Shown here: positions 1 to 64,000 of the stretch, one piece after another
Layout of the letters: every line of letters begins with the position of its first letter
How positions within the stretch are numbered: the first letter of the stretch is position 1
Assembly: GCA_964445435.1 (NCBI GenBank)
Contig: CAYUKU010000005.1
Span: 6,627 to 70,626, forward strand
Reading direction: 5' to 3'
Source of the DNA: an uncultured Gammaproteobacteria bacterium
GTDB taxonomy: Bacteria; Patescibacteriota; Microgenomatia; UBA10105; UBA927
DNA: 64,000 nucleotides
Notes under the pieces: generated by a model
Databases searched by the model: none
Told to the model about the DNA's origin: nothing
The model's input: the letters and a program-made list of their open reading frames with translations, nothing else
Made by a program: the position numbers and the translations under genes

Positions 1-405
1 AATATCCGGTGGGCCGAAGGCTATCCGATGTTTACGGCAGCGGCCTCTACCTGCCTGGTTCTCATTTTTAGTCATCATACCGCTCCCAAAATAGGCCTTG
101 GGCATCTGCCGATTTTTTTTGGCAGTCAGGGTGACAAAACTAAAGAAATAGAACAACTGGAAGAGGCGAGGGATACGCTATCCTCAGGTGGGCATGAGTG
201 GGACCTCGATATTTTTGGTGGCCAACCGATTGATGACACACAGGACAGCCGCGAAATTGTGGACACAAACGTGAGGGAAGTGATGAGCATGTTTGCGGAT
301 GTCGGCGTCGCATGCCGTGATCATACCCACAGGGATCCGGACCAGGTAGTCGTGGGGGTTATCGCTGACCCGACGGTGAGGGAGATTCAAGTGTGTGAAG
401 AGTGA
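1..405 (+). CDS. possible 3' end of a CDS entering from upstream of the window; product unknown
   Basis: Open frame from position 1 to stop at 403-405. Composition is atypical and no motif was recognised, so this may be non-coding. Confidence 0.2.
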   Translation, partial: NIRWAEGYPMFTAAASTCLVLIFSHHTAPKIGLGHLPIFFGSQGDKTKEIEQLEEARDTLSSGGHEWDLDIFGGQPIDDTQDSREIVDTNVREVMSMFADVGVACRDHTHRDPDQVVVGVIADPTVREIQVCEE

Positions 406-451
406 TTGTGTGGGTGACCATGGAGTCGGACCATGCGCCTCTTTCTTATCA
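405..451. repeat. 47-bp direct repeat, copy 1 (attgtgtgggtgaccatggagtcggaccatgcgcctctttcttatca)
   Basis: Identical by eye to copy 2 at 513-559. Contains the small hairpin CATGG-agtcgga-CCATG. Confidence 0.8.
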
Positions 452-512
452 CGAGTCCATTGGGCGAGTGTCAAGAAAGTCGTCCCTTCACTTCGAAATC
501 TGAACGCGCTGT

Positions 513-559
513 ATTGTGTGGGTGACCATGGAGTCGGACCATGCGCCTCTTTCTTATCA
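513..559. repeat. 47-bp direct repeat, copy 2
   Basis: Perfect duplicate of 405-451, separated from it by a 61-bp unique spacer. Confidence 0.8.
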
Positions 560-728
560 GGAAAGCGTTCTACCGCTGAACTAGTCACCCTTCTGGGACA
601 GAAACTACGTTTCAATCCCCGCGATACTTCCTACCAAGGTGTCGCAAAGGGTTCAGTTCCGTTCGCACACCTTTGCGACAATTATATTCGATTTTATCAC
701 GATCGTGCCGCTTACGCAGTAATCGGAT

Positions 729-803
729 TGGAGGCGCGGAAGGGAATCGAACCCTTGCATAGAAGTTTTGCAGACTCCCGCGTTACCACTTCGCCACCGC
801 GCC
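729..803 (-). tRNA. tRNA-Cys (anticodon GCA), CCA encoded
   Basis: Minus-strand read GGCGCGGTGGCGAAGTGGTAACGCGGGAGTCTGCAAAACTTCTATGCAAGGGTTCGATTCCCTTCCGCGCCTCCA. It folds as a cloverleaf with a 7-bp acceptor stem, anticodon loop CTGCAAA, T-loop TTCGATT and 3' CCA. Confidence 0.9.
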
Positions 804-857
804 AATAGACGATATTGTACCAGATATGAAGCTATTTTTCCGTGGGAAAGATCGCGG

Positions 858-1505
858 TTAAAACAACCCTATTTGCCGCGACGCATCAATAACTTCTTTG
901 GGGTACGAGAAATCTACGGTGAATTCTTTTGCAGTATTCCACTTGTCCATGTACTTGAGTTTTTTCTCGCGCACGCCGTAGTCGTATAAGTCGCGGGTGA
1001 GAAGCACATCCGCTTCGCAGTACATCTTGAGTTTCGCAAGCTGCGCCGGGTCGCCGCTTTTCCAGTACGTCACTGCGTTCATTCCGACGTCGGTTTTCTG
1101 TGCGCCCAGCGTTTGGGATGCAAGCGCATTGAGCGAGAGGGAATGGTCGAGTGCATCCCGCACGTGTTCCATAATGTCGAAATGAGGGAGCCGGGCGAAT
1201 GTGGGGGGAGCGTATTTACGAAGCGCCGGCACGTCGAATTTCACGCTGTTAAATCCTATGATGCGTTTGGCCCTGAGAAAATGCGGCCACATCTGAGCCA
1301 ATTCGTTTTCCCAGTAACTGTACATCTTCCCGGTGAGTTCGCGTTGTGTTTCATCTACCGTCCGCACGTAGAGGGATACAAGGGAAATGCCCAAGTCACC
1401 CGGATCGTTGGTGGTAATTTCCGAGAACAGTTTTTGCGTCTCGCAATCGAAGATAACTTCAGTAATCATAGATTTTAAGATAATTTTTGAAGTGCAGAAT
1501 AGCAA
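858..1505 (-). CDS. DEDD-family 3'-5' exonuclease (RNase H-like fold, PolB-exonuclease-like)
   Basis: 215-aa ORF with VIFDCETQ (DxE exo motif I), downstream FD and YxxxD motifs. Overlaps the PIN gene by 31 nt. Confidence 0.65.
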   Translation of the reverse strand: MLFCTSKIILKSMITEVIFDCETQKLFSEITTNDPGDLGISLVSLYVRTVDETQRELTGKMYSYWENELAQMWPHFLRAKRIIGFNSVKFDVPALRKYAPPTFARLPHFDIMEHVRDALDHSLSLNALASQTLGAQKTDVGMNAVTYWKSGDPAQLAKLKMYCEADVLLTRDLYDYGVREKKLKYMDKWNTAKEFTVDFSYPKEVIDASRQIGLF

Positions 1506-2029
1506 GTTTCGAATTTGCTTTTGTTAAACTGAACCACACTAAAACTCCGCATACTGCCGTCTCCGCCCTGTTCAATGTTGAGAACAGCGAGCGTATCGAA
1601 CACGCAAGGCGGAAAGTCTTTCTTGTTGCCTGTAATGAGTATCGAATTTTGTGAATACATAAGTCTGGCCGCTAGAAACAAGTCAACTATGCTATTTCCT
1701 TTGCTTTGGTGCTGGTGTGAATAAATACGTGAAAGAAGAAGTGAGTTTTCGTGTAAGCGCTGGTAAATATCAGTATGATCACTGGCGGGGGCGAAAGGCT
1801 CCTTAGAAATAAACAGTTTTTTCTTATTAAATTGTTCTGGCAGAAAAATGTCGCGCAAAAACTCAAGGGCGGTAAGCGAATCGATAATGAGTATACCACG
1901 GCTTAATATTACAAGGGCCTCTTTTAGGGTGAACTCGTCATAAAAAAGCTGACTTAAGAAATCGTTGTCAAGGTAAATGTATTTGTTTTGTAAGAGGCGC
2001 GAGGCATCTTCGCTGTGGAAAATCTTCAT
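1475..2029 (-). CDS. PIN-domain protein (putative toxin-like nuclease)
   Basis: 184 aa. N-terminal YIYLDNDFL (first acidic residue), SIVDLFLAA (third) and ILITGNKKDF (fourth, the PIN T-x-D-x-DF signature). Confidence 0.5.
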   Translation of the reverse strand: MKIFHSEDASRLLQNKYIYLDNDFLSQLFYDEFTLKEALVILSRGILIIDSLTALEFLRDIFLPEQFNKKKLFISKEPFAPASDHTDIYQRLHENSLLLSRIYSHQHQSKGNSIVDLFLAARLMYSQNSILITGNKKDFPPCVFDTLAVLNIEQGGDGSMRSFSVVQFNKSKFETCYSALQKLS

Positions 2030-2035
2030 GCCTGG

Positions 2036-2197
2036 CTAAAGCTGATATTTGATATCAGCTTTTTTGAGGAGCGCTTTGTTTTCACGCACAATTTCGACCA
2101 ACTCAGCAATAATTTTGTGAGTAATTTTGACAGGCTTAACCGTAGCTGGTTTCGATTTTTCGTACTGGGGAGTCGGATCTTTTTTGTAGTCTCTCAT
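2036..2197 (-). CDS. small 53-aa protein upstream of the PIN gene (possible antitoxin-like partner)
   Basis: Not in the ORF track because it is under 60 aa. ATG at 2197 is preceded by GGTGA at -6. Translation is MRDYKKDPTPQYEKSKPATVKPVKITHKIIAELVEIVRENKALLKKADIKYQL. The stop lies 6 nt before the PIN start. Confidence 0.35.
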   Translation of the reverse strand: MRDYKKDPTPQYEKSKPATVKPVKITHKIIAELVEIVRENKALLKKADIKYQL

Positions 2198-2248
2198 AAA
2201 GATCACCTGAACTTAGTATATCAACTGTTATTTATGTGGTCAATAAAT

Positions 2249-2575
2249 TTATTCCTTTTTCTTCTGTATCTGTTTCCAGTGATAAAGGTAGAGCGGAAGT
2301 CCTACGATGACCATGGCAATGGCACCCGAAAATTCGCGCTGTCTTTGGCGGGTAATTTCACGGCGTTGCTCCATTTTCCACTGCGTCTCGCTCATCGCTG
2401 GTTCTCCCGGCATTTTTTCAGGCACAGGCATGGAATAACTCATATATTCATCGGCACCGCGGAAAACCAGAACCTTCAATCCCAGATCAACGATCCGGAT
2501 GCTTCCAATGACGGCAACAAGAAGACCGATGAACGAGAAAAGGTAAAGATAGAGGAGTCGGATATTGAATTTCAT
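2249..2575 (-). CDS. small membrane protein (two predicted TM helices)
   Basis: 108-aa ORF with hydrophobic N- and C-terminal segments, co-oriented with the flanking genes. The overlapping plus ORF 2015-2623 is low-complexity. Confidence 0.4.
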   Translation of the reverse strand: MKFNIRLLYLYLFSFIGLLVAVIGSIRIVDLGLKVLVFRGADEYMSYSMPVPEKMPGEPAMSETQWKMEQRREITRQRQREFSGAIAMVIVGLPLYLYHWKQIQKKKE

Positions 2576-2619
2576 ACGTACAACTCAGTGTATAAAGATG
2601 CGGATGAATTGACAAGGGA

Positions 2620-4011
2620 TTAGTTATAAATTACGACTCTCGTCCCGATATCCGCGAATTGGTAGACATATTTCGCGTCGCCCACGCCCAGCGCCACACA
2701 GCCTCCTGTGTTGGGTTGTCCGATGAAATTTGGCTTGCGATACTCCTGCCCGTTAATAAGTTTGTAGGGAGTTTCATGGATACCGAAATAGGCGTTCAAT
2801 TCCTCACTGTACTTAAATCCCATCCAGTACGGGAGCCACGACTTGTAGATGTTTGAGAATCCGAGCCCCGTTTTATTAAGAATTGTAAATTCACCCGTGG
2901 GTGTAGGATAGTCCAGACCTGTCGAGACGCGAAACGTTTTTATGAGCCTTCCGTCCTTGAAAAGGTACATTTTCTGCTGAGAGATATCGACCTCGATGTA
3001 TTTATCGGTTATCGATCCGGTTGTATTGGGCCCGGTATCGATGCTGATGGTGAGGGCGTCCACGGTATGTCCGTCATATCGGTTGGTAAGGACGGCCTGG
3101 AGATCCTCAATGACCTTCGGGGTGACGACGTTGCCCCGGATGATGAGTTTGAGCTTTTTGACTTTTTCGTTGACGGTTGTAGTCAAAGGCGCTTCTTTTA
3201 CCCCTATGGTGACGGATGTCTGGTCTTCCGACAGCTGAATATCAGTCATATCCGCAAGTTCCTTTTCGGTGAGGATAAACGCTTGTGACGTGCCTCCGGT
3301 GTCCACCAGAACGGTGAGCGGGGTGAGAAATACGTTTTTCATCCGATTACTCGTATCGGCGATCAATTTCGCTTTTTCGTTTTCGATTCTCGTGAGTTTG
3401 GGATAGAGGGGAGCGGTATTGTCCCCGATCCGTTGAGAAAGAAGCCGCATGAAGTACTCCTCATCGATCCGGTAGCGTTCTTCGTTTTCCACATAGACGA
3501 GTGACTTTTGCTGGTCATCGAAGTAGATTTCATCGGGAGCCTCGCTGAATTCAAAAACGGTCTGTTTGATATATTCACTGAATTCCTGGGTAAACGTGAG
3601 GGGAGCTTCTATCGTGGCGGGAATGAAAAACGACTTCACAAGGGTGTAGATATTGAAGGGGAGCGGCGCACGGTTCCGCGCAAATATCGCCTGCTTGATC
3701 CTTTCGTTATCCAAAACGACGCCCAGTTTGGAGTAGATGTACGTATACTCGCGGTCTCGCACCCGCACGCGGTACGGAAGAAGGGCAAACGAATCGATGA
3801 GATGGTCCACTTCGCTGACGCTTTTACCGGAGATGTCGATCGTGCCGAGCTTTGTATGAGGATACACCCACCAGGTCGCGTAAATTTGTGAGGCGGCGAG
3901 GAGATACAAAATAAATAAGGTAAACAGAAGAAGTTTTACGCGTTTACGAAGCATCCATACACGCTTAGCGTAGTAGGTTGCCCGATGAAGGTGGATCAGA
4001 TGTTTTCTCAT
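2620..4011 (-). CDS. L,D-transpeptidase (YkuD/ErfK domain) with N-terminal membrane anchor
   Basis: C-terminal HETPY...NTGGCVALG matches the YkuD catalytic His/Cys motif. An N-terminal TM segment is present. The start may instead be the internal Met at 3954. Confidence 0.75.
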   Translation of the reverse strand: MRKHLIHLHRATYYAKRVWMLRKRVKLLLFTLFILYLLAASQIYATWWVYPHTKLGTIDISGKSVSEVDHLIDSFALLPYRVRVRDREYTYIYSKLGVVLDNERIKQAIFARNRAPLPFNIYTLVKSFFIPATIEAPLTFTQEFSEYIKQTVFEFSEAPDEIYFDDQQKSLVYVENEERYRIDEEYFMRLLSQRIGDNTAPLYPKLTRIENEKAKLIADTSNRMKNVFLTPLTVLVDTGGTSQAFILTEKELADMTDIQLSEDQTSVTIGVKEAPLTTTVNEKVKKLKLIIRGNVVTPKVIEDLQAVLTNRYDGHTVDALTISIDTGPNTTGSITDKYIEVDISQQKMYLFKDGRLIKTFRVSTGLDYPTPTGEFTILNKTGLGFSNIYKSWLPYWMGFKYSEELNAYFGIHETPYKLINGQEYRKPNFIGQPNTGGCVALGVGDAKYVYQFADIGTRVVIYN

Positions 4012-4014
4012 TAT

Positions 4015-4159
4015 ACCGGGTTGTGAAATTTCGACTTTGCCTTAACGCTTTGCTCTCGAAAGTTCAGCTTCCTTTCTTTGGTATTTCCTCTTTCTCTCCA
4101 GATAGTCGCTCCACGCGCAGGCAAAGAGAGTACAAGCGTGTCGAAATTCTACTACCCGG
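4015..4159. repeat. Family A nested-palindromic intergenic element, copy A1 (145 bp)
   Basis: Terminal inverted repeats ACCGGGTTGTGAAATTTCGAC and GTCGAAATTCTACTACCCGG, plus an inner inverted pair CTTTGCCTTAACGC / GCGCAGGCAAAG. The left end abuts the L,D-transpeptidase start codon. Confidence 0.8.
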
Positions 4160-4212
4160 ATAGGTTAACGGTAGCAGATTGCCGTGACCTCGTAAACGTG
4201 CGTCTTTGATAC

Positions 4213-4241
4213 TTGCCTCATTGTGACCGTTTGACTATACT
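4213..4241 (+). promoter_or_regulatory. sigma70-like promoter of dcd (TTGCCT-17-TATACT); predicted start site at the ATG, so leaderless
   Basis: The -10 box TATACT lies at 4236-4241, 7 nt before the ATG at 4249. Confidence 0.5.
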
Positions 4242-4248
4242 GTGACGC

Positions 4249-4818
4249 ATGATTCTCTCCGATCGGGATATCAAAAAGGCGCTTAGAAGCGGTCATATTC
4301 ACATTTCTCCGGCACCGAATTTCGCTTCACAACTCGGCAGCTGCATGATCGATCTTCAGCTGGGCAATACATTCCGCGTGTTTAACCACAGCAAGACGCC
4401 GTACCTCGATCCGCAGGACCCCAAGACGCTGAAGGCCGCAACTGCCGAAGTGGTCATGCGAAACGGTGAGCCATTCATTCTTCATCCGGGTGAATTTGTG
4501 CTGGCTATGACGCGCGAGTACGTCGAAATGCCCGACGACTTGACGGGCAGACTGGAAGGCAGATCCTCAATTGGGCGTATGGGCGTAGTGGTCCACTCGA
4601 CAGCAGCCAATATCGAGTGCGGATTTCGGGGAAACATTACGCTCGAGCTTGCCAATATGGGTCGGATTCCGGTAATGTTATATCCCGGTATGCGGATTTG
4701 TTCGCTGTCGTTTGAACAGCTCACGAGTCCCGCAGACGTGCCGTATTACAAGAAGAAGGGTGCCAAGTACGTAGGCCAGAAAAAACCTGAGGCGAGTAAA
4801 ATCGCGCAGGAAAAATAG
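4249..4818 (+). CDS. dcd: dCTP deaminase
   Basis: Full-length alignment by eye to Dcd: MILSDRDIKKAL..., GRSSIGRMG, PGMRICSLSFE. Confidence 0.9.
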   Translation: MILSDRDIKKALRSGHIHISPAPNFASQLGSCMIDLQLGNTFRVFNHSKTPYLDPQDPKTLKAATAEVVMRNGEPFILHPGEFVLAMTREYVEMPDDLTGRLEGRSSIGRMGVVVHSTAANIECGFRGNITLELANMGRIPVMLYPGMRICSLSFEQLTSPADVPYYKKKGAKYVGQKKPEASKIAQEK

Positions 4819-4821
4819 CAT

Positions 4822-6354
4822 ATGGAATGGCCGATTCTATACAAACAAGTACTTCAGGTGAAAGATCCTACCAATCCGGTGGGTGTTGCCATCATGTGGA
4901 CCGAGCGGCAGGTTGTCGCCAATTTACTCAAAAGCGAAAATTACTGTGCCATCGGCAATCTCTACTCATCCGCCGGAATTTCCGCCATGATTCGCAATGT
5001 ATACGCCAATCCCCATATCCGTAAGATTGTGCTGTGGGGAGCGGATCTCTCCCGAAGCGGCCAGGCGCTCATGGCCCTCATGCAAAACGGCGTGGATGAA
5101 AATTTCTTTATCATCGGCGATGAGAAGAAAGGACAGATCGAGAAGGAAATCGGCCGCGAGGCAGTCGAATTATTTAGGAAATCCGTCGAGGTGGTCAATC
5201 TGCGCGGCAAGCCCGTATCCGATCTACAGAAGACAGTCGGACAGTTAAGCCGGACGAAATTCGACCCGTTCACGGATCCCAGGACGTTTCCGACAAGCCG
5301 TCCCAAGCCATTCACGTTCCCAAGCGAGCAGATTGGAATTCGCGCCCACGGACAGACGGCTGCCCAGACATGGCTGAAGATTCTTCAGAATATCATGCGT
5401 TACGGGCGCAACAAGACGACCCGCTACACCCAGGAGAATGAACTGAAAGAGCTCCTCAACGTCATGGCAGTCGTGTACAACGAAGATCCGGACAAGCCCT
5501 ACTTGCCGCACTATTTTCCGTTTTCGGAGAAAGACCTCGTGACGTATTATCCCCAAGTGTTATCAGCGAAGCAGATTCCCGGCATAGCCTATACGTATGG
5601 TCAGAGATTGCGTGATCACGATGGTGTGGATCAAATCCAAAACATCATTGACCTTATAAAAAACAGGCCGTTTAGTAAGAAAATGGCTGCCTTCACCGCG
5701 AAGGTGAAAGAAGACTGGTCTGTCGTCAACAAAGGGGACACGCCCTGTCTCACGCAGGTTCTTTGCAGCATTCAGGACGGTAAGCTCTTCATGACGACCC
5801 ACTTCCGAAGCCAGGACATGGTACACGGCTGGCCCCGAAACGTGTTCTCGCTTCGCAAACTGCAGAAGTTCATTGCCGATGAATCAGGCTATCCCATGGG
5901 TGCGTTTGTCATGATTACCCACTCTGCGCATATTTACAGTGACGATTACGAGCTTGTTGAGAATATCCTGAAAGATAACTATGACAAAGAGCTTGGATAC
6001 ACGAGCCGTCAGATGTTTGAGGAAGACATGCGCGGCAATGTCGTCATTGAAATTGAAGAAGTTGCGAAAAACGGTGTTGGCAGGCCCACCAAATATGCTG
6101 AAAAACCGCCGGTGAAAAAAGATTTCGAGATCGTGGTAAAACTCTACGCCCCCAACGGCGGCTTACTTCTCAAAGAATGGCGTGGGAAGACTGCAATGGA
6201 ACTCTATATTGAGATGGTGAATATCGGTGACTATCTCGTACTACCAAGTCACCTTATCTATATAGGCACGGAACTCCAGAGGGCTGAATACGCCATCAAA
6301 ATGGGCAAGCCCGAGAAGTTTAGCCAGGACCCCGCAGCCAACAAGGAACTATAA
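4822..6354 (+). CDS. ThyA-fold (thymidylate synthase / dNMP hydroxymethylase-like) three-domain protein
   Basis: Central region carries ThyA motifs: a TPCL nucleophile Cys in place of PCH, the RSQD...N substrate-binding segment, and HIY. About 160 aa of unknown N-terminal domain and about 140 aa of extra C-terminal domain are added. Confidence 0.65.
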   Translation: MEWPILYKQVLQVKDPTNPVGVAIMWTERQVVANLLKSENYCAIGNLYSSAGISAMIRNVYANPHIRKIVLWGADLSRSGQALMALMQNGVDENFFIIGDEKKGQIEKEIGREAVELFRKSVEVVNLRGKPVSDLQKTVGQLSRTKFDPFTDPRTFPTSRPKPFTFPSEQIGIRAHGQTAAQTWLKILQNIMRYGRNKTTRYTQENELKELLNVMAVVYNEDPDKPYLPHYFPFSEKDLVTYYPQVLSAKQIPGIAYTYGQRLRDHDGVDQIQNIIDLIKNRPFSKKMAAFTAKVKEDWSVVNKGDTPCLTQVLCSIQDGKLFMTTHFRSQDMVHGWPRNVFSLRKLQKFIADESGYPMGAFVMITHSAHIYSDDYELVENILKDNYDKELGYTSRQMFEEDMRGNVVIEIEEVAKNGVGRPTKYAEKPPVKKDFEIVVKLYAPNGGLLLKEWRGKTAMELYIEMVNIGDYLVLPSHLIYIGTELQRAEYAIKMGKPEKFSQDPAANKEL

Positions 6355-6364
6355 TAGCCTATAG

Positions 6365-6393
6365 TTGCAAATTAGCCTCCTGAGGAGTATACT
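6365..6393 (+). promoter_or_regulatory. sigma70 promoter TTGCAA-17-TATACT; downstream ATG at 6404
   Basis: Near-consensus hexamers with an exact 17-nt spacer. The predicted start site is 3-4 nt before the ATG at 6404. Confidence 0.55.
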
Positions 6394-6403
6394 ATTGCCC
6401 TCT

Positions 6404-6853
6404 ATGGCCAGTCCGCGCAGGCGCCACAAAATCCATTTCCAGCCCCTCTATTTGTGGGATTATGACGGCGTATGGGTACAGGCATCAAAAGATTCCTACT
6501 CCATCATGTGGGCGGCAATCGGCGGCATATTGGAAAAACAGGCACACCGTCCCGCCTCTGACATGGACGGCCTTAACTGGACCAAAATATTTGCCGATAC
6601 AAAGGGATTTACGGAACATACATTCGTTACCACCGTATTTGAAGCACTGGGGATTCAGCCGACTGACCGTGACCGCCTGTTTACGCATTTTATCCAGGAA
6701 CGCGCCGAACTTATCCGGTATTACAACGCGAAACATGGGCTTCGCAAGTTCGATGACCACAACGTCTATATCGACACCCATACGCTTGCAGTCAAACTGT
6801 CAGAGCGGTTTCCCGATGCCCTGCACGGACTAGTAACGGGTAACCCCCAGTGA
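6404..6853 (+). CDS. HAD-superfamily nucleotidase-like protein, N-terminal part; ends at an in-frame TGA
   Basis: LWDYDGVWV resembles HAD motif I (DxDGV, as in NT5C-type deoxyribonucleotidases). The reading frame continues into 6881-7393 across a single TGA. Confidence 0.45.
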   Translation: MASPRRRHKIHFQPLYLWDYDGVWVQASKDSYSIMWAAIGGILEKQAHRPASDMDGLNWTKIFADTKGFTEHTFVTTVFEALGIQPTDRDRLFTHFIQERAELIRYYNAKHGLRKFDDHNVYIDTHTLAVKLSERFPDALHGLVTGNPQ

Positions 6854-6880
6854 GTCATTGAACAGCGCCTTCCTGAACGG

Positions 6881-7393
6881 GTGCAGAATATCTTTCATAT
6901 CCGGATTGGCGGGGAGTACGGGAAGACGCGTCGGGATATGCTGGAACTAGCCGTGATTCACGCACGGAAACTGGGATGGCGGGGATACAAGGATGAAGGC
7001 GGCATGTATGTGAATGCCTTTTACTTCGACGATGCGAAGGCCGGTGCATTTTCCGCACTTGAGGGCGGGTTTCGAACGGTATTATTGGACCGACCGGATA
7101 TTCAGGAAGCGCATATGAGAATATTTGACCCGGCAGTATTGAATGACACGGTTGTGGAAGAAGTGCTTGATCGGTTCGGACCGGATAATACGCGGCGGAT
7201 CATCATCGGGGAGCCGGGCGTGACAACACAGTCGCTCTTCACGACCGCGACATTGGATAACTACTGGCTCCTCCGTCCCGCTGAGCATACCCATGTGAAG
7301 TTTCACGGCTGGCTGCAGCCTGCTATGCATGCGCTCTGGCAAGTGCATGAAGATGAGCCCCGTGAAGTTGCGTTTCGCGGGAAGGAAATGTAA
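6881..7393 (+). CDS. HAD-like protein, C-terminal part, in frame with 6404-6853 (possible split gene or pseudogene)
   Basis: Same frame as the upstream ORF, 27 nt after its TGA. Contains YFDDAKAG...LLDRPD, which resembles HAD motif IV. Confidence 0.4.
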   Translation: MQNIFHIRIGGEYGKTRRDMLELAVIHARKLGWRGYKDEGGMYVNAFYFDDAKAGAFSALEGGFRTVLLDRPDIQEAHMRIFDPAVLNDTVVEEVLDRFGPDNTRRIIIGEPGVTTQSLFTTATLDNYWLLRPAEHTHVKFHGWLQPAMHALWQVHEDEPREVAFRGKEM

Positions 7394-7413
7394 CAATCGA
7401 AGAGGCTCAACGT

Positions 7414-9432
7414 ATGAACAGAATTGATCAATTGGAGAGACAGCCGTCCGGGGAACGGGGGAATATTGTCCAAACACAAATCCTTGTCCGGCCGGATTTG
7501 GGGAAGTTCGACGATGAACGGCGTGAGCGGTGGGAAAAGTTTGACAACCAGCAAATTGCAGTTCAGGCATGGACACAGGGTGACGCACCGCATGTGACCC
7601 CGGATGAGATGCACCGGTTGCTCGCTGACGACGATACCCTGAAGATCGTGATTGGCAATGGGCTTGCGGCTGACTCAACGCAGCTGGACAACTCCGTATC
7701 TCTCGTGCGGACGATATTTGCTCAGCTGGCCTCCCACCAAACCTTGAAAGATAAAAAGGTCGTTATTCTCGGAATGTCGCTGAACGGTTTTCCCGGAAGT
7801 CTTTTTCGATCGGATTTCGTACCGACACCGGCCGATGTCCATCCCGATGAGTTTGCAGGCATGATCGACGACGCCCTTACCGACATGCAGTGCTCGCCTG
7901 ATTCCACGGTGGTGGCCGGTCATAGTTCTGGAGGTGAAACGGCCTTGCGTCTAGCAGACAAATACGCGACGGTTGCTTTGCATCCGGCCATCGGCGCCAA
8001 TACGACGCAGGATATATTCTCAATTCTTGAATCACTGGAGGGAATTTCCGACAAATTCGGATTTATCGCCGACAAAGCGGAAAATATTCCGGGCGTTGGG
8101 AGGTTTGTAAAATCGTTTATTAATAGCCGACGCGAAGATCTCACAAACGCCGTTCTGAAGTGGCTTGTGAGTGACAAAACCACTGCGATATCCAAGGATA
8201 TTGCATATCAGGTGGCCATGCATGTCCGGTGTAAGCAGCTGGCCGGGCCTGCATACGGCGCAAAATTGGCCGAGTTATCTCATATAGATGTGAATCCGTT
8301 TGGGCGGTTGGCAGACGCGAAGTTTAAGCCGATTGTCCTTCGATCGCATGGCGGTGATCGCCTCACCAAACAGGAAGCGACCGAGTATTACCTTTCGGAA
8401 TTACAAAAACATGGCCTGAATGTCATGGTAACCTCCGAAATATCTCCTGCCCTTCGCGGGGTTATCGATTTTGACGAAACATATACCTATGGTCATGACG
8501 CACCCTTTCTCATCCAGGAGGCATGTGATACTGCAGCCGCTGCAATTATCGTCCAGTTACAGAATGTCGAGCGCGTTCGCCAGGAAAAGAAGCGCTCGGC
8601 GGTCGTTGAAGCGCCACCGGTGCGGGAAGAGCCAAAAATAGAATCGCACGCCGGTTTGGAAGTCGATCCGTTCGTTGCAAAGGAACGGCGTGATTTTGCT
8701 CTGCAGCAATTTACCGATCTTATCGTAAGTGTGAAACGGTTATTGCAGGAAACCAACACCAAACTCGACGTCCACTTCCAAATCGTAGATGAGTTTACCG
8801 CTGCTGGTTTGGATGAGTATCTGGTACGGGCGGTGGAGATGCCGGAGAGTGAATTTTTGAAGTATCTGGATGGGGCGGATGTGCATTACGGATCTTTTTT
8901 CGCCAAACTAGCACAGATGGAATTGACATTGGCATGGAAAAAAGCGCTCGTGGCAGGGAGAGCCGGCGCTTCGCAGCGGGAAATTGCGGATATCGCATTC
9001 AACACCGTCGGGCTTCGTGCCGCTTGGGCGCGTTTGCATAGCCATGACACGGTGACCTCGCAGCAGCAATTGCGGGAGACTCCCAACACAATTGCGGGGC
9101 TTGATGGCTTTGCGCTTATGGATAGCATCATATTCGATGCGCACAGAACACACGGAATGGCGATCAGTGTTGTCTCCATGGCATCAAGTGACAAGCGGTA
9201 TAACGATTTATACGAGGCGAAACAATTGGTAGGGTGGTCAATCGCGATGCACGATGCTGATATACCGAACCAGAATATTCTGGATCTTTCCGAAGAAAAG
9301 TTTCACAGCATACTCACGGCACTTGAAGAGGAACTTGCATATAGGCTTCAGACGCCGATTCAACTGCATGAACAGGATTTTGCGCTCATGGCGGATATCA
9401 TGGCACAGGATACTTCGTCCACCCAAATGTAG
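7414..9432 (+). CDS. large alpha/beta-hydrolase-fold protein with long helical C-terminal region; function unknown
   Basis: 672 aa. GHSSGG nucleophile elbow (GxSxG) near residue 170. No other motifs recognised. Confidence 0.45.
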   Translation: MNRIDQLERQPSGERGNIVQTQILVRPDLGKFDDERRERWEKFDNQQIAVQAWTQGDAPHVTPDEMHRLLADDDTLKIVIGNGLAADSTQLDNSVSLVRTIFAQLASHQTLKDKKVVILGMSLNGFPGSLFRSDFVPTPADVHPDEFAGMIDDALTDMQCSPDSTVVAGHSSGGETALRLADKYATVALHPAIGANTTQDIFSILESLEGISDKFGFIADKAENIPGVGRFVKSFINSRREDLTNAVLKWLVSDKTTAISKDIAYQVAMHVRCKQLAGPAYGAKLAELSHIDVNPFGRLADAKFKPIVLRSHGGDRLTKQEATEYYLSELQKHGLNVMVTSEISPALRGVIDFDETYTYGHDAPFLIQEACDTAAAAIIVQLQNVERVRQEKKRSAVVEAPPVREEPKIESHAGLEVDPFVAKERRDFALQQFTDLIVSVKRLLQETNTKLDVHFQIVDEFTAAGLDEYLVRAVEMPESEFLKYLDGADVHYGSFFAKLAQMELTLAWKKALVAGRAGASQREIADIAFNTVGLRAAWARLHSHDTVTSQQQLRETPNTIAGLDGFALMDSIIFDAHRTHGMAISVVSMASSDKRYNDLYEAKQLVGWSIAMHDADIPNQNILDLSEEKFHSILTALEEELAYRLQTPIQLHEQDFALMADIMAQDTSSTQM

Positions 9433-9449
9433 CCTTCTCACGACTTTTT

Positions 9450-9477
9450 TTGCTTTTTTCCCTGTCTTTCGTACAAT
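9450..9477 (+). promoter_or_regulatory. promoter (TTGCTT-16-TACAAT) giving a leaderless start at 9484
   Basis: TACAAT lies at 9472-9477 and the ATG is 7 nt downstream. Confidence 0.4.
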
Positions 9478-9483
9478 CATGCT

Positions 9484-10314
9484 ATGACACAGGATCTCCG
9501 CATCGCCTTCATGGGCGATATTACCGCCGACAAATACATGGATACCAGTTCCGTGAAGTATGGCGGAGCTGCTCTCAATATGGCAATGTGGGCCAAACGC
9601 ATCGGGATTGTCCCGGAAATCGTTTCTGCGGTGGGGGATGATCAGATAGGAGACGAATTTCTCAACCTCCTTGTGGATGAGAATCTTTCCTCGGCGTGCG
9701 TCCAGCAGAAACCGGGAAAAACATCAGCCATTGAAATCTTCCTGGAGAACGGCGAACGGCGATATGGTACGTGGGAACCGGGCGTGCTTTCTTCATACCA
9801 TGTACGAACCGAAGATTTTGAGATTCTGCAGAATGTCGATGCTATCGCTATTACCGTCTACCCCGCATATCTCAATGTGCTGGAAGAGTTTTCTCAATGG
9901 AGACAAACACAGGCTCCTGAAGAGCGCCCGCTGCTATGCATCAATTACGGCGATCTGAAAGAATTCGGAAACAGTATCGATATTCCCAAACAATATATCG
10001 ATAGTGCGGATATTCTGGTATTTGGGCTGGATAGCGAGAAGGATGCTGCCATTATAAGGGACGTACAGACACTATCACGGCCGGATACGTTGATTGTCAC
10101 GACATTAGGAAAGCATGGTTCCCGCGTCCGCGTAGGGCTGGGAGAGTTTTTTCAGCCGGCGTTTGATGCACATGTTGTTGATACGACGGGAGCCGGAGAT
10201 TCGTTTCTTGTCGGATTTCTGTCGGACTACCTCACGCGGGCAGATGTATCCAAAGCCCTTATTGCGGGATCACAGCTTGCGGTCAAAGCCATTTCTACAA
10301 TCGGCGCGTACTAG
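9484..10314 (+). CDS. PfkB-family carbohydrate or nucleoside kinase (ribokinase-like)
   Basis: DTTGAGDSFLVGF is the PfkB signature 2. Confidence 0.8.
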   Translation: MTQDLRIAFMGDITADKYMDTSSVKYGGAALNMAMWAKRIGIVPEIVSAVGDDQIGDEFLNLLVDENLSSACVQQKPGKTSAIEIFLENGERRYGTWEPGVLSSYHVRTEDFEILQNVDAIAITVYPAYLNVLEEFSQWRQTQAPEERPLLCINYGDLKEFGNSIDIPKQYIDSADILVFGLDSEKDAAIIRDVQTLSRPDTLIVTTLGKHGSRVRVGLGEFFQPAFDAHVVDTTGAGDSFLVGFLSDYLTRADVSKALIAGSQLAVKAISTIGAY

Positions 10315-10723
10315 ATTTTCCGCTGCAGGATTGGCATATCCCGAAAAATTCGAGGGAATGGGATGTGACGGTAAACTTCGTCTGTTTTTCAACAACTCGT
10401 TCCAGATCCGCTTCCATAATTTCGGAAACGTCGCGCATGCTTCCGCATGACGTGCAGATGACATGATGGTGATGCGCCCGGTCAGCGCGTTCGTAGCGGA
10501 ACTTGCCTTCGCCCAATTCGATCCGTTTGACGAGTCCTGTCGTGACGAACACGTCAAGAATGCGGTATATGGTTACCGGATCGACGTCAAGTTTTCTGAC
10601 CGCCGGGTATGCGCGTACCTCTTCGACGCTCAAAGGGAGGCTTCCTTTAGTCAACGCCTCCATGACTGCTACCCGTGCCCTTGTCGGCCTGATGCCACTT
10701 TTCGCAAGCGAATATGTATTCAT
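10295..10723 (-). CDS. Fur-family transcriptional regulator (Fur/Zur/PerR)
   Basis: A helix-turn-helix N-terminus is followed by HHHHVICTSCG...CxxC metal-site motifs. Confidence 0.85.
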   Translation of the reverse strand: MNTYSLAKSGIRPTRARVAVMEALTKGSLPLSVEEVRAYPAVRKLDVDPVTIYRILDVFVTTGLVKRIELGEGKFRYERADRAHHHHVICTSCGSMRDVSEIMEADLERVVEKQTKFTVTSHSLEFFGICQSCSGKSSTRRL

Positions 10724-10817
10724 GACAGTATATTATGCAACTTATTTGCATCTGTCAAAATGGTGCGCTCGGAGTTTCTGACTTGACATACTGGTTTTGA
10801 CAATTCATAGTAAAAGT

Positions 10818-11696
10818 ATGTTCGATCAGCTAATTGCGTTTGTTCTCTTAGGGTTAGGCTTGAAGACGCCGCTCACCGAAAGCGCGCCTGCACGTGTCGC
10901 ATATTCACAGTCCCAACAGTCCGTTCTATCAAGCAGCGATTCAAACGATGACGATTCCGAGCACGATGGCAGCGGCGGGAGCTCTTCCGGCAGCAATACA
11001 TCGGGAAGCGGATCGGGAAATGACAACGAAGACGAAAAAGAGGATGACCATGACGGCGCTTCCGGAGCATTCGGACCGACGGGGATATTCCCTGCGAAAA
11101 ACAGGATTTCCATTCAGCTGAAGGAGGCACATGATATCTACCGTGCCGAGCTTCAGAAGGATCATGAGGTCTGGAACGGTGAGCTAAGAGCAAAACTCGA
11201 AGCCGCCAAGAAACAGCACGAAGCCAGACGCGAGGCGCTGAAAAAGAAGTTAACGACACTGAGAGACGAGCGCAAAAAGACGATTATCACCAAGCTTCAG
11301 GACCGTTTCGATGAGGTAAATCGGAAGCGTCTCGAGCGCATGACCGAGAATCTCAAGAAGATCGAAGAGGTTCTCATGCATATCGAGGAGAAGGCAGCTG
11401 AGCAAAAAGAGCAAGGCAAGGACACCTCATCTGTCGACACCGCCGTCGCAAGCGCCCATACGGCGATAGATGCGGCAAAGGCGGCCCTCACCACGCAGGC
11501 GGGGAAAGAATATGTGATTACGATCAACTCGGAAACGACGGCGAAAAACGACGTCGGCCAGACGCGCCGGACGCTCGAAGCGGATCTGAAAGCCGTGCAC
11601 GGGAAAATCGTCGCCGCGCGCAAGGCTGTAAGTAATGCTATCCGCGCATTAGCACGACTTCGCGGAGAAGAGATCCCTGAGGAGGTCATCAAATGA
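10818..11696 (+). CDS. secreted coiled-coil protein with Ser/Gly/Asp/His-rich low-complexity segment
   Basis: Signal-peptide-like N-terminus MFDQLIAFVLLGLGL. An acidic S/G/D/H tract is followed by a Lys/Glu-rich coiled-coil. Divergent from the Fur-family gene. Confidence 0.5.
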   Translation: MFDQLIAFVLLGLGLKTPLTESAPARVAYSQSQQSVLSSSDSNDDDSEHDGSGGSSSGSNTSGSGSGNDNEDEKEDDHDGASGAFGPTGIFPAKNRISIQLKEAHDIYRAELQKDHEVWNGELRAKLEAAKKQHEARREALKKKLTTLRDERKKTIITKLQDRFDEVNRKRLERMTENLKKIEEVLMHIEEKAAEQKEQGKDTSSVDTAVASAHTAIDAAKAALTTQAGKEYVITINSETTAKNDVGQTRRTLEADLKAVHGKIVAARKAVSNAIRALARLRGEEIPEEVIK

Positions 11697-12001
11697 AAAC
11701 AAAAATGCCTCTCTTGTTTCTTATCCCCATGATTGCCATCATTCTCGTCGTCGCGGGTGCCGCGCTTGTCCGCATGTTGTCCCGGCCGGCAACCGAAGTG
11801 GCACAGACGACGGAGTATCCCTCATTGGATGAATCGACGAACAAGCCTTCTTCGTTTTTGGGAAAACTGTTTGGCGGCGGTACGACGCCGGCCCCGACGC
11901 CGGCCTCGAGTGATGATCTCGCGCGGGAACTCAAAAACACCGTCGATGACGGGGGACAATCCGATTTTGACGCGCTAGAGAAGGAATCCGAAGGCCTGTA
12001 A
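11693..12001 (+). CDS. small membrane-anchored protein
   Basis: 102 aa with an N-terminal TM helix. Its start overlaps the upstream stop (ATGA). Confidence 0.4.
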   Translation: MKTKMPLLFLIPMIAIILVVAGAALVRMLSRPATEVAQTTEYPSLDESTNKPSSFLGKLFGGGTTPAPTPASSDDLARELKNTVDDGGQSDFDALEKESEGL

Positions 12002-12087
12002 GACCCCATCAAGCTTGACACCGCCTTCATCGTTGTCTACCATACTCTTGGAGGTACCGTAAAAGAGTGCGGAAATTGGAAATTTTT

Positions 12088-12245
12088 AAGCGTGTGGCCC
12101 GCCGGCGAGGCGGGATACGAGGGAAGGGCGTATCGAAATAATCTGCGGGTGCCCTTTGGTAGTTGCTCCCTACCACAACAGCGATTCGGAAACCTCCCGG
12201 TAACGGAAGAACAACGAAGCTGACGGAGTCCGCCTCTTATCATCG
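12088..12245 (+). ncRNA. glmS ribozyme-like 5' leader (glucosamine-6-phosphate-responsive self-cleaving riboswitch), putative
   Basis: A 230-nt leader sits between a TTGACA-17-TACCAT promoter (12015-12043) and the glmS ATG. It contains ACGAGG...ATCGAA...TCTGCGGGTGCCCTT, which parallels the B. subtilis core ACGAGG..UAUCGAAUU..UCGGCGGAUGCCUCC. It also has GGTAACGGAAG (compare GUAAGGA) and a GAAGGGC/GCCCTT stem. Confidence 0.45.
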
Positions 12246-12279
12246 AAAAATCGTTTTTTATTTTCCGAAGGAGTGTTCT

Positions 12280-14061
12280 ATGTGTGGAATTTTTGGCTAC
12301 GTGGGTCCGTCACCCAAGGCGACATCATTGGTTCTTAAAGGTCTTAAGGATCTTGAATATCGGGGGTATGACAGCTGGGGCATCGCCGCAGTTCCGGATA
12401 ATTCAAACGGGCACGGCAAGATCGTCGTGAAGAAAAAGACGGGGAAAATCGGCAACGCCACGCCGGAAGGGTTTCCCGCCAGCTCATTTGCCTTCGGGCA
12501 CACGAGATGGGCGACACATGGCGGTGTCACGGATATAAACGCGCATCCCCACCTGGACTGTACGGGGACTATTGCCATCATCCATAACGGCATTCTGGAA
12601 AACTATATGGAGATCAAGGAGAAACTTCTGAAGAAAGGTCACCGATTTATCTCCCAAACGGATACCGAAGTCGCGGTTCATCTCATCGAGGAATACGCCA
12701 AAACCATGCTTTTCAGCAAGGCGGTCCAGAAGGCATTCAATGAGATGACGGGTCTCAATGCATTCATTGCCATGAATACGAAGATTAAGCAGTTCGTCGC
12801 CGTGCGAAACGGCTCGCCATTAGTCGTCGGGTTCGGGAACAAGGAAAACTACCTGGCGTCAGACGCGGCCGCCCTTTTGCCGCATACCAAGCAGGTGCAT
12901 TTTCTTGAGGACGATGAGATGGCGATTGTTACACAAAAAGGCGCCATGATATTCAACGCGCGGACGGGAGCCCATGTCGCACCGCGTAAACAGCTTCTTA
13001 CCTGGTCCCTGGCGCAGGTGGAGAAAGGCAGTTATCCGTATTTCATGCTGAAAGAGATCCATGAACAGCCGGGAATTCTGGCGGATATCGCAGCAGATGG
13101 CGCCAACAGAGCGGTAGAATTGGCGAAGGTCGTGAAGAAAAGCCATGACGTTGCCATCATCGGTTGCGGGACGGCGAGCTACGCGAGTCTTGCCGGATCT
13201 ATCTTGTTTAACAAGATTGCCAAGCGGCCGGTCACGTGGGTGATCGGAAGCGAATTTGATGACGAGGTCCAGTTTTTGGGTCCGTCGAGTCTGGTTATAG
13301 CCCTGTCTCAGTCCGGAGAGACGATGGATACGCTTGAGGCAGTGCGCAAAGCCAAGAAGAAAAAGGCGAAGATTCTTTCCATCGTCAACGTCATGGGGTC
13401 GACCCTGTACCGCGAGAGTGATTATCAGCTTCTCATAGGTGCAGGTCCGGAGAAGGGTGTTGCTTCGACGAAGGCGTTTACCGGGAAAATCGCCCACACG
13501 CTTCTTCTGGCTTACGCGTCAGTCGGGAAGGTCGGGGATGGGCAAAAAATGCTGACCAAAGCAGCGCGTGTGGCCAAGGAAATACTGTCGGAGAAATCCG
13601 TTTCCCGGATTAAGACGCTTGCCAAGCGCATCGCCAAAAACGAACACGCCTATGTCATCGGCCGCGGCATGAGTTATCCAACCGCCCTCGAGACGGCGCT
13701 TAAGATCAAGGAGATCTCCTACATTCACGCGGAAGGGTTTGCCGCGGGGGAGCTCAAGCACGGAGTGATTGCGCTTATCGAAGAAGGAACGCCGTGCATC
13801 GCGTTTCTCCCCAACGACGAGACGTACGCAGCGAACCTGGCTGGCGCCATGGAGATGAAGGCGCGCGGCGGGTACATCATCGGGGTATCGCACAAACCCC
13901 ACGAGATATTTGATTACTACATTCCGGTGAAGGATGTGGGACCGGCAACGCTCATCCCCAACGTCATGGTTGCCCAGCTTTTGGCCTATTACCTGACGAT
14001 TGAGCGCGGGTTTGATCCCGACATGCCGCGCAATCTGGCCAAAAGCGTGACGGTAAAATAG
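12280..14061 (+). CDS. glmS: glutamine--fructose-6-phosphate aminotransferase
   Basis: Starts MCGIFGYVG (N-terminal Cys nucleophile) and ends with SIS domains. RBS AAGGAG is present. The ORF-track start at 12163 is too far upstream. Confidence 0.95.
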   Translation: MCGIFGYVGPSPKATSLVLKGLKDLEYRGYDSWGIAAVPDNSNGHGKIVVKKKTGKIGNATPEGFPASSFAFGHTRWATHGGVTDINAHPHLDCTGTIAIIHNGILENYMEIKEKLLKKGHRFISQTDTEVAVHLIEEYAKTMLFSKAVQKAFNEMTGLNAFIAMNTKIKQFVAVRNGSPLVVGFGNKENYLASDAAALLPHTKQVHFLEDDEMAIVTQKGAMIFNARTGAHVAPRKQLLTWSLAQVEKGSYPYFMLKEIHEQPGILADIAADGANRAVELAKVVKKSHDVAIIGCGTASYASLAGSILFNKIAKRPVTWVIGSEFDDEVQFLGPSSLVIALSQSGETMDTLEAVRKAKKKKAKILSIVNVMGSTLYRESDYQLLIGAGPEKGVASTKAFTGKIAHTLLLAYASVGKVGDGQKMLTKAARVAKEILSEKSVSRIKTLAKRIAKNEHAYVIGRGMSYPTALETALKIKEISYIHAEGFAAGELKHGVIALIEEGTPCIAFLPNDETYAANLAGAMEMKARGGYIIGVSHKPHEIFDYYIPVKDVGPATLIPNVMVAQLLAYYLTIERGFDPDMPRNLAKSVTVK

Positions 14062-14153
14062 TGTTAAGTGCAACCGCCGTGCAGACGGGAATTTCAAAGA
14101 CACGCTCACTGATGGTTGTCCGCACGTCGTTTGCTTTTGGGTGACCCGCTTTT

Positions 14154-14317
14154 AGCAGCGTAGCAAACAATTTTTTGCGACAACTGAGCGTTCGCATAAT
14201 GTCATGGAGTTTAATCGTGATATGCGAACGCTCACTTAGCGAACGACGGGAAGTACTCATCGATCAGTGATTATCATCAGGTGAGCAGGTCGCTGAAAAT
14301 TCGTTTGCGAAGCTGCT
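14154..14317. repeat. Family B nested-palindromic element, copy B1 (164 bp)
   Basis: Terminal inverted repeats AGCAGCGTAGCAAACAATTTT / AAAATTCGTTTGCGAAGCTGCT and inner stem GAGCGTTCGC / GCGAACGCTC. Lies between the convergent glmS and HD genes. Confidence 0.8.
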
Positions 14318-14328
14318 TCTGGAGGGCG

Positions 14329-14979
14329 TTAGTATTTAATCACAAATTCCTTGAGGAGTTTTTTCTCCGTCTTTCCGCCGATAATTGCCTTTACTTCGAA
14401 GTATTGCTCCACCCCTGAATGGGAGAGTTTTTCTTTCAGAAGCTCGTCGACCTGGAAGATGCCCGCCGAGTTGCTCATCGTGATGTAGATTTCAATCGGG
14501 CGGTCTTTGCCTTCTTTTATTTCCACGCCTTCGACGGCATACGCGGAGAGCGAATGGATATTTACTTTTCCTGCCTCATAGGGAATGCGGGAGCGGCCGC
14601 TACTCATATCAAGTGCGTCGGCGATCCGTACGATGCCGGCCTCTTTGGTAAGCGGTCTTCCGTCAGATCGGTGACTGATGATGGCGTGAAGCGTTTCAGA
14701 GATGACAATCGTTCGTTCCGAAATGGGCATAAACGAGAGCGTTTCCCGAAGAAGCGAATTTGCCAGAAACAGGCTATATGTTTCGTGGTCAATGCGGTGG
14801 ATGGACATCCCAAGATCATGGAGAATGCTTGCAAGTACGATGACCACTTCGGCATGCTGTTGGGTGAGTTTGTAGTCTTTCACGATGGACATCTGGATGT
14901 TGTTTTTCTCAAGAATCCGCGCAAGTCGAAGTGCGATATTTGCCACAATCTGGAAATGGACGGGTCCGTGATCGCTCAT
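14329..14979 (-). CDS. HD-domain phosphohydrolase (possibly a YfbR-like 5'-deoxynucleotidase)
   Basis: H...HD...H...D motifs: DHGPVHF, ILHDLGM, TLHAIISH, VRIADALD. The ORF-track N-terminus at 15489 overlaps the dNK gene, so the start was trimmed to the Met at 14979. Confidence 0.55.
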   Translation of the reverse strand: MSDHGPVHFQIVANIALRLARILEKNNIQMSIVKDYKLTQQHAEVVIVLASILHDLGMSIHRIDHETYSLFLANSLLRETLSFMPISERTIVISETLHAIISHRSDGRPLTKEAGIVRIADALDMSSGRSRIPYEAGKVNIHSLSAYAVEGVEIKEGKDRPIEIYITMSNSAGIFQVDELLKEKLSHSGVEQYFEVKAIIGGKTEKKLLKEFVIKY

Positions 14980-15177
14980 GCCCAGCCGGTCAATGGCGTT
15001 GACGTTGAGGATGTTCCAGAGCGTCACGATTTCTTCATTATTGTTTATCCGCTCAAGTGTTTCTGAGAGGAGTTTGTTACTCGCGGTCGGAACGTGGATG
15101 AGAGGTTTATCGGTAGTGTTCACTGGCACAGTATAGCAGAAAGGGTATGTTTGTGGTACAACAGTCAGGTAGTAACT

Positions 15178-15807
15178 ATGCGCAAAAGAAATTTGTATAT
15201 CTCCGTCATGGGTACGATGGGAAGCGGAAAGACAACCGCCGCCCGTCTCATCGCCCAAGAGCTTAAGTTTCAACTGGTGGAGGAAAATTTCGGCGAAAAC
15301 GCGTTTCTCCCCAGATTTTATGGAGACATGAACCGCTGGGCGTTCCATTCCCAGACGTTTTTTTTGATGGAGAAGATTACCCAGATGTTGGAAACCCCGA
15401 AAATGCTGGAAAAGGGGCCGGTCGTCCAGGATACGCCCATCCAGCAGGACGCGTTTTCTTATGCCAAGGCCCAGCATGTTCTCGGACATATTGATGATGC
15501 CGAGTGGAAACTGTATCAGAAGATTTACAAATCCTTCGAGCCGTATTTCCCCAAGCCCGATTGCATCGTTTTTCTGGAAACCTCAATTCCGTCGATTGCC
15601 GACCGCATCGAGAAGCGCGGGCGAGGGTATGAGCAGAAAATTCCGCAAAGCTACCTGGAACTTCTGGATATGCTCAATCACAAGTGGCTAACGGAAAACA
15701 AAAGCATCCCCGTCTTGACGGTGGCCACCGACGGACTCAATATCGTCACAAGCAAGGTCGCCAAAGAGGCGCTTCTCACAGCCGTAAAGAAGAAGCTGAA
15801 GCTTTAG
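15178..15807 (+). CDS. deoxynucleoside kinase
   Basis: P-loop GTMGSGKTT and the overall dNK/dCK-family pattern. Start trimmed to MRKRNLYISV. Confidence 0.8.
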   Translation: MRKRNLYISVMGTMGSGKTTAARLIAQELKFQLVEENFGENAFLPRFYGDMNRWAFHSQTFFLMEKITQMLETPKMLEKGPVVQDTPIQQDAFSYAKAQHVLGHIDDAEWKLYQKIYKSFEPYFPKPDCIVFLETSIPSIADRIEKRGRGYEQKIPQSYLELLDMLNHKWLTENKSIPVLTVATDGLNIVTSKVAKEALLTAVKKKLKL

Positions 15808-15850
15808 GTTGAATGCCTCTATCAATGTCATCGTGTTAACACGCTAATAT

Positions 15851-16552
15851 ATGCAGGATAAGCTGATGTCGGACATACGCGTAATCATTTGGGATTTCGA
15901 CGGGACGTTCTATCCGCAGAATCCCGCGGTAACTGCAGCGATGGAGGAAGGACAGTACCAAACAATCATGCGCCACAAGGGCTGGACGCATGAGCGGGCG
16001 AAAGAAGAATTCTGGAAGATATACCCTTCGCAAACGACAAGCGGAAATACCGCGGTGGGACGCATCTGCGGAATCACCACTGCTCAGGCGGGCGTGGAAA
16101 ACGAACAGGGATTTGATAGGCTTGCGTTTATCCCAAAGGATCACCATCTTCCCGAATTGTTTGAGAAGTTAAAAGGCTTCCGGCACTTCATTCTGGGAAA
16201 TGGCGTTCAAGCGAATTTGTTGAAAACAACCAAAGGGTTAGGCATTGATCACGTGTTTGAAGAGATCGTCACGAGTGAAACGGTAGGAGCCAACAAGCCG
16301 GATCCGGCGGGATTCCGGTATATCCTGAAAAAGACAGGGTTTGCGCCCCGACAGCATGTGATGGTTGGAGACCGCGAGGTGGTCGACCTTGCTCCCGCCA
16401 AAAAGCTGGGCATGCGCACCTGTCTCGTGACGTGGGGAGAGGGGTTTTCCGAACTGCCAACAACCGGTGAGAGCGTGGATATCACCATCCCAACGGTATA
16501 CGACCTGCCAGATCGGCTCCATGAAATTGCATCTGCAAGTCGCTTAGCATAG
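15851..16552 (+). CDS. HAD-family hydrolase (nucleotidase-like)
   Basis: IIWDFDGTF (motif I) and VGDREVVDLAPA (motif IV). The start could instead be the ATG at 15866. Confidence 0.7.
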   Translation: MQDKLMSDIRVIIWDFDGTFYPQNPAVTAAMEEGQYQTIMRHKGWTHERAKEEFWKIYPSQTTSGNTAVGRICGITTAQAGVENEQGFDRLAFIPKDHHLPELFEKLKGFRHFILGNGVQANLLKTTKGLGIDHVFEEIVTSETVGANKPDPAGFRYILKKTGFAPRQHVMVGDREVVDLAPAKKLGMRTCLVTWGEGFSELPTTGESVDITIPTVYDLPDRLHEIASASRLA

Positions 16553-16561
16553 TATATTTTT

Positions 16562-17251
16562 ATGGCACGAGGAAAACTTATCGTTCTTGAGGGCACAGAC
16601 GGATCAGGCAAGGGAACGCAGTTCAAACTTCTTGTGGATTACTTATCCACACGCAATATTCCCTACGAAACTATGGACTTCCCGCGGTACGGCAAATCGT
16701 TTTTCGGAGACCTTGCGGGCCGCATGCTCGCAGGAGACTTCGGCGGGGCGCAAACCATTGCGCCTGAGCTGGGGGTACTGCCGTTTGCCTGCGACCGGTG
16801 GCTTCTGAAGGATGATCTTGTGAAATGGCTTTCTGACGGCAAGATCGTGGTGAGTAATCGATACACCGCATCAAGTGCCGTGTATCACGCAGCCAAGCTT
16901 GAAAAAGAGAAGCAATACGCGTTTATCGATTGGGTGTATAAACTGGAACAGGAAATCATCGGCCTGCCCCAAGAAGACGTTGCGATCTATTTTCACGTTC
17001 CTGTTTCGGTATCCCAACAGCTTATCGAGAAAAAGGCAGCCCGCACCTATCTGGGCGACAAAAAGAAAGATATCTACGAAGAAGACACCCGTGTCCAGGA
17101 AAACGTTGAGCACTTGTACCTTGACCTGGCCGTCAACAGAAACAGCTGGAAAACCATCGAGTGCGTGCGGGATACCGTCATGCGCACGCCCGAAGAGATA
17201 CACAATGATGTACTTGACGTTCTTCAGGTAAACGGAGTATTTTCTTCTTAG
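16562..17251 (+). CDS. tmk: thymidylate kinase
   Basis: LIVLEGTDGSGKGTQ P-loop and DRY-like motif. Confidence 0.9.
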   Translation: MARGKLIVLEGTDGSGKGTQFKLLVDYLSTRNIPYETMDFPRYGKSFFGDLAGRMLAGDFGGAQTIAPELGVLPFACDRWLLKDDLVKWLSDGKIVVSNRYTASSAVYHAAKLEKEKQYAFIDWVYKLEQEIIGLPQEDVAIYFHVPVSVSQQLIEKKAARTYLGDKKKDIYEEDTRVQENVEHLYLDLAVNRNSWKTIECVRDTVMRTPEEIHNDVLDVLQVNGVFSS

Positions 17252-17256
17252 GACGT

Positions 17257-17291
17257 CATTCCCGCGAAAGCGGGAATCTGCCTTTTCTCCT
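17257..17291 (+). terminator. intrinsic terminator after tmk
   Basis: ATTCCCGC-gaaa-GCGGGAAT hairpin followed by CTGCCTTTTCTCC. Confidence 0.6.
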
Positions 17292-17308
17292 GCCAGAGCG
17301 TCACAACC

Positions 17309-17890
17309 ATGCCAAAGAATGCTCGCCGTTCGAAAAAGGGTCGTTTAACCGTTGTTGCCGGTCCCATGTTCTCCGGGAAAACGAGTAAGCTCGTTGCGAT
17401 GGTCGAAGTATTTACCCGTATGGGACATACGGTTCTCACCGTAAAGCCGAAATTGGACAACCGCTACGGCGGGAAAGACGAAATCCACTCCCACGATCAC
17501 AAGAAAACGCCGGCAATCGTGGTGGACGGCGAAGCCCCCGAGGTGATTATCGAGAAAATTCTGGAAACCGGCGCGGACAAAGTTATCTTCGATGAAGTGC
17601 AGTTTTTCGAGAAAGAAAAGGTCATGTACGTTATAGATGTCCTTCGCAAGCGCGGAATTCATGTGATTGCCGCGGGACTCCTCTATGATTACCAGCGCAA
17701 ACCGTTTGGTTGTACGCCAGATCTCCTGGGACTTGCGGATGAACGGCTCGAGTTGTTTGCTATTTGCCAGCACTGCGGTTCGCTCGCGCGGCATACGCAG
17801 AGAAACAAGGGTGGGAAAGGACAAATCGTCGTGGGTGCAGCTGACATGTACACCGCCAGTTGCGAAAAATGCCACAAGATATATAAATAA
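17309..17890 (+). CDS. tdk: thymidine kinase
   Basis: GPMFSGKT P-loop and a C-terminal Zn ribbon CQHCGS...CEKC. Confidence 0.9.
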   Translation: MPKNARRSKKGRLTVVAGPMFSGKTSKLVAMVEVFTRMGHTVLTVKPKLDNRYGGKDEIHSHDHKKTPAIVVDGEAPEVIIEKILETGADKVIFDEVQFFEKEKVMYVIDVLRKRGIHVIAAGLLYDYQRKPFGCTPDLLGLADERLELFAICQHCGSLARHTQRNKGGKGQIVVGAADMYTASCEKCHKIYK

Positions 17891-17907
17891 AATACAAAGG
17901 AGGTCCT

Positions 17908-18069
17908 ATGGGAAAAATTGAAGCAGGTCCGGGTCAAACGATAGTAGAAGGGTCAAGTGGCGCATCATATGTTAATGTGAAAGTAGAAGACGAAAATCTT
18001 GGAGAGGCAGACCATCTTGTTGGCGAAGCAGAAGAAGCAGAAGTAGTAGAAGCTGAGCCCCAGCAATAA
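17908..18069 (+). CDS. small acidic 53-aa protein
   Basis: Perfect RBS AAGGAGG 7 nt before the ATG. Translation is MGKIEAGPGQTIVEGSSGASYVNVKVEDENLGEADHLVGEAEEAEVVEAEPQQ. Sits tightly between tdk and the phosphorylase gene. Not in the ORF track because it is under 60 aa. Confidence 0.4.
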   Translation: MGKIEAGPGQTIVEGSSGASYVNVKVEDENLGEADHLVGEAEEAEVVEAEPQQ

Positions 18070-18070
18070 C

Positions 18071-18901
18071 ATGAAACCAAAAATCTCAGCAACCGCACCG
18101 ACGACTGCGGGGAAGCAGTATCACATTGAGTGTAAAGAAGGCGATACGGCAAGGTACGTCATTCTCCCAGGCGATCCCGGGCGGGTTGCCAAGATCGCTT
18201 CAGTGTGGGACGAGAAGCACGAAGTCGCCCATCACCGCGAATATCACACGATGACGGGGAAGGTCGACGGTACGCCCATTTCCTGTACCTCGACTGGCAT
18301 TGGATCTCCATCCCTTATGATCGGCGTTGATGAGCTTGCCAGAATCGGCAGCGACACATTTATTCGATTGGGTACGACAGGCGGACTTCATGAGAATATG
18401 AATCTTGGTGACGTGGTCATCTCAACGGGCGCGGTTCGTTTTGACGGCGCGTCGAAAGACCTGGTTGTACCCGAATATCCGGCGGTTGCCAATTATGAAA
18501 TCGTCATGGCGCTTATCCAGGCGGCGGAAGAACTAAAGGTTCCGTATCACGTCGGTGTCACCGCATCGACGGATTCGTTCTATACCGGGCAGGGGAGACC
18601 GGCGCTTCGCGGTTACCTGCCGAGTTTCAAAGAAAATATTTTGAGGGACATGCAGGCTGCCGGAGTCAAGAATTTCGAGATGGAGGTCGCGCCGCTTCTC
18701 ACGTTTGCAAGCATTTTCGGCAAACGGGCAGGGGCCATCTGTTTCGTGATCGCCAACCGCGTGACGGATGAGTTTGAAATCCGGGACGAGTGGGCAGTGA
18801 GAACCGCAAAGGTTGCATCTCGCGCGATCGTGATTCTCGCAGGATGGGATAAGAAAAAGGAAAAATCAGGGAAGAGATTTCTGTACCCCGACCTACTCTA
18901 G
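18071..18901 (+). CDS. nucleoside phosphorylase (PNP/UDP family, uridine-phosphorylase-like)
   Basis: ARYVILPGDPGRV and GTTGG resemble the PNP_UDP_1 motifs. Confidence 0.8.
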   Translation: MKPKISATAPTTAGKQYHIECKEGDTARYVILPGDPGRVAKIASVWDEKHEVAHHREYHTMTGKVDGTPISCTSTGIGSPSLMIGVDELARIGSDTFIRLGTTGGLHENMNLGDVVISTGAVRFDGASKDLVVPEYPAVANYEIVMALIQAAEELKVPYHVGVTASTDSFYTGQGRPALRGYLPSFKENILRDMQAAGVKNFEMEVAPLLTFASIFGKRAGAICFVIANRVTDEFEIRDEWAVRTAKVASRAIVILAGWDKKKEKSGKRFLYPDLL

Positions 18902-19030
18902 AATTCTTGAAAAATTCCTGGAAACGCGCCGCCCCTGCTTTTTGTATCATATGACATGTTCGCATGGTAGCATGGTAACATGCTAATATCCGGCGCGGGA
19001 TCACGTGCCACGTGGTAGAATAACTCCAGT

Positions 19031-19618
19031 ATGAAAACAGTGGTGTATCTGGTGCGTCACGGCGATGTTCATAATCCCGAGGGGATTTTCTATGAGCGCA
19101 TTCCGGGATTTCGGTTAAGTGAACTGGGACGTTCGCAGGCGAAACTTCTGGGTGATTTTCTCTCGGGGAAAAGCATATCCGCCATCTATGCCTCGCCTCT
19201 CGAGCGGGCACAGGAAACAGCTTCTTTTATCGTATCCCACCACCCCAAACTTTCCATTATTTCCGATGATAGACTCATTGAGGTTGCCTCCGCCAAGCGC
19301 GGCCAGAAGCAGGCAGATCTTGCCCGTGAACGATGGAATTTTTACAAGCCCGAATATACGAGACTGGGTGGCGAGAAGTTAAGCGATATATGGGCGCGGA
19401 TGCACGACTTTTTCCGCGAGACGATAAAACGGCATCAGGGCGAGAGTATCGTGGCGGTATCACACGGCGATCCGATCATGATTTCGGCAGTCAAGCACAA
19501 GGGCAGGCGTCTGTCGCTGTCTGCCATCAGGGACGAGAAGTATGTCGATACCGCTCGGGGATTTGAACTGGTATTTGAGGGATTTAGTGCGCTAGAAGTG
19601 AATAATCTCGAATTTTAG
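19031..19618 (+). CDS. histidine phosphatase family protein (phosphoglycerate-mutase-like)
   Basis: LVRHGD (RHG motif) and SHGD. Confidence 0.8.
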   Translation: MKTVVYLVRHGDVHNPEGIFYERIPGFRLSELGRSQAKLLGDFLSGKSISAIYASPLERAQETASFIVSHHPKLSIISDDRLIEVASAKRGQKQADLARERWNFYKPEYTRLGGEKLSDIWARMHDFFRETIKRHQGESIVAVSHGDPIMISAVKHKGRRLSLSAIRDEKYVDTARGFELVFEGFSALEVNNLEF

Positions 19619-19656
19619 GATTTGACAAGCATATTCCCGTTTGGCTAAAATAGTGT

Positions 19657-20643
19657 ATGGGGACACAGGCACCGAGCTATCTCACTGACCTGGTTGACCT
19701 TCACCTTCATTTGGGTTCTTCTTCCACGCCGCATTTTCTCTGGGAACTGGCTCACGAGCAGGGCATCAGATTGGCAGAGAAAGATTACTGGTCCTTCATT
19801 AATTCCATTACCATCAAAGACCAGACCACATACGATCACTATTTGTCATTTTTTGATCTCACTGAACTTATCCAGTCGTCCACATACGCCATCGAGAAGG
19901 CGACCCATAACGCAGTATCCCGCGCGTACAGGAAGGGTAACATTCAGACGCTTGAGATTCGTTTCAATCCTATGCTGCGAAATCGCGGCGGTGAACAGGA
20001 TCTGGACAAAATCATCTTCGGCGCCGTGGTCGGGATGAAGAAAGCCTGCATGGAATACCCGGTTCGCGCAGGTCTTATCCTTATGATGGACCGCAGATTT
20101 CCCAAAGAGCAGAATGAGATTATCGCCCAAAAAGCAGCGCGGTTTGCCTCAGAGGGAGTTGTGGGCCTGGATATCGCAGGACCCATAAACAAAAACTTCC
20201 ACGTGGAGGATATTGCAGGTGCCGTCGCCAAAGCCCGTGAATCCGGGGTGAAAATTACTATTCACACCGGCGAAGTGACGCCCGCATCCGAAGTATGGGA
20301 TGTGGTGAAGCTCCTTTCTCCTGACCGGATTGGTCATGGCATCCGTTCTATCGATGATCCGTCGCTTCTGGAATACCTGCGGCAGCACCACATTGCTCTT
20401 GAGGTGTGTCCGACTTCCAACCTCCAGACCAGCGCGGTGAAAACATGGGAGGAAATGAAAACCGTGATCGGGACATTGAAGAAAAGCGGTGTTCTCTTTA
20501 CTATAAATTCGGACGGTCCTGAATTGTTGGGGACGAATGTGAAAGAGGAGTTTGAGCGGCTTGTTGCGAAAGGAATTTTGACGCCCGAGGATGTCAGTGT
20601 CATCACAAAAACGGCAAAGGAGGTAGCATTTGTTCGTGCATAG
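19657..20643 (+). CDS. add: adenosine/adenine deaminase
   Basis: HLHLGSS metal-binding start, HTGE, and SDGP (SDDP-like). Confidence 0.8.
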   Translation: MGTQAPSYLTDLVDLHLHLGSSSTPHFLWELAHEQGIRLAEKDYWSFINSITIKDQTTYDHYLSFFDLTELIQSSTYAIEKATHNAVSRAYRKGNIQTLEIRFNPMLRNRGGEQDLDKIIFGAVVGMKKACMEYPVRAGLILMMDRRFPKEQNEIIAQKAARFASEGVVGLDIAGPINKNFHVEDIAGAVAKARESGVKITIHTGEVTPASEVWDVVKLLSPDRIGHGIRSIDDPSLLEYLRQHHIALEVCPTSNLQTSAVKTWEEMKTVIGTLKKSGVLFTINSDGPELLGTNVKEEFERLVAKGILTPEDVSVITKTAKEVAFVRA

Positions 20644-20775
20644 TGTGCGGACGGATGGCTCGCCGGAAGGGGTCCCAACGGCGCGCAGCCTTCCTCTTTG
20701 GAATACGTACGTGTAAGAGTGAGAACGCAATGCGAGCACCGTTGGGAGGGAGAGGCGAGACAGGACCCGTGGATT

Positions 20776-21861
20776 ATGGATAAAAAAATTATCATGGACG
20801 GCATTACCTTTGACGACGTGCTTCTCTTACCGGGATACACGGATTTCAAACGTGCTCAGGTTGACCTCGCAACCCGACTTCACCCCTCGATGACGCTTGC
20901 GCTTCCTGTGATTTCCTCACCCATGGACACCGTGACAGAAGAGTCGATGGCTACAGCGCTTGCTCTCGCCGGCGGCCTGGGAATCATCCACCGGAATCTT
21001 AGTGTTCCCGATCAGGCTGAGAAGGTCTCAATCGTCAAGAAAAAGAATCTTCCGGTAGGTGCAGCAGTCGGTGGAGGATCTGATTTCCAGGAGCGCGTGG
21101 ATGCGCTCGTGAAGGCCGGAGCCGACCTTCTGGTTGTTGATTCAGGCCACGGGAATACGTCGTTTGTGGCTGATGGAGTGGGCACGATCAAGAAGCATTA
21201 CCCGGGTGCGGTTGTGATGGCCGGAAATGTTGCGACATTTGATGGAGCAAAGAGGCTTATTGCAGCAGGCGCCGATATCCTGAGAGTCGGTATGGGTCCG
21301 GGGAGTATTTGCACGACCCGCATCATCACCGGCATGGGCGTTCCGCAGTTGACCGCAGTGGCAGAAGCGGTAAAAGCGGTCAAAGGAACGAATGTTACCG
21401 TCATTGCCGACGGCGGCATCAAACAGATAGGAGACATGGCCAAGGCAATCGGCATGGGCGCCCACGCAGTGATGCTCGGATCGCTTCTGGCGGGATTCGA
21501 CGAATCTCCAGGTGAGCGGGTGTTTGTTGACGGCAAGTCCTACAAGCAGTATCGCGGGATGGGTTCAGTCGGCGCGATGAAGAAAGGAAGCGCGGAGCGC
21601 TATGGCCAGACGAAAGACATCCAGGCGCGTAAAATGATCGCAGAAGGGGTAGAGGGTCTCGTGAAGTACAAAGGAGCGGTGACTGAATATCTTGACCAGG
21701 TGACGGGGAGCCTCAAGTCAGCTTTTTATTACATTGGCGCCAAGACCTTGGAAGAGTTTCACCAGAAAGCGCGGTTTGTCCGGATTACATCAGCAAGCAT
21801 GGTAGAGAGCCACCCTCATAGTATCCACATCTCAAACGCCGGCTCCAACTACAAGATATAA
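20776..21861 (+). CDS. IMP dehydrogenase / GMP reductase family protein lacking the CBS subdomain
   Basis: TIM-barrel IMPDH motifs GPGSICTTR (catalytic Cys loop), IADGGI and GMGS. Start trimmed to MDKKIIMDG. Confidence 0.8.
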
Positions 21862-21868
21862 TCAATCC

Positions 21869-23191
21869 ATGAAACTTTCTGACCAAGACCCTAGCATTGC
21901 CCAACTCATCGAGAAAGAATCCGTCCGTCAAAGGGACGGTTTGGAGATGATTCCTTCAGAAAACTACGTCTCGCCGGCAGTCCGAGAGGCGATGGGATCC
22001 ATTCTTACGAACAAATATTCAGAAGGATATCCCCATAAGCGGTATTACGGGGGCAACGAATTTATCGACGAGGTGGAAAGTTTGGCGATAGAGCGCGCGA
22101 AGAAGCTTTTCGGCGTTGCCCACGTCAACGTCCAGCCATATTCAGGGTCGCCCGCCAATCTCGCGGTCTACATGGCCACGTGTCAACCTGGCGATACGAT
22201 CATGGGTCTGAATCTTCCTGACGGAGGACACCTGACCCATGGATGGAAAGTTTCGGCGGCGGGAATTTTCTATAAAAGCGTCCCGTATCATGTGAAAGAA
22301 GACGGTCGTGTAGACTTCGACGAAGTCTGGCGCTTGGTGAAAGAACACAAGCCCCGTCTTATCTGGACCGGAGCAACCGCATATTGTTATCAATATGAGT
22401 TTGAGAAGTTTGTGGAAATCGCCGACAGTGTTGGGGCGTATCTGGCTGCCGACATCGCCCATGTAGTGGGCCTGGTGATTGCAGGCGTTCACAAAAGTCC
22501 GTTTAACTACGCTCACATCGTCACCACAACGACGCACAAGACGCTTCGCGGGCCGCGTGGGGGGATGATTATGGTCACTGACCGAGGGCGTACAAAAGAT
22601 CCACAACTTGCAGAGAAAGTAGATAAAGCGGTATTTCCCGGGCTTCAGGGAGGACCACACGATCATACGACGGCAGCAATCGCCGTTGCCCTGAAAGAAG
22701 CCTCCACGAAAGAATTTGCGGCGTACGGCGCACAAGTGGTCGCAAACGCGAAAGCACTCGCAGAGGTTCTTAAAAAGGAAGGGGTGAAACTCGTGGGCAA
22801 CGGAACGGAAAATCATCTTCTTCTCGTTGACTTGGTTCCCCAGCTTGGACCAGGAGGAGGCATATTTGCCCAAGAGGCGCTGGGAGCGGCGGGAATCACG
22901 GTAAACAAAAACACGATTCCGAAGGATCCATCAAGCCCGTTTTATCCTTCAGGAGTTCGCCTGGGGACACCTGCCATAACGACAAGGGGGATGAAGGAAG
23001 AAGAAATGAAAGCAATCGGGAAATGGATTGCCCGTGCGATAAAGGAAGCATCGTCGTATCGATTGCCCGATGGGAAAGACGAACGGATCCAGTATGTTGC
23101 GAAAGCGAAAAAAGAACTATCGGTAAACAAGAAGCTCGCTTCGATTGCGAATGACGTTGCGGTTTTGTGCCGCCAATTCCCCGTACCGTAG
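21869..23191 (+). CDS. glyA: serine hydroxymethyltransferase
   Basis: Full-length SHMT pattern, including the TTTHKTLRGPRGG PLP-lysine motif. Confidence 0.95.
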   Translation: MKLSDQDPSIAQLIEKESVRQRDGLEMIPSENYVSPAVREAMGSILTNKYSEGYPHKRYYGGNEFIDEVESLAIERAKKLFGVAHVNVQPYSGSPANLAVYMATCQPGDTIMGLNLPDGGHLTHGWKVSAAGIFYKSVPYHVKEDGRVDFDEVWRLVKEHKPRLIWTGATAYCYQYEFEKFVEIADSVGAYLAADIAHVVGLVIAGVHKSPFNYAHIVTTTTHKTLRGPRGGMIMVTDRGRTKDPQLAEKVDKAVFPGLQGGPHDHTTAAIAVALKEASTKEFAAYGAQVVANAKALAEVLKKEGVKLVGNGTENHLLLVDLVPQLGPGGGIFAQEALGAAGITVNKNTIPKDPSSPFYPSGVRLGTPAITTRGMKEEEMKAIGKWIARAIKEASSYRLPDGKDERIQYVAKAKKELSVNKKLASIANDVAVLCRQFPVP

Positions 23192-23228
23192 TTGAAAAAG
23201 ACCTATAGTTATTATATACTTCACTGCT

Positions 23229-23756
23229 ATGACTGCTGCTACAGAGCGCCAGGTTCAGGCGTTTCAAAAAGAGTTTGGGTACCGCGCGGATGCCGATTTC
23301 GCCTGTTTCCATAATGCGTTGGGTGCGCTTATGTTCGTTCACGAACAAACGGGAGAAATCCCGCGAATTTATAAAGTTCCCTTCCCGGGCGATCATCACG
23401 CCTACGTTGTGCATCGTGGTGCCGTATACAACGAGGGCGTCACGTGGCCGGATCGGAAATATCGGGATTTTTCTCTGGACGAACTGGAACGGGTTGGGGA
23501 GGATGTGACACGCGAGACGCTAGAAGCCGCGTTTGCGGCATACGAAGGCGGCCCAGACGACGGTGGCTTTCTGGTCGCGGGACGTCTCATCGCAGAGGGT
23601 CTTCGCACGTATGAATCAGCACGACGACAGCTTGCGGGTGCAGGGCAAGAAGTAACACGGTTTGAATATTATGGATACCTTCTTACGCTTGCGACATTGA
23701 AGGAGCGGGGATGGTCCAAGGAGGAGATACGTGAGTACTTTTTGGGGTCGGATTAG
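23229..23756 (+). CDS. hypothetical protein
   Basis: 175-aa ORF preceded by TTGAAA-17-TATACT. No recognisable motif. Confidence 0.45.
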   Translation: MTAATERQVQAFQKEFGYRADADFACFHNALGALMFVHEQTGEIPRIYKVPFPGDHHAYVVHRGAVYNEGVTWPDRKYRDFSLDELERVGEDVTRETLEAAFAAYEGGPDDGGFLVAGRLIAEGLRTYESARRQLAGAGQEVTRFEYYGYLLTLATLKERGWSKEEIREYFLGSD

Positions 23757-23925
23757 ATTGCCAAAGATCAGCACACGCAGCGCTTGTGCTGGGTGACTGA
23801 ATAGGATATAATTGCTCTATTACTCACACTCAGAGAGTATCTCTCCCGCAAGGGCACTGAGTGGAGGATGGAAGAGATACGCAGCTTATAGAACGCCGCG
23901 TATTGCGGCTTTTTTAACGCATATG

Positions 23926-24699
23926 CAGGATATTACACTTCAAGCATTACTCGAAGCAGGGTGCCATTTCGGGCACAAGGCGGAGCGGTGGCATCCGAAG
24001 GCTTCCTCGTTTATCTATACTGAAAAGGACGGCATCCATATCATCGATCTTGTCAAAACGAAATCAGGTCTTGAAGCCGCAGCCCAATTCGTGAGAGACA
24101 CGGTGGCAAAGGGCGGTGAAGTCGTTTTCGTTGGTACCAAGCGTCAGGCAAGCGGCATCGTCAAATCCGAGGCTGAAGCAGTGGGAGCTCCGTATTTTTC
24201 CGAGCGATGGATCGGTGGATTTCTCACGAACTGGGATCAGATAAAGAAGAATATCGAAAAGATTAACCGGATGGAAGAAGAGCAAAAGAGCGGCGCCTGG
24301 AAGAAATTCCCCAAGCACGAGCAGGTGAAGATGGCGCGCTATCTGGGGAGAATAAAAGTCTACTACGGCGGCGTCTTGAAACTTACCCGCGTTCCGGAAG
24401 CGCTTTTCGTTATCGACGTGAAGAAAGAAGTCGCGGCAGTGCGGGAAGCGGCTCGTCGGGGTATGCCGTTAGTTGGCGTTGTCGATACCAATTCCGATCC
24501 GACCGGAATTCAATATGTCATTCCCGCCAACGATGACGCGGTGGGATCGGTATCCTACATCGTACACGTTATGGCTGCAGCGTATCAGGAAGGCAAAGAC
24601 GCGCGGGCAAAGGAAGAAGAAGTGAAAGCAAAAGAAGAAGCCAAGAAACAGGAAGCCAAAGCTCAAGAAGTGAAAGTCGAACCGAAAGAAGTCAAGTAA
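23926..24699 (+). CDS. rpsB: 30S ribosomal protein S2 with Lys/Glu-rich C-terminal tail
   Basis: MQDITLQALLEAGCHFGH is the S2 N-terminus. The ORF-track start at 23812 is too far upstream. Confidence 0.9.
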   Translation, partial: QDITLQALLEAGCHFGHKAERWHPKASSFIYTEKDGIHIIDLVKTKSGLEAAAQFVRDTVAKGGEVVFVGTKRQASGIVKSEAEAVGAPYFSERWIGGFLTNWDQIKKNIEKINRMEEEQKSGAWKKFPKHEQVKMARYLGRIKVYYGGVLKLTRVPEALFVIDVKKEVAAVREAARRGMPLVGVVDTNSDPTGIQYVIPANDDAVGSVSYIVHVMAAAYQEGKDARAKEEEVKAKEEAKKQEAKAQEVKVEPKEVK

Positions 24700-24702
24700 C
24701 GT

Positions 24703-25158
24703 ATGGACATTTCCCTCGATTTACTCAAGAAATTGCGTGCCGAGACCTCCGCCGGAGTTTCTGATTGCCGTCAGGCTCTGGAAGATGCCGCTGGAGACTA
24801 CGAGAAAGCCAAGAAGCTGGTCATGGAGCGAAGCACGGCGAAGGCGGAGAAAAAAGCTGACCGCCAGACAGGGTCGGGACTCGTCGAGTCCTACGTTCAC
24901 GGCGGCCGTGTGGGTGTCGTTGTGGAACTTCGGTGCGAGACGGATTTCGTTGCCCGCACGGACGAGTTTAAACATCTTGCCCATGAAGTCGCGCTTCAGG
25001 TTGCCGCAATGAATCCGAAGGACGCCAAGGAACTCCTGGAAAGCGCCTATATCCGTGACCCCAAACTCACGATCGGAGCGCTCGTTAAGCAGACGATCGG
25101 CAAATTAGGAGAGAACATCACCCTCGGCCGTTTTTCCCGCCTGGCTCTAGGCGAATAA
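24703..25158 (+). CDS. tsf: elongation factor Ts (short form)
   Basis: UBA-like N-terminus LLKKLRAETSAGVSDCRQAL and an EF-Ts core. Confidence 0.85.
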   Translation: MDISLDLLKKLRAETSAGVSDCRQALEDAAGDYEKAKKLVMERSTAKAEKKADRQTGSGLVESYVHGGRVGVVVELRCETDFVARTDEFKHLAHEVALQVAAMNPKDAKELLESAYIRDPKLTIGALVKQTIGKLGENITLGRFSRLALGE

Positions 25159-25170
25159 CCTCGTTGCGTA

Positions 25171-25334
25171 AGCAGCGCAGCAAACAATTTTCAAAGACAA
25201 CTGAGCGTTTGCGCTCGCAAAGTGAGGATTTCTTGAGTATGCAAACGCTCATTTAGCGAGCAATGGGTACGATTTCACGGTCAAAAATGTCATACGGTGA
25301 GCGGGTCTTTGGAAAATTTGTTTGCAAAGCTGCT
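25171..25334. repeat. Family B element, copy B2 (164 bp)
   Basis: Terminal inverted repeats AGCAGCGCAGCAAACAATTTT / AAAATTTGTTTGCAAAGCTGCT and inner stem GAGCGTTTGC / GCAAACGCTC. Lies between tsf and the frr promoter. Confidence 0.8.
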
Positions 25335-25339
25335 TTTGC

Positions 25340-25368
25340 TTGACCAATTCTGATTCATAGCGTAATAT
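25340..25368 (+). promoter_or_regulatory. frr promoter TTGACC-17-TAATAT; predicted start site about 4 nt before the ATG at 25379
   Basis: Hexamers with an exact 17-nt spacer. The first in-frame ATG at 25367 lies inside the -10 box. Confidence 0.5.
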
Positions 25369-25378
25369 GTTCCCACTG

Positions 25379-25942
25379 ATGGTAGACTCGATTCTCCAAA
25401 CCGCGCGTGACCACATGAAGAAAGCCCTCGAGGTCACAAGCGCAGACGTAGCATCTATCCGGTCCGGGCGCGCGACGCCCGCTCTCGTCGAAAATATTGT
25501 TATCACCGCCTATGGCGGGTCACAGAAGCTGCGTGTCCTCGAGATGGCTACGATCACGACAATGGACGCCAAGACGATTGTGATTGCTCCGTATGATCCG
25601 TCCACGCTCGCGGATATAGAGAAGGGCATTACCGCGGCCAATACGGGTCTCACGCCTGTGGTGGACGGCGAGATAATCAGGATTTCTATTCCGCCCTTGT
25701 CTCAAGAGCGCCGAATGGAATACATCAAACTCGCTAAAGCGAAACTCGAGTCCGGTCGCGTTATGGTCCGGCAGATTCGTCACGAAGCCATGAAAGATCT
25801 CAAAACCGAGGCGGATGAGAAAACGATATCAGGAGACCAGAAGAAAATCGGTGAGAAGATGGTACAGGAATTAACGGATGAAATGATTGCAGAAATAGAC
25901 GCCATCGGCGCGAAAAAAGAAGCAGAACTCCTCCAGATCTAG
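25379..25942 (+). CDS. frr: ribosome recycling factor
   Basis: MVDSILQTARDHMKKALE aligns with the Frr N-terminus. Confidence 0.9.
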   Translation: MVDSILQTARDHMKKALEVTSADVASIRSGRATPALVENIVITAYGGSQKLRVLEMATITTMDAKTIVIAPYDPSTLADIEKGITAANTGLTPVVDGEIIRISIPPLSQERRMEYIKLAKAKLESGRVMVRQIRHEAMKDLKTEADEKTISGDQKKIGEKMVQELTDEMIAEIDAIGAKKEAELLQI

Positions 25943-25984
25943 AATTTCCTCTTGCATCATGCTCTGAATCATTGATACAGTGAA

Positions 25985-27100
25985 TTGTTGGCTGTTTTCC
26001 CTATGATACTTACTGCCATCGTTTTTTTCGTCATTTTAAGCATACTTATTTTTATCCACGAGCTGGGTCATTTTTCGGTTGCCCGGTGGATTGGCGTTCA
26101 TGTGGAAGAATTCGGATTCGGACTTCCGCCCAGGATATGGGGGAGGAAAGTCGGAAAGACCATATATTCTCTCAATTGGTTGCCTATAGGCGGATTCGTC
26201 AAATTAGCCGGAGAAGATGAGGACCAGCGGGATACCTCCAAACACAAAGGTGCAGTTTTGAAAGAGTATTTCTTCGCGCGTAGCAAAAAAGAACGGGCCT
26301 CGATTCTTCTGGCCGGCGTGACGATGAATTTTCTCCTTGCCGTTGCGATCACGGCGTTTTTACTGACCCAGGGAATTTTCGAGCCGGCTGGGCGTGTACA
26401 TGTTAAGCGGGTAATCGCCAACAGTCCTGCCGAGGCCGTTGGCATCAAGGCCTCCGACATCGTGAAAAGCATCAGTTTTACGACCCCGGATGGGACAGTT
26501 GAGACGCGGGCAATTGTGGTGCCCAAGGATCTTATCGATACGACGAAGGCGCACGCGGGGGAGACTGTGACGGTAACGATTCTTCGGGGAGATGCGTTAC
26601 AATCAGTAACGCTTGTTCCGCGCAAAGATCCGCCACCCGGAGAAGGAGCCATGGGAGTCTCCATCACCGATTTGGAGGAAAGGAAATATCCATGGATAAC
26701 TGCACCATTTCAGGCGTTTATGATGAACGTTGCGCGTGCCCGCGATATGCTCGTGGGCATCGCAACGACTCTGTGGCGTCTGGTTCGTCTCGAACCGGTC
26801 GGCGCAGATATCGCAGGCCCGATTGGGATCGCCCAGGTGACGGGTCAGGCAGTGCGGTTCGGGTGGCGGGCGGTTTTGGAATTTATGAGTATTCTTTCTC
26901 TCAACCTCGCGGTACTTAACGTGCTACCCATTCCGGCGCTCGACGGCGGTCGGCTTCTTTTCGTATTCCTTGAGAAGGTGTTAGGGAAGAGGGTTCGGCC
27001 CGCATTCGAGCATTCCGCGCACCAGGTGGGCATGATAGTGTTGCTGTTTCTGGTGTTTCTTGTTTCCATAAACGATATTTTGCGGCTTGCGCGAGGTTGA
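25985..27100 (+). CDS. rseP: RIP zinc metalloprotease (site-2 protease, RseP-like)
   Basis: HELGHF zincin motif, a PDZ-like middle region and a C-terminal LDGG. Confidence 0.85.
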   Translation: MLAVFPMILTAIVFFVILSILIFIHELGHFSVARWIGVHVEEFGFGLPPRIWGRKVGKTIYSLNWLPIGGFVKLAGEDEDQRDTSKHKGAVLKEYFFARSKKERASILLAGVTMNFLLAVAITAFLLTQGIFEPAGRVHVKRVIANSPAEAVGIKASDIVKSISFTTPDGTVETRAIVVPKDLIDTTKAHAGETVTVTILRGDALQSVTLVPRKDPPPGEGAMGVSITDLEERKYPWITAPFQAFMMNVARARDMLVGIATTLWRLVRLEPVGADIAGPIGIAQVTGQAVRFGWRAVLEFMSILSLNLAVLNVLPIPALDGGRLLFVFLEKVLGKRVRPAFEHSAHQVGMIVLLFLVFLVSINDILRLARG

Positions 27101-27125
27101 CAGCGGCACATCGGTGCCGTACTGT
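27097..27125 (+). promoter_or_regulatory. promoter TTGACA-17-TACTGT, leaderless start at 27132
   Basis: A perfect -35, 17-nt spacer, -10, then 6 nt to the ATG. Confidence 0.5.
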
Positions 27126-27131
27126 TTAACT

Positions 27132-27986
27132 ATGCTGTCACGATACGGTGAATGGTTAGATAACGCAGTGTGGGGTATACTCATCCTTCTTTTGGTTCCG
27201 GCAGGATTTGCCATCACCTCGTGGAACAGTTTGCCCGGATCGGGACTGTATGGCATCCGTCAGGTGATGGAGAAGGTATTGGTTGCCATTGCGCCCGGAA
27301 GTCAGGCGAAGGGGCAATTGTACGTCTCGTTTACGACCAGGGGAGCTCGGGATGCGGTTCAGGTCTTAAGCGATAACGGATCAACGGCGGGACTCACATA
27401 CCTCAACGCGCATGTTACCGCAGCGAAAGAAAATATCGAGAAAACTTCGGATGCGAAAGTCCGGGCCAAGCTTGCCCGGCAATACATCGCGACCCTGAGG
27501 GAAGCAAACTCGACACTTGAACAGCAGAAGCAGATTATGTCAGGCACAACCCCCCGCCGTGCCACCACTCCAAGGACGACTGCTGCGCCCACATCGCGTC
27601 CGAATAACGCAACATCAACGCCTGCGCCAAATTCCGGTAATCCGCCCCCACCTGATCCGGTTGATCAGATTGAGGATACGCAAAACCAAATTGAGGATAC
27701 GATTGAAGACCTGGAAGAAGAGGCCGCTCTGGATATTCCTCAAATGGAGGGCTTAACCGGGGATGTACCCCCTACGAGTACCAGTACTCCTATCCCGACA
27801 TTCACACCTACGCCCACTTCGCTCCAACAAATGAACAGTTTTGGCGCCGACCAGAATGAAGAGAATGATGACAATAGAGGTGGGAATAATAATCGCGGAA
27901 ACGATGACAACGATGGAAACAACAGTGGAGGCGAGGGGAACAGCGGCGGCGGCAATAGCGGTTCAGGACGGTCGGGAAACCACTAA
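27132..27986 (+). CDS. membrane-anchored secreted protein with Pro/Thr-rich and Gly/Asn-rich low-complexity C-terminus
   Basis: TM helix near the N-terminus, a PT-rich linker and a GN-rich tail. Confidence 0.45.
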   Translation: MLSRYGEWLDNAVWGILILLLVPAGFAITSWNSLPGSGLYGIRQVMEKVLVAIAPGSQAKGQLYVSFTTRGARDAVQVLSDNGSTAGLTYLNAHVTAAKENIEKTSDAKVRAKLARQYIATLREANSTLEQQKQIMSGTTPRRATTPRTTAAPTSRPNNATSTPAPNSGNPPPPDPVDQIEDTQNQIEDTIEDLEEEAALDIPQMEGLTGDVPPTSTSTPIPTFTPTPTSLQQMNSFGADQNEENDDNRGGNNNRGNDDNDGNNSGGEGNSGGGNSGSGRSGNH

Positions 27987-28030
27987 TGGGTTTTGTTGAA
28001 TCTTAGAGAGAACAGGTGTATACTGACAAG

Positions 28031-28175
28031 TGACATGTGTCCCGAGTACCGACCGGGACGATACAGTCCCGCTAAAAACGGGAACGGGTATGCCCGTAAC
28101 AGCTGCCAATGAGAAGTAAATAAGGTGGTACCACGAGTAACCGCTCGTCCTTATAGGGAAGGAGGCGGTTTTTTT
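28031..28175 (+). promoter_or_regulatory. T-box riboswitch leader (specifier CCG = Pro) with short Stem I, controlling csaA-proS
   Basis: Promoter TTGAAT-17-TATACT at 27996-28024. Stem I hairpin GTCCCG-aguaCCGAc-CGGGAC presents CCG followed by A. The T-box consensus AAGGTGGTACCACGAG includes the UGGN bulge. An antiterminator ACGAG/CTCGT + AAGG/CCTT alternates with a terminator hairpin ending in a U7 run just before the ATG. Confidence 0.55.
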
Positions 28176-28511
28176 ATGGCAACATATGATGATTTTTTGA
28201 AACTTGATATTCGGGTCGGGAAGATAATCACAGTTGACGATTTTCCAGAGGCGCGAAAGCCCGCCTACAAAATCACGATCGACTTCGGATCAGAGATTGG
28301 CACGAAGCGAAGTAGTGTCCAGATAGTCAAGCACTATAAGAAGGAGGATCTGCTTGGGAAAAAAGTCCTGGGTGTGGTCAATTTCCCTCCACGGCAAATC
28401 GGTCCTTTTCTATCAGAAGTACTTACGTTGGGTGTTCCCGATACTGATCATGAGTGTATACTGATAGTGCCGGACATGGACGATGCTGTTGTGGGCGGTA
28501 AATTATATTAA
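28176..28511 (+). CDS. csaA: tRNA-binding protein (CsaA / EMAP-like OB fold)
   Basis: LDIRVGKIITVDDFPEARKPAYKITIDFG. Confidence 0.8.
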   Translation: MATYDDFLKLDIRVGKIITVDDFPEARKPAYKITIDFGSEIGTKRSSVQIVKHYKKEDLLGKKVLGVVNFPPRQIGPFLSEVLTLGVPDTDHECILIVPDMDDAVVGGKLY

Positions 28512-28519
28512 GGAGCAGT

Positions 28520-29971
28520 ATGAAACAATCATTTGAAAAAAAGGAACTAAAAAAACGAAGCGAGAATCTTTCGGACTGGTATACGGACGTGATTCTCAAA
28601 GCGGAACTAGCTGACTACGCGCCGGTGAAAGGCACGATGGTTATCAGGCCTTATGGGTACGCAATCTGGGAACATGTCCAAGAGATTATGAACGGCTTCA
28701 TGAAGGCGGCCGGTATAGAAAACGCATATTTTCCGCTCTTTATTCCGCATTCGCTTCTTGAGAAGGAAAAGGAACATGTCGAAGGGTTTTCTCCTGAACT
28801 CGCCATCGTGACGATCGGTGGAGGGGAGAAGCTGAAAGACCCCCTGGTTGTGCGTCCCACAAGCGAGACGATCATGTACGAGATGTATAAGAAGTGGATC
28901 CAAAGCTGGCGTGATCTGCCGCTTCTTATTAACCAATGGAATAACGTTATCCGGTGGGAGAAGCGTACGTACCTTTTTATGCGCACGATGGAATTTCTGT
29001 GGCATGAGGGACACACGGCTCACGAAACGGAGAAAGACGCAGTCGACCTCATCATGAAGACCCTGAACTGGTACAAAACGATCTACGAAGAATATTACGC
29101 AATTCCCGTTATCATCGGGTATAAGAGTCAAGCGGAAAAATTTGCGGGTGCGAAGGATACCTACACGGTGGAAATGCTTATGCCGGACGGCAAGGCGCTC
29201 CAGGGCGCCACATCTCACAATCTGGGTCAGAATTTTTCCGTCCCCTTTGAGATTAAATTCCAAAACCGGGAGGGAAAAGAGGATTTCGTCTGGCAGACCT
29301 CCTGGGCGATTACCACGCGGTCGATAGGGGCGCTCGTACTGACGCACGGAGACGATTCTGGGCTTATCATTCCTCCGAAGATCGCACCTATTCAGGTGGT
29401 TATCATGCCCATAACCAGGAAAGATTCGGCCAAGACGAAAGAGCTTCTTGCCTACTGCGGGGAGATGAAAGAAGCACTGAATAACGGTGGTATCAGAAGC
29501 AGGTTTGACGAGCGTACCGAGCCAAGCGTCGGACGAAGGTTTAACGAATGGGAGCTCAAGGGGGTACCACTCCGGTTTGAAGTCGGGGAGAAAGAGCTTG
29601 CCAATCGCAGTGTGACCATAGCCCGCCGGGATACCGGAGAAAAAACAACGGTTGACCGTCAGGACATGCTTACGACGACCGAGAAGCTTCTCAAGGAAAT
29701 TCAGCAGTTCCGATTTGGGGTCGCGAAGCGTTTCTTGGAGACAAACACGCATGACGCATCCACCTACGAAGCATTTAAGAAGATTATGAGCTCGACCCGC
29801 GGTTTTATCCGTGCCCTCTGGTGTGAGGAAAGAAGTTGTGAGGCGGCGATAAAAGAAGAAACCAAGGCTACGACGAGGTGCCTGCCGCTTGACGAAAAAG
29901 AAGTAAACGGTGTATGCGTCCACTGCGGTAAGCCTGCAAAACATCGTTGGATCTTCGCCCAAGCATACTAA
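28520..29971 (+). CDS. proS: proline--tRNA ligase (archaeal/eukaryotic type)
   Basis: Class II aaRS motifs and a C-terminal Zn-binding CxxC...CxxC. Confidence 0.95.
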   Translation: MKQSFEKKELKKRSENLSDWYTDVILKAELADYAPVKGTMVIRPYGYAIWEHVQEIMNGFMKAAGIENAYFPLFIPHSLLEKEKEHVEGFSPELAIVTIGGGEKLKDPLVVRPTSETIMYEMYKKWIQSWRDLPLLINQWNNVIRWEKRTYLFMRTMEFLWHEGHTAHETEKDAVDLIMKTLNWYKTIYEEYYAIPVIIGYKSQAEKFAGAKDTYTVEMLMPDGKALQGATSHNLGQNFSVPFEIKFQNREGKEDFVWQTSWAITTRSIGALVLTHGDDSGLIIPPKIAPIQVVIMPITRKDSAKTKELLAYCGEMKEALNNGGIRSRFDERTEPSVGRRFNEWELKGVPLRFEVGEKELANRSVTIARRDTGEKTTVDRQDMLTTTEKLLKEIQQFRFGVAKRFLETNTHDASTYEAFKKIMSSTRGFIRALWCEERSCEAAIKEETKATTRCLPLDEKEVNGVCVHCGKPAKHRWIFAQAY

Positions 29972-29987
29972 TGGTATACTCAAAGGC

Positions 29988-30824
29988 ATGAAAACTATCG
30001 TAACCCATATCGGTCCTGACTGTGACGCGATTACGAGCGTGTGGCTCGTGAAAACGTTTCTTCCCGGTTGGGAAGAAGCGGGATACGCCTTTGTGCCAGC
30101 CGGCAAGACACTTGGCGATTTGCCGCCCGATGACAACCCGGAGATTCTCCATGTGGATACCGGCTTCGGTAAATTCGATCACCACCAGACGAATGCAGAC
30201 ACCTGCGCCGCTAAACTCGTTTACGAAGCGGTGAGAGCTGAGCATGGCCCTGATCCCGCGCTTGAGCGGATGGTAACACTCGTCAACGACATCGACCACT
30301 TCCGGGAGGTTTTCTATCCCAATCCTACCGCGGATTTCTGGCAATTTGGACTCGAAGCGCAAATTGATGGGTGGCGACTTTTGCACGCTGACAATCCCAT
30401 GAAAATTGTCGATCTGGGTATGGAAGCGCTCGACGGCATCTATAAATCGTTCCAGAATAAAATCTGGGCGGAGAAGGAATTGAAGGAAAAAGGTATCGAG
30501 TTTGAGACGAAATGGGGGAAGGGCATCGGTGTTGAGACCACGAATGACGACGTCGTCCACCTCGCCCAGAAGATGGGGTATGCAATTGCCATACGCAAGG
30601 ATCCCAAGAAGGGATATTTGCGCGTGAAGTCGCTCCCGAAGGACGAGATTGATCTGGAGCCTGTCTATGAGAGATTGAGGGGAGACGAACCGGGGGCCAC
30701 GTGGTTTTTGCACGCCAGCCACCATATGGTGTTAAACGGCAGCAGCAAGAATCCGGATATGAAACCGACCCAAAAAACGCTCACAGAAATTCTGGCTGTC
30801 ATAAAGGAGGTTACGCATGGATGA
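29988..30824 (+). CDS. DHH-family phosphoesterase (NrnA-like nanoRNase / pAp phosphatase)
   Basis: HIGPDCDAI (motif I) and GKFDHHQTN (DHH motif). Confidence 0.75.
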   Translation: MKTIVTHIGPDCDAITSVWLVKTFLPGWEEAGYAFVPAGKTLGDLPPDDNPEILHVDTGFGKFDHHQTNADTCAAKLVYEAVRAEHGPDPALERMVTLVNDIDHFREVFYPNPTADFWQFGLEAQIDGWRLLHADNPMKIVDLGMEALDGIYKSFQNKIWAEKELKEKGIEFETKWGKGIGVETTNDDVVHLAQKMGYAIAIRKDPKKGYLRVKSLPKDEIDLEPVYERLRGDEPGATWFLHASHHMVLNGSSKNPDMKPTQKTLTEILAVIKEVTHG

Positions 30825-31137
30825 CTGCATTTTTTGTGGGATTGCGCAGGGGAAGATTCCCGGAAATTTCGTCTATCAGGATGATGCGTTTATGGTCATT
30901 CGGGATATTCATCCGCAGGCTCCGGTGCACCTTTTGGTGATCCCCAAGAAACACGTTTCCGATTTTATGGAGGCCGACGAGAAAACGGTGTCTCAGCTTT
31001 TTTCAATTGCCCGGCAGATGATCAAAAGTCAGAACATTACTGATTATCGGTTGGTAAACAATGGACAGGGTGCTGCAATGATCGGACATATGCATCTTCA
31101 TATTCTCGGAAAGGTTGATAAGACGCGCTCGTTATAG
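30817..31137 (+). CDS. HIT-family hydrolase
   Basis: CIFCGI and the HxHxHxx histidine triad HMHLHILG. Confidence 0.85.
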   Translation: MDDCIFCGIAQGKIPGNFVYQDDAFMVIRDIHPQAPVHLLVIPKKHVSDFMEADEKTVSQLFSIARQMIKSQNITDYRLVNNGQGAAMIGHMHLHILGKVDKTRSL

Positions 31138-31209
31138 GCTCACTTTCAGTCTCTCATTTGCCCTTTTTCGTGATATAATACGACCAGAAAGCGAGGTGTT
31201 TTTCTTTCT

Positions 31210-31398
31210 ATGGTATTTGTGAAAGCCCAACCTGGTGACTCATCAGATTCTCTTATTCGCAAGTTTTCCCGCAAAGTTTTAGCGGAAGGAATTCTCCAGG
31301 ATCTCAAAAAGCGCGAGTTTTATCAGAAACCCGCCGAGGTCCGCAAGGAAAAGAAACGTGAACTTGCCCGTCGACTACGGCATCCGAACAGAGGATAA
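31210..31398 (+). CDS. rpsU: 30S ribosomal protein S21
   Basis: 62 aa with S21-like FYQKPAEVRKEKKRELARRLR. Confidence 0.85.
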   Translation: MVFVKAQPGDSSDSLIRKFSRKVLAEGILQDLKKREFYQKPAEVRKEKKRELARRLRHPNRG

Positions 31399-31408
31399 TA
31401 TTTATACC

Positions 31409-31858
31409 ATGACGCTCTCGGATTTGCAGACCGATCTCAACGCTTCTCTCAAAGCAGGGAAGGTGTCCCGTGTGGCTACGCTGCGCCTCCTTATATCTGC
31501 GGTGCGCAATGTGGCGATAGCCAAATACGGTGCTTCGTGGGAGACGTCACTTACTCCGGCAGACATAGAGGACGTCGTCAAAAAGCAGATTAAAACGCAT
31601 AAAGAATCAATCGACGCCTTCACTGCTGCAGGACGAGGAGAGTTGGCTGCCAAAGAACAGGAAGAGCTCAATGTGCTCTCTGAATTTGCGCCGAAAGAAA
31701 TGAGCGATGATGAACTTGAGGCAATTCTTCGTCCCATCGCCGCAAGCGGTGAGGCAAATTTCGGACTTATGATGAAGTCGGCCATGGCCGCCGTAGCCGG
31801 GAAAGCCGATGGCGCACGAGTTTCTTCTGCCCTTAAGCGACTGACATCTTCCAAATGA
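31409..31858 (+). CDS. GatB/YqeY-domain protein
   Basis: YqeY-like pattern with AIAKYG and EL(N)VL. Confidence 0.75.
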   Translation: MTLSDLQTDLNASLKAGKVSRVATLRLLISAVRNVAIAKYGASWETSLTPADIEDVVKKQIKTHKESIDAFTAAGRGELAAKEQEELNVLSEFAPKEMSDDELEAILRPIAASGEANFGLMMKSAMAAVAGKADGARVSSALKRLTSSK

Positions 31859-31875
31859 CGTGAAGTTGGTATATT

Positions 31876-32280
31876 GTGAATGGCATGATTACAGTCCTGT
31901 TTCAGACGGAATCGCATTTCCCGGTGAATCGGAAGAAAATTATCGAAGCGGTGAACGGGACGCTCGCCTCGCGCGTAAAGGGAGATACTGAGGTAAGCAT
32001 TACAATCGTCGGAAACCGGCGCATGCGCGCTCTCAACCGCCGGTACCGTCAGATAGATGCAACCACGGACGTCTTATCTTTTCCGCAAAACGATCCTTCC
32101 CAGCCGGGCCACGCGTTTGTTGAAGCGCCTGACGGGATATTGCGTATGGGAGACATCATCGTATCGTACCCGCAGGCAGTGGAAGAGGCGGCAGCAGAAA
32201 ACAAGTTAGTCGATGACCAGATTACCTTTCTGGTTCTTCATGGGCTTGACCATCTGATGGGGATCCATCACCCGGAATAA
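31876..32280 (+). CDS. ybeY: rRNA maturation endoribonuclease YbeY
   Basis: HGLDHLMGIHH metal-binding motif. Confidence 0.85.
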   Translation: MNGMITVLFQTESHFPVNRKKIIEAVNGTLASRVKGDTEVSITIVGNRRMRALNRRYRQIDATTDVLSFPQNDPSQPGHAFVEAPDGILRMGDIIVSYPQAVEEAAAENKLVDDQITFLVLHGLDHLMGIHHPE

Positions 32281-32283
32281 CCT

Positions 32284-33657
32284 ATGTCATTTTACCGAAG
32301 ATACCGCCCGATGGTGATTGACGAGATAGACAATGTCTCGGTGAGGAATGCGCTTCTCTCGCTTCTTACGAAGCCGAGGAAGGATCTGCCGCATGCATAT
32401 TTTTTTAGCGGCCCCCGGGGTGCCGGGAAAACAACGGCTGCCCGTGTGGTCGCCAAACTCTTTAACTGTGAAAAACCGGGGAAAAAGGGGGCATGCGGTG
32501 TTTGTGACCAGTGTGTTGCTATCGCAGACGGCCGGAATCTAGACGTCCTTGAGCTTGATGCCGCAAGCAATCGTGGTATTGACGAAATTCGGGCATTGAG
32601 AGACGGCATAGCTCTGGCTCCCGTCGCGGGCAAATACAAAATCTATATCATTGACGAAGTGCACATGTTGACGACGGAAGCGTTCAACGCGCTTCTTAAG
32701 ACCCTCGAAGAACCTCCCGCTCACGCGGTGTTTATTCTCGCTACCACGGATCCTCAGAAAGTTCCCGGTACGATTGTGTCCCGGTGCGTTCCGTTTATTT
32801 TTGCGAAGGCGAGCCCCAAGGAACTGCGAAGCGCCCTGTCCCGTATCGTCGAGGTGGAAAAGTTGACCATCAGTGACGATGCGCTTGAACGGATCGCCGA
32901 AGCGGCTGACGGATCGTTTCGCGACGCGGTCAAATATCTTGAGCAGGTGTCCTTTCATTCAGGCGCGATTGACCTTGTTGCCGTTGAGCGGATTTTGTCC
33001 TTGACGGCTGCCGGTTCGGCAGGTGAGTTTCTTGCAGCGGTATTTGCCCGCGATGCCAAGAAGGCACTATCGCATATCCAGACGATGGAATCCGCTGGTG
33101 TCGACATCAAATCTTTCATAACGCAGTGCTTGCGGGTCATGGAGCAGGCCCTTGTTGCCATGGCCAAAGGTGTTAAATCACCGCTTGACGTGGATGCGGA
33201 TTTTCTCAGGCGCGTGATCCGTACGTTTGCCCTTGCGCACGCGGAGATGAAGACTACGGCAATCGCCCAGTTGCCGCTTGAGCTTGCTGTCATTGAGCTG
33301 TGTGAAGAAGATAGGCCGCACGAGGCCGTACCGCCGAAAGAAGTGCCGCAGACTCCCGCAACCAGCACGGTTAAAAAAGAGCCGAAGCCCGACGTTACGA
33401 CACTCACCGTTGAGAAGCTTGCTGACCACTGGCCGGACCTCATTGCCGCGCTTAAGCCATATAACCATTCGGTAGCGGGCGTCATGCGCTCTACTAGACC
33501 GAAAGCCGTTGAAGGTGGTATAGTGGTGATCGAAGCATATTATACCTTCCACAAAGATAAGCTGTCCGAATCCAAAACCCGTGATATATTATGCGAGGTT
33601 TTGAAGAAACTCTTTGGCGAGAAAGTAAAAGTAGAAGTCGTATTGGGAAAAAAGTAA
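32284..33657 (+). CDS. dnaX: DNA polymerase III subunit gamma/tau
   Basis: AAA+ motifs GPRGAGKTT, the Zn module CGVCDQC and SRC. Confidence 0.9.
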   Translation: MSFYRRYRPMVIDEIDNVSVRNALLSLLTKPRKDLPHAYFFSGPRGAGKTTAARVVAKLFNCEKPGKKGACGVCDQCVAIADGRNLDVLELDAASNRGIDEIRALRDGIALAPVAGKYKIYIIDEVHMLTTEAFNALLKTLEEPPAHAVFILATTDPQKVPGTIVSRCVPFIFAKASPKELRSALSRIVEVEKLTISDDALERIAEAADGSFRDAVKYLEQVSFHSGAIDLVAVERILSLTAAGSAGEFLAAVFARDAKKALSHIQTMESAGVDIKSFITQCLRVMEQALVAMAKGVKSPLDVDADFLRRVIRTFALAHAEMKTTAIAQLPLELAVIELCEEDRPHEAVPPKEVPQTPATSTVKKEPKPDVTTLTVEKLADHWPDLIAALKPYNHSVAGVMRSTRPKAVEGGIVVIEAYYTFHKDKLSESKTRDILCEVLKKLFGEKVKVEVVLGKK

Positions 33658-33669
33658 AAGGAGGCTCAT

Positions 33670-33936
33670 ATGATGAATCCATTTAAGATGCTCGGTGACA
33701 TAAACGCCATGCGTAAACAAGCCATGGCAATCCAGCAGGCACTCGAGAAGGAAGAGTTTGAAGTAGTGCAGGGCAATGTCCGCATCCTTATAAGCGGCAA
33801 CCAGAACGTGAAGATCGTCGAGATCGACGGTGTAGCCGACGAAAACATACGCCGCGCGATTAACGACGCCATTAAACGCTCCCAGCAGGCGGCTGCAGGC
33901 AAGCTTGCCGAATTATCCAAGTCCATGGGTCAGTAA
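33670..33936 (+). CDS. ybaB: nucleoid-associated protein YbaB/EbfC
   Basis: 88-aa YbaB pattern. Confidence 0.85.
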   Translation: MMNPFKMLGDINAMRKQAMAIQQALEKEEFEVVQGNVRILISGNQNVKIVEIDGVADENIRRAINDAIKRSQQAAAGKLAELSKSMGQ

Positions 33937-33942
33937 GCCTCT

Positions 33943-34884
33943 ATGGGTGTTGTCGTCACCGGTACGCTTGGATTTGACTATATCATGAATTTCTCCGGGC
34001 GGTTTGCCGACCGGATCATGCCGGACAAGATTCACCAGCTTTCTTTGAGTTTCCTTGTCGATACCCTTCACAAACAGTTTGGTGGCACCGCAGGAAACAT
34101 CGCCTACACGCTCAAGCTGTTGGGGGTTGAACCGGAGCTTCTGGCGCCGGCGGGATATGATTTTGCGCCCTATGAGGATTTTTTGCGCAAGCACAAGATT
34201 CGCATTTCGGGCATTCCGGTCCATGGCGATGTCGCCACAAGCGCCTATTTCGTGATGACGGATCAGGAGGATAATCAGATCGGATCCTTCTATGTGGGCG
34301 CGACGAAATACGCGAAAGATCTGAAGATCGCCTCAGTGAAACCCAAAGCAACCTTTGCCATCCTCGCGCCGACGGACCCATTGGCTATGAAGCGCTACAT
34401 AACAGAGTGTAAGAAATTACGCATCCCATACCTTTACGATCCCGCATTTCAGATCGGTAATTTCTCGGCTGATGAATTGAAAGACGGCATTGTCCATGCG
34501 CGGATTCTCATCGGGAACGATTATGAGATTGCGCTTATCGAACGCAAACTTGCGATTTCCCATGAAGAGCTTGTCCTTATGGTACCGATACTGGTTACCA
34601 CGTTGGGAAGCCGCGGTTCAGTTATCGAGACACGGTACGATGCGATTCATGTGAAGGCGGCCAAACCCGCAAATACGAGCGATCCGACCGGGGCCGGAGA
34701 CGCGTATCGCGCGGGATTTGTGGCAGGATATCTTAAGGATTTTGACCTTGCCGTATGCGGACAGATGGGGGCCACCGCGGCTGTCTATACAGTGGAGAAA
34801 TACGGAACCCAGACGCACGAGTTCACGAAAAAGGAATTCATCAAACGATACCAGGCGAATTTTGCCGGTTCTCTCAAATTGTGA
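33943..34884 (+). CDS. PfkB-family kinase (adenosine/ribokinase-like)
   Basis: DPTGAGDAYRAGF signature 2. Confidence 0.75.
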   Translation: MGVVVTGTLGFDYIMNFSGRFADRIMPDKIHQLSLSFLVDTLHKQFGGTAGNIAYTLKLLGVEPELLAPAGYDFAPYEDFLRKHKIRISGIPVHGDVATSAYFVMTDQEDNQIGSFYVGATKYAKDLKIASVKPKATFAILAPTDPLAMKRYITECKKLRIPYLYDPAFQIGNFSADELKDGIVHARILIGNDYEIALIERKLAISHEELVLMVPILVTTLGSRGSVIETRYDAIHVKAAKPANTSDPTGAGDAYRAGFVAGYLKDFDLAVCGQMGATAAVYTVEKYGTQTHEFTKKEFIKRYQANFAGSLKL

Positions 34885-34894
34885 TATATACTAA

Positions 34895-36211
<1,317 letters not shown>

Positions 36212-36263
36212 ATAATTTACCCTTTGACAACCGAAGCGCCGGTCCGTATACTCTCCCGCTAGG

Positions 36264-37622
36264 ATGTATTACGATTCAATTCTGGACCTTATTGGTCAGA
36301 CGCCGCTTCTTCGCATCCGTAGTTTTCACAAAAACCCCGACGTTACCCTGTTGGCCAAGCTTGAATTTATGAATCCCGGCGGATCGGTGAAGGACCGTAT
36401 TGGTCCTGCCATGATCAACCGCGCGGAGAAAATGGGAAAACTGAAAAAAGGCGGTACGATCGTCGAGCCCACAAGCGGCAACACCGGAACCGGACTTGCG
36501 ATGGTTGCGGCGGTGCGCGGATATAAGACGGTTTTTGTGATGCCGGACAAGATGAGCGACGAGAAGCGAAATCTTCTGCGAGCCTACGGAGCCAAGGTCG
36601 TGATCACTCCGACCGCAGTTCTGGCGCGCGACGAGCGAAGTTACTACAAAGTATCGGACCGTCTGGCTCAGGAGATACCCGGAGCCTACAAACCCGATCA
36701 ATACCACAATCCGGCCAACCCCCAGGTTCACTATGAAACGACTGGGCCTGAGATCTGGAAACAGACCGAAGGCAAAATTACTCATTTCGTCTGCGGCATG
36801 GGAACAGGCGGAACCATAACAGGAGTTGGGAAGTTTTTGAAAGAGAAAAACCCCAATATCAAGATCATCGGCGTTGATCCTGAAGGATCGGTGTTTACCC
36901 AATACAAGAAAACAGGCAAGTTCCCGGATGTGATGAAAACGTACAAGGTCGAGGGAGTCGGAGAAGATTTCATCCCGTCGACAATCGACTTCCGGTATAT
37001 CGATGACGTTATCCAGGTTGGCGATCGCGAATGCTTCACGACGGCCAGACGGCTTGCTCGCGAAGAAGGAGTTCTGGCAGGCGGATCATCGGGGATGGCG
37101 CTTTATGCGGCTTCGCGCGTATGTAATGCGCTGAGAAAAGGTCTTGTTGTTGTGCTGTTTCCCGATTCCGGCAAATCGTATCTTTCCAAGATGTACTCGG
37201 ATGACTGGATGCGGGAAAACGGATTTCTCGCGCCGGACGGGAAACTGGGGAAGATCGGGGATGTGCTTGGTGCCAAGCGTGGTGCACGTATGGTGAGCAT
37301 ATCGTCGCGTGATACGGTGAAGAAAGCTATCCAGATTATGAAGAAAAAAGATATTTCCCAGATGCCCGTTATTGACGGAAATAAGGTCCTGGGGAAGGTT
37401 ACCGAACGGCACCTTCTGACCGGGTTGTACAAAAAAAGTATCGGTCCTTCCAATCACATCGCCGCTACTTTGGATCCCAATGTAATGAAAGTAAGCGCCG
37501 AGGAGTCGATCGATCACGTATCGCAGCTTCTGGAGCTGGAGAATTTGGTCGTAGTGGTGGACGGTTCGGGCAGGCCGCTTGGTGTCGTGACACGCATTGA
37601 TCTTATTGATTATTATACCTAG
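36264..37622 (+). CDS. cystathionine beta-synthase-like (PLP cysteine-synthase fold plus CBS-domain pair)
   Basis: PLP lysine motif GGSVKDR, the TSGNTG loop and C-terminal tandem CBS domains. Promoter TTGACA-17-TATACT lies at 36224-36252. Confidence 0.85.
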   Translation: MYYDSILDLIGQTPLLRIRSFHKNPDVTLLAKLEFMNPGGSVKDRIGPAMINRAEKMGKLKKGGTIVEPTSGNTGTGLAMVAAVRGYKTVFVMPDKMSDEKRNLLRAYGAKVVITPTAVLARDERSYYKVSDRLAQEIPGAYKPDQYHNPANPQVHYETTGPEIWKQTEGKITHFVCGMGTGGTITGVGKFLKEKNPNIKIIGVDPEGSVFTQYKKTGKFPDVMKTYKVEGVGEDFIPSTIDFRYIDDVIQVGDRECFTTARRLAREEGVLAGGSSGMALYAASRVCNALRKGLVVVLFPDSGKSYLSKMYSDDWMRENGFLAPDGKLGKIGDVLGAKRGARMVSISSRDTVKKAIQIMKKKDISQMPVIDGNKVLGKVTERHLLTGLYKKSIGPSNHIAATLDPNVMKVSAEESIDHVSQLLELENLVVVVDGSGRPLGVVTRIDLIDYYT

Positions 37623-37643
37623 TTTCTCTACAATACCCCTATC

Positions 37644-38435
37644 GTGGGAGAGCAAGTGTTTATCCAGCTCATTGCAGACTACGGCATCGGCGACCCCTCA
37701 TTTGGGGAGGTTATTCAGAAGCTGGCTTTTTTGGATCCAACCGCACGCGTCGTTCGCACCTCCGTGCCTCCGTTTAGCACCCTTTCCACTGGGTTTTGGA
37801 CCGCCCAGTACGCGCTTGTCAATCCCGTGCCCCGAATGATGATATACACCAACACAGCGCCCCGGAAGGACAACAAGGAATCCCGCGACAAGAATGAAGG
37901 CGAGCACCTGGTATACGCTGAATTGAAAAACGGCGTGAAGGTTGTCGGGGTAAACGCAGGTTTTTGTTTTTCTTTTGTCAAGCAGCACGTCAGGGGTTTG
38001 TATAAGGTTAATGTAGCAAACAAAGGCTCGCAATTCCGTTCCCGGGATTTCTACCCGGAAGCAGTCATAGGGATTGCGAAAGGAGAGAAAAAATTCGTGG
38101 GAGAGAAGATAAATCTCTCCTCGGTTCCCGATGTGCCGCCGCGGCGGGTAGCATGGATAGACGGATACGGTAATATGAAAACAACTATGCGTGCAAGCGA
38201 GACGAAGTCATTTACGCCGGGTCAGCCGCTTCTGGTTATGATCGGGAATATGAAAAGGACCGCATGGTTTTCAGACGGTTCATTCAGCGTCCGGGAAGGG
38301 GAGCTCGCGTTTGCACCAGGCTCTTCGGGCGGTGAAGACCGGTTCATGGAGTTGTTTTTACGCGGTTTGTCTGCCTGGAAAGAGCTCGGAAAGCCGGAAA
38401 TAGAATCAGAGTTTACCATCGAAGCGATGGAATAA
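37644..38435 (+). CDS. SAM hydroxide adenosyltransferase family protein (DUF62, SAM hydrolase)
   Basis: The N-terminal IQLIADYGIGDPSFGEV matches the DUF62 T-D-F-G...D-x-Y-V-G motif. Possible GTG start. Confidence 0.65.
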   Translation: MGEQVFIQLIADYGIGDPSFGEVIQKLAFLDPTARVVRTSVPPFSTLSTGFWTAQYALVNPVPRMMIYTNTAPRKDNKESRDKNEGEHLVYAELKNGVKVVGVNAGFCFSFVKQHVRGLYKVNVANKGSQFRSRDFYPEAVIGIAKGEKKFVGEKINLSSVPDVPPRRVAWIDGYGNMKTTMRASETKSFTPGQPLLVMIGNMKRTAWFSDGSFSVREGELAFAPGSSGGEDRFMELFLRGLSAWKELGKPEIESEFTIEAME

Positions 38436-38438
38436 ACT

Positions 38439-39662
38439 ATGGCGACAGTTTCACAGCGACTTTTAGAGGTTCCCGCATCTCCCATCCGGAAACTTGTTCC
38501 CCTTGCCACTGCTGCCAAAAAAGAAGGGGTGAAAGTCTATCACCTGAATATCGGGGATCCGGATATAGAAACCCCACCGCCCATGATGAAGGTTTTGTCG
38601 GACTGGAAAGCTAACCCGATCGGCTATAGCCAGTCTCAGGGTGAGCCTGTATTCCTTGAGGCTCTCAAGACGTATTACCACAAACTCGGTGCGACATTTC
38701 TGGATATTCCCAATATCCAGGTAACGAGCGGGGGATCGGAAGGAATTTCGTATGCGATGTTTGCCACTTGCGAGTCAGGCGACGAGGTCATTGTCTTTGA
38801 ACCATTCTATGCCAACTACAACGGATACGCAGTGGTTAACGGCGTGAAGCTGGTTCCCATAAAAACATCGATTGAACAGGGGTTTCACCTGCCGTCTGCC
38901 GCCGAAATCGAGAAGCACATAACTGCCAAAACGAAGGCAATTCTTATCTGTACTCCGAACAACCCCACCGGTACCGTGTACACCAAAGATGAAATGGATA
39001 TGCTTGTCAGCCTGGTGAAGAAACATGGATTGTTTCTCTTGTCTGATGAGGTGTATCGGGAGTATGCCTATGACGGCAAGAAACAGACGTCACTTTTGGG
39101 ATACATGCAGGAGATTCCTTCCCAGGCGATCGTACTTGATAGTATGTCTAAGCGATACAACCTCTGCGGCGTTCGGCTGGGTGTCCTTCTGTCTCTCAAC
39201 GCCGACATCATGGCAGGCGTCCTTCGCATTTCTCAGGGCAGGCTTTCCTGCGGCATTATCGATCAGTCCATCGCGGCGAAATTGACGGATGTTTCTGAAG
39301 ACTGGATGAGAAAAACGCATGATGAGTGGGAGAAGCGGCGAGATGTCCTGTATGAAGGGCTAAAGAACATTCCGGGAGTAACAATTCCGAGGCCTGAGGG
39401 TGCTTTTTACACCATTGTCGGGCTTCCGGTTTCCGACTCGGAAGATTTCGCGCGTTGGCTTCTGACCGATTTTCGCGATCCTTCGGCAAGCTCAGGACAA
39501 CCTGAGACGGTAATGGTCGCGCCCGCCGCTGGCTTCTATGCGACGAAGGGCCTGGGGAAAAACGAAGTCCGGATCGCCTACGTTATAAACACCCGCGACC
39601 TGGCCAGATGCGTCGAGCTTCTCCAAAAGGCCCTCATAGCGTATAATAAAAAGAGTAAATAA
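38439..39662 (+). CDS. class I/II PLP-dependent aminotransferase
   Basis: SKRYNLCGVRLG (PLP lysine) and overall AAT-like pattern. Confidence 0.85.
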   Translation: MATVSQRLLEVPASPIRKLVPLATAAKKEGVKVYHLNIGDPDIETPPPMMKVLSDWKANPIGYSQSQGEPVFLEALKTYYHKLGATFLDIPNIQVTSGGSEGISYAMFATCESGDEVIVFEPFYANYNGYAVVNGVKLVPIKTSIEQGFHLPSAAEIEKHITAKTKAILICTPNNPTGTVYTKDEMDMLVSLVKKHGLFLLSDEVYREYAYDGKKQTSLLGYMQEIPSQAIVLDSMSKRYNLCGVRLGVLLSLNADIMAGVLRISQGRLSCGIIDQSIAAKLTDVSEDWMRKTHDEWEKRRDVLYEGLKNIPGVTIPRPEGAFYTIVGLPVSDSEDFARWLLTDFRDPSASSGQPETVMVAPAAGFYATKGLGKNEVRIAYVINTRDLARCVELLQKALIAYNKKSK

Positions 39663-39670
39663 CCCCTAGA

Positions 39671-39775
39671 AGGCAGCGCGAGAAACCATTTTGAAGACAA
39701 CTGCGCGTTTGCTCGGATTATTGAAGTTTCGCTGAATATGCAAACGCGCATTTAGTGAACAATGGGGCTGCGCCT
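39671..39775. repeat. Family B element, copy B3 (truncated, about 105 bp)
   Basis: GGCAGCGCGAGAAACCATTTTGAAGACAACTGCGCGTTTGC...GCAAACGCGCATTTAGTGAACAATGGGG. The inner stem has compensatory GC-to-CG changes relative to B1 and B2. Confidence 0.7.
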
Positions 39776-39901
39776 CATGATATATTCCAGCATGAGTGAA
39801 CGTGTCTTCATAAATGCGTTTCACGCGATGCCACGTGGTTATGAATAGAATTCTTTGGCTTCGCACAGGAGATGTTGCACGCGATGCATTTGATTTAAAT
39901 T

Positions 39902-40606
39902 ATGAACAAAAAACTTGTTTTATTCGATATCGACGGAACGCTCACCTACCACGTGGGCGCGCGCCGCTGGGAAGAACAGTACGCTCATGGTATGAAGGCG
40001 GCTTGGGGCATCACAACGCCGTATGAATACAGTTTGTATAACGGTTCGATCGAGCGCCACATGGCCTGGGATATCGTGCAGAAACATAATGTCTCGCGGG
40101 AAGACTTTTTCGCCAAATTTCCTACCTACGTGCAGGCTATGCTTGAACATTTGGAGGAGTGGGGGGAGAAGGGTAAGGTATTTGAGCCAATCTCCGAGGC
40201 GGTTGCACTTGTTTCGAAGTTAAGGAACCAGAATGTTCATGTTCTGGGAATACTTACCGGAAATGCCAAACGTATCGCGGATTGGAAGCTCACTCATGTC
40301 GGGTTGTCGCCAGCGTTTTTCCCATTCGGACTGTACGGAGAAGAAGCAGACGATCGCGTATCGCTGGCCCGGCTCGTATTTGCCCGCGCGAAGACGGAGT
40401 TAGGTTGGGACATCGCGCCTTCCGATATCGTCGTTATCGGTGATACGGTGCATGACATCCGCTGCGGCAGAGCAATCGGCGCACGTACAATAGCCGTGAC
40501 GACCGGCATGCACGGCAACAAGGATATTCTGAAAAAAGAAAAGCCTGACCTCCTTGTCTCTTCGCTTGCCGACAAACGGGTTTTGACTCTTTTCGGACTT
40601 TCATAA
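39902..40606 (+). CDS. HAD-family hydrolase
   Basis: LFDIDGTL (motif I) and IGDTVHDIRCG (motif IV). Confidence 0.75.
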   Translation: MNKKLVLFDIDGTLTYHVGARRWEEQYAHGMKAAWGITTPYEYSLYNGSIERHMAWDIVQKHNVSREDFFAKFPTYVQAMLEHLEEWGEKGKVFEPISEAVALVSKLRNQNVHVLGILTGNAKRIADWKLTHVGLSPAFFPFGLYGEEADDRVSLARLVFARAKTELGWDIAPSDIVVIGDTVHDIRCGRAIGARTIAVTTGMHGNKDILKKEKPDLLVSSLADKRVLTLFGLS

Positions 40607-40657
40607 GTGCCCCTCTTTTCAGAATCGGGAAAGTGGAGTAGTATACGGTATATAACG

Positions 40658-41572
40658 ATGAAGGACTATATCCTTTATTCAGGTTCCAGCAATTTGCCCC
40701 TGGCTCAGGAGGTCGCCAAAATCCTCAATATTACCCTCGGAAACGTCGATTTGACCCGTTTTGCTGACGGAGAGCTTCGCCCTTGGATTCAGGACGATAT
40801 CCGCGATAAGACGGTCATTGTCCTTGAGTCTCTCTCATATCCCATGGATGAATACGTCATGGAGTTGGTGTTGATGGGCGACGCCATCCGCCGCTGCGCC
40901 CCCAAGCGCACGATTGCCGTTATCCCGTATCTGGGCTACGCCAGACAAGACAAGCTGCATCGCCTGGGTGAGCCGGTATCGGCACGGGTCATGGTGAAAT
41001 TTTTGGAAGTCAGCCAGTTTGCCGAGATTATCGGTGTGGATTTCCACAATAACGCGATTGTCGGATTTTTTGAGATTCCGGTCACACACGTGACTGCCAT
41101 GGATGTGGTGGCGGAGGAAGTCAAAAAGTTAAATATTAAAGACGGCATCGTCGTCTCACCGGATGTCGGCGGATCCAAGCGTGCCCGCAACATGGCGTAT
41201 TACCTCGATATGCCGCTTGCGGTGATGGAGAAGAAGCGCTTCCTTGACCGCCACGACACGACTGAGACATATGAGATTATCGGTGAAGTCGCCGGGAAAA
41301 CGGCCATTATCTGTGACGACGTTATCTCAACCGGCGGCACGACCGTAAATGCGGCGTATTCCCTGAAAGCGGCAGGAGCCACGCGCATCATCGCAACGAC
41401 GACCCACGGAATATTTGCAAAAGATGCGGTTGCCAAACTCATGGAATCTCCGATCGAGCAGGTTTTCAGCACGAACACCATTCTCATCCCGAAGGAAAAA
41501 CAGTTCGAGAAATTGAAAACAGTGTCCGTTGCCCCGCTTCTGGCCAATGCAATTTCCACCCTGGTACGGTAA
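40658..41572 (+). CDS. prs: ribose-phosphate pyrophosphokinase
   Basis: PRPP synthetase pattern with DLHA-like and DDVISTGGT PRPP-binding motifs. Confidence 0.9.
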   Translation: MKDYILYSGSSNLPLAQEVAKILNITLGNVDLTRFADGELRPWIQDDIRDKTVIVLESLSYPMDEYVMELVLMGDAIRRCAPKRTIAVIPYLGYARQDKLHRLGEPVSARVMVKFLEVSQFAEIIGVDFHNNAIVGFFEIPVTHVTAMDVVAEEVKKLNIKDGIVVSPDVGGSKRARNMAYYLDMPLAVMEKKRFLDRHDTTETYEIIGEVAGKTAIICDDVISTGGTTVNAAYSLKAAGATRIIATTTHGIFAKDAVAKLMESPIEQVFSTNTILIPKEKQFEKLKTVSVAPLLANAISTLVR

Positions 41573-41583
41573 AATGGCCGGGT

Positions 41584-42192
41584 ATGCCACTTCTCCCGAA
41601 AGCCGTTTCGAAAGTTATTGAATCATTTGAGCGTTTGCCCGGGATCGGCCCCAAGACGGCGACGCGTTTAGCTTTTTACCTTCTCCATGTGCCGCAAGAG
41701 GAGCTTGACGGGTTTGCCGGGAGCCTCGCGGGGCTGAAAGCCAACACCGTGTTGTGCTCCGTCTGCAAAAACGTCGCCGAGGCAGACCCCTGCGGCATTT
41801 GCAGCAACCCGGCCCGAGATCATAGCGTCATCTGCGTGGTAGAAAGTTCCACGGACGTTCTTTCGCTTGAGCGGACCGGGAAATTTCAGGGAGTGTATCA
41901 CGTGCTTCACGGAGCGATTGATCCCCTCAATAACATCGGGCCGGATGAGATTTATATCGCGGATCTGGTCAAACGGGTGAGAAACGACAGCGCGATTGCA
42001 GAAATAATTCTTGCCACCAATCCGAATATGGAAGGGGAGGCAACAGCGATGTACATAACCAAACAGGTAAAAGCAGTCAACGACGCGCTTCGGATTACCC
42101 GGCTCGCGCACGGTCTTCCTGTAGGAGCGGATATCGAATATGCAGATGAGGTTACTCTGACGCGGGCGCTCGAAGGCAGAAGAGAGTATTAA
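41584..42192 (+). CDS. recR: recombination protein RecR
   Basis: HhH, the C4 Zn finger CSVCKN...CGIC and a Toprim domain. Confidence 0.9.
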   Translation: MPLLPKAVSKVIESFERLPGIGPKTATRLAFYLLHVPQEELDGFAGSLAGLKANTVLCSVCKNVAEADPCGICSNPARDHSVICVVESSTDVLSLERTGKFQGVYHVLHGAIDPLNNIGPDEIYIADLVKRVRNDSAIAEIILATNPNMEGEATAMYITKQVKAVNDALRITRLAHGLPVGADIEYADEVTLTRALEGRREY

Positions 42193-42330
42193 ATTGCTAC
42201 AAAAATAGCGCCCATCCAGAATTCTTTATAGTACCACGGTATGTCCGTGAGACAGGAACCCCTTCAAGAGCGCTATTTAATGGTGACGTACGTTACGTCG
42301 GACGATGATCACAGGCTGGCTGTTCGTGCC

Positions 42331-42603
42331 CTAGTTTTTCTTGGGCGGGTGCATCTTGAGATTTACGTTCTGATTGATTTGACGGCGTCGCTCGTTAGCG
42401 GTTTGTCGATCTAAGGGGCCGACCATCTTTCGCGGTTCGTACTTGCGCCGTTCACCCAGTGACACGTGCATGTCTTCCACTCGGAGACCGAGCGTTTTGC
42501 ATATCTCGATTTCCAGTTGTTGGATGTCGGGTTCGGTCGAAAGGACGATATAGTGCCCCCGTCCTTTTTCTCGTGTTGTGTACTCGCCATTTCTTGAAGC
42601 CAT
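42331..42603 (-). CDS. rpsF: possible 30S ribosomal protein S6
   Basis: HYIVLSTEPD...RVEDMHVSLGERRKYE resembles S6 (HYEIVFMVHPD...RLEDWGRRQLAY). Strong RBS GGAGG 8 nt upstream. Confidence 0.4.
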   Translation of the reverse strand: MASRNGEYTTREKGRGHYIVLSTEPDIQQLEIEICKTLGLRVEDMHVSLGERRKYEPRKMVGPLDRQTANERRRQINQNVNLKMHPPKKN

Positions 42604-42873
42604 TTCTAATTACCTCCGGTGTGTGAGTTGTAGTGCTATTTTTAGACTTTGCCATTGCCTGTGTCCCTGTTGGGATATCCGGCCTCGGAAAGAGGCAAAA
42701 TATTCCAACAGGGCGTAACGTCCGTTTTTAAAGTGCGTTCTGTCTATACAATTTCTGAGTGGCGTTCACCTGAATTGAAGATAGACAGAGGAAGAAGTAT
42801 ACCAGAATTGTTTTTGGAGGTCAATTACTATAGGGCTATTGCTTCGGGATACCGCATTGGGCATAATGCCCCT

Positions 42874-43176
42874 ATGGTCACCAAAAAACAGGTAGAAGCG
42901 GTACTTGATACCATTCCGGATCCGGAAATCGGCGTATCCATCGTCCAGCTCGGTCTTATCTATAAGGTGGAGGTGGATAAAGATGGAAATGTGCATATCC
43001 TTATGACCCTTACGACCATCGGTTGCCCGCTGTTTGAGCAGATCGAAGGGCCGATTAAGGATGAAGTTGCCAAACTTGATGGCGTGAAGGATATCACGGT
43101 GGAGCTTACCTTTGAACCGCCCTGGACTCCTGATACAATGAGTGAAGAAGCCAAAATGCAATTAGGATTCATGTAA
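42874..43176 (+). CDS. DUF59/MIP18-family Fe-S assembly protein (SufT-like)
   Basis: IPDPEIGVSIVQLGLIY...TLTTIGCP is the DUF59 signature. Promoter TTGCTT-17-CATAAT, then 6 nt to the ATG. Confidence 0.65.
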   Translation: MVTKKQVEAVLDTIPDPEIGVSIVQLGLIYKVEVDKDGNVHILMTLTTIGCPLFEQIEGPIKDEVAKLDGVKDITVELTFEPPWTPDTMSEEAKMQLGFM

Positions 43177-43179
43177 CGT

Positions 43180-43641
43180 ATGCCCAACGGTGTTCCCAGT
43201 CAGATTATAAGCGAATTAGGCGAACTAGGGAAAAAGGTCGGCGGCGAAGTGGCCAAGATTCCCAAGGACATCGCCGGCAAGGCCCTTGAAAGCATGGGTA
43301 CGGCAAGCGGTAAAGCAGGAACCACTACCCCCAAAGCGCCTCCAAGTGAGGCGAAAAGCGACTCCATGTGGGATAGAATCGGTCTCGAGAAAGATAAGAA
43401 GATCAAGCGCGCGATTGCAAGGAAGGCGCTTGAGGATCTTATAAATAAGCAGCCCCAACGAAGAGAGCCCTCCATCTGGGAGCGGCTCCAGATGGAGCAG
43501 GAACAGAAGAAACAAGCTCAGCAACAGGCCGGTGCAGGCTCACCGCTTCCCATGCCCGCAAGCAAGCGTCCGCGCGGAGACCTCTACGGCGCGAAGGCGA
43601 AAAAGACCGCCACCGAAAACAAAAACGTCCGGCAAGATTGA
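43180..43641 (+). CDS. hypothetical Lys/Gln-rich protein
   Basis: 153-aa ORF tightly coupled to the upstream gene. Confidence 0.4.
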   Translation: MPNGVPSQIISELGELGKKVGGEVAKIPKDIAGKALESMGTASGKAGTTTPKAPPSEAKSDSMWDRIGLEKDKKIKRAIARKALEDLINKQPQRREPSIWERLQMEQEQKKQAQQQAGAGSPLPMPASKRPRGDLYGAKAKKTATENKNVRQD

Positions 43642-43685
43642 GATGAAAGGCATTAGACTTCGGGTGACGCGCGAAATTCCAAACA

Positions 43686-43781
43686 AGCGGCGAAGTGACT
43701 CTATCAAAGACAACTGAGCGTTAACCCGACCTGGTAGTGAGTTTCCTGAATATGTGAATATTCATTGAGCGAACGATGGGA
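43686..43781. repeat. Family B element, copy B4 (degenerate, about 96 bp)
   Basis: AGCGGCGAAGTGACTCTATCAAAGACAACTGAGCGTT...ATTGAGCGAACGATGGG. The right end lies 8 nt before the ATG of the next gene. Confidence 0.6.
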
Positions 43782-43789
43782 ATGTCCGT

Positions 43790-45403
43790 ATGATACACAA
43801 AAAGCCATCCGGTAAGCGCGCCTTTGAAATTCGTCGACGAGCCGATTGGAAAGTCGTTATTCCATTTTCGAAGCGTCTTCTTCTTGCATCGCTTCTCCTT
43901 CCCCTCTGGATTTTCCTTCGCTCCGCCTACCGAGACAGGATCGGCGCGTTCGGGTGCTTCGATGACTGCTTCAACATTATGGGCGGCCATTTCCTCCTTC
44001 GGGGGAAGCGTTTGTTTTCCGAAATATTTTTCAACCACATGCCCGCAATGGCGCATCTAAGCGCCTGGATTCAGGCTGCTACGAAGCCCGATTCCATCTA
44101 TATGCTTATCTACCAGCACCGGATGTTTATGATCTATTTTTCCCTCATTGCTGACGTACTTTTGGTATTGCGGTTTGGCCTTCCCGCGCTTGCATTTGCG
44201 TTTCTCTATGAGTCGACGAAAGGATTTATCTTTGGTGAGCGGTTTCTTGCGGAAGGCCTTATCGTCTATCCGCTTGTTTATGCGCTGGGCGTTTCATGGG
44301 AAGCCTTGCGCAAGGGGACGGTGCGGACGGTGGAAGTATGGATTATGACTCTGCTCACTCTCGGCGTGGTATTTTCCCGCGAGCCGTATATACCGCTTGC
44401 GCTTTTCTTGTGGGGAACGGTTCTTTGGAAAGCCAAACGGGTACCGGGCATTGTCGCTATCGCGGCTTTTGTAGCGGCTGCAGGCGTGCTCGTCGTTTCA
44501 TACGGTCCCAGAGATTTCTTCTTTAATGTTGTGACTGTGAGTAGGCGCGTTATCGATGTCGAAAGCCAATTGACGTCTTCGGGAGCTGGCGGGCTGGCGG
44601 CAGTGGTCCTGTATCCGATTCTTCTTTTCTTCAAAGGCGAGTGGAATCTCTTCCATCAGGTCGAGGCGATTATGAGCGCTTTTTTCCTTCTTGGGGTAGT
44701 ATGGTTTGCCAAACGCGGGGAGTGGGGCAAGGCGATATGGTGGGTGGGCGTTCTGACGCTTGCCAACATCCGCACCATTGCGCCCGGATCCCTTTATTAC
44801 GGTACGTTTCATCATCTTCCATGGTATGCACTTATCGTTGCGGGATCAGGGGTGATGATGCGCCAGGTATGGCCGAAACTCTTTGTTCTCGCCTTCGCCG
44901 CGACGTCGCTGTATGCCATTGTGTCTCCGGCATCATACCTTCACGAGAAGGTTGATCGGCAGACGGAATTTACGACAAACTACGGACATTACTATGTTGT
45001 CGGTGAAGTCGTGAGAAGACTATCGGATGAGGGCAGCACGCTTTTTCTTGACGGTCAGGATGATCTTATTTACTGGCAGGCGAAACGGTATTCATCATAT
45101 CCGTACAGCTGGTATACCTCACTGATGCCGTATTTTCCCCGGTATACGGATGCCAGAAGCAGCATGTTTAAGAATAATCCCCCGGAGTATTACTACGGCA
45201 GCTGCAGTGAAAACAAAGCGCCTGAGGTCGTCCTTCCCACGCCGGAAGCATATGTGCGGCTCTCTCAAAACGGCAAGCCGTCCTGCCTCTGGATTCGGCG
45301 TGACACTTTGACCTCAATACCCGCCGACGCGTGGCAGTCCGTGTCTGAATTCAGATACACACCCCCCCCGACGGTCCTACCGGAATCGGCGTTGAAAAGT
45401 TAA
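43790..45403 (+). CDS. polytopic integral membrane protein (possibly GT-C-type glycosyltransferase-like)
   Basis: 537 aa with at least 10 predicted TM helices and an extracytoplasmic C-terminal domain. Confidence 0.5.
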   Translation: MIHKKPSGKRAFEIRRRADWKVVIPFSKRLLLASLLLPLWIFLRSAYRDRIGAFGCFDDCFNIMGGHFLLRGKRLFSEIFFNHMPAMAHLSAWIQAATKPDSIYMLIYQHRMFMIYFSLIADVLLVLRFGLPALAFAFLYESTKGFIFGERFLAEGLIVYPLVYALGVSWEALRKGTVRTVEVWIMTLLTLGVVFSREPYIPLALFLWGTVLWKAKRVPGIVAIAAFVAAAGVLVVSYGPRDFFFNVVTVSRRVIDVESQLTSSGAGGLAAVVLYPILLFFKGEWNLFHQVEAIMSAFFLLGVVWFAKRGEWGKAIWWVGVLTLANIRTIAPGSLYYGTFHHLPWYALIVAGSGVMMRQVWPKLFVLAFAATSLYAIVSPASYLHEKVDRQTEFTTNYGHYYVVGEVVRRLSDEGSTLFLDGQDDLIYWQAKRYSSYPYSWYTSLMPYFPRYTDARSSMFKNNPPEYYYGSCSENKAPEVVLPTPEAYVRLSQNGKPSCLWIRRDTLTSIPADAWQSVSEFRYTPPPTVLPESALKS

Positions 45404-45426
45404 AGATTTGATAGTAAGCTAAGCGA

Positions 45427-46863
45427 ATGTTGAAGCTCTATAACACGCTGACTCGTAAGACGGAAGAATTCGTACCCCTTAATCCTCCCAAGGTTGGCCT
45501 TTATACCTGCGGCATGACGGTGTATGACTTTGCCCACATCGGCCACGGGAGGAAATACGTCGGGGACGATGTTTTGCGCCGTGTGTTATCCCGATTCGGA
45601 TATGACGTCACGCACGTGCAGAACGTCACCGATGTGGGACACCTTGTCTCGGATGCCGATGATGGTGAAGATAAGATGGAGAAAGGGGCCAAGAAATCCG
45701 GGAAGACCGTTTGGGAAGTCGCCGAATTCTACACCCGTCACTTTTACGACACGATGGACAAACTGAACATTCTTCGGCCTTCCATTGTGTGCAAGGCGAC
45801 AGAGCACATCAAAGAACAAATCGCACTCGTTTCGAAATTGGTCGAGAAAGGGTATGCCTACGACACGCCGGAAGCCGTCTACTTCGACGTTTCCCGCTTT
45901 GAGGATTATGGGAAATTGCTCGGCCAGAGTCTGGAGGAGAAAAAGACGGCAGTCAGGGAAGAGGTGAAAACAGGCGAGCACAAACGGAATCCCGCGGATT
46001 TTGCCCTGTGGTTTAAAAGGGTGGGTCGCTTCGCCGATCACGCGATGCACTGGGAGAGCCCGTGGGGAGACGGGTTTCCGGGGTGGCATATAGAATGTTC
46101 CGCCATGAGCATGAAATATCTGGGAGATACGATCGACATTCACACCGGCGGCATTGATCACATCCCGGTTCATCACCCGAACGAGATTGCTCAGAGTGAA
46201 GGTGCAACGGGCAAACAGTTTGTCCGCTTCTGGGTGCATTACGCATTTCTCATGGTAGACGGCAGGAAGATGAGTAAAAGTCTCGGCAATTACTACACGA
46301 TCGAAGACGTGCTTGGGGAAGGCATTGATCCCATTGCGCTTCGGTATTTCTATCTGACGGCGCATTACAGGAAGCCTTTGAATTTCACCTGGGACGCGCT
46401 CACAGCATCAGCTCACGCCCTGGAAGAATTACGGGAAAAGGTGGGCAGCCTGAATCATCAGAAAGCCGCCATCTCCGGAGAAGGCATGAAATATAAAGCT
46501 TCGTTTGACGCAGCGCTTTCGGGCGATCTCAATACTCCGAAAGCGTTGGCCGTGGTTTGGGAGGTCATACGCTCTTCTCTCAACGACAGTGAAAAATATT
46601 CACTTCTTGTTGATTTCGACGAAGTTCTCGGTCTTCGGTTGTCGCATGTGCCGGTGACGCGGGTGTTCTCGGCAAGCGCGAAGGCAAACATCGCCGCAAG
46701 CGAAATTCCGGATGAAGTGAAATCACTTGTCGATAAACGTCAGGCGTTGCGGGAAGCGAAGAAGTTTAAGGATGCAGACGTAGTGCGTGCCGAGCTTGAA
46801 TCATTCGGATATGTGATTGAAGATACGCCCTCTGGCATCCGCGTAAAAAAAAAGACCAGTTAA
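45427..46863 (+). CDS. cysS: cysteine--tRNA ligase
   Basis: HIGH motif (CGMTVYDFAHIGHGR) and KMSKS. Confidence 0.95.
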   Translation: MLKLYNTLTRKTEEFVPLNPPKVGLYTCGMTVYDFAHIGHGRKYVGDDVLRRVLSRFGYDVTHVQNVTDVGHLVSDADDGEDKMEKGAKKSGKTVWEVAEFYTRHFYDTMDKLNILRPSIVCKATEHIKEQIALVSKLVEKGYAYDTPEAVYFDVSRFEDYGKLLGQSLEEKKTAVREEVKTGEHKRNPADFALWFKRVGRFADHAMHWESPWGDGFPGWHIECSAMSMKYLGDTIDIHTGGIDHIPVHHPNEIAQSEGATGKQFVRFWVHYAFLMVDGRKMSKSLGNYYTIEDVLGEGIDPIALRYFYLTAHYRKPLNFTWDALTASAHALEELREKVGSLNHQKAAISGEGMKYKASFDAALSGDLNTPKALAVVWEVIRSSLNDSEKYSLLVDFDEVLGLRLSHVPVTRVFSASAKANIAASEIPDEVKSLVDKRQALREAKKFKDADVVRAELESFGYVIEDTPSGIRVKKKTS

Positions 46864-46877
46864 CCGCCAACCGCCCC

Positions 46878-47693
46878 ATGCGTAGCACTCCCGGTCTTAT
46901 AGTGCTATTTGGATCCGGCGAGATGTCTCCGACCGGTCGCAAGATTCACGAGGCGATCTTTCAAAGACTCGGATTTAAGCCACCGGTTCGTGTGGGAATC
47001 CTCGAGACGCCGACCGGGTTTGAGGTTAATGCGATTCACGGGTGGCCCGAGCGCATGGAAAAGTTTTTTGAGAAGAGTCTTCGTAATTTCAAGCCCGCGG
47101 TAACGCGCATCCGCGCCTGGAGACGGGACGGCCTTCACAGCACAAATGACGAGATGACGACCCAGCCGATTCTGTCTTCAGACTACCTGTACTGCGGCGC
47201 CGGATCACCGGGCTACACCATCAGACACCTCAGAGACACCAAGGCATATGAGAAGCTCAAACGTCTCCAGCGGCAAGGCGGTGTCCTGTGTCTGGGATCC
47301 GCAACAGCAGTTGCCATAAGCAGATTTGCCATACCGGTATATGAGATTTTCAAGGCCGGGGAAGACCTCCACTGGCTGGACGGTCTGGATATGCTTTCAG
47401 AATGGCTTCCCAATCTGGCAATCGTTCCGCACTGGAATAATAGAGAAGGAGAAGATTTCGATACGACGCGCTGCTGGATGGGGGAGGCGCGGTTCGACAA
47501 GCTCGTAAGCCTGCTGCCGCCCGAGGCAGGCATCCTGGGCATCGATGAGCAGACGGCATGCGTTCTTGACGTGACGGGAAAATCAGTAGAAGTAACGGGT
47601 ATAGGAAATGCGTACGTACTGCGTGCAGGAAAAAGGATTACATTCAAAAGCGGGAGCACGTTTCCGTTTTCTTTCCTTACTTCACCGGGGTGA
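46878..47693 (+). CDS. peptidase S51 / type-1 glutamine-amidotransferase-like protein (cyanophycinase- or PepE-like)
   Basis: LIVLFGSGEM N-terminus and GGVLCLGSATA. Confidence 0.55.
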   Translation: MRSTPGLIVLFGSGEMSPTGRKIHEAIFQRLGFKPPVRVGILETPTGFEVNAIHGWPERMEKFFEKSLRNFKPAVTRIRAWRRDGLHSTNDEMTTQPILSSDYLYCGAGSPGYTIRHLRDTKAYEKLKRLQRQGGVLCLGSATAVAISRFAIPVYEIFKAGEDLHWLDGLDMLSEWLPNLAIVPHWNNREGEDFDTTRCWMGEARFDKLVSLLPPEAGILGIDEQTACVLDVTGKSVEVTGIGNAYVLRAGKRITFKSGSTFPFSFLTSPG

Positions 47694-48060
47694 TGGCAAG
47701 CGCAGTCACGGAATGACTGGAGATAAGAAACGTCTTGGAGTCGATATTGACTTTCACCATTTGTCCCGGGGTGACGGAAGCCATATTGAAGGCAGCGGGA
47801 ACAGTCACGGTCCACCTCCCCAAATCTTGGGGGCTTCCTTCGCGGTTTTCATCCGAGAGAAACACGCGATCAAGCGTGAGTGTTCCGTCTGCTTCGTTGA
47901 CGGCGCTGACGGTGCCATTGAGTTCAAGCGTTTTGACGACGGCCGCGCGGGCCCGGACGTCCGTTGATGAAGAGGAGGATGTTCGCGAGAGAAGTGAGAC
48001 CATCGCGATAGCAAGGATGATGAGAAGGACGCTTCCCAGAAGAAGGACGTTTTTGCTCAT
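47677..48060 (-). CDS. membrane-anchored secreted protein, function unknown
   Basis: Starts MSKNVLLLGSVLLIILAIAMVSL (signal anchor). The ORF-track extension to 48174 runs into repeat A2. Confidence 0.5.
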   Translation of the reverse strand: MSKNVLLLGSVLLIILAIAMVSLLSRTSSSSSTDVRARAAVVKTLELNGTVSAVNEADGTLTLDRVFLSDENREGSPQDLGRWTVTVPAAFNMASVTPGQMVKVNIDSKTFLISSHSVTALAITPVK

Positions 48061-48206
48061 ACCGGGTTGTGAAATTTTGACCTTTGCCTTAACGCGTTTG
48101 TTCTGAACATGCAGCTTCCTTTCCTGTCGAATGAACTTTTTTCCTGACCAGAGAGTCTCTCCACGCGCAGGCAAAGAACAAAGCGCGTGTCGAAATTCTA
48201 CTTAGC
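48061..48206. repeat. Family A element, copy A2 (about 146 bp)
   Basis: ACCGGGTTGTGAAATTTTGAC...CTTTGCCTTAACGC...GCGCAGGCAAAG...GTGTCGAAATTCTACT. About 80% identical to A1. The left end abuts the start codon of 47677-48060. Confidence 0.8.
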
Positions 48207-48254
48207 ATATCTACATTGTTCCATTCCCATAACACCATGTCAAGCTGTTTCAGG

Positions 48255-48283
48255 TTGTCCGACGTACTTGTATACGATACAAT
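48255..48283 (+). promoter_or_regulatory. promoter TTGTCC-17-TACAAT, leaderless start at 48290
   Basis: The -10 box ends 6 nt before the ATG. Confidence 0.5.
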
Positions 48284-48289
48284 CAGTAA

Positions 48290-49474
48290 ATGAAGTCGCT
48301 TACTGCCAACAGGAATCTTCTTATCATTGCCCTTATCGCCATCGTCAATGCGTTGGGGTACGGCATTATCATTCCTGTTTTATACTCGTATTCGCAGCGG
48401 TTCGGGCTTTCCGATTTTCAGAACGGACTTCTGTTTTCCACGTTTTCGCTTTTTCAATTTTTCTCAACGCCGGTTATCGGGAGGCTCTCTGATATGTACG
48501 GCAGGAAGCCGCTTCTGGTTCTGTCCATTCTCGGTACGGCGGTGTCTTTTTTCCTTATGGCGTTTGCGCCGTCTTCCATATTCCTTTTCCTTGCCCGCGC
48601 GCTTGACGGAATTACGGCCGGCAACATTCCCGTTGCGTCTGCCGTTATCTCAGATACCACCGAACCGAAAGACAGGGCAAAGGGATTTGGGATCATCGGC
48701 GCCTCATTCGGATTCGGATTTGTCTTCGGTCCTGCCATCTCAGCACTCACCCTGGGCTTGGGAGCCAATGTGCCGTTTATTATCGCGGGTCTTGTGGCCC
48801 TGATTGCCGCAGGTGTGACGGCCGCAGCACTTCCTGAGACAAACAAGCACATAGGCCTGGTGAAACACGAGAAACTCTTCGATCTGTCGCATCTTGTTTC
48901 GGCGCTCTTCGATAAAAACATCGGGACGACGCTTCTTGTTTCATTCATATACACGATGGCGTTTGGGTTGGTCATATACGCCTATCAACCTCTTGCCGTA
49001 CGGGTTCTCGGGATGAGCCCCGCCCAGGTATCATTGAACTTCACACTCATCGGTATTGTTGGGCTTCTCTCTCAAGTTCTTATTATCCCGAGGGTTGTTC
49101 GCAGATTCGGAGATACCGGCACGCTTTCGAAGGCTCTTATCCTTGAGACCCTCGTCCTTCTGGGATTTTTCTTTACCCGGTCGATCGGCGTCATGATGGT
49201 GGTGACGGTTTTCCACGCGCTTGCCAATGCGTTTGTCAACCCGCTGATCGGGGCGCTTTTATCCAAAGAAGTCGATGAACACTCTCAGGGCGCCATTCAG
49301 GGGGTGAATGCGGCGTACATGAGCATCGGACTTATCCTGGGGCCTATTGTTGGAGGAACGCTTGCGTCACTTCTGGTGCCGCTTCCGTTTCTGGCAGGAA
49401 GTATCGGTGTATTTGGCTGTGTCTGGCTTGCCCTCCAGATTCAAAAACGTGTCCACGTGCGGGCGACGCTTTAA
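48290..49474 (+). CDS. MFS transporter
   Basis: 12-TM pattern and an MFS motif A-like GRLSDMYGRK. Confidence 0.85.
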   Translation: MKSLTANRNLLIIALIAIVNALGYGIIIPVLYSYSQRFGLSDFQNGLLFSTFSLFQFFSTPVIGRLSDMYGRKPLLVLSILGTAVSFFLMAFAPSSIFLFLARALDGITAGNIPVASAVISDTTEPKDRAKGFGIIGASFGFGFVFGPAISALTLGLGANVPFIIAGLVALIAAGVTAAALPETNKHIGLVKHEKLFDLSHLVSALFDKNIGTTLLVSFIYTMAFGLVIYAYQPLAVRVLGMSPAQVSLNFTLIGIVGLLSQVLIIPRVVRRFGDTGTLSKALILETLVLLGFFFTRSIGVMMVVTVFHALANAFVNPLIGALLSKEVDEHSQGAIQGVNAAYMSIGLILGPIVGGTLASLLVPLPFLAGSIGVFGCVWLALQIQKRVHVRATL

Positions 49475-49475
49475 C

Positions 49476-49799
49476 CTACTTTTCCCGGGAGTTTTGGAAG
49501 ACGGCAAGCGCAAGTCCGATAAGAAGCGCCACCACGAGCATATTGGATAGCCCCGCGATGGTGATAATCCCGAAAATTGACAGAAGCCAGAGAATAACCA
49601 GCACAAACGCTACCTGCCTTAGAGGATCAGGAAGCGACTCCATCGCCCAGGCAATCACAAGAAACAGAAGAATCTCCCACAACGTCACGCGGTGACCGAG
49701 GATCGTGAAAAGTACGCGGTTATGGAATATCAGCCAGGGAATCTGCACAAATCCCAGAAGCCAGAGAAGAAGCAGGATGACGAGAATCGTTCCTACCAT
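49476..49799 (-). CDS. small integral membrane protein
   Basis: 107 aa with three hydrophobic helices, downstream of pepD on the same strand. Confidence 0.4.
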   Translation of the reverse strand: MVGTILVILLLLWLLGFVQIPWLIFHNRVLFTILGHRVTLWEILLFLVIAWAMESLPDPLRQVAFVLVILWLLSIFGIITIAGLSNMLVVALLIGLALAVFQNSREK

Positions 49800-49821
49800 A
49801 CCCCTAGTATACAGGAAAATA

Positions 49822-51354
49822 TTATTGCACGTTTCTCTCAGCGAGTTGTTCGAGGAATTTCATGAGGACGGCGTATAAATCCACGACGGATTGGACATTG
49901 ACTCGCTCTGTCGTTTTGTGCGGATTTTCAATGGTCGGTCCGATGGAGACGGAAATCAAGTGAGGATACAGAAGCGCTATGGTGCCACATTCGAGTCCGG
50001 CGTGGGTACCCGTCAGTTTAAACGGGAGACCGAGAGATTCGTACGTCTCTTTGAGGATATGAATAAGTTCGCTCTCATCGTCTGCGACCCAGCCTTTGAA
50101 GTCATTGGATTGCTCCACTGCGGCGCCGTATTTTTCCCCGATTCGGGCGATTACTTCCCGGATTTGTTCCCGGTGATCTTCGCTGATACTCCGGGACATG
50201 GAGGTGACTTCAATGGCTTCCTCGGTTTGCCGTACGAGCGCCATGTTCGTCGAGGTATCGATGACACCAGGGAATTCTTCGCTCATGTGCCGGACACCAT
50301 GCGGCACATCAGTGAGAAGCTCAAGGAGCGTATGTGCTGATGCGTCTGTGAGCGCCTCGGTATACGTGCCTTGCTCAATTGTTGTAGCTTTCATTGTGAT
50401 GCCGGGTTCGTAATGCATATTTCTGCGGAAGAAAAGCTGCCACTGGTCGATGAATTGTTCAAACGCTTCTTCATATTGCGGGTCGTAGGCGATAATTGCG
50501 CGGGAGCGGGGAGGGATAGCATTTTTGGCGGTGCCACCCTCCACCAATATGAATTTAGCCGAGAGTTCGCCTTGCGCGGTCTTAAGGACGCTTGTCAGGA
50601 GTTTCAGAGCATTTTCGCGGGTCTGTGCGATATCAAGTCCAGAGTGTCCTCCGAGAAGTCCGTCAAGATCGATTTGTGCGACGCGAAGGTTCGGGTCGAG
50701 CGTTTCTTTCTCGATTGCGAGAGTCATCTTCGTATCGCCGCCGCAGGCGCTTGAGATAGCTGCCTCATTTTCCCGTTCCCAGTCAAGATTCACGAGATAC
50801 GTATATTGGGAAAGATCGAATGCGAGCGCTTTGGCGCCGTCCATACTCGTTTCTTCTTGGGTGGTGAAGAGAAATGCCATGTCGCCATGCGGTGCCTCGG
50901 TTTTCATGAGGGTGAGCATGGTTGCAATCGCAATACCGTTATCGGCTCCGAGGGTTGAGTCTATGGACGTCAGCCATTCTCCTGTAGCGTCAAGTCCAGG
51001 AACGACCCCTTCCGTTTCCGGATGTGTGAGCGCCTTTTTGCCGGCGTCACACACCATGTCCATATGCCCTTGAAAGACTATGCCCGGCAGGTGGTCATAG
51101 CCTTCGGTTGCCCTGACGCGCACAAGGAGATTGCCGATGTCATCATGTTCTACGGCGAAACCTTCGGCCAGAGCTTTCTCGGAGATATACTCCGCCATGA
51201 ATTCTTCCTGCTCGCTTTTTCGGGGGATGGGGCATACGCCCAGGATAAATTCGCGGAATATCGCCTCCGCTTCGGGCGGTAATTCTTTGCGCTCGGCAAG
51301 CTCGGCAAACGTTCGCTCCCGAATTTCAGTTGCGCTTGGTGCTCCCGTGTTCAT
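49822..51354 (-). CDS. pepD: aminoacyl-histidine dipeptidase (M20C, PepD-like)
   Basis: The N-terminal region aligns with E. coli PepD (FxEFxxICxIPRxS, GxVFQGHMDMV). Start trimmed to the Met at 51354. Confidence 0.8.
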   Translation of the reverse strand: MNTGAPSATEIRERTFAELAERKELPPEAEAIFREFILGVCPIPRKSEQEEFMAEYISEKALAEGFAVEHDDIGNLLVRVRATEGYDHLPGIVFQGHMDMVCDAGKKALTHPETEGVVPGLDATGEWLTSIDSTLGADNGIAIATMLTLMKTEAPHGDMAFLFTTQEETSMDGAKALAFDLSQYTYLVNLDWERENEAAISSACGGDTKMTLAIEKETLDPNLRVAQIDLDGLLGGHSGLDIAQTRENALKLLTSVLKTAQGELSAKFILVEGGTAKNAIPPRSRAIIAYDPQYEEAFEQFIDQWQLFFRRNMHYEPGITMKATTIEQGTYTEALTDASAHTLLELLTDVPHGVRHMSEEFPGVIDTSTNMALVRQTEEAIEVTSMSRSISEDHREQIREVIARIGEKYGAAVEQSNDFKGWVADDESELIHILKETYESLGLPFKLTGTHAGLECGTIALLYPHLISVSIGPTIENPHKTTERVNVQSVVDLYAVLMKFLEQLAERNVQ

Positions 51355-51436
51355 AGGGTACGAAAAAGCCGCTTTCCGGCGGCAGTTGAGAAGGAGTATA
51401 CGGCGGAAAGCAGGTGCTGTCAACGAAGGAGAACGG

Positions 51437-52714
51437 TTAGTTGTCAGGCAAAAGTGAAGCAAGGGAAAAATCCGGTCGTACCCACTCTGGGGGTGGGGCA
51501 ATTTCAACTCGACGCAGTTGGTTAGCCACGCGGTGAACGAATTCATAAATAAGTTCGCCGTTTCTAGCACCGTGGCGGAACGCTTCGGCTACAACCGCTG
51601 CATGATCGACATCTGCACTTCCGCTTCCGACGATGTCCGTGGGAAGGGCAATAAGAAGGAGCGGGAAATCCGGTTCGAAGTAATGATCGTCTCCGTTTAC
51701 GTGATGTCTTGCGATAGTCTGCCTGATAACATCCGCTTCGAATGACAGGCCCATATCGTAGAAAAGCGATGTGACGAGGAGAGATTCAAACATTTCTTTC
51801 GCCTGCGCATCCAAGTGATGGGCTACGTGCGAGAAAGCTGCCAGCGCAAATCCGCGGTCAAGTTCTCCCTGATATGAGGTAGTGCCGACGGTTCCCAGTG
51901 CTGCGGCGGGTCCGACCCTGATGTCCCTATTTGACGCAAGCTTAAAGAAAAGTTTTGCAAGGGAGCCGTCGGAGGCACGGCCCAATTTGGGCTGGAATCG
52001 TTCGCCGATAAGTGGATCCAGAAGATTTCTGGGTCCCGCTCCAGCGCTCAGGCCGGCTCTTCCACCGGCTGCTTCAGTATGATCGATGACGATACCAAGA
52101 TCGCCGGGTCTGAGCGGTGATTCTTCATCAACGCCGATCAAGTATGTGCATACAATCGCGCACTCCTGGCCTCGCTCCCGCTGCCGTCGCGCGAGTTCTT
52201 TTATGACATTAAACGGCCTGGCATAATTGAGTTCCGCAAATGCCTGGCCGATACCGGAGTACGGGTGCGCACGACCGAAGAACAGAAGCGCGCTTTGCTT
52301 TTCATCGATGGGAAGCGATTTAGCCTGCCCCGCATGGCCACCTATGTCCGCCGGCTGGAAATAAGGGAGTGGTCCTTTTTTGTCTCCATATGTCCCCAAG
52401 TAGACTGCATCCTCCGGTCCGTCAAAGCCCGCAGTATAGTACACAAACACAGTCGGCAGGGGGATGCCAAGTCGATTGTGTTCTTCTTCTATCATGTCTG
52501 CCTGAGTTTTGATGAGAAACAGTTCCTGGACTTGAGCGGCCTGCGAGAGTTCCCAGAGGTTCCTTGCATCCAGTTCAGGCGCTATACGATGGAGAAATTC
52601 AGGACGCAGAGGATTGCCGTCTTCTTCTTTGCGCCCGGTAACGGCAGCAGTAAATGCTGCTGATGGAATAAGTGTTTCCTCTGGCATCGTTGTGGTAGAG
52701 CAGGCCACTGGCAT
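51437..52714 (-). CDS. hypothetical protein (425 aa)
   Basis: Long ORF co-directional with pepD. No confident motif. Confidence 0.45.
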   Translation of the reverse strand: MPVACSTTTMPEETLIPSAAFTAAVTGRKEEDGNPLRPEFLHRIAPELDARNLWELSQAAQVQELFLIKTQADMIEEEHNRLGIPLPTVFVYYTAGFDGPEDAVYLGTYGDKKGPLPYFQPADIGGHAGQAKSLPIDEKQSALLFFGRAHPYSGIGQAFAELNYARPFNVIKELARRQRERGQECAIVCTYLIGVDEESPLRPGDLGIVIDHTEAAGGRAGLSAGAGPRNLLDPLIGERFQPKLGRASDGSLAKLFFKLASNRDIRVGPAAALGTVGTTSYQGELDRGFALAAFSHVAHHLDAQAKEMFESLLVTSLFYDMGLSFEADVIRQTIARHHVNGDDHYFEPDFPLLLIALPTDIVGSGSADVDHAAVVAEAFRHGARNGELIYEFVHRVANQLRRVEIAPPPEWVRPDFSLASLLPDN

Positions 52715-52854
52715 CCTACGCCAACGTTATCAATCAAGTCAAGGGCCTGCTTGACAGGGTGATGGTCCTGTGCCAGAATCCGCTCAGTATTCATTCTGCC
52801 CCATAGTTTTTATGGCATCAGAACAGGTTATAGAAGCGTTAGGTTCGCGACCGG

Positions 52855-54546
52855 ATGGCGCTAAATACGTTGATGCGTGGGGCCGAAAACCTCAAGCGAT
52901 TCGATGCCGTTGAGAGAGACTCCATTGCCGGCCTTCTGGAAGTAGACAGGATTACGAACGAAATATTTGCCCAGGACGCTGCGTTTGGAGCCCTGCGTGA
53001 TACGCTTGGAGAAACTGACGAGATGCACGCTCTCGTTGTTCGCGCGGTGACGACGCATAATTTCCCTTCCCAGTCGGAGTACGAAGATAAGTACGACACG
53101 CTTCTTCTTGCTTCGCATGTGAAGGAACAGTTAAGCCGCGCATATATAAGCCGTCTTGTGGAAACCGGCGCAACGTTTGGGCTGGAAGAGTGGGAGCGCG
53201 ATGTGCTCGTGACCGCCTGCCAGGTTGGCGGTTTCTACGACGAGCTGTGTGACAGGTGGCGCCGCGACGTCCAGAAAAATCCCCTCAATGAACAGGCCAA
53301 AGAGCTCGGATTCACCAATCCGTATACCGTTATACTGAATCGCGTAGTCGGTGGGCCCGAAGAAGTTCCATGGTCGAAGGCATATCCTCAAGAGATTGAA
53401 AAAATTACGGATCAATGGATGCTCCTTATTGAGAGGCTTCTGGAAGGGGAGCCTTCAGGGGAGCAGCGTGCCATGGCGAACTTTCTTCGGACGTATGTCA
53501 CGGCGCTGGGAAGTACCGACGAGGCAAATCTTCCCGAGCTTTGGCGTGAAGTTGATAGAAGTTGGATGAAAGTCACGGGTCGCGTGCAACCCATCCCTTC
53601 CCGCGAATTTGATTATTACGACAAAAACAAGCTTCGCGTATTTCCCGATTTCCGATTGGCTATCCTGGTCGACGATTCGTTGACACAGGCGTGCCGTCCG
53701 ACGCAAGCTGCACAGGTGAAATACCTGTCGCGTCTTTTCCGCCAGTCAAGGGTATTCCAGCAGACGCTTGATGGCATGTCACGCGTCCAGTTATTGCCGA
53801 ATATGTATGACATCGTCTTTTCGGGATCCCTTGATTTCCAACCGGCCGGACAGTCGCTCCCCAATGAGCAAAAAGTCCGTGACCAGGAGGGGACGAAAGT
53901 ATTTCTCAATGAGAGCGCGATGAAAAGCAGGTGGGCCGTCGCGCTTGAGGCGGCAGCCAAAACATTTGGAGAGGATATGCCGCTTTTTGAACGAGTCGAC
54001 GTGCGGTTTGACGGACTTGTCATTATGACGGCAGGGCATGAATACGGTGAGCCGCTGTTTAATGCAGAGTGGGTGACGGAAGCTCTGGGATCGGAGACGG
54101 TTGCCATGCTCAATGAGGATCTGGCGACACAAACGATCACGGCAATTCTTCCCATGTGGGAGAATGATACGAGCGATATTTCGAGACGCGATTTGCAAAT
54201 GCACGCGATGTATCTTCTCGGAAATTACCTTCGTTACATTGCCCTGGCTCGGGGATCAGAACACCTGCGCCCGTACTATGAGGGCATGGGGCTCTTGGGA
54301 CTGCGGCGTATGATAGAGTCTGGGTTTATCTTCCAGGATGCGAGAAAGAATTGGCACGTCGACATGAGTAAGTTGGACGAGTTCTATGAGGCATCGCTTC
54401 GTGATCTGCAAACGCAGGTTGAGATCGCGGAAAACGGCGATCAGATGCTTGCGACCCGATACCTTGCGCCCGCCGAATACATGGAGAAGCTTCCCGCGAT
54501 TGCCGATCTGATAGCAAAAATTTCCGCCAAACCCGCAACTGTCTGA
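52855..54546 (+). CDS. hypothetical protein (563 aa), possible metallohydrolase (HEYGE)
   Basis: Long ORF with a TAGHEYGEP segment. A TTGACA-17-CAGAAT promoter candidate lies upstream. Confidence 0.45.
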   Translation: MALNTLMRGAENLKRFDAVERDSIAGLLEVDRITNEIFAQDAAFGALRDTLGETDEMHALVVRAVTTHNFPSQSEYEDKYDTLLLASHVKEQLSRAYISRLVETGATFGLEEWERDVLVTACQVGGFYDELCDRWRRDVQKNPLNEQAKELGFTNPYTVILNRVVGGPEEVPWSKAYPQEIEKITDQWMLLIERLLEGEPSGEQRAMANFLRTYVTALGSTDEANLPELWREVDRSWMKVTGRVQPIPSREFDYYDKNKLRVFPDFRLAILVDDSLTQACRPTQAAQVKYLSRLFRQSRVFQQTLDGMSRVQLLPNMYDIVFSGSLDFQPAGQSLPNEQKVRDQEGTKVFLNESAMKSRWAVALEAAAKTFGEDMPLFERVDVRFDGLVIMTAGHEYGEPLFNAEWVTEALGSETVAMLNEDLATQTITAILPMWENDTSDISRRDLQMHAMYLLGNYLRYIALARGSEHLRPYYEGMGLLGLRRMIESGFIFQDARKNWHVDMSKLDEFYEASLRDLQTQVEIAENGDQMLATRYLAPAEYMEKLPAIADLIAKISAKPATV

Positions 54547-54557
54547 TACAATAATTC

Positions 54558-55478
54558 GTGATGCGTCACCTCACCTACGACTGGGACCTGTCTGCTAGAG
54601 AAATTCTTTCGCTTTTCCGTGCCGCAGCCGATCTGAAAGCCAAGCAAAAAAAAGGAATGTTCCCGACACTTCTTCAGGGTAAATCGCTTGCGATGATTTT
54701 CGCCAAACCCTCCACGCGTACCCGCGTGAGTTTCGAAGTCGGCATGACCCAGTTGGGCGGACATGCGCTATACCTTGGCCCGAATGATCTTCAGCTTTCC
54801 CGCGGGGAGACGATCGCCGATACCGCGCGCGTACTGTCGCGGTATGTTGACGGCATCATGGCCCGCGTGTTTGCCCAGAGCGATATAGAGGACCTTGCTG
54901 CACATTCGACAGTGCCCGTTATCAACGGATTGTCAGATGCCTATCATCCCTGCCAGGGACTGACTGACATGTTTACCATCTGGGAAAGGAAAAAGTCCCT
55001 TAAGGGCGTGCGAATCGCGTTTGTGGGCGACGGGGACAACAACGTCACCAATTCACTTCTTCTTTTATCCGCGCGGCTCGGTATCCCAATGACGGTTTCC
55101 TCACCCAAACAATATCAGGTGAGCAGTGCGGTTCTTGCTAGGGCACGAAAAGAAGCACGGAAAACCGGCGCGGACATATCGCTTGTTTCTGATCCCCGAG
55201 AAGCGGTTGACGGCGCCAATGTCGTGGTAACGGATGTGTGGGTGAGCATGGGAAGGTCAGATGCCAACAAGCGGAAAAAAGCACTTTCTCCCTATCAACT
55301 TAATGGAAAACTTCTTTCGTATGCCGCACGTGATGCCGTCGTCATGCATTGCCTTCCCGCTCACAGGGGAGAAGAGATTACCGATGGGGTCATAGACGGC
55401 CCGCAGTCGCTCGTATGGGAAGAAGCGGAAAACAGACTCCATGTCCAAAAAGCTCTCCTCGTAAAGCTCCTCGGCTAG
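54558..55478 (+). CDS. argF: ornithine carbamoyltransferase
   Basis: STRTRVSFE carbamoyl-phosphate-binding motif and HCLP. Confidence 0.9.
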   Translation: MMRHLTYDWDLSAREILSLFRAAADLKAKQKKGMFPTLLQGKSLAMIFAKPSTRTRVSFEVGMTQLGGHALYLGPNDLQLSRGETIADTARVLSRYVDGIMARVFAQSDIEDLAAHSTVPVINGLSDAYHPCQGLTDMFTIWERKKSLKGVRIAFVGDGDNNVTNSLLLLSARLGIPMTVSSPKQYQVSSAVLARARKEARKTGADISLVSDPREAVDGANVVVTDVWVSMGRSDANKRKKALSPYQLNGKLLSYAARDAVVMHCLPAHRGEEITDGVIDGPQSLVWEEAENRLHVQKALLVKLLG

Positions 55479-55542
55479 TATTTCCCATAACTTGACGGTG
55501 AGATAGATTACCGATATGCTGAACCCCTAAGGAGGTAGCTTT

Positions 55543-55908
55543 ATGTTATCGTTCAATTCACTTCTTCTTTTCTCTGAGAATCCCAAGAAGCTCGGCGAGT
55601 TTTATGAGAAAGTGTTTAACGTAGATGCATCGTGGGAGGATGGGGACTGGGTGGGATTTCAGGTAGGGAGTGGTTTTGTTTCCATCGGTTCCCATAGCGA
55701 GGTCAAGGGAAAAAACAAGAACCCCGCGCGCATGATGTTTAATCTGGAAACCGAGAACGTGCAGGAAGAATTCGACCGCATAAAAGGCTACGGCACCAAA
55801 GTGGTGGCAGAACCGTATCATCCTAACGAAGCTCCTGATATGCTGGTTGCCACGTTTGAGGATCCGGACGGCAACTATTTCCAGCTCATGAGCCCCATGA
55901 CTGTTTAG
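55543..55908 (+). CDS. VOC-family (glyoxalase/bleomycin-resistance-fold) protein
   Basis: 121 aa with a beta-alpha-beta-beta-beta-like pattern and FEDPDGNYFQL. Confidence 0.65.
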   Translation: MLSFNSLLLFSENPKKLGEFYEKVFNVDASWEDGDWVGFQVGSGFVSIGSHSEVKGKNKNPARMMFNLETENVQEEFDRIKGYGTKVVAEPYHPNEAPDMLVATFEDPDGNYFQLMSPMTV

Positions 55909-56116
55909 TGTACAATGAGCCGTAGTCGGAGCTCATCCACACCAGGTGTGTAAACATAGTCAGTCGGCCGAAGAAGCGTTTTTGGAAAAGCACTATAAAT
56001 CCATGCCCCGCACCATGCTTCGCTACGCCATCGAGAAGTTTTCTCCCGAAAAAAGAGCTTTCTACTTAAAGAAATAGCCTTCCAGGTCGCAGGCCCCGCA
56101 CTGCTATAATACACAA

Positions 56117-57076
56117 ATGAATATCTGGCAGAAGCTTCCCAAACCCATACTTGCGCTTGCCCCCATGGAGGACGTGACGGACACCGTCTTTCGACGCATC
56201 GTGGCCTCCTGCGCCCGGCCGGACATATTTTTCACGGAATTTACGAACGTTGATGGACTCGTATCCCAGGGTCGTGACGCGATTATTCATCGCCTCCGGT
56301 TTACTGATGAGGAACGGCCCATTATCGCTCAGCTTTGGGGTATGAAGCCGGATAACTACCGGACTGTTGCTTCGCAATTAGTTGATATGGGATTTGACGG
56401 CATTGACATAAATATGGGTTGTCCGGAACGTTCAGTTGTAGGTCACGGTGCATGTGCAGCGCTCATAAACACGCCAGACCTTGCAAGTGAGATTATAAAG
56501 GCAGTAAAGGAAGGAGCAGCAGGGAAGATTCCGGTAAGCGTAAAGACCAGAATCGGATACAAAAACATCTCAAATGAATGGATACCATTTTTACTCGAAC
56601 AACACTTAGATGCACTTACCGTACATGGGCGCACTGCCGCGGAAATGTCGAAATTTCCGGTTCACTGGGACGAGATTGCCCGGGCAGTTACGCTTCGAAA
56701 CGCGAAGAAGGTGGGCACCTTGATTCTTGGGAACGGAGACGTGAAAAGTGCTGAAGAGTCACTGGCGAAAATACAGACGTACGGACTGGACGGCATGATG
56801 ATGGGGCGAGCGGTTTTTGACGATCTGTACGCATTTGCGCGCGGACAAAAGCCGGTACGTACGGTTTTTTCGTATTTGACCATCATGAGAAGGCACGTTG
56901 AACTGTTTGAAGAAACATGGGGTGACACGAAAAACTATGCCATCCTTCGGAAGTTTTTTAAGATTTACGTCAGGGGCTTTGAGGGCGCGGGAGAGTGGCG
57001 AGAGCGCGTGATGGCGACCCGATCGCCCAGTGAGGTCTATCCGCTTATAGATGAGATGATGCGGATGGTACAATAA
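56117..57076 (+). CDS. dus: tRNA-dihydrouridine synthase
   Basis: LAPMEDVTD, DINMGCP and the catalytic Cys region. Confidence 0.9.
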   Translation: MNIWQKLPKPILALAPMEDVTDTVFRRIVASCARPDIFFTEFTNVDGLVSQGRDAIIHRLRFTDEERPIIAQLWGMKPDNYRTVASQLVDMGFDGIDINMGCPERSVVGHGACAALINTPDLASEIIKAVKEGAAGKIPVSVKTRIGYKNISNEWIPFLLEQHLDALTVHGRTAAEMSKFPVHWDEIARAVTLRNAKKVGTLILGNGDVKSAEESLAKIQTYGLDGMMMGRAVFDDLYAFARGQKPVRTVFSYLTIMRRHVELFEETWGDTKNYAILRKFFKIYVRGFEGAGEWRERVMATRSPSEVYPLIDEMMRMVQ

Positions 57077-57080
57077 AAAA

Positions 57081-57695
57081 ATGGACAGGATGTATCTGTG
57101 GGTTATCAAGCATCGCAATCCGCTCGTTTCCGCGCTTGTCGTTATCAACTGCCTTCTTGCCGTTCTTTGGTATTTCGCGTTTCAGGCAATCGTCCTGGGA
57201 GTCGGCGATGCGTCGTGGTTTTTCCTAAACGGTAAGACATTCGGGCAGACTGCGCTCGTTTTGTACGTCCTCACAACCATTCCCGGGATAGCCAGGCGCT
57301 TCGGGAAATTCTATAAACCGGTATCGATTCTCATGATTTTCCGCCGGTATATCGGCATTATGACCTTCATGTTTGTTTTTATTCACGCGTCTATCGTACG
57401 CTTCTTCTGGGTTCTCAAGGGCAAGATGGGAATAATCCCGACGGAATTTTTCCAACTCTTTGGGTTTATCGCATTTGTTCTGCTTCTGTCTCTTTTCGTC
57501 ACGTCCAACGATTGGAGCGTGAAGAGGTTGGGGAAGTGGTGGGAATGGATTCATAACCTTACTTACATTGTCGTGTGGCTTATATTTCTCCATGTTGCTC
57601 TTCAGCGCCTGAGTATCTGGTCTGTCCTCGTTGGTGTTGCGTCGGCGGCTCAGGTTGCATCACATCTCTACGCCAGGAGAAAGGGCGTGAAATGA
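57081..57695 (+). CDS. ferric-reductase-like transmembrane protein (MsrQ/YedZ-like haem-binding subunit)
   Basis: GQTALVLYVLTTIPGIARRF and LGKWWEWIHNLTYIVVWLIFLH parallel E. coli MsrQ segments. Confidence 0.55.
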   Translation: MDRMYLWVIKHRNPLVSALVVINCLLAVLWYFAFQAIVLGVGDASWFFLNGKTFGQTALVLYVLTTIPGIARRFGKFYKPVSILMIFRRYIGIMTFMFVFIHASIVRFFWVLKGKMGIIPTEFFQLFGFIAFVLLLSLFVTSNDWSVKRLGKWWEWIHNLTYIVVWLIFLHVALQRLSIWSVLVGVASAAQVASHLYARRKGVK

Positions 57696-58540
57696 ATTGG
57701 CTCTCGTACTCGGTTATCGCACTGGTAACTTTCAGCGGATACGACCTTCTGAGCCGCAGACTCGGTGTCGAAAGCAAGAACCCGCGCGCATTCGGGGCAG
57801 TCTATTATTTCGTCGCGGCGTTCCTTTGTCCGCTTCTGCTTTTTGCAGAACCGCTCGTAACACCTTCACTTTCCGGAGTCACGCTTGTTTTGACAGCATT
57901 AGGACTTTTTGCGTGGATACTGTTTGGCCGAATCGAGTATATGACGCACAAATACGTCGAGGCATCGACGTTAACCATCCTTCTTCGGCTCGGGCCGATT
58001 ATCACATTCGCATTGTCAGCACTTTTTTTAGCGGAAGCGGTGACTGTGCCGAAGCTTATCGGCCTTCTTCTTACGGTTTTCGCGAGCATTCTCGTTATCG
58101 GCGTCCCCTCGGTTTCTTTGTTTAGGAAAAATAAGGACTTGCGGTATGGCGTACTTCTGGCGGGTATTTTGGGTGTCGCGTGGACATTCGACAAGGTGCT
58201 TTCTCCGATTTACGGTGTTGTTGTGTTTGGCTTCCTCACGTTTTTCGTGCCGGCACTCGCCAATACATTCGTGCCGCCGCTTCCTCTGGCTGCGATGCGC
58301 AGTGAACTGCAGCATGCCTCGTGGAAGTTAATTGTCTTGGGACTTCTCAATATCATCGGGTACGGCGCCATGACGAAAGCACTCATTATAGGAGACGCCA
58401 CAAACGTCATACCAATCGCAACCTCCACGCCGCCGCTGGTTGTCTTGGGAGGCGTCTTGTTTCTGGGCGAGCGAACAGACGTGGGGAAGAAAATACTTGC
58501 GGTACTTCTCGTTCTTGTTGCTATCTACCTGATGCGTTAA
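57692..58540 (+). CDS. EamA/DMT-family transporter
   Basis: 10-TM pattern with two EamA-like halves. Start overlaps the upstream stop (ATGA). Confidence 0.7.
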   Translation: MNWLSYSVIALVTFSGYDLLSRRLGVESKNPRAFGAVYYFVAAFLCPLLLFAEPLVTPSLSGVTLVLTALGLFAWILFGRIEYMTHKYVEASTLTILLRLGPIITFALSALFLAEAVTVPKLIGLLLTVFASILVIGVPSVSLFRKNKDLRYGVLLAGILGVAWTFDKVLSPIYGVVVFGFLTFFVPALANTFVPPLPLAAMRSELQHASWKLIVLGLLNIIGYGAMTKALIIGDATNVIPIATSTPPLVVLGGVLFLGERTDVGKKILAVLLVLVAIYLMR

Positions 58541-59213
58541 AGAGTCGTGAGGCTTCCATCACGTACCGCAGAAATACCGTAGCAGACAGCATTTCCAACC
58601 CTTCTTCTATGCCAACCATCAGAACGTAAATCGGGTGGCCGTAGGTTGCTCCACCAACGATTTCAAATACGAGTATGGCGCCGTACATGAGAAGCCCCGT
58701 CCAGAGAAGCTGTTGCCGTTGCCGATGTGTTTCCCGTCGGGCAATCGCCGCGAACGACATGAAGACGAAGATGATAAAGACAAGTAACGGAAATATCCAG
58801 GAGAAATAAACAAAAGATCCGAGGAATGATTGTGCGGAAACGAGCCCCTTGAGCGTGGTGCTTACATATTCGTGAATTTCGAAGTATTCGTCGAGTGACA
58901 GCATGAGGAAAAAGGAGGCCATCCCGGCGTATGAAAGAATGGTACCGATCCTTTTTTGGGCGCCGAGGGTAAGAAAACCGATGACTGCAGCCAGAAGATA
59001 TACACCGGAGGTGAACCACGCGGCCAGAGTGACTTTCTCATCCATGTAAAAGATGCTGGTATCCATGCCCAGGATTCGGTAGGGATGAAACAGGAAATGA
59101 AGAAGCGTAATGCCGAGGCTAACGGCGAAGAGTCCGCGGAATGCTCGGGTCGGAATATCCATCTGTAATGTAGTATACACTGATTGGAACACCTCCTGTA
59201 TAATGAAGTTCAT
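58521..59213 (-). CDS. integral membrane protein, function unknown
   Basis: 230 aa with 6 predicted TM helices. Its start codon abuts repeat A3. Confidence 0.5.
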   Translation of the reverse strand: MNFIIQEVFQSVYTTLQMDIPTRAFRGLFAVSLGITLLHFLFHPYRILGMDTSIFYMDEKVTLAAWFTSGVYLLAAVIGFLTLGAQKRIGTILSYAGMASFFLMLSLDEYFEIHEYVSTTLKGLVSAQSFLGSFVYFSWIFPLLVFIIFVFMSFAAIARRETHRQRQQLLWTGLLMYGAILVFEIVGGATYGHPIYVLMVGIEEGLEMLSATVFLRYVMEASRLFNASGR

Positions 59214-59357
59214 GCCGGGTTGTAGAATTTCGACACGGCTTTCTCTTGTTTGCCCGTATATCTACGTGACTCGCCATATGACAATCGGTATCTATAACGA
59301 AAGGAGTCTGGAATTTCGAAAGCCGTAAAGGCAAACGTCGAAATTTCACTACCCGGC
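59214..59357. repeat. Family A element, copy A3 (144 bp), flanked on both sides by divergent start codons
   Basis: cat|GCCGGGTTGTAGAATTTCGAC...GGAATTTCGAAAG...GTCGAAATTTCACTACCCGGC|atg. The terminal inverted repeats are perfect apart from 2 mismatches. A central TTTCGAAA palindrome is present. Confidence 0.85.
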
Positions 59358-60005
59358 ATGTTTCGTATAGAAAAGACAGACCTTCTCGTCTCCGTCTATA
59401 TCTTCTGCATTCTGGTCAGCGAACTTATGGGGGGCAAGACATTTCCTGTTTTGACGTGGCCCGTCAGGCTCAATGCATCGGTAGCTATTTTCGTTCTTCC
59501 CCTCGTCTATTCCATAAACGATATCGTAATTGAGGTTCTGGGAATTGAGCGTGCCAGAAGTATCGTCAGAAGCGGACTTATAACTGTTGCACTCGTATTG
59601 GGCTTTTCACTTCTTGCCACAAGTTTGCCGCCTTCGGGCAGATTTGCGGCAACCGAATCTGCGTACGATACCATTTTCGGATTGTCAGCGCGGATTGCAG
59701 CGGCCTCTCTCACTGCATTTTTGCTTGCTGAGTTTACCGATTTACTCGTGTTCCAGAAAATCCGTGCCCGACTGGGGAAGAAATCCCTCTGGCTCAGAAG
59801 TAACGCGTCCAATATCGTTTCACACTTCCTGGATACGGTTATCTTTATAACGCTTGCGTTTTACGGGGTCAACCGTCCGTTTGCCGATAACATTTCGTTT
59901 CTCTGGAGTCTCATTTTGCCGTACTGGCTTCTTAAGTGCAGCATGTCTGTTGTTACCACTCCGCTTGTGTATGCGGGAGTCAGGTGGCTGAAAGGAAAAC
60001 AATGA
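59358..60005 (+). CDS. VUT-family transporter (YhhQ-like queuosine-precursor transporter, DUF165)
   Basis: Aligns along its length with E. coli YhhQ, for example SHFLDTVIFITLAFYG compared with SDTLAFFFIAFW. Confidence 0.7.
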   Translation: MFRIEKTDLLVSVYIFCILVSELMGGKTFPVLTWPVRLNASVAIFVLPLVYSINDIVIEVLGIERARSIVRSGLITVALVLGFSLLATSLPPSGRFAATESAYDTIFGLSARIAAASLTAFLLAEFTDLLVFQKIRARLGKKSLWLRSNASNIVSHFLDTVIFITLAFYGVNRPFADNISFLWSLILPYWLLKCSMSVVTTPLVYAGVRWLKGKQ

Positions 60006-60532
60006 AGGTAATACTCGTCATGGTCTCCTCTATAAACGGGAAGATCACGAAGGGGGATAATCCCGACGTTTCTGCGTTCGCTTCCAAGGAAGACGCCGCG
60101 CTGTTTCTGAGCATCAAGGATCGTTTTCGCTGTTACATTTTGGGCTCGGCCACCTATGAAGCGTCACGGAAAAAGATTATTCTCCGGAAAGGCAAGCTTC
60201 GCATCGTCCTTACGAGGAACCCTGAGAAATACAAAGCCGAAACCGTTCCCGGTAGGCTCGAATTTACCAGTGAATCTCCCGAGACTCTTGTGAGGCGGCT
60301 TTCGCGGGATGGATACAAAAGTGCGCTTCTCTTGGGAGGATCACAAATAAACAGACATTTCCTCGCAGCCGGACTGGTCGATGAAGTGTATCTGACAATC
60401 GAGCCTGCGTTGTTTGGCAGGGGGAAGGATCTCGTGGCTGAGTCGGATGTGGATGTGCCCCTGAAGCTCATACGTTTTGAGAAACTCAACAAAATAGGGA
60501 CGCTTCACGTGCGGTATAAGGTGATCAAATGA
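60002..60532 (+). CDS. dihydrofolate-reductase-like (RibD C-terminal domain family) reductase
   Basis: MKVILVMVSSINGKI...LLGGSQINRHFLAAGLVDEVYLTIEP. Start overlaps the upstream stop (ATGA). Confidence 0.7.
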   Translation: MKVILVMVSSINGKITKGDNPDVSAFASKEDAALFLSIKDRFRCYILGSATYEASRKKIILRKGKLRIVLTRNPEKYKAETVPGRLEFTSESPETLVRRLSRDGYKSALLLGGSQINRHFLAAGLVDEVYLTIEPALFGRGKDLVAESDVDVPLKLIRFEKLNKIGTLHVRYKVIK

Positions 60533-61275
60533 ATATCACGCCGATACAAACGGAGATTATCCGTGCAGGCCAGACAGACCTGTTTTCTTTGTTGGACACG
60601 TATGTTTCCGTTTTTGCCGAACATTCGATCTTGGCAATTACTTCAAAAATCGTTTCGTTGTGTGAGGGCAGAGTTGTCCCCAAAAGCGCAGACAAGCTCG
60701 AACTTGTTAAGAAAGAAGCAGACCTGTTTCTTCCGCCTTCCGAAAACACGTACGGTATCGCCATGACGGTTGCTCACGATCTTCTTATTCCTGCCTCAGG
60801 CATCGATGAATCCAATGCCGACGGTGGATACGTCCTCTGGCCACGCGATGCCCAAAAAACGGCAAATGATGTGAGGGGCTACCTGATGCAGCGGTTTAGT
60901 GTTCAGGAAATCGGTGTTCTTATTACCGATAGCAAAACGGCGCCCCTGAGATGGGGGACCACGGGTGTGGCTCTGGCGCATAGCGGTTTTGTGGGGGTGA
61001 ATGATTTTATTGGTAAGCCTGACCTCTTCGGACGCCGCCTGGAGGTGACGAAAGTAAATGTCCGCGATGGATTGGCAGCAGGTGCCGTATTGGCGATGGG
61101 CGAATCTGTCGAGAAGACGCCCCTTACCGTTATTTCCGATGTTCCGTTTGTTGTATTTCAGGACCGCAATCCCACAAAGGAAGAACTAGCAGACCTTCAC
61201 ATCGATATGGATGCGGATGTGTATGGAGCTATTTTACGAAGGGCGCCCTGGCAGAAGGGCGGAAGGCGCAAGTGA
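60529..61275 (+). CDS. CofE-like (F420-0:gamma-glutamyl ligase family) protein
   Basis: 248 aa. ILAITSKIVSLCEGR and GIDESNA resemble the CofE/FolE-associated ligase fold. Confidence 0.55.
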   Translation: MNITPIQTEIIRAGQTDLFSLLDTYVSVFAEHSILAITSKIVSLCEGRVVPKSADKLELVKKEADLFLPPSENTYGIAMTVAHDLLIPASGIDESNADGGYVLWPRDAQKTANDVRGYLMQRFSVQEIGVLITDSKTAPLRWGTTGVALAHSGFVGVNDFIGKPDLFGRRLEVTKVNVRDGLAAGAVLAMGESVEKTPLTVISDVPFVVFQDRNPTKEELADLHIDMDADVYGAILRRAPWQKGGRRK

Positions 61276-61282
61276 GGCCGAG

Positions 61283-62293
61283 ATGAAACGGATTTTTATC
61301 ATCGTCACTATCTGTCTTGTTTTTTTCGGTACCTACTTCATGCGGTCAAACCTGGATGCCTCCCTGCCGCCGGTTTCTGTGCCCACGCCCACGCCGATGC
61401 CGTTTGTTGAGATGACGATACCGTATTTGGCAAATCGGACGTATGAAAGTGTGTTAGGAGAGCGGCAGTTTCTTTCCGAAAACGCATCGTACACATCGTA
61501 TCTGACGAGCTATACGTCAGACGGGCTGAAGATCAATGCATTATTAACGGTTCCCAAGGGAGACAAGCCGTTCCCTGCAATTGTTTTTGTCCACGGTTAC
61601 ATCGCACCGACCATATATCGCACGACCGAGCGGTACGGCGACTATGTGGACTATTTGGCCAGAAACGGCTTTGTGGTGATGAAAATAGATTTGCGTGGTC
61701 ACGGACAGTCCGAAGGGAATCCGGGGGGCGCATATTATTCCTCCGATTACATAATAGATACGCTGAACGCCCGGGCGGCGCTCGCATCCTTTGACGTCGT
61801 CAACCCCAAAGCAATCGGTTTATGGGGACACAGCATGGCGGGTAATGTGCTCATGCGAGCGTTTTCAGCCAAGCCTGACATTCCTGCTGTCGTAATCTGG
61901 GCAGGAGCCGGGTACACATACACGGATCTGGTAACCTACAGAATTTCTGAGATGAGTTACCGCCCGCCGTCCATAAGCTCAGAGCGGCAAAGGAGAAGGC
62001 AGGCATTGCGGGACGCATACGGTGAATTTGATCCTGATCATCCGTTCTGGAGTCAGGTCGCCGTCACCAAGTATCTTTCGAATTTACAGGGCGCTCTTCA
62101 AGTGCACCATGCCGTTGACGATGCGGTCGTGAATATCGAGTACAGTAGAAATCTCATGAAACTGCTTGACCAAACGTCCGTCGACCACGAACTGTTCGAA
62201 TATCCCGCAGGTGGCCATAATATCTCGGGTTCATCATTTTCTCTCGCCATGGCTCGTACGGTTGAATTTTTCCGGAAGCATCTTTCAGACTGA
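61283..62293 (+). CDS. secreted alpha/beta hydrolase (S9 / dienelactone-hydrolase-like)
   Basis: Signal anchor, then the GxSxG sequence LWGHSMAGN, then HHAVDD. Confidence 0.7.
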   Translation: MKRIFIIVTICLVFFGTYFMRSNLDASLPPVSVPTPTPMPFVEMTIPYLANRTYESVLGERQFLSENASYTSYLTSYTSDGLKINALLTVPKGDKPFPAIVFVHGYIAPTIYRTTERYGDYVDYLARNGFVVMKIDLRGHGQSEGNPGGAYYSSDYIIDTLNARAALASFDVVNPKAIGLWGHSMAGNVLMRAFSAKPDIPAVVIWAGAGYTYTDLVTYRISEMSYRPPSISSERQRRRQALRDAYGEFDPDHPFWSQVAVTKYLSNLQGALQVHHAVDDAVVNIEYSRNLMKLLDQTSVDHELFEYPAGGHNISGSSFSLAMARTVEFFRKHLSD

Positions 62294-63124
62294 TTTTTCT
62301 TTGAGGTTTTCTTCGAGGAAAAGAAGCGTTTTGGCCCAGGCGTCTTTCGTTTCTTGGGGGGCGTAATTAGTACCGGTCGGATTGGCAAACGCATGTCCGA
62401 CACCGGGATAAATCGTGATACTTTGGGTGATATTGAGTGTTTTAAGCGCGCTTTCAAATTCGCGTACGCGAGCGGGTGGGATGGAGGTGTCCGTCTCGCC
62501 GAAGATTCCCAGGACGGGCCAGGTGATTGACCGCAGTTTTGACGGGTCGGTTACCAAATTTCCATAGTATATGACAGTTGCATCCAGTCTCTCGCCGGAG
62601 ATGGCCAGTTGCAATGATTGTCCACCGCCGAAGCACCACCCCAGGGAAGCGATCTTTACCGCGTTTTTGTCTCTGAGAAATGCCGCGGCTGCCCGGAGGT
62701 TTGACAGCGCCTCATCCTGCTTGAGGGTAGCCGTCTGCGTGCGGGCTTCATCCGAATTCTTGGCGACCGACCCTTTGAAAAGATCGACTGCCAGCACTTG
62801 ATATCCCTCTTTGGCAAGCGTATCTGCCATGGATTTGATTTGATCATTGAGTCCCCACCACTCGTGAATCATGACGATTCCTGGATATCCGTGGATGGGG
62901 GCTTTTGGCTCGTCGGGGACGGCGTAATATCCCTTGATTCCCTGAAAATACGTTACCGTTTCTGATTTGATCTTCGTCTGCTTATCACTCGTAAGCGCTT
63001 GGGAGTTGGTGGGAGTTGGAGTCGTGGAGGCGGCAATGTGAGGGGATTTCTGCCAGAAGTACGCACCGTAGGCAATAGCGGCAGCCAGGACGACTATGAT
63101 GGGCAAAAACCACACCTGTTTCAT
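62285..63124 (-). CDS. dienelactone hydrolase family protein (secreted)
   Basis: YPGIVMIHEWWGL and the nucleophile motif GWCFGG. Confidence 0.8.
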   Translation of the reverse strand: MKQVWFLPIIVVLAAAIAYGAYFWQKSPHIAASTTPTPTNSQALTSDKQTKIKSETVTYFQGIKGYYAVPDEPKAPIHGYPGIVMIHEWWGLNDQIKSMADTLAKEGYQVLAVDLFKGSVAKNSDEARTQTATLKQDEALSNLRAAAAFLRDKNAVKIASLGWCFGGGQSLQLAISGERLDATVIYYGNLVTDPSKLRSITWPVLGIFGETDTSIPPARVREFESALKTLNITQSITIYPGVGHAFANPTGTNYAPQETKDAWAKTLLFLEENLKEKSV

Positions 63125-63381
63125 AGAAGTCCACTTGGTATTGTATCACACAGTTTAAGGTGTATGAATCTCTACTCGTTTCAGTTTCGTTTTATCGCCA
63201 GTGACGATTTCGACCTGGCGTTTTTTTGACGAGGAAGTGCTGTGCAATCGCTTCGATAGCTGCGGCGTAGGCTTTACTCTCCAGTGGAGGGTTGTCACAT
63301 AAACATGGAGCGTTCCCGTAAGTCCGGCTCCACACGCGGCTTCTTGCTGTTTGGGTAAACAATGATTGACAACCATGGATG

Positions 63382-63771
63382 TTACTTGGCGAGAATTTCC
63401 GGCAGGGGGGTTTCTTTGGGGATAAACCGGATGGAGAGCGAATTGACGCAGTGACGGGTGTCTTTCTCAGTCATGCGTTCACCCTCGAAGACATGTCCCA
63501 AATGTCCGTCGCACCTGCTGCAGCGGATTTCGGTTCGTCGCCCGTCAGGATCGGTAAGCCGCTTCACGGCATCGGGGAAATGCTCGTCAAATGCCGGCCA
63601 GCCGCATCCCGCATCGAATTTTGCTTTCGAGGAAAAAAGCGGACTATTACACCGGCGGCAAATGAATGTACCTTCTTTATAGAAATCGTCATATTCACCC
63701 GTAAACGGCGGCTCGGTGCCATGACTGACGATGACGGCTGATTCTTCGCTTGTTAACGGATTGTATGGCAT
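63382..63771 (-). CDS. msrB: peptide-methionine (R)-S-oxide reductase
   Basis: CxxC...CxxC Zn site and the RTEIRCSRCDGHLGHVF catalytic motif. Confidence 0.9.
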   Translation of the reverse strand: MPYNPLTSEESAVIVSHGTEPPFTGEYDDFYKEGTFICRRCNSPLFSSKAKFDAGCGWPAFDEHFPDAVKRLTDPDGRRTEIRCSRCDGHLGHVFEGERMTEKDTRHCVNSLSIRFIPKETPLPEILAK

Positions 63772-64000
63772 GTGCGGAAATTCTCTATACTATTATTCTA
63801 ACACCAAAGTCGCCGGTTCTGTGCGGATTGAAACCTCGCAGTACGATCATATATTCGAAATCGAGCGTACTGCGAGGTTGGTTGACACAATGCTTTTTAG
63901 ATATAGGGTATGGTATAGTCAGGCTATAAAAAACGAGCACATAGGCGATTGCAAACAAGTTATGAAAAGGCAGAAAAATAAGGAAGCAATTCAGTGTGGC

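Follow-up and report, generated by a model that had tools for sequence, protein, structure and literature searches.

What is a palindromic repeat of about 145 bp doing next to start codons at three places in a single 64,000-nt stretch of DNA (hereafter, the window)? The original prediction offered two answers: a MITE-like mobile element that supplies a bidirectional 5' module, or a conserved divergent-promoter/operator cassette. From the analysis described here, we assign a probability of roughly 60% to a reading that retains the mobility and adds a function at the RNA level, namely, that the repeat is a nonautonomous transposon (MITE) with terminal inverted repeats (TIRs), found in Patescibacteria (the “candidate phyla radiation,” or CPR, bacteria), which also acts as a functional leader RNA.

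The three copies and their relatives

The window, which is bacterial (it carries a glmS ribozyme and two tRNAs and has a GC content of ~51%), holds three elements of ~142 to 147 nt bounded by 20-nt TIRs (Table 1), as originally predicted. The TIR, CCGGGTWGTRRAATTTYGAC, is seen five times in the window at up to 3 mismatches versus 0.01 expected occurrences, and its 13-nt core is seen six times versus 0.8 expected. Two smaller features noted inside the copies also proved to be real, the inner inverted pair CTTTGCC/GGCAAAG, which corresponds to helix P3 described below, and a third, internal motif of the GAAATTTC type. Alignment of the copies shows the element to be asymmetric and oriented, with A1 and A2 pointing along the minus strand and A3 pointing the other way, along the plus strand. 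Once reverse-complemented, A3 aligns over its whole length, so that it can no longer be said to have kept only the repeats and the structure. The previously estimated identity of ~80% between A1 and A2 applies to the ungapped blocks (75 to 86%) and not to the interiors, which are only ~57% identical when aligned to the covariance model.

Table 1. Elements A1 to A3 and their parts, with positions in the window and scores of covariance model R1
Feature	Position	Strand	Remarks
Copy A1, 144 nt	4016–4159	-	Directed toward the YkuD-type L,D-transpeptidase gene (2620–4011); R1 score, 110 bits
A1 proximal TIR (P1b), RNA sense GTCGAAATTTCACAACCCGG	4016–4035	-	Followed by TATA and then by ATG at 4011–4009
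A1 pseudoknot, 3' strands	4036–4051	-	P3b, 4036–4042; P2b, 4046–4051
A1 internal motif complementary to the proximal TIR	4055–4067	-	4055–4076 when taken together with GAAAGGA
A1 conserved GAAAGGA	4070–4076	-	
A1 pseudoknot, partner strands	4119–4125 (P3a), 4134–4139 (P2a)	-	Pair with P3b and P2b, respectively
A1 distal TIR (P1a), RNA sense CCGGGTAGTAGAATTTCGAC	4140–4159	-	
Copy A2, ~147 nt, decaying	48062–48208	-	R1 score, 84.5 bits
A2 proximal TIR, intact	48062–48081	-	Followed by T and by ATG at 48060–48058 of a 127-aa secreted or membrane protein
A2 outer promoter-like site	48215–48243	-	TTGACA, 17 nt, TG-AACAAT; just beyond the distal end
Copy A3, 142 nt	59215–59356	+	Directed toward the Vut_1/YhhQ-family gene (59358–60005); R1 score, 121.5 bits
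A3 outer extended -10 box, TGTATAAT	59197–59204	+	Lies 7 nt before the distal ATG; also conserved at L158, the empty ortholog
A3 target-site duplication, distal CATG	59211–59214	+	
A3 P2a, ACGGCTTTC	59235–59243	+	
A3 P3a, GTTTGCC	59248–59254	+	
A3 GAAAGGAG	59299–59306	+	
A3 internal anti-TIR motif	59308–59319	+	
A3 P2b, GAAAGCCGT	59318–59326	+	
A3 A-rich linker	59327–59329	+	
A3 P3b, GGCAAAC	59330–59336	+	
A3 proximal TIR (P1b)	59337–59356	+	
A3 target-site duplication, proximal CATG	59357–59360	+	Contains the Vut_1 start codon (59358–59360)
Probable true start codon (M18) of divergent gene 58521–59213	59160–59162	-	Homologues begin there

The copies differ in their states of preservation. The ATG of A1 lies 4 nt past the TIR (CCCGG-TATA-ATG), and its target-site duplication is a 3-bp TAT (4160 to 4162, matching 4013 to 4015). 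In A2, the distal TIR has lost its outer 6 to 7 nt, with ATGCTAA in place of CCGGGTA, and only the core is left at 48189 to 48201. Both ends of A3 are indeed followed by ATG, within a CATG...CATG duplication, as had been pointed out. The accompanying claim that a divergent gene starts at the distal one is not supported: the first residue of the homologues corresponds to M18 of the product of 58521–59213, and a TATACT box is found 9 nt upstream of M18. The real start of this gene is probably at 59162, 51 nt beyond the annotated one at 59213, whose ATG most likely arose by chance through the palindromic CATG duplication. Neither the 230-aa nor the 213-aa product encoded in the window had an exact match on record.

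The search for further copies, carried out as a scan for exact repeat matches in one genome per species as well as in metagenomes, turned up the family in many genomes. The repeat was found in “Candidatus Gottesmanbacteria” and in metagenome-assembled genomes (MAGs) of other Patescibacteria, mostly as pairs 118 to 124 nt apart, with at least 7 loci in each of two MAGs and 3 copies per 64 kb in the window. With duplicates removed, the matches listed yield a nonredundant set of at least 90 long copies and at least 11 short, hairpin-only relatives. The long elements measure 116 to 162 nt (plus one doubtful 217-nt pair), and the short ones, which have the same ends, measure 58 to 80 nt. The interiors of the copies are just 50 to 66% identical, even inside one genome. 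Since the interiors have diverged and no recent burst of transposition is visible, the near-invariance of the TIR might reflect a host function rather than recognition by a transposase.

Our literature searches on the motif, on MITEs in CPR bacteria, and on leaderless genes in Patescibacteria found no such element. MITEs as such are known, and none is known to live on start codons. The family also provides a first handle on mobile DNA and translation signals in the uncultured Patescibacteria.

Insertion, start codons, and promoters

The family is mobile, as is evident from the flanks of its members. The direct repeats flanking the long copies are TATG (38 copies), ATGA (10), TAT (4), ATG (3), TATGA (2), TATGG (1), TGAAG (1), and CATG (1), whereas the short forms are flanked by TCAA, CGTA, TTTG, CAAA, CACAG, or TATG, i.e., by arbitrary sequences of 4 to 5 bp. 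These are target-site duplications of 3 to 5 bp, usually 4 bp, that change with the site; about one-quarter of the long copies have no recognizable duplication. Empty and filled orthologous sites complete the picture. Locus L010 reads ...TTGCTATACTtgaagatgTATGcctgcc, and its filled ortholog, L026, reads ...TTGCTATACTttaaggtgTATG, followed by 138 nt and TATGcctgcc, so that TATG has been duplicated. Further pairs of this kind are L128 and L066 (in both directions), L065 and L062, and window position 33670 and L090. At L158, the orthologous site of A3, the Vut_1 gene and the gene for a homologue of the 230-aa protein diverge from each other across ~55 nt that contain no element, and the TG-TATAAT box and the Vut_1 N terminus (MF..IEK.DLLVS.YIFC) are conserved between that locus and the window. 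In L024 and L018, the element has split an ancestral ATGA, in which the stop and start codons of two transporter genes overlapped; the upstream copy of ATGA now gives the TGA stop and the downstream copy gives the ATG. Finally, L104 contains two tandem copies with one TATG in common, and a 33-nt mini-hairpin is nested within another copy. Thus, the element inserts in a transposon-like manner, with a duplication that regenerates the ATG, and the mobile half of the original prediction stands.

The family has the small size, lack of coding capacity (its only reading frames are short and variable), multiple copies, TIRs, target-site duplications, and empty orthologous sites that are features of MITEs. 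A related autonomous, transposase-encoding element did not appear among the 157 loci, the window, and the viral contigs: across the loci and the window, no TIR pair was more than 217 nt apart, and no transposase with these TIRs was present in the loci, window, or viral contigs examined. Single TIR matches proved to be due to chance; the only one inspected falls within a gag-like, zinc knuckle-containing ORF, probably of a eukaryotic retrotransposon. The viral contigs contained four single TIR matches and no pairs. As a lead only, the mobilizer might come from the IS1380 family (piggyBac-related transposases), whose elements, like the present one, have termini beginning with CC and make target duplications of 4 to 5 bp.

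The original prediction also held that the ends of the element abut start codons. This is the rule at the gene-proximal end and does not hold at the distal end. Among the first 24 copies, a start codon that opens a long ORF lies between 1 nt inside and 4 nt beyond the proximal repeat in every case, and in 19 of them the ATG directly follows a single T. In the larger set, an ATG lies 0 to 1 nt past one end and opens an ORF of at least 50 aa in 82 of 90 long copies; ORFs on both sides were seen for 6 long copies. The short forms are mostly located away from start codons. The long forms (~140 nt) persist almost only where the duplication covers the start codon (TATG, ATGA, or CATG).

The element is also directional. 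In all 64 covariance-model matches, the interior module, and with it the proximal end, faces the start codon. The two repeats of one copy differ from each other (GTAGAATTTC versus GTGAAATTTC) in 83 of 85 cases, and their polarity relative to the gene differs between the two subfamilies, A and B, and is swapped in a few subfamily A copies (L035 and L104), with the orientation of the module unchanged. The orientation thus tracks the interior and not the ends, an argument that the sense transcript is under selection and against a mechanistic bias of insertion. Only the proximal end serves a gene, which speaks against the proposed bidirectional module. The downstream genes are unrelated. In the window, Pfam gives YkuD and Vut_1; elsewhere, judging by N-terminal sequences, they appear to encode ribosomal proteins L31, L6, and S19, MurA, Ser- and Asp-tRNA synthetases, TpiA, DnaG, RmlC, and GroEL, and there are also ABC permeases and small secreted proteins. 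With unrelated housekeeping genes downstream, these genes do not form a regulon.

In the window, the majority of genes lack a Shine-Dalgarno (SD) sequence and show a T at position -1 and a -10 box 6 to 9 nt before the ATG; the genome is therefore largely leaderless, with TATG as its normal start context. In about half of all copies, a -10-like hexamer begins 12 to 20 nt upstream of the first base of the element. In A3, the TGTATAAT box outside the element looks like a promoter of the leaderless type, and for A2 the outer promoter-like site would place the predicted transcription start at about the first nucleotide of the element. Scans for promoters inside the copies found nothing promoter-like; an A/T-rich hexamer that precedes GAAAGGA was considered and rejected, as its final T is conserved in just 17 of 64 copies. 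With promoter-like sites beyond the distal end and none found inside, the element is predicted to be transcribed as a 5' leader of the gene and is unlikely to supply the promoter.

What stands at the distal end is, in some copies, another expression signal. AAGGAG adjoins the distal TIR with no gap in 5 copies, representing at least 3 distinct genes. At the empty window site 33670, the sequence is AAGGAGGCTCAT|ATG, i.e., AAGGAGG, 5 nt, and ATG, and at the filled locus L090 it is AAGGAG, 140 nt, and T ATG. In such filled alleles of genes with SD sequences, AAGGAG is placed directly against the distal arm of the stem (P1a) and the original spacer is gone. The same arrangement is found at a gene with a GroEL-like N terminus in three genomes. 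Inside operons, it is the upstream stop codon that adjoins P1a; this codon is TGA wherever ATGA was duplicated and TAA at L062. As for the distal ATG, it opens a reading frame of 10 to 38 codons in 33 of 64 copies, and the conserved TAG is the stop codon of this frame in 11 of the 33; the idea of a functional upstream ORF was dropped, and the frame is probably incidental.

Predicted RNA structure

Read in the sense of the downstream gene, the members of subfamily A, to which the window copies belong, share a common layout. Its 5' part consists of (T)ATG, P1a (CCGGGTAGTAGAATTTCGAC), P2a (ACGCU), ~6 nt, and P3a (GUUGC). After P3a come a degenerate version of the proximal repeat, a variable segment rich in A and U, GAAAGGA, 3 nt, and UGARAUUUCG(AC). 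The 3' part comprises P2b (AGCGU), AAAA, P3b (GCAAC), P1b (GUCGAAAUUUCACWACCYGG), and (U)AUG. Helices P2 and P3 cross and would form a pseudoknot with an A-rich linker, each adjoining P1, the TIR stem, with a gap of 0 to 1 nt. The duplicated UAUG often lengthens P1 to 20 to 24 bp, which puts the start codon inside the predicted stem. Subfamily B shares the ends and the location but differs in its interior, which is a GC hairpin; only the sense strand of these hairpins shows G·U pairs and, in one copy, a UUCG loop.

The fold is backed by covariation. On 64 copies, 90.4% of the pairing cells are paired, compared to 85.0% in shuffles, with 91.8% for the TIR cells, and 15 pairs have changes on both sides, a number that none of 500 shuffles reached. 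P3 covaries at all 6 of its pairs in these copies and P2 covaries at 5 of 6, even though the model behind the alignment did not contain P2. Pairing within copies exceeds pairing between copies (6.7 versus 4.5 bp for P3), with ~30 distinct versions per helix. The outer pair of P1 is G-C in 37 and A-U in 25 of the 64 copies, and a central A·C next to a G·U in P1 is kept in 62 of 64. Fold z-scores range from -3.2 to -3.7. Among the unpaired positions, GAAAGGA is present in 60 to 61 and G118 in 63 of the 64 copies.

The proximal TIR also has a second potential partner. The internal UGARAUUUCG motif is complementary to the inner half of P1b, and 89% of the cells in this alternative helix pair. Of its 12 pairs, 10 or more can form in 70% of the long copies versus 5% of shuffled interiors; as the P1b partner is invariant, these figures are pairing counts only. 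The internal motif varies only between A and G or C and U, so that wobble pairing with the proximal TIR is kept in the sense strand. Type-specific covariation between the internal motif and the type of the proximal TIR is evident in subfamily A (43 to 4) and not in subfamily B (8 to 6). Counts of G·U versus A·C on P1 to P3 give no decision on the strand. Taken together, the comparative data argue that the fold containing the start codon is under selection as RNA.

These helices bear directly on the second of the original alternatives, in which three GAAATTTC palindromes of a divergent promoter/operator cassette would bind a transcription factor. The motif is palindromic and does occur two to three times per element. 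We nevertheless consider this reading highly improbable: the element is absent at orthologous promoters, its flanks carry target-site duplications, the genes form no regulon, promoter-like sites lie outside with none found inside, some copies sit within operons between an overlapping stop and start, and crossing helices that covary are typical of a single-stranded fold and unexpected of a double-stranded operator.

As to known RNAs, no Rfam 15 family matched at gathering scores, and nothing credible was found up to an E value of 10. A hammerhead-like CUGANGA core, checked by eye, did not fit, and neither did the helix order of an HDV-like ribozyme.

Possible roles of the leader and relation to known elements

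The most likely role, as we model it, is that of a transcribed leader under selection to maintain, or to couple, translation of the gene that the insertion has interrupted. Insertion with a 3- to 5-bp duplication leaves the gene with an ATG directly after the proximal TIR, and the element, being downstream of the gene's own promoter, would be transcribed as its 5' leader. In this scheme, P1 would set an upstream signal, which may be the 5' end of a leaderless mRNA, an SD sequence, or the upstream cistron's stop codon, beside the AUG and would at the same time mask the AUG. Ribosomes coming from the upstream signal would open P1, and the freed proximal TIR (P1b) could then pair with the internal complementary motif. 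This alternative pairing would bring the SD-like GAAAGGA to a path of ~12 nt (3 + 9 nt) from the AUG. The specific unmasking or bridging action of P1 is put forward here only tentatively.

A GC-rich stem that begins at position -2 of the AUG would be expected to hinder initiation, which is a point against a helper role.

A different reading of the same data is a purely selfish MITE, whose transposase prefers TATG or the region of transcription start, whose helices and internal motifs serve transposition (as subterminal binding sites or as a structure of single-stranded DNA), and which the host merely tolerates. This would account for the tandem reinsertion at the same TATG in L104, for the landing of short forms anywhere, and for the near-invariance of the TIR sequence itself, beyond its pairing; the internal motifs would then be degenerate TIR copies, as in transposons with several transposase sites. 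What makes this reading unlikely is that the interior faces the gene in 64 of 64 model matches, even with the TIR polarity swapped, and that P2 and P3 covary although the interiors drift to 50 to 66% identity. In addition, copies are kept at orthologous sites across species, e.g., before a 550-aa gene with a GroEL-like N terminus and before a 112-aa gene, and distal flanks have been secondarily trimmed, with the SD sequence or stop codon then abutting the stem.

If the host does make use of the leader, the latter could go beyond preserving translation. In one version, a mobile cis-regulatory switch would respond, through its pseudoknot, to temperature, to a ligand, or to a protein; it would alternate between a closed P1, with the AUG masked, and a two-hairpin form, with the AUG free, putting many unrelated genes under one global signal. 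The highly conserved loop nucleotides (GAAAGGA and G118), the pseudoknot with its A-rich linker, the putative mutually exclusive pairings of the proximal TIR, and the start codon within P1 are all in keeping with such a switch. However, no Rfam family matched even at an E value of 10, the downstream genes have no common function, subfamily B has a different interior at the same location, and neither a ligand nor a binding protein can be inferred, so that we regard the switch as quite unlikely. Somewhat broader is the notion of a transposable translational control module, a pseudoknotted switch that gates any gene by a common signal or by ribosome coupling in mostly leaderless bacteria. It is an improbable extension of the leader model; if true, it would mean that a mobile, riboswitch-like regulator spreads its regulon by transposition, even to essential genes, such as those resembling genes for GroEL, ribosomal proteins, and tRNA synthetases.

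In another version, the leader would be removed: the TIR stem would be cut by RNase III or cleave itself, regenerating a leaderless or near-leaderless mRNA. A 20-bp stem has sufficient length for RNase III to act on it, 62 of 64 copies keep the central tandem mismatch, leaderless mRNAs are translated by the host, and there is a precedent in the Correia elements (PMC2649163, PMC2229807). Yet the abutting SD sequences and stop codons, which appear to be selected, would then be irrelevant, the conserved pseudoknot and GAAAGGA would be needless, and no known self-cleaving ribozyme family matches; processing of this kind is very unlikely.

Returning to the leader that preserves translation, several known elements share parts of its design. 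The Correia elements of Neisseria (CREE or NEMIS) are MITEs of ~100 to 155 bp with long TIRs and a short target duplication; like the present family, they occur in many copies beside genes and are cotranscribed with them, and the long RNA stem formed by their TIRs influences how the neighboring gene is expressed (PMC2649163, PMC2229807). In contrast to the present element, they duplicate TA, can make promoters at their ends, have an IHF site, are not tied to start codons, lack a covarying pseudoknot, and are unrelated in sequence and host phylum. Membership in the Correia/NEMIS family was accordingly rejected, given the duplications of TATG, ATGA, and others and the unrelated TIR sequence.

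The mycobacterial MIRUs, reportedly described by Supply et al. in 1997, are said to be oriented intercistronic repeats whose ends overlap the upstream stop and the downstream start codon, with translational coupling kept. The copies with the ATGA|element|ATGA arrangement resemble MIRUs in this respect. MIRUs are not known to have TIRs or a comparable duplication, consist of tandem units, and act via a small ORF rather than a folded RNA.

The palindromic elements of Rickettsia (RPE), of ~150 bp, are mobile and survive at sites where an insertion would normally be lethal by virtue of a design compatible with expression (PMC10969869). They lie in frame within coding sequences and are translated, whereas the present element resides at the start codon and is untranslated or has a short incidental frame only. 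None of these closest kinds, Correia, MIRU, or RPE, is known to reside on start codons, regenerate the ATG, keep a strict orientation, and contain a covarying pseudoknot all at once.

REP/REPIN (RAYT) sequences and IS200/IS605-derived elements are likewise small hairpin repeats, and the present element has a GTAG near the 5' end of each arm, as REPs do. Those types are not known to leave a duplication, IS200/IS605 inserting beside a fixed tetranucleotide, whereas the flanking repeats seen here are 3 to 5 bp long and vary with the site (including TATGA, TATGG, TGAAG, and CACAG); an insertion of the REP or IS200/IS605 type was therefore rejected. A covarying pseudoknot, a start codon in a helix, and an alternative pairing, which is putative in the present case, are also seen in riboswitch-type 5' leaders, which differ from the present RNA in that the latter rides on a transposon and its genes share no function. 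In gene 38 of phage T4, a split ribosome-binding site is bridged by a hairpin, and in the AAGGAG|element|T-ATG copies, the stem would similarly join the SD sequence and the AUG.

The family thus shows a compact, largely leaderless CPR genome that tolerates, and perhaps exploits, insertions at the most sensitive nucleotide of a gene, and nature provides in it a system for testing by which route (bridging, unmasking, or coupling) ribosomes gain access to an AUG that follows a structured insert of 140 nt. On the practical side, gene callers may choose the wrong start codon beside these elements, as has apparently been the case for 58521–59213.

Gene starts and an empty insertion site

Gene starts in the window look leaderless throughout (e.g., at 4236-4251, 48278-48292, 9470-9486, and 56100-56119), judging by their sequence, with a -10 box located 6 to 9 nt 5' of the ATG and a T at position -1. 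Shine-Dalgarno sequences are nearly absent, the exceptions being AAGGAGG at 33670, 34943, and 55543. The minus-strand gene 58521-59213, divergent to the Vut_1/YhhQ-family gene at element copy A3, has an identical start in a public NCBI record of its 230-aa product. The annotated start probably lies 17 codons 5' of the true one, as homologues begin at M18 (residue 18 of the product; start at 59162).

The window also contains an empty site for the ~140-nt element, at 33657-33672, where the gene for an 88-aa protein starts at 33670 in the context AAAGGAGGCTCAT followed by ATGATGAAT. In the 77% identical orthologue at locus L090, a 140-nt copy sits between AAGGAG and T-ATG.

Copy clusters and hairpin-only relatives

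Locus L104 (Ga0315284_10000677; 12.4 kb) carries at least 6 element copies in about 8 kb (positions 4650-12389). These include a tandem pair at 10686-10968 with one TATG common to both members and a 33-nt mini-hairpin, consisting only of the terminal inverted repeats (TIRs), nested within the copy at 10200-10383. Other Patescibacteria, a Paceibacterota MAG among them, carry short hairpin-only relatives that have these TIRs and measure 58-80 nt; they are flanked by arbitrary 4-5 bp duplications, and most copies lie away from start codons. One gene start displays two forms, of 73 nt in L137 and 116 nt in L126.

A second palindromic family

Another family of nested-palindromic intergenic elements is present in the window in four copies, which share a motif that includes AGACAACTGAGCGTTTGC and, further on, TGAATATGCAAACGCTCATTTAGCGAACAATGGG. 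Covariation is seen in the family's inner stem (GAGCGTTTGC/GCAAACGCTC versus GCGCGTTTGC/GCAAACGCGC), and in two of the four copies an outer stem is present as well (AGCAGCG.AGCAAACAATTTT / AAAATT.GTTTGC.AAGCTGCT). Three copies are upstream of gene starts (25367, 39902, and 43790). An Rfam search at the gathering score gave no match to this family.

Coordinates of second-family copies and of short hairpin-only relatives
Feature	Location	Positions
Second family	Window	14154-14335
Second family	Window	25171-25365
Second family	Window	about 39700-39900
Second family	Window	about 43708-43790
Short relative	L005	6329-6393
Short relative	L013	2624-2681
Short relative	L040	
Short relative	L117	
Short relative	L122	
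Short relative	L152	
Short relative	L156	

Other features of the window

The 3' part of tRNA-Ile (518-590, minus strand) is overlapped by the second copy of a 50-nt direct repeat (405-454 and 513-562; 98% identical, spacing of 108 nt). This repeat may represent either an att-like duplication or a tRNA fragment. Immediately following a dCTP deaminase gene, a 510-aa ORF (4822-6354) combines an MtrA-like domain with thymidylate-synthase and pterin-binding (DUF4346) domains. A glmS ribozyme is found at 12078-12232 (52 bits), with a 632-aa ORF (12163-14061) running downstream from it.

Follow-up and report, generated by a model that had tools for sequence, protein, structure and literature searches.

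A 510-residue protein encoded in this stretch is probably its cell's thymidylate synthase, with a short catalytic core that would be aided by the two domains on either side of it, above all by the one known as DUF4346. The enzyme itself is of a known kind, in a variant that is uncharacterised. Cells cannot do without thymidylate synthesis, which is a classic drug target, and to our knowledge there are only two enzyme solutions for it, ThyA with DHFR, and ThyX.

The three-domain family is large and old, and it is common in CPR bacteria. At E<=1e-30 it comprises 291 clusters (50% identity). The hosts are CPR bacteria, Microgenomates among them, together with a number of Chloroflexi MAGs and with MAGs labelled as Nanoarchaeota. 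Carriers with complete or nearly complete genomes include JAHFKK010000001.1 (1.22 Mb), MFJV01000001.1, JBMOPU010000012.1 and MHCJ01000003.1. In much of the CPR (the Microgenomates group and some Paceibacterota), and also in some Chloroflexi, this form seems to act as the thymidylate synthase. More than 200 homologues have the Pfam trio MtrA, thymidylate synthase (TS) and DUF4346 in common. The residue counts given below are over 50 diverse relatives, which are 29-50% identical to the protein in the window. The window is the whole stretch of 64,000 nucleotides that was analysed. All 50 relatives match both TIGR03283 and NF002128.

The databases already name these proteins by automatic annotation, and no paper was found that describes the three-domain family. 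Literature searches on DUF4346, PterinBD and MJ0757 returned nothing, and one on MtrA together with thymidylate synthase and Patescibacteria gave no paper of relevance. A full reaction reconstitution was likewise not found in the literature, be it for the three-domain family or for any methanogen-type ThyA. The biochemistry of archaeal ThyA is little known according to the literature.

The gene pair and its neighbourhood

The gene directly follows dcd. The features of the pair are as follows.

4213-4241, forward strand: promoter-like site, TTGCCT, 17 nt, TATACT
4249-4818, forward strand: dcd, dCTP deaminase, 189 aa
4822-6354, forward strand: three-domain thymidylate-synthase-family gene, 510 aa
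4822-5301, forward strand: MtrA-like Rossmann-type domain, aa 1-160
5314-6006, forward strand: short (methanogen-type) TS core, aa 165-395
6007-6354, forward strand: PterinBD-DUF4346 domain, aa 396-510 and the stop codon
6064-6120, forward strand: clade-specific insert of about 19 aa (aa 415-433), of low model confidence

The dcd stop codon TAG (4816-4818) is followed by 'cat' and then by the ATG at 4822, which leaves the gap of exactly 3 nt that the initial annotation had reported. The deaminase is identified by TIGR02274 (204.7 bits; cut-off 92.8) and by Pfam DCD (4.9e-44). It is the sole gene of the DCD/dUTPase family in the window, as searched by tblastn with the two DCD-family proteins of locus L001. 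The promoter-like site, whose 3' end lies 7 nt upstream of the dcd ATG, is a possible promoter of the pair; it comes from a consensus scan alone, which is weak evidence.

Further along the window lie more genes of dNTP metabolism. The initial annotation had described such a neighbourhood, and its members were all recovered.

14329-15489, reverse strand: HD-domain protein
15094-15807, forward strand: dNK (Pfam)
15851-16552, forward strand: HAD hydrolase (phosphatase; Pfam)
16562-17251, forward strand: tmk (Pfam)
17309-17890, forward strand: tdk (Pfam)
18071-18901: uridine phosphorylase (TIGR01718, 286.7 bits, above the cut-off of 280.3)
19657-20643: add
20698-21861: IMPDH, 387 aa, with no CBS match
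21869-23191, forward strand: glyA, serine hydroxymethyltransferase (Pfam SHMT, 7e-160)

The same linkage is seen in relatives. Among 29 dereplicated loci, dcd is at most two genes away from the three-domain gene in 11, and tmk turns up in 10 when the protein from the window is used as a blastp query, or in 16 by clustering. Other neighbours are a HAD phosphatase (10 loci), dNK (9), ribonucleotide reductase (6) and tdk (5), while glyA is found within 10 kb in 4. In loci L001 and L002 the order is DCD, DCD/dUTPase, three-domain gene, tmk, rpsB. The genome scan was done with alignment A3, the most diverse one (A2) being too divergent, and its 80 loci are biased towards Microgenomates. One relative, P0164, has an extra C-terminal dCMP deaminase, which is an enzyme that produces dUMP.

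No true match to thyX was found in the window or the loci by tblastn, where the query was a T. maritima ThyX sequence. The lone weak match, in locus L060, turned out to be a phosphoribosyltransferase.

The thymidylate synthase core

The initial annotation had put a ThyA fold at the centre of the protein, with a Cys in TPCL and the motifs RSQD...N and HIY. This holds up. Pfam TS (PF00303) gives 68.7 bits where the cut-off is 24.3, and Foldseek finds MilA, AfhB and canonical TS as matches to the core (E 1.6e-13, some 230 aligned columns). In the predicted model, the rmsd to MilA and E. coli TS is 2.6-3.1 A. The fold is that of canonical ThyA (E. coli, L. casei), with an rmsd of about 3 A across some 230 columns.

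The core is of the short kind. By far the best TS model is TIGR03283, which matches aa 178-377 over model positions 6-199 of 201 with 141.7 bits; the bacterial model TIGR03284 gives 53.5 bits. The trusted cut-off of TIGR03283, 174.55, is not reached. The Pfam match is confined to profile positions 92-225 of 266. Methanogen-type TS, such as the ThyA of Methanocaldococcus and Methanothermobacter, is similarly a short form without the canonical C-terminal segment. These enzymes consist of one domain of about 200 aa, while two further domains flank the core here. Their hosts also use H4MPT, while the three-domain hosts are bacteria (CPR, Chloroflexi) with a folate-type GlyA. The fold match to 9iqu, on the side of the flavin-dependent 5-hydroxy-dCMP synthases, reflects the short TS core that is shared.

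The catalytic residues can be read from the sequence. The nucleophile motif D306-T-P-C309-L310 is at 5737-5751, with the Cys309 codon at 5746-5748. The stretch R329-S-Q-D332...N340 occupies 5806-5844, with Arg329, Ser330 and Asp332 within 5806-5817, and Asn340 at 5839-5841. The motif H370-I-Y372 is also present. TPCL had been taken as a mark of atypical chemistry; it is not exotic, because B. subtilis ThyA (PDB 1bko) has TPCV at the same place.

Across the 50 relatives, Cys309 is present in all and the Pro-Cys pair is invariant, as is Arg329 (R166 in E. coli). Asn340, at the position of E. coli N177, is found in 50 of 50, and Asp332 (D169) in 47. Ser330, His370 and Tyr372 are each kept in at least 90%. 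Compared to canonical ThyA, the protein retains the nucleophile, R166, S167, D169, N177, H207 and Y209. It differs in having a polar residue for L143, Lys-Lys for R126'/R127' (in its clade), no apparent C-terminal lid, and two additional domains.

The position of E. coli L143 is Asp306. It is polar in all 50 relatives (N18, H9, D7, K4, S3, Q3, G3, R2), and there is no gap between it and the Cys in alignments to S. aureus and E. coli TS. In canonical ThyA the arginines R166 and R126'/R127' bind phosphate. The R126'/R127' pair is Lys286/Lys287 in the clade of this protein, while among the 50 relatives Arg is at the first position in 39 and at the second in 33. No conserved equivalent of E. coli R21 is seen. 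An hhalign comparison of the family's TS core with E. coli ThyA is solid over Y94-Y209 and unreliable in the N-terminal half, so no equivalents are claimed for R21, E58, W80 and W83, of which the two Trp belong to a folate-binding helix of the canonical enzyme.

Three of these positions are known to be diagnostic: an Asn at N177 goes with the choice of uracil over cytosine, and D169 and L143 are also informative (PMC13326640). In methylases L143, a bulky hydrophobic residue, is thought to keep water out, and in hydroxymethylases that position is polar (PMC13326640). The T4 gp42 dCMP hydroxymethylase and the MilA CMP hydroxymethylase have Asp at N177, unlike the invariant Asn340 here. The flavin-dependent 5-hydroxy-dCMP synthases (AfhB, RB69 gp48) combine D169N with N177D, whereas both Asp332 and Asn340 are kept in the three-domain protein.

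The flanking domains

The two flanks had been called unassigned, and this is wrong. In Pfam searches the protein matches MtrA, Thymidylat_synt and PterinBD-DUF4346, each with more than the gathering score. The C-terminal domain is also shorter than the roughly 140 aa first suggested, at about 115 aa (396-510). An AF2 model of the full protein has a pLDDT of 88.2 and a pTM of 0.80. An earlier run with close homologues only, at pTM 0.45, served just for a first fold search. Mean pairwise identity among the 50 relatives is about equal for the N domain (0.32), TS (0.36) and the C domain (0.35). The model and this similar conservation support folded, conserved flanking domains, and speak against a conventional ThyA with low-complexity extensions.

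Pfam MtrA (PF04208) covers aa 2-128 with 43 bits, against a cut-off of 25, and the sequence of PDB 5laa matches the N domain at E 1e-10. Foldseek relates this domain to 5l8x with a TM of 0.76 and an rmsd of about 3 A. MtrA is the cobalamin subunit of the methyl-H4MPT:CoM methyltransferase, and the Rossmann-type fold is shared with its structures (5l8x, 5laa) at TM 0.74-0.78 and rmsd 2.1-3.1 A. In contrast to MtrA, the three-domain protein does not keep the GAIPYxEN motif as such, and it has neither the membrane anchor nor mtr genes.

In MtrA, His84 is the lower axial ligand of cobalt and is hydrogen-bonded to Glu54 (PMC4915002). In the alignment to 5laa, His84 falls in a gap (a 2-residue deletion) and Glu54 corresponds to Ser49. 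At position 49, 44 of the 50 relatives have Ser or Thr, and His is absent from the loop in 45 of 50. Given that both residues are missing, the domain cannot ligate cobalamin in the way that MtrA does. A cobalamin-dependent mechanism, suggested by the resemblance to MtrA and by ribonucleotide reductases nearby, was for that reason rejected as the main reading. The most conserved residues of the N domain are G45, Y48, G52, R58, D75 and S79, in the beta2-alpha2 and beta3-alpha3 loops. Since these loops form the corrinoid pocket in MtrA, a ligand pocket seems to be kept here, but relined.

DUF4346 (PF14251) matches aa 436-503 with 35.7 bits, against a cut-off of 29.6, and relatives reach 71 bits. 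Conserved across the family are D402-P-R404-G405, H477, G482, E484, A488, E489 and Q502. A profile from 40 diverse sequences found no solved relative among PDB sequences at E<=10, and a fold search could not isolate the domain. It was considered whether its start might be the C-terminal strands of canonical TS. This was rejected, as hhalign aligned it to E. coli 228-239 with a probability of only 0.2%.

DUF4346 may be a pterin binder, going by its Pfam name and by the company it keeps. MtrA-like domains, DUF4346 or both also occur in NF002128, in TIGR00284 ('dihydropteroate synthase-like protein') and in Asgard MtrA-like/MtrH fusions. The partner in each is a pterin-dependent enzyme, and these proteins are likewise uncharacterised. 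The N domain corresponds to NF002128 positions 144-274, and the C domain to positions 289-370; the C domain also corresponds to TIGR00284 positions 416-497, the C-terminal end of that model. In NF002128 the two domains are contiguous and their partner is an MtrH/DHPS-like barrel. This means that the TS core of the three-domain protein is inserted between them. The relative P0204 has TS and DUF4346 duplicated together but just one MtrA-like domain, which ties DUF4346 to the core.

The initial annotation had described a three-domain protein and asked whether its flanks bind a cofactor. The three domains are real and a role with a cofactor is plausible, other than cobalamin ligation as in MtrA.

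Proposed function and alternatives

The protein would use a methylene-tetrahydropterin, in all likelihood CH2-THF from the GlyA encoded nearby, to turn dUMP into dTMP. The co-transcribed Dcd branch would supply the dUMP, and Tmk would receive the product. The core is a short methanogen-type ThyA, without the canonical C-terminal part (Pfam TS positions after about 225 of 266), inserted between the halves of an MtrA-like and DUF4346 module that is contiguous in other proteins. This module, and chiefly DUF4346, would supply pterin-binding or active-site-closing elements that are missing from the short core. The MtrA-like domain may have lost cobalamin ligation or may never have had it, and its differently lined pocket could serve another ligand or contact with the core. 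The best guess is that the flanks bind or handle the pterin cofactor.

Not everything points the same way. The genomic context argues for dTMP synthesis, with the polar equivalent of L143 as a caveat, because it is hydroxymethylase-like. An enzyme that is a dUMP 5-hydroxymethylase, or some other C5-modifying member of the TS superfamily rather than a methylase, is quite improbable. Such an enzyme would fit with a polar or acidic residue at that position throughout the family, as in T4-type hydroxymethylases and MilA, and with the apparent lack of the C-terminal lid. MilA, at an rmsd of 2.6 A, and AfhB, a flavin-dependent dCMP hydroxylase, at a TM of 0.81, are among the best structural matches, and the tdk of the window could provide dTMP by salvage. 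Yet tdk is absent within 10 kb of many related loci, and the gene is widespread in cellular genomes, where it is linked to dcd and tmk of the dTTP pathway. No phage was found with the three-domain architecture, and the surroundings showed no genes for a glycosyltransferase or for other steps of hypermodification. With Asn at N177 and Asp kept at D169, the signature of a 5-hydroxycytosine synthase is absent. The initial annotation had also considered dCMP as a substrate, which is unlikely because all 50 relatives have the Asn equivalent to N177.

For the flanks, a purely structural or regulatory role is unlikely, be it in oligomerisation, in allosteric control, or in attachment to Dcd, Tmk or RNR within a complex for dNTP synthesis. 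In its favour are the compact and confidently predicted arrangement, the tight linkage to several genes for dNTP enzymes, and the loss of the cobalamin ligands, which could be expected of a domain recruited as a scaffold. Polar flank residues that are kept at about 33% mean pairwise identity are more typical of ligand sites, however, and DUF4346 recurs specifically with pterin-dependent enzymes and is duplicated along with the TS core. Another idea is that the module is a second functional site, which carries or regenerates the reductant (as a bound cofactor, or by an activity like that of a dihydropterin reductase) or uses a non-folate pterin. As with protist DHFR-TS or ThyX, no separate DHFR would then be needed. 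This is improbable, and a second cofactor site in the module, for a non-folate pterin, a bound-cofactor reductant or a self-regenerated tetrahydropterin, similarly has a small chance of being right. It would agree with the conserved but relined loops of the MtrA-like pocket, with the (near-)invariant polar residues D402, R404, H477, E484, E489 and Q502, which are typical of a binding or catalytic site, and with pterin enzymes as the module's other partners. It would also agree with the lack of folA, which was found neither in the window nor within 10 kb on either side of 82 related loci (tblastn, E. coli FolA sequence), and with the detection of folA in just 55% of CPR genomes. Folate enzymes as such are common in CPR genomes, with glyA in 81% and folD in 80%, which fits the main reading (PMC11974145, on 4,581 CPR genomes).

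Against this second-site idea, a stretch of 10 kb without folA tells little about a whole genome of around 1 Mb, and the argument is purely inferential. The protein has no glycine motif for nucleotide binding. Pfam and NCBIfam showed no flavin or NAD(P) family; these searches, as well as tblastn with E. coli FolA, also gave no match to a DHFR domain. Protist bifunctional DHFR-TS does resemble the three-domain protein in carrying a further alpha/beta domain at the N-terminal side of a pterin-using TS. The Foldseek rmsd to it is nevertheless at least 20 A, with only the TS part fitting, and the three-domain protein has no similarity to DHFR.

What the finding means depends on the flanks of this probable thymidylate synthase. 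If they merely help to bind folate, it is a tidy case in which domain insertion makes up for the minimal form of an archaeal-type core. If they alter the cofactor or redox logic, this would change how the folate dependence of CPR bacteria and the host-symbiont 'folate exchange' are read; current CPR surveys tally folA, glyA and folD (PMC11974145). A second cofactor site, if true, would make for a third thymidylate route beside ThyA with DHFR and ThyX, and would account for the many CPR bacteria that do without folA. The enzyme would also be a soluble bacterial model for methanogen-type ThyA, for DUF4346, and for MtrA-like domains that do not bind corrinoids.

The dcd-thyA pair and its catalytic core

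The coordinates that the initial annotation gave for both open reading frames are confirmed exactly, and only 'cat' lies between the dcd stop codon TAG and the ATG of the three-domain gene (thyA):

4249-4818, + strand, dcd, dCTP deaminase, 189 aa, TIGR02274
4822-6354, + strand, three-domain gene, 510-aa ORF with three Pfam domains

The first is a clear dCTP deaminase (TIGR02274 at 204.7 bits, NCBIfam cut-off 92.8). A -10-like hexamer, TATACT, lies in 4236-4249 and ends 7 nt upstream of the dcd ATG. There is no space for a Shine-Dalgarno sequence, and the dcd transcript may be leaderless.

The motifs named earlier for the 510-aa protein are present: DTPCL (encoded at 5737-5751) and RSQDMVHGWPRN (5806-5841), both read from the sequence, and HIY (aa 370-372). 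TPCL had been taken as atypical, but alone it is not unusual; B. subtilis ThyA (1bko) has TPCV there. The two flanks, previously called unassigned, turn out to be known, and all three Pfam matches exceed their gathering scores:

aa 2-128, MtrA (PF04208)
aa 257-386, Thymidylat_synt
aa 436-503, PterinBD-DUF4346 (PF14251)

In NCBIfam, the core (aa 178-377) spans positions 6-199 of the 201-position TIGR03283, the methanogen-type thymidylate synthase (TS) model. It scores 141.7 bits, under the trusted cut-off of 174.55; any bacterial TS model scores far worse. AlphaFold2 on a diverse alignment gave a compact, confident model (pLDDT 88.2, pTM 0.80). Foldseek confirmed a TS fold over about 230 residues: the rmsd is 2.6 A to MilA and about 3 A to E. 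coli TS, and the TM is 0.81 to AfhB, a short phage enzyme. It also confirmed an MtrA fold in the N-domain (TM 0.74-0.78). Given this model and these matches, the flanks are folded domains, and not the low-complexity extensions that had been considered possible.

The residues defining TS chemistry on dUMP are conserved family-wide (E. coli ThyA equivalents in brackets). Among 50 diverse relatives, Cys309 (C146), Arg329 (R166) and Asn340 (N177) are present in all and Asp332 (D169) in 47, while Ser330 (S167), His370 (H207) and Tyr372 (Y209) are retained in at least 90%. A 2026 paper on TS homologues (PMC13326640) names N177D as the mark of dCMP-using enzymes, D169N as that of flavin-dependent 5-hydroxy-dCMP synthases, and an acidic residue at L143 as that of hydroxymethylases. 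Under these rules dCMP, previously offered as a substrate, is excluded, and the protein lacks the flavin-hydroxylase signature. The L143 equivalent is Asp306 in the window protein and polar in all 50, the sole such feature keeping the hydroxymethylase option alive. In the window's clade, Lys-Lys stands in place of the R126'/R127' pair; 39 of the 50 relatives have Arg at the first position and 33 at the second.

The MtrA-like and DUF4346 domains

The N-domain aligns to structurally characterised MtrA proteins at an E-value of 1e-10. In MtrA, His84 ligates cobalt and Glu54 hydrogen-bonds it (PMC4915002). Here, His84 falls in a two-residue deletion, Glu54 is aligned to Ser49, and the GAIPYxEN motif is only vaguely retained. 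Of the 50 relatives, 44 carry Ser or Thr at position 49 and 45 have no His in the His84 loop. Accordingly, cobalamin binding of the MtrA type is not expected. The best-conserved residues (G45, Y48, G52, R58, D75, S79) lie in the same two loops as the MtrA corrinoid pocket, and their positions suggest a ligand site that is retained but relined.

The C-domain carries the signature D-P-R-G-N-F ... H ... Y-L-G-x-E-L-x-K-A-E ... Y-x-Q-D; in the family alignment H477 never varies, and D402, E484 and E489 hardly do. No DUF4346 relative was found among solved structures, and no literature under either name, DUF4346 or PterinBD. Two other NCBIfam families share the domain: TIGR00284 ('dihydropteroate synthase-like protein'), where it is the C-terminal stretch of the model (positions 416-497 of 497), and NF002128, where it takes up positions 289-370. 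Positions 144-274 of the latter model are matched by the N-domain, so the two domains adjoin in those proteins, and here the TS core splits them. Asgard archaea have MtrA-like domains fused with pterin-binding MtrH-like domains, their function given as unknown (PMC11291895).

Family and gene neighbourhood

The three-domain family is large and old. An exhaustive search without profiles gave 291 clusters (50% identity) at E<=1e-30. The best 150 are nearly all 450-550 aa and align over their full length at 28-52% identity. Among the matches listed, over 200 homologues share the three-Pfam-domain architecture; source names are 'thymidylate synthase', 'DUF4346 domain-containing protein' or 'hypothetical'. 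All 50 diverse members match both TIGR03283 and NF002128, and conservation is about equal across the domains (mean pairwise identity 0.32 for the N-domain, 0.36 for TS, 0.35 for the C-domain).

Scanning species-representative genomes gave 119 relatives, from Gottesman-, Woese-, Roizman-, Chisholm-, Beckwith- and Cerribacteria, Paceibacterota and three Chloroflexi MAGs. The gene also occurs in MAGs labelled Nanoarchaeota, one locus of which has bacterial surroundings (MreC, PBP2, DprA, EF-Ts). None of the three-domain form was found in phage genomes. The window's host is Gottesmanbacteria-like, in the Microgenomates group of CPR/Patescibacteria: the best-matching genomes are Gottesmanbacteria MAGs (85-86% identity), and a contig from sequencing run SRR10095373 encodes an identical protein.

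Some relatives from the representative search are built differently. In P0164 (733 aa) the three-domain protein continues at its C-terminus into a dCMP deaminase, whose product is dUMP. P0204 (837 aa) duplicates TS+DUF4346 in tandem as one unit, with no second MtrA-like domain, which closely ties DUF4346 to the TS core. Its second TS copy has Ser for the catalytic Cys, and the protein would form a built-in pseudo-heterodimer. In P0245 the MtrA-like domain is present twice, in tandem.

The salvage neighbourhood described earlier is borne out (HD protein, dNK, tmk, tdk, nucleoside phosphorylase, add, CBS-less IMPDH, glyA), with a HAD phosphatase besides. The phosphorylase is a uridine phosphorylase above cut-off (NCBIfam). 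The related loci were dereplicated to 29 (three-domain proteins mutually <80% identical), for which counts are lower bounds, as flanks are often short: dcd is no more than two genes away in 11, tmk occurs in 10 (blastp with the window protein as query; 16 by clustering), dNK in 9, HAD phosphatase in 10, ribonucleotide reductase in 6, tdk in 5 (directly upstream in the three Chloroflexi loci) and glyA in 4. This context argues for dTMP synthesis. Neither folA nor thyX turned up anywhere in the 64-kb window or within 10 kb on either side of the gene in 82 loci, from genomes of roughly 1 Mb; the sole weak match was a phosphoribosyltransferase.

Two related loci, L001 and L002, have the order DCD, DCD/dUTPase, three-domain gene, tmk, rpsB, tsf, frr, M50 protease, ProRS. 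The rpsB-to-ProRS run is also in the window, at 23.8-30 kb. Only tmk separates thyA from rpsB in L001/L002; in the window it is about 17 kb with salvage genes, which looks like a lineage-specific accretion:

6.4-23.8 kb, dNK, HAD, tmk, tdk, udp, add, IMPDH, glyA, glmS, PfkB kinase, HD protein and ORFs with no assignment

Other features of the window are:

6365-7393, + strand, two same-frame ORFs (162 and 170 aa) split by one in-frame TGA (6851-6853)
7414-9432, + strand, 672-aa ORF, no Pfam family above threshold
10797-11696, + strand, 299-aa ORF, no Pfam family above threshold
12078-12232, + strand, glmS ribozyme (Rfam RF00234, 52.4 bits, gathering score 37)
14329-15489, - strand, HD-domain ORF, overlapping the dNK ORF by about 400 nt
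15094-15807, + strand, dNK as listed, overlapping the HD-domain ORF on the opposite strand
20698-21861, + strand, IMPDH-family protein (387 aa), aligned to the IMP dehydrogenase model as two segments that leave out the CBS (Bateman) region
43790-45403, + strand, 537-aa ORF, no Pfam family above threshold

The 6365-7393 pair may represent two genuine genes, a read-through or a pseudogene. The split is also called on an independent Logan contig; by eye, WDYDGVW in the first ORF is a HAD-like DxDG motif. Neither ORF has a Pfam match or a homologue in the 82 loci. The 672-aa and 299-aa ORFs have no NCBIfam match, the former only a sub-threshold alpha/beta-hydrolase match in all; the HD protein also has no NCBIfam match. 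Since the dNK Pfam match begins at aa 36, the true start is probably further downstream. The IMPDH-family protein falls short of the cut-offs for the IMPDH model and the GMP reductase model alike, and may have either activity. The ribozyme, carried here by a CPR genome, lies upstream of and overlaps the listed glmS start (12163-14061); glmS is at most a few genes from thyA in 4 of the 29 loci.

In five of the 29 loci, thyA is preceded at a distance of 1-2 genes by an ATP-cone ribonucleotide reductase (Ribonuc_red_lgC/lgN), and in a sixth the reductase is six genes upstream; L042, L044, L048 and L057 are among the loci with this gene nearby.

Role of the three-domain protein

The window gene is an ordinary member of a family already named and domain-decomposed in databases, and not a new object; literature searches found no paper describing the architecture. 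We know of no function for two of its domains, MtrA-like and DUF4346. According to the literature, the biochemistry of archaeal and methanogen ThyA has had very little follow-up, so even the closest named family has no reconstituted reaction.

The reading we favour, and think fairly probable, is that this is the organism's thymidylate synthase. The folate-binding or lid elements that its short archaeal-type core lacks would be supplied by the MtrA-like/DUF4346 module into which the core is inserted, with GlyA providing methylene-tetrahydrofolate and the Dcd branch dUMP. The fit has shortfalls: the TIGR03283 score is below the membership cut-off, and one defining methylase feature, a hydrophobic L143, is lacking.

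It is unlikely that the flanking domains are purely structural or regulatory. Somewhat more doubtful is that the module forms a second cofactor or redox site, with DHFR unneeded or the pterin changed. A dUMP hydroxymethylase seems the least probable: the polar L143 equivalent and the missing canonical lid speak for it, but the family is spread across cellular genomes and the gene is linked to dcd and tmk.

If the ribonucleotide reductase near thyA in the related loci is of the cobalamin-dependent class II, the MtrA homology of the N-domain would be worth a second look.

Follow-up and report, generated by a model that had tools for sequence, protein, structure and literature searches.

Organisation of the glmS locus

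The window, by which we mean the whole 64,000-nucleotide stretch of DNA analysed here, carries a glmS coding sequence at positions 12280–14061 of the plus strand. The encoded protein has 593 residues and begins MCGIFGY, and matches to the profiles NF001484 (647.6 bits) and TIGR01135 (622.4 bits) identify it as glutamine--fructose-6-phosphate transaminase. The second of these matches agrees with the original prediction that glmS, with its ATG at 12280, lies directly downstream of a structured leader. The mechanical open reading frame call started glmS at a TTG at 12163; this start is an artefact that would overlap the ribozyme described below. A Shine-Dalgarno sequence for glmS, AAGGAG, is present at 12268–12273 of the plus strand. 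The leader had been described as unusually long, and it is long (a gap of 278 nt, where the median is about 53 nt) but not exceptional, as 14 of the 66 gaps in a crude gene call of the 64-kb window measure at least 200 nt.

Judged from its gene sequences, the host belongs to the CPR/Patescibacteria and is Gottesmanbacteria-like. Among one-genome-per-species GTDB contigs, the nearest GlmS homologues (60–80 % identity) come from MAGs that bear the name Patescibacteria group or Candidatus Gottesmanbacteria, followed at about 50 % identity by those of Levybacteria-type CPR, Chloroflexota and Rokubacteria. The Gottesmanbacteria-like loci also have neighbouring genes in common with the window, namely a deoxynucleoside kinase (69–83 % identity), an HD-domain protein (64–76 %), a HAD hydrolase and a PfkB kinase, so the lineage assignment does not depend on glmS alone. 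Some of the MAGs with the closest GlmS are labelled ‘uncultured Gammaproteobacteria’, evidently by an automatic procedure.

Upstream of the leader is the sole plus-strand promoter-like site in the region (12015–12043), comprising a −35 element TTGACA (12015–12020), a 17-nt spacer and a −10 element TACCAT (12038–12043). This is the promoter that had been proposed earlier; it matches the consensus at 10 of 12 positions, and the predicted transcription start is most likely at about 12050. The window and 12 CPR-type loci share the arrangement TTGAC(A/T)-N17-TAnnAT (N18 in L009), situated at −64 to −105 relative to the cleavage site. Where the transcript is predicted to begin we noted by eye a Shine-Dalgarno-like GGAGG (12050–12054, plus strand); in the upstream sequences of related loci, again by eye, most CPR relatives have AAGGAGG at this end, and Rokubacteria leaders have GGAAGGAGG. 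The GGAGG may be a putative 5′ stabiliser. A leader peptide following it was considered and rejected, as inspection of related leaders by eye revealed no conserved start codon with suitable spacing. Further downstream, between helix P0 (see below) and the cleavage site, a conserved linker, AAAUUGGA, occupies 12073–12080 of the plus strand. AAUUGGA or AAUUG recurs at this linker in most CPR-type leaders, and no pairing partner for the window copy was found.

The leader is a member of the glmS ribozyme family

The original prediction had suggested a search with the Rfam glmS ribozyme model, RF00234, and this search was positive. The match extends from 12078 to 12232 on the plus strand with a score of 52.4 bits (gathering threshold 37; E = 3e-9), and covers model positions 1–167 without truncation. 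When Rfam 15 was run over the entire window, only three matches reached their gathering thresholds, two tRNAs and RF00234. The match ends at 12232 on the same strand as glmS, whose ATG is at 12280, and is thus positioned in the 5′ UTR of the gene. On sequence grounds, the leader is a genuine glmS ribozyme, which is a well-known RNA class; the element is not new in kind, since any Rfam-based annotation would call it.

Alignment to the RF00234 model places the predicted scissile bond between A(−1) at 12089 and G1 at 12090, on the plus strand. This is the same bond as the candidate A^GCG site proposed beforehand, lying within AAGCG at 12088–12092, and the AGCG context is invariant in all 24 leaders that we aligned (see below). 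Three core motifs, ACGAGG (12117–12122), AUCGAA (12132–12137) and UCUGCGGGUGCCCUU (12142–12156), were found where they had been predicted, and the supporting helix between GAAGGGC (12123–12129) and GCCCUU (12151–12156) proved to be P2. One assignment was mistaken: GUAACGGAAG (12200–12209), taken as the counterpart of the Bacillus GUAAGGA, aligns to the L4 GNRA tetraloop (GUAA) and the P4.1 3′ strand, unlike GUAAGGA itself, which is in the J3/4-P4 segment. Single mutants at G1, C2, G3, A27, C28, G56 and G57 are without cleavage (PMC7125110). All of these nucleotides are intact in the window (12090–12092, 12117–12118 and 12147–12148) and invariant across the 24 leaders.

The minimum free energy of 12050–12279 is no better than that of shuffled sequences (z = 0.48). 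Such an unremarkable value is to be expected of a pseudoknotted RNA, and folding energy alone would therefore miss the element. The centroid fold of the leader does include P1, P2, P3 and P4/P4.1.

Core and accessory helices

The glmS ribozyme comprises eight helices, with P1, P2, P2.1 and P2.2 forming the core and P3, P3.1, P4 and P4.1 being accessory (PMC1635283). All eight are able to form in the window, including the pseudoknots P2.1, P2.2 and P3.1. These three pseudoknots are absent from the Rfam model encoding, and the Rfam structure line draws a local hairpin at the core. We assigned the core from the published pairing, in which the true P2.2 consists of C2-G56, G3-C55, C4-G54, C5-G53, a bulge at position 6 and G7-C52, while the true P2.1 pairs C28-G29-A30 with U43-C44-G45 (PMC7125110).

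The elements of the core follow one another on the plus strand from the cleavage site onwards. G1 and the 5′ strand of P2.2 (GCGUGUG, 12090–12096) pair with CUGCG (C52–G56), which together with G57 makes up CUGCGG at 12143–12148; the pairs are C2-G56, G3-C55, U4·G54, G5·U53 and G7-C52, with U6 bulged. The P1 hairpin spans 12098–12114, with strands CCCGCC and GGCGGG closed by the loop GGCGA. It is followed at 12116–12123 by the core strand UACGAGGG, which contains A27, C28 and the 5′ strand of P2.1 (C28-G29-A30, 12118–12120), and within which ACGAGG is invariant in 24 of 24 leaders. The 3′ strand of P2.1, UCG (U43-C44-G45, 12133–12135), forms part of the cofactor pocket. P2 is made by AAGGG (12124–12128) and CCCUU (12152–12156).

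In the accessory domain, also on the plus strand, the P3 hairpin (12157–12175) is formed by UGGUAG (12157–12162) and CUACCA (12170–12175). Its loop presents the 5′ strand of P3.1, GCUCC (12165–12169), to the 3′ strand GGAGU at 12225–12229. The intervening P4/P4.1 domain (12179–12222) pairs CAGC and UUCG with CGAA and GCUG in P4, and CUCCCG with CGGAAG in P4.1. P4.1 contains one C-A mismatch in the window and is capped by the L4 GNRA loop GUAA (12200–12203). In a separate alignment of 21 leaders, compensatory changes are present at six of the six predicted P4.1 pairs.

Comparative test of the structure

We aligned the core of 24 leaders, consisting of the window, 20 CPR-type leaders and three classical ones, as fixed-length blocks in a gapless alignment of 108 columns. 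Fixed-length blocks were used because MAFFT, applied to the natural sequences, misplaces the P2.1 3′ strand in copies that have no insertions. The tips of P1, optional insertion hairpins and the P4 domain were left out; P3 was set to 6 bp, and a flanking YYGC motif, not complementarity, served as the anchor for the P3.1 tail. An offset of 1–2 nt remains in L002, L010 and L015.

Standard pairs occupy 93.4 % of the 687 cells, compared with 31.6–47.5 % when the 3′ partners are slid by 1–3 columns. Changes on both sides were found at 19 of the 30 pairs; shuffled alignments gave a mean of 10.9, and none of 500 shuffles reached 19. Among the core helices, P1 is paired in 84.7 % of cells (five of six pairs change on both sides), P2 in 97.5 % (three of five), P2.2 in 97.5 % (two of five) and P2.1, which is essentially invariant, in 98.6 %. 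P3 is paired in 99.2 % of cells, with four of six pairs changing on both sides, and all five pairs of P3.1 covary, with 85.7 % of cells paired. At pair 5-53 of P2.2, where CPR forms have GU and classical forms CG, the change is itself compensatory. The pairing percentages are somewhat inflated, because the blocks were hand-curated with the structure in mind, and the fairer evidence is that of the slid controls and of the pseudoknots, which were never modelled.

Distribution and lineage-specific departures

A ribozyme precedes glmS in 20 of the 24 Gottesmanbacteria-like loci judged. Three of the others, the close relatives L006, L012 and L016, have a short, promoter-proximal leader with no ribozyme, and one, L014, is cut off. 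Fourteen of the ribozyme loci reach the Rfam gathering threshold, being 11 of the 20 closest together with L021, L079 and L080. The remaining six (L001, L007, L009, L019, L020 and L022) were identified by parsing the core and retain the cleavage context UAAGCGUGUGGCC; they score below the threshold because P1 and two of the core loops contain long insertions. A metagenome scan with the CPR-type signature gave 120 matches, nine of which have the rest of the core, the others being chance. No RF00234 match was found at the Levybacteria-, Curtissbacteria- and Woykebacteria-type glmS loci.

Compared with the classical glmS ribozymes of B. subtilis, B. cereus, B. anthracis and Thermoanaerobacter tengcongensis, the window copy likewise lies in the glmS 5′ UTR and has the same eight helices, the A^GCG context, the core strands ACGAGG, UCG and GCGG, and a GNRA L4 loop. 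The hosts differ, a CPR bacterium here and Firmicutes in the classical cases, and so do two features of the core. Throughout the CPR clade, P2.2 carries the tandem wobbles U4·G54 and G5·U53 in place of the classical C4-G54 and C5-G53. Position 26 is U in the clade (A in L079 and L080) and not the G that classically takes part in the 26*7-52 triple. Chloroflexota and Rokubacteria/Methylomirabilota glmS loci (L028–L076) have ribozymes of the classical kind, scoring 60–94 bits, in the same place before a GlmS about 50 % identical to that of the window, and unlike the window these show the classical GCGCC...GGCGG P2.2 and G26.

In a core construct of T. tengcongensis, mutations of pair 5-53 are highly deleterious, yet the pair is poorly conserved in nature, and G26 mutations interact with G7-C52 (PMC7125110). 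Given this natural variability and this interaction, it is plausible that the clade-wide combination of a wobble-containing P2.2 with U26 is a co-adapted variant and not the product of decay.

In most CPR members, moreover, an extra hairpin of 11–70 nt separates the 5′ strand of P2 from the 3′ strand of P2.1, and a second of 18–93 nt separates P2.1 from P2.2. McCown, Roth and Breaker reportedly described, in 2011, glmS variants of Deinococcus-Thermus with additional stems inside the catalytic core, which would be the same kind of tolerated insertion as the core-loop hairpins of the CPR relatives. The window, L004, L013 and the metagenomic L173 have neither hairpin and represent the minimal form, with the classical linkers of 2–3 nt.

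A helix joining the leader to the ribozyme tail

A further helix, which we call P0, links the part of the leader that precedes the cleavage site with the tail of the ribozyme. In the window it consists of 9 bp between AAGAG(U)GCGG at 12063–12072, with U12068 bulged, and CCGCCUCUU at 12230–12238, both on the plus strand; the 3′ strand directly abuts P3.1. P0 is included in the centroid fold of the window leader. It lies outside the eight-helix definition (PMC1635283) and outside the Rfam consensus structure, and as far as we have checked it appears to be undescribed.

The helix is maintained across related loci. In an unedited MAFFT alignment of 16 leaders with their tails, 73.7 % of P0 cells are paired, compared with 36–56 % in slid controls, and the two central pairs exchange cleanly between GC (10), AU (5) and GU (1) at the one and GC (10), AU (3) and GU (2) at the other. 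When each strand was anchored on its own motif in 18 leaders, the four core pairs were formed in 72 of 72 cells, in the combinations GCGG/CCGC, GCAG/CUGC, GCGA/UCGC, GCAA/UUGC and ACGG/CCGU with G·U intermediates. In seven loci the purine/pyrimidine extension of the helix runs on without interruption, and in most of the remainder a bulge of one nucleotide shifts it, which is why pairing by strict columns is only 73.6 % over 12 positions. L079 has the same arrangement in unrelated sequence (AAGAAGACU/AGUCUUCUU), and P0 is also present in four independent metagenome copies, L139 (AAAAAGCGGA/UCCGCUUUUU), L134, L166 and L173.

Complementarity between the leader and the 3′ flank is likewise seen in the classical loci of Chloroflexota and Rokubacteria, one example being GGCGGGAA/UUCCCGCC, which occurs in five Chloroflexia loci. 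This putative pairing is situated some 20–30 nt beyond P3.1, whereas P0 of the window abuts it. Duplex z-scores for the pairing in these classical loci are weak (+1.0 to −2.7), since the sequences are GC-rich. The pairing hints that an enclosing helix might be a general feature of glmS ribozymes outside the Firmicutes that has been overlooked.

Proposed mechanism

We consider it very probable that the leader operates as a glmS ribozyme-riboswitch, with cleavage dependent on glucosamine-6-phosphate (GlcN6P) as cofactor, feedback through RNase J and P0 as a clamp; the parts of this reading that we infer are that cleavage depends on the ligand, its chemistry, the involvement of RNase J and what P0 does. 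Transcription would proceed from the TTGACA-17-TACCAT promoter with a start near 12050. The segment 12090–12229 would then fold into a doubly pseudoknotted core (P1, P2, P2.1 and P2.2) braced by P3/P3.1 and P4/P4.1, with P0 most probably clamping the fold by closing off the ribozyme domain and stacking on P3.1. On accumulating, GlcN6P, the product of GlmS, would bind the pre-formed pocket and serve as cofactor for cleavage between A12089 and G12090, which would remove some 40 nt from the 5′ end and leave the glmS mRNA with a 5′-hydroxyl end, the other product of this class of cleavage being a 2′,3′-cyclic phosphate end. By analogy with Bacillus, RNase J would degrade the cleaved mRNA, resulting in negative feedback on GlmS synthesis. 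Collins et al. are said to have shown in 2007 that Bacillus RNase J1 carries out this degradation via the 5′-OH end. The glmS message is rapidly degraded after cleavage (PMC5473149). As rnj is reported to be one of the genes that at least 90 % of CPR genomes have kept (PMC12641178), the RNase J pathway is plausible in this host. A search of the 64-kb window for an RNase J gene found no open reading frame of at least 150 residues with an HxHxDH motif, a result that is uninformative.

We also put forward, as a rather doubtful extension, that the CPR (Gottesmanbacteria-type) glmS ribozymes might form a distinct subfamily in which P0 tethers the 5′ fragment to the body of the mRNA beside P3.1 and the leader acts as a removable protective cap. 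If so, P0 and the Shine-Dalgarno-like GGAGG would shield the transcript until cleavage triggered by GlcN6P exposed the message to RNase J, and in some members cleavage would let the tail mask the ribosome-binding site.

Masking of this kind could instead be the main effect, with cleavage controlling translation and not decay: the leader would hold the tail CCGCCUCUU in P0 until cleavage, after which the 5′ fragment would depart and the freed tail would pair with the Shine-Dalgarno sequence at 12268–12273 and block it. The predicted duplex of the tail with the leader has −15.2 kcal/mol and the weak one with the Shine-Dalgarno region −6.2 kcal/mol, and the predicted unpaired probability of the window Shine-Dalgarno sequence is 0.09 in the 3′ product alone and 0.35 with the leader, with similar shifts in L021 (0.07 to 0.35) and L001 (0.23 to 0.40). 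However, the other 14 relatives with a Shine-Dalgarno sequence mostly show little or no shift, two of them shifting the opposite way, and four loci have a P0-like helix without any Shine-Dalgarno sequence. The distance from tail to Shine-Dalgarno sequence is variable (51 to 177 nt), a helix of 9–10 bp is unlikely to release the 5′ fragment readily, and complementarity to a Shine-Dalgarno sequence is trivial for any pyrimidine-rich strand. A switch in which the tail alternates between P0 and the Shine-Dalgarno sequence is thus not conserved, and we regard translational control by the freed tail as very unlikely.

Equally improbable, in our assessment, is that the element is a relic, derived from a glmS ribozyme that has lost cleavage or the response to GlcN6P and leaves glmS constitutive. 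Such decay could account for the non-consensus P2.2 wobbles, U26, the P4.1 mismatch, a score of 52.4 bits compared with 60–94 in classical forms, and the complete loss of the element in L006, L012 and L016. The deviations, however, are common to the whole clade and not scattered, the catalytically essential nucleotides are invariant in the 24 leaders, and the helices, pseudoknots included, are kept by compensatory substitutions. Since this invariance and these compensatory changes persist across GlmS proteins that are 60–80 % identical, the structure appears to be under purifying selection. Chance resemblance in an ordinary untranslated leader, with which the shuffle-like folding energy (z = 0.48) would agree, has a negligible probability and is already refuted by the E value of 3e-9 over the full model, the position exactly upstream of glmS and the conservation and covariation of the element in dozens of related loci.

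Significance, and a possible second RNA class

To our knowledge, the glmS ribozyme is the only natural ribozyme with a metabolite cofactor, and most descriptions treat it as characteristic of Gram-positive bacteria. A ribozyme of this class is here intact and under selection in an ultrasmall CPR clade, in which gene regulation is almost unstudied, and among the papers searched we found none that connects glmS ribozymes with CPR/Patescibacteria. What is worth recording is the host lineage, the clade-specific variant of P2.2 and position 26, and the covarying leader-tail helix. The understanding of the glmS ribozyme class itself is unchanged; the gain is a concrete, testable regulatory RNA for CPR bacteria. 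Its presence in the clade fits the placement of these bacteria with Chloroflexota and other Terrabacteria. The clade also provides natural variation at scan-sensitive positions (P2.2 pairs 4-54 and 5-53, and G26) together with the leader-tail helix, and such variants would be useful for studies of ribozyme folding and for glmS-based switches as genetic tools in Patescibacteria.

Two RNA classes of Gram-positive type had been proposed for this genome. The glmS ribozyme is secure at 52.4 bits, whereas the other, a T-box leader, is plausible but weaker: the RF00230 match at 27965–28155 scores 42.2 bits against a gathering threshold of 93 (E = 5.8e-6). The T-box sequence AAGGUGGUACCACG is at 28122–28135 and a terminator-like hairpin with a U7 run at 28161–28175, and downstream of this T-box-like element are a 111-residue open reading frame and proS (573 bits).

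Core insertions in the glmS ribozymes of CPR relatives

Most CPR relatives (L001, L002, L003, L005, L007-L011, L015 and L017-L022) carry one or two additional hairpins in the catalytic core. These insertions measure 11-70 nt where they separate P2 from P2.1 and 18-93 nt where they separate P2.1 from P2.2, and in these relatives P1 is extended by up to ~200 nt. Because of the core hairpins and P1 extensions, several relatives score below the Rfam gathering score, the curated threshold of the family, and standard annotation would therefore overlook their ribozymes.

Conserved elements of the 5′ leader

Between the 5′ strand of P0, the extra helix that joins leader and tail, and the cleavage site lies a conserved linker, AAAUUGGA (window 12073-12080); AAUUGGA or AAUUG is present in most CPR-type leaders, and no partner with which the linker could pair was found. 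Further upstream, a Shine-Dalgarno-like GGAGG/AAGGAGG motif (window 12050-12054) is positioned a few nucleotides downstream of the point at which transcription of the glmS leader is predicted to begin. The motif is kept in the CPR relatives L003, L005, L009-L011, L013 and L021, and takes the form GGAAGGAGG in the Rokubacteria leaders L052, L063 and L064. No leader-peptide start codon is conserved downstream of it among the leaders compared, and the motif might act as a 5′ stabiliser that is lost upon cleavage.

The leader is also complementary to the 3′ flank in Chloroflexota loci with classical (non-CPR) glmS ribozymes (L028, L030, L031, L034, L036, L039 and L040). The complements comprise GGCGGGAA/UUCCCGCC, and GCGGGUA/UACCCGC together with CUGGGA/UCCCAG, with the 3′-flank partner about 20-30 nt past P3.1, and may form an enclosing helix analogous to P0.

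Gene neighbourhood and relatives without the ribozyme

The genes flanking glmS (window 9484-16552) are kept around glmS in Gottesmanbacteria-like loci, and encode a PfkB kinase, two hypothetical proteins, an HD-domain protein, a deoxynucleoside kinase and a HAD hydrolase. Relative to these flanking genes, the promoter-ribozyme-glmS unit of the window is inverted when compared with L002 and L004. Three close relatives (L006, L012 and L016; GlmS 62-68 % identical) are without a glmS ribozyme, which implies that it was lost within the Gottesmanbacteria-like clade; here, a promoter-like site ~10-25 nt before the glmS start gives a nearly leaderless arrangement.

Several metagenome-assembled contigs on which a CPR-type ribozyme accompanies a Gottesmanbacteria-like glmS locus (L001, L005, L008, L009, L011 and others) are titled 'uncultured Gammaproteobacteria bacterium', a label that looks like an automatic misassignment.

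Other RNA features of the window

A T-box-like leader (27965-28175, +) precedes proS; the Rfam T-box model scores 42.2 bits there (E 5.8e-6), below its gathering score of 93. The leader contains the T-box sequence AAGGUGGUACCACG (28122-28135, +) and closes at 28161-28175 (+) with a terminator-like hairpin that has a U7 run at its end. Next comes a 111-amino-acid open reading frame (MATYDDFLKLDIRVGKI..., 28176-28511, +), presumably similar to the CsaA/Trbp111-type tRNA-binding domain, with proS downstream (28520-29968, +; TIGR00408, 573 bits). Two tRNA genes are found on the reverse strand at window 519-590 and 732-803 (Rfam 59.7 and 65.5 bits, respectively).

Follow-up and report, generated by a model that had tools for sequence, protein, structure and literature searches.

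Location and extent of the family B copies

The window (the whole stretch of 64,000 nucleotides analysed here) has a GC content of about 0.51 and a positive GC skew throughout; the majority of its genes, an ordinary housekeeping set, are on the plus strand. Dispersed among these genes is a repeat, family B, which is a genuine, clearly bounded feature with a unit length of 161–164 bp. Four copies lie on the plus strand, each 3' of a plus-strand gene, and the first-pass annotation had placed them correctly: B1 (14154–14317) follows glmS, B2 (25171–25334) follows tsf, B3 (39672–39832) follows an aminotransferase gene and B4 (about 43686–43846) follows the open reading frame (ORF) 43180–43641. Two of the four had been regarded as truncated; alignment shows that the 3' halves of B3 and B4 are present and more diverged, and that all four copies are full length, B1, B2 and B3 being intact and B4 decayed. 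A fifth, partial copy, B0 (about 14068–14115), corresponds to the 3' third of the element and lies on the minus strand, inverted and paired with B1. An orientation is thus shared by four of the five copies, and the earlier description of all copies as plus-stranded holds for B1 to B4.

The copies fill the short gaps that separate a stop codon from the promoter or gene that follows. B0 starts 6 nt past the stop codon of glmS (plus strand, 14059–14061), and B1 sits between the convergent 3' ends of glmS and an HD-domain gene (minus strand), ending 11 nt from the stop codon of the latter (14329–14331); it faces this convergent gene and does not lie 5' of a next gene. B2 starts 12 nt past the tsf stop codon (25158) and was inserted directly upstream of the −35 box of a promoter-like site for frr (TTGACC-17-TAATAT, 25340–25368, plus strand). 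This site is ancestral, being conserved in relatives. B3 starts 9 nt past the aminotransferase stop codon (39660–39662), with an HAD gene (39902) 69 nt downstream. B4 supplies the predicted start codon and the first 19 codons of ORF 43790–45403 (bases 43790–43846), so the statement that each element is exactly intergenic fails for this copy. No conserved sigma-70-like promoter or intrinsic terminator was found in or around the copies, and the 64-kb window contains no transposase domain or gene.

The surroundings of B2 have two further features. The −10 box of frr (TAATAT or TAAGAT) is only about 6–11 nt before the ATG, both in the window (25340–25381) and in the related loci L002, L003, L009, L014, L021 and L029; this short distance suggests that the frr mRNA is leaderless or nearly so across the clade. 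The frr start in the window is at 25379 (187 amino acids), not at 25367. Upstream, EF-Ts (24703–25158) has just 151 amino acids, and its similarity to the Pfam EF_TS model is confined to the first third of the latter. As the proteins of relatives also have 151–152 amino acids, the short form characterises the clade and did not arise through truncation by B2.

Sequence conservation and database searches

The core shared by the copies, already recognised in the first-pass annotation, consists of blocks conserved far above chance. The 3' motif CATTTAGCGAACAATGGG has four matches in the window at up to three mismatches, against 0.09 expected, and the 5' motif GACAACTG.GCGTT is present in all four copies. 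The terminal sequence of the family is AAGCAGCG.AGCAAACAATTTT. The terminal inverted repeats of about 30 nt, likewise borne out, are imperfect; in B2, AAGCAGCGCAGCAAACAATTTTCAAAGAC matches its partner at 26 of 29 bases, with two indels. Pairwise identity among the copies is 52–68%, and the GC content of the elements is 0.45–0.47, compared with about 0.51 for the window.

A covariance model, R1, was built from the four copies with 37 base pairs. With filters off, it recovers only B1–B4 in the 64-kb window, at 143–171 bits (170.8 for B1, 170.5 for B2, 155.7 for B3 and 142.8 for B4); the best unrelated match, a copy of another repeat family, scores 12.8 bits. Of the modelled pairs, 34–36 are kept in B1–B3 (35 Watson-Crick and one G-U in B1, 34 Watson-Crick in B3) and 21 in B4. 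B0 is accepted as a copy because positions 14092–14109 (minus strand) match the consensus 3' block GTGAGCGNGTCTTTGAAA without gaps at 17 of 17 specified bases, with no mismatch; 0.12 matches to this block are expected by chance at up to three mismatches. Its gapped local-alignment score is not significant, being no better than the genomic background.

Six-frame translation of the copies gives stops or non-conserved frames and no conserved ORF. A chimera of the six-frame translations of the four copies resembles none of 5.8 billion proteins, and no record was found for a 66-amino-acid ORF spanning B3. A small conserved ORF starting from the AUGGG motif was considered and rejected: it would have 26 amino acids in B2 and 28 in B3, lacks the AUG in B1 and is frame-shifted in B4.

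In Rfam, family B has no match at gathering or E-value thresholds. The best match by E-value on B1, to a microRNA model, reaches 19 bits against a threshold of 82 bits, and the whole window matches only two tRNAs and the glmS ribozyme at gathering score. A scan for the core pattern gave no match in 185,579 species genomes and none in JGI metagenomes; with a relaxed pattern there were two metagenome and two IMG/VR matches, which the covariance model identified as chance matches in every case. Family B was not found in about 570 kb of related CPR DNA. Short Logan contigs from run SRR10095373 match the window itself without differences.

The motif GGGTGACSCGC has exactly two occurrences in the window, as GGGTGACCCGC 4 nt upstream of B1 (14139–14149, plus strand) and, in the sole other exact occurrence, as GGGTGACGCGC 13 nt upstream of B4 (43662–43672). 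Its GACSCGC part could pair with GC.SG.C in the 3' domain of each copy itself, with one compensating change. The motif may be debris from older copies.

Predicted fold and covariation

The predicted consensus fold is a three-way junction formed by P1, P2 and a 3' domain. P1 is a long closing stem, identical with the so-called terminal inverted repeats, and has three segments: AGCAGC/GCUGCU, GCAAAC/GUUUGC and UUUUCAAAGAC/GUCUUUGGAAAA, which in B2 are P1a (25171–25176/25329–25334), P1b (25180–25185/25320–25325) and P1c (25189–25198/25305–25316). P2 is an 11-bp stem, UGAGCGUUUGC/GCAAACGCUCA (25202–25212/25241–25251 in B2), with about 28 variable nucleotides in its loop. In the 3' domain, the conserved CAYUUAGYGARCRAYGGG is followed by about 30 variable nucleotides and by GGUGAGC. 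Here a tentative helix, P3 (25256–25261/25296–25302 in B2), may pair AGCGAAC with GGUGAGC around tandem G.A pairs. In B3 the two strands are AGUGAAC/AGUGAAC, and pairs around the G.A/A.G core are kept; P3 is held as a hypothesis because a local hairpin competes with it in single-sequence folds. An alternative fold, in which the identical GCAAAC/GUUUGC hexamers of P1b and P2 pair with each other, was rejected, as the substitutions in B1 and B3 favour the nested fold.

The calculated folding energies are −67 kcal/mol for B1 (z = −6.2), −59.5 kcal/mol for B2 (z = −4.8) and −67.5 kcal/mol for B3 (z = −5.3), where the outer stem is compensated on its own (GGCA.CGCG/CGCG.TGCC). B4 is degraded (z = −1.35), with 21 of the 37 pairs left and five G-U against four A-C mismatches. 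For B1–B3, the plus-strand RNA folds better than the minus strand by 6–11 kcal/mol, the minus-strand folds having −54 to −60 kcal/mol. Counts of G-U versus A-C in the intact copies give no signal as to the functional strand.

Divergence is uneven: the loops are about 33% identical, the P2 stems 88%, and the junction ACT, at the centre of the invariant GACAACTG, 100%. The inner stem covaries exactly as first noted, with the variants GAGCGTTCGC/GCGAACGCTC, GAGCGTTTGC/GCAAACGCTC and GCGCGTTTGC/GCAAACGCGC. Compensatory double changes that keep the pairing affect 10 of the 37 pairs, a number reached by none of 500 shuffles, and pairing falls from 91% to 27–43% when the partners are slid; the control is a weak one, as it draws on just five sequences, which also gave the structure. 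The earlier proposal that selection acts on the structure rather than on the sequence therefore stands as far as structure-preserving change is concerned. Such change does not by itself prove an RNA function, because the same pattern is to be expected of a mobile element that depends on the fold in its source copies. The case is a caution on method, as clean compensatory changes in a repeat family alone do not demonstrate a functional RNA.

Empty sites in related genomes

Ribosomal protein S2 of the window is 72–77% identical to that of metagenome-assembled genomes (MAGs) labelled Candidatus Gottesmanbacteria, Microgenomates or Patescibacteria, and the ribosome recycling factor is 74% identical to that of Gottesmanbacteria RBG_13_45_10. 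The closest relative found is GCA_964553825.1 (loci L021 and L088), with 91% amino acid identity in tsf. In the closest relatives the gene order is conserved and short spacers without the element are present at three of the four sites: those of B2, B3 and B4 in GCA_964553825.1, of B3 and B4 also in L089, and of B2 also in other relatives.

At the B2 site, the tsf–frr spacer is 50 bp long in L021, compared with 220 bp in the window. The promoter TTGACC...TAATAT...CCACTG-ATG is shared by the L021 spacer, and the 170 bp by which the window exceeds this spacer separate the tsf stop codon from the −35 box. Among the other relatives listed, most have a spacer of 0–142 bp and a few a longer one; the element is in none of them. 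At the B3 site, the spacer between the aminotransferase and HAD genes is 70 bp in L088 and 239 bp in the window. The insertion sizes at these two sites, 163–170 bp, equal the length of the element. At the B4 site, the homologues of g43180 and g43790 share 17 nt in L088; gaps of 67 nt in L089 and 148 nt in the window separate the two genes. The check with a covariance model had been proposed earlier: R1 retrieves the four copies in the window and, with default filters, no copy in 33 related CPR loci (527 kb), nor, with filters off, in L088 or L089. These comparisons indicate that the family B copies are lineage-specific insertions of about 165–207 bp. Candidate direct repeats are TTGC for B2, TAGAA for B3 and GATTG together with a longer imperfect duplication for B4, with none for B1; they lie at inconsistent offsets from the element ends and could be due to chance.

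At the B4 site, about 207 nt have been inserted, and a formerly overlapping gene pair is now separated. The L088 homologue of ORF 43790 begins at an ATG within the 3' end of the upstream gene; in the window this ancestral ATG reads ACG (43626–43628), and some 27 nt that used to encode the N-terminus are left upstream of B4 (43642–43668). The first 19 residues of ORF 43790 (MIHKKPSGKRAFEIRRRAD) are now encoded by the 3' arm of B4. A co-option of B4 could account for this arrangement: the element would have provided a new start codon and an N-terminal tail, and its stems would have been allowed, or selected, to melt. Loss of the stems would be favoured because the start codon sits inside a structure of −60 kcal/mol. 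A stretch similar to 43642–43668 recurs after B4 (43844–43873), as though some 30 nt of the target had been imperfectly duplicated.

The glmS region and the B0/B1 pair

The glmS gene (12078–14061, with its ribozyme at 12078–12232) is oriented opposite to its counterparts in all 11 relatives compared (L006, L009–L011, L013–L016, L018, L019 and L024), with the adjacent HD-domain gene and g15851 as the reference. In these relatives a short HD-N protein gene precedes glmS on the same strand. The location of the B0/B1 inverted pair at the edge of this lineage-specific inversion is suggestive but anecdotal.

A different long-armed palindrome, of 123 nt, is located just after the HD gene in L002 (124–246, minus strand), from the Gottesmanbacteria MAG MFD01476.bin.2.135. 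Its arm GAGCAGCGGAGCAAAATAATTTTG resembles the 5' end of family B. It was rejected as a family B copy, with an R1 score of only 6.5 bits and a match level of four edits that is also reached by chance, and may be a distant relative or a coincidence.

The sister strain and a second repeat family

Sister strain L082 (ERR15113708) is 97.8% identical to the window and carries the orthologous B2 (164 bits). In the overlap of about 11 kb, which holds this one shared copy, there is no presence/absence polymorphism of family B between the two strains. The B2 orthologues have four differences in their 164 positions; the divergence of third codon positions in the vicinity is about 4.7%, and four differences are too few for a test of constraint. 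One of the four is a 1-nt deletion inside stem P1b.

A second family of nested palindromes, family A, has units of about 155 nt with the ends CCGGGTTGTGAAATTTCGAC and GTCGAAATTCTACTACCCGG. Its copies in the window, at 4005–4165 (plus strand), 48051–48210 (plus strand) and 59205–59365 (minus strand), precede dcd, an MFS transporter gene and a Vut_1/YhhQ-type transporter gene. Each copy abuts a start codon, with CAT or ATG within 1–3 nt of the CCGGG end. L082 has an extra copy (12760–12896 in L082) directly after an ATG; the corresponding site in the window (28176–28178) is without a copy, and this is a strain-level insertion polymorphism. The spacer upstream of the MFS gene has just 15 bp in L088, so the family A copy there is also an insertion. 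From the strain polymorphism in family A it follows that elements of this general kind are mobile at present in this species. Synteny between L082 and the window breaks exactly at window position 16561: upstream of tmk, L082 has an unrelated gene for 526 amino acids (1–1183) in place of the 233-amino-acid gene of the window (15851–16561).

Comparison with known repeat families

Family B resembles miniature inverted-repeat elements (MITEs) such as the Correia elements (CREE) of Neisseria and QMITE of Coxiella, which are also shorter than 500 bp, have long terminal inverted repeats and contain no ORF. Like family B, MITEs have dispersed intergenic copies that differ in presence or absence between relatives, form very stable stem-loops when transcribed, can be co-opted for expression signals and occur in clustered or nested copies (PMC10969869). 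However, family B has no sequence similarity to any described MITE family, no partner IS was identified in the 64-kb window and there is no clear target-site duplication, while Correia elements make a TA duplication. The interior is not a simple palindrome but a conserved three-way junction with invariant single-stranded motifs, and the copies are old and diverged (52–68% identity) rather than near-identical.

The enterobacterial ERIC/IRU repeats are, like family B, imperfect palindromes found in intergenic regions that are transcribed, often immediately 3' of genes. With a length of about 127 bp, these repeats are co-transcribed and can change mRNA stability, in Yersinia involving RNase E (PMC10969869). 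They belong to another phylum and differ in sequence; mobility has never been demonstrated for ERIC, while insertion of family B is shown by the empty sites. REP, BIME and REPIN sequences are extragenic palindromes mobilised by RAYT proteins; they follow stop codons, sometimes as inverted pairs, keep their fold by compensatory change and in E. coli have a role in stabilising mRNA 3' ends. REP units have 20–40 nt and a conserved GTAG/CTAC, whereas family B has 164 nt with 30-nt inverted ends. An assignment to REP/REPIN was rejected on this length and on the occurrence of GTAG in B1 only (GCAG in B2, GCGAG in B3); the 64-kb window has no RAYT (Y1 transposase) gene. Rickettsia palindromic elements (RPE) are palindromic repeats of about 100–150 bp in a reduced genome, which can contribute coding sequence inside ORFs. 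B4 has a similar trait, contributing the N-terminus of ORF 43790; RPE typically insert in frame inside genes, whereas family B is otherwise extragenic and is unrelated in sequence.

The nature of family B

Prokaryotic MITEs measure about 50–800 bp, typically less than 500 bp, and have terminal inverted repeats of at least 10–15 bp, no transposase ORF and multiple dispersed copies; their target-site duplications of 2–10 bp may fade in old copies (PMC10969869, PMC11602168). Family B has units of 161–164 bp and inverted ends of about 30 nt, kept with compensating changes in B3, which surround the conserved hairpin P2 and a conserved 3' segment; it encodes no protein. Four full copies and one fragment are dispersed over 64 kb, the sites of B2, B3 and B4 are occupied in the window and empty in relatives, and the composition is slightly AT-rich, with a stable transcript structure. 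The inverted fragment B0 and the decayed B4 are typical of mobile-element turnover. Among the roles proposed in the first-pass annotation, these observations favour the REP/MITE-like element. Family B is a previously unseen family of an ordinary mobile-element kind, not a new RNA class, and probably represents a new, lineage-restricted group of MITE-like, non-autonomous mobile elements in a Gottesmanbacteria-like (CPR/Patescibacteria) genome.

A plausible course of events would be as follows. A transposase encoded elsewhere would recognise the inverted ends and move the copies, and the surviving copies would be those that landed in the sole permissive spots of a very compact genome. With such spots located within transcription units, read-through would carry the element into mRNA. 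For B2 and B4 this read-through is obligatory, since B2 lies between tsf and a promoter, without a terminator, and B4 inside a former gene overlap. In such mRNA the element would fold into a very stable three-way junction, with the long P1, the hairpin P2 and the 3' domain. The structure-preserving substitutions would reflect selection on the fold in active source copies, acting via transposition or via tolerance of the transcribed RNA, and any benefit to the host, for example protection of the 3' end of the upstream mRNA, would be secondary, if it exists. A 3'-UTR structure, passive or selected, is possible; a 3'-UTR role had been suggested earlier.

The near-perfect stems of B1–B3 and the fully conserved single-stranded motifs would be explained equally well by host selection on each copy. 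The copies might have spread and then each been kept because the upstream cistron has gained, at its 3' end, a useful RNA with a three-way junction. Such an RNA might stop exonucleases that work from 3' to 5', act as a processing site for RNase III or RNase E and so uncouple adjacent cistrons, or be recognised by a protein via the conserved single-stranded motifs and the helix with tandem G.A pairs. We consider such a host-selected, cis-acting module possible, if doubtful. It would fit the co-orientation of the four full copies with the upstream gene, together with the unavoidable read-through of B2 and B4, the pairs kept by the tentative P3 in B3 and the unrelated hairpins that fill the same spacers in other lineages (one with a 13-bp stem in L089). 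The uneven divergence and the better fold of the plus strand also speak for it, but both are equally expected if the diverged, active source copies need the fold, and the 10 pairs with compensated double changes come from the weak test described above. No gene here needs the element, because the closest relatives lack it at the same sites; the fold is lost in B4, the B2 orthologues show no detectable constraint and have a deletion inside P1b, and the G-U and A-C counts favour neither strand. The decay of B4 is compatible with a MITE and with an RNA role alike. In a stronger form of the argument, which we regard as unlikely, family B would be a mobile, modular structured RNA now used by the reduced CPR genome as a 3'-UTR or intercistronic domain, with the intact copies kept in situ by selection. 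In that case a protein or RNase would be drawn to GACAACUG, CAYUUAGYGARCRAYGGG and the helix with tandem G.A pairs, and mRNA 3' ends would be set or neighbouring cistrons uncoupled as a result.

Terminator, stand-alone small RNA and purely DNA-level roles are less likely than these. The nested palindrome could act as double-stranded or cruciform DNA, as a protein-binding site (nucleoid, recombination) or a recombination hotspot. The elements are nearly as palindromic on both strands, the B0/B1 inverted pair lies at the glmS inversion boundary and compensatory change in palindromes can arise through DNA-level processes; but conservation extends to long single-stranded segments that are not palindromic (GACAACTG, CAYTTAGYGARCRAYGGG) and to an asymmetric three-way architecture, no DNA-binding motif was identified and a single inversion junction is anecdotal, which makes an explanation of this kind improbable. 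A family of independently transcribed, trans-acting small RNAs, another of the earlier proposals, would agree with the length of about 160 nt, the stable structure and the conserved unpaired motifs as possible seed regions. We find it very improbable, given that a conserved sigma-70-like promoter is absent upstream and inside, as is an intrinsic terminator, that B2 and B3 begin so close behind a stop codon (12 and 9 nt) and B4 inside a former gene overlap, and that the element has no Rfam match and is absent from relatives. The proposed role as an intrinsic terminator was rejected: no copy has a U-tract at its 3' end, and expression of ORF 43790 needs read-through of B4.

The reading of family B as MITE-like mobile elements bears on a group of organisms, the CPR/Patescibacteria, whose genomes of about 1 Mb are tightly packed and poorly studied for mobile DNA; a full-text literature search found no description of MITE-type repeats in them. 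Here, at least two families of nested palindromes of 150–165 bp fill tiny gaps between stop codons and promoters. As family A is polymorphic, B4 has rebuilt a gene start and B0/B1 are at an inversion boundary, these repeats are useful for following genome dynamics at the level of strains. In these organisms they probably also supply 3'-UTR structure and new gene starts.

Other insertions in the same spacers

Gaps between stop codons and promoters appear to be recurrent landing sites, and the spacers that hold family B in the window carry unrelated insertions elsewhere. Tandem AACTCAGA-like repeats are present in L004 (11430–11571), a repeat-rich block of 300 bp occupies one of these spacers in L022 (7764–8063), and the hairpin of L089, which is unrelated to family B, follows the aminotransferase gene (5262–5416). 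In the window itself, a direct repeat of 50 nt (405–454 and 513–562), with 98% identity between its two units 108 nt apart, adjoins and overlaps the tRNA-Ile gene (518–590, minus strand).
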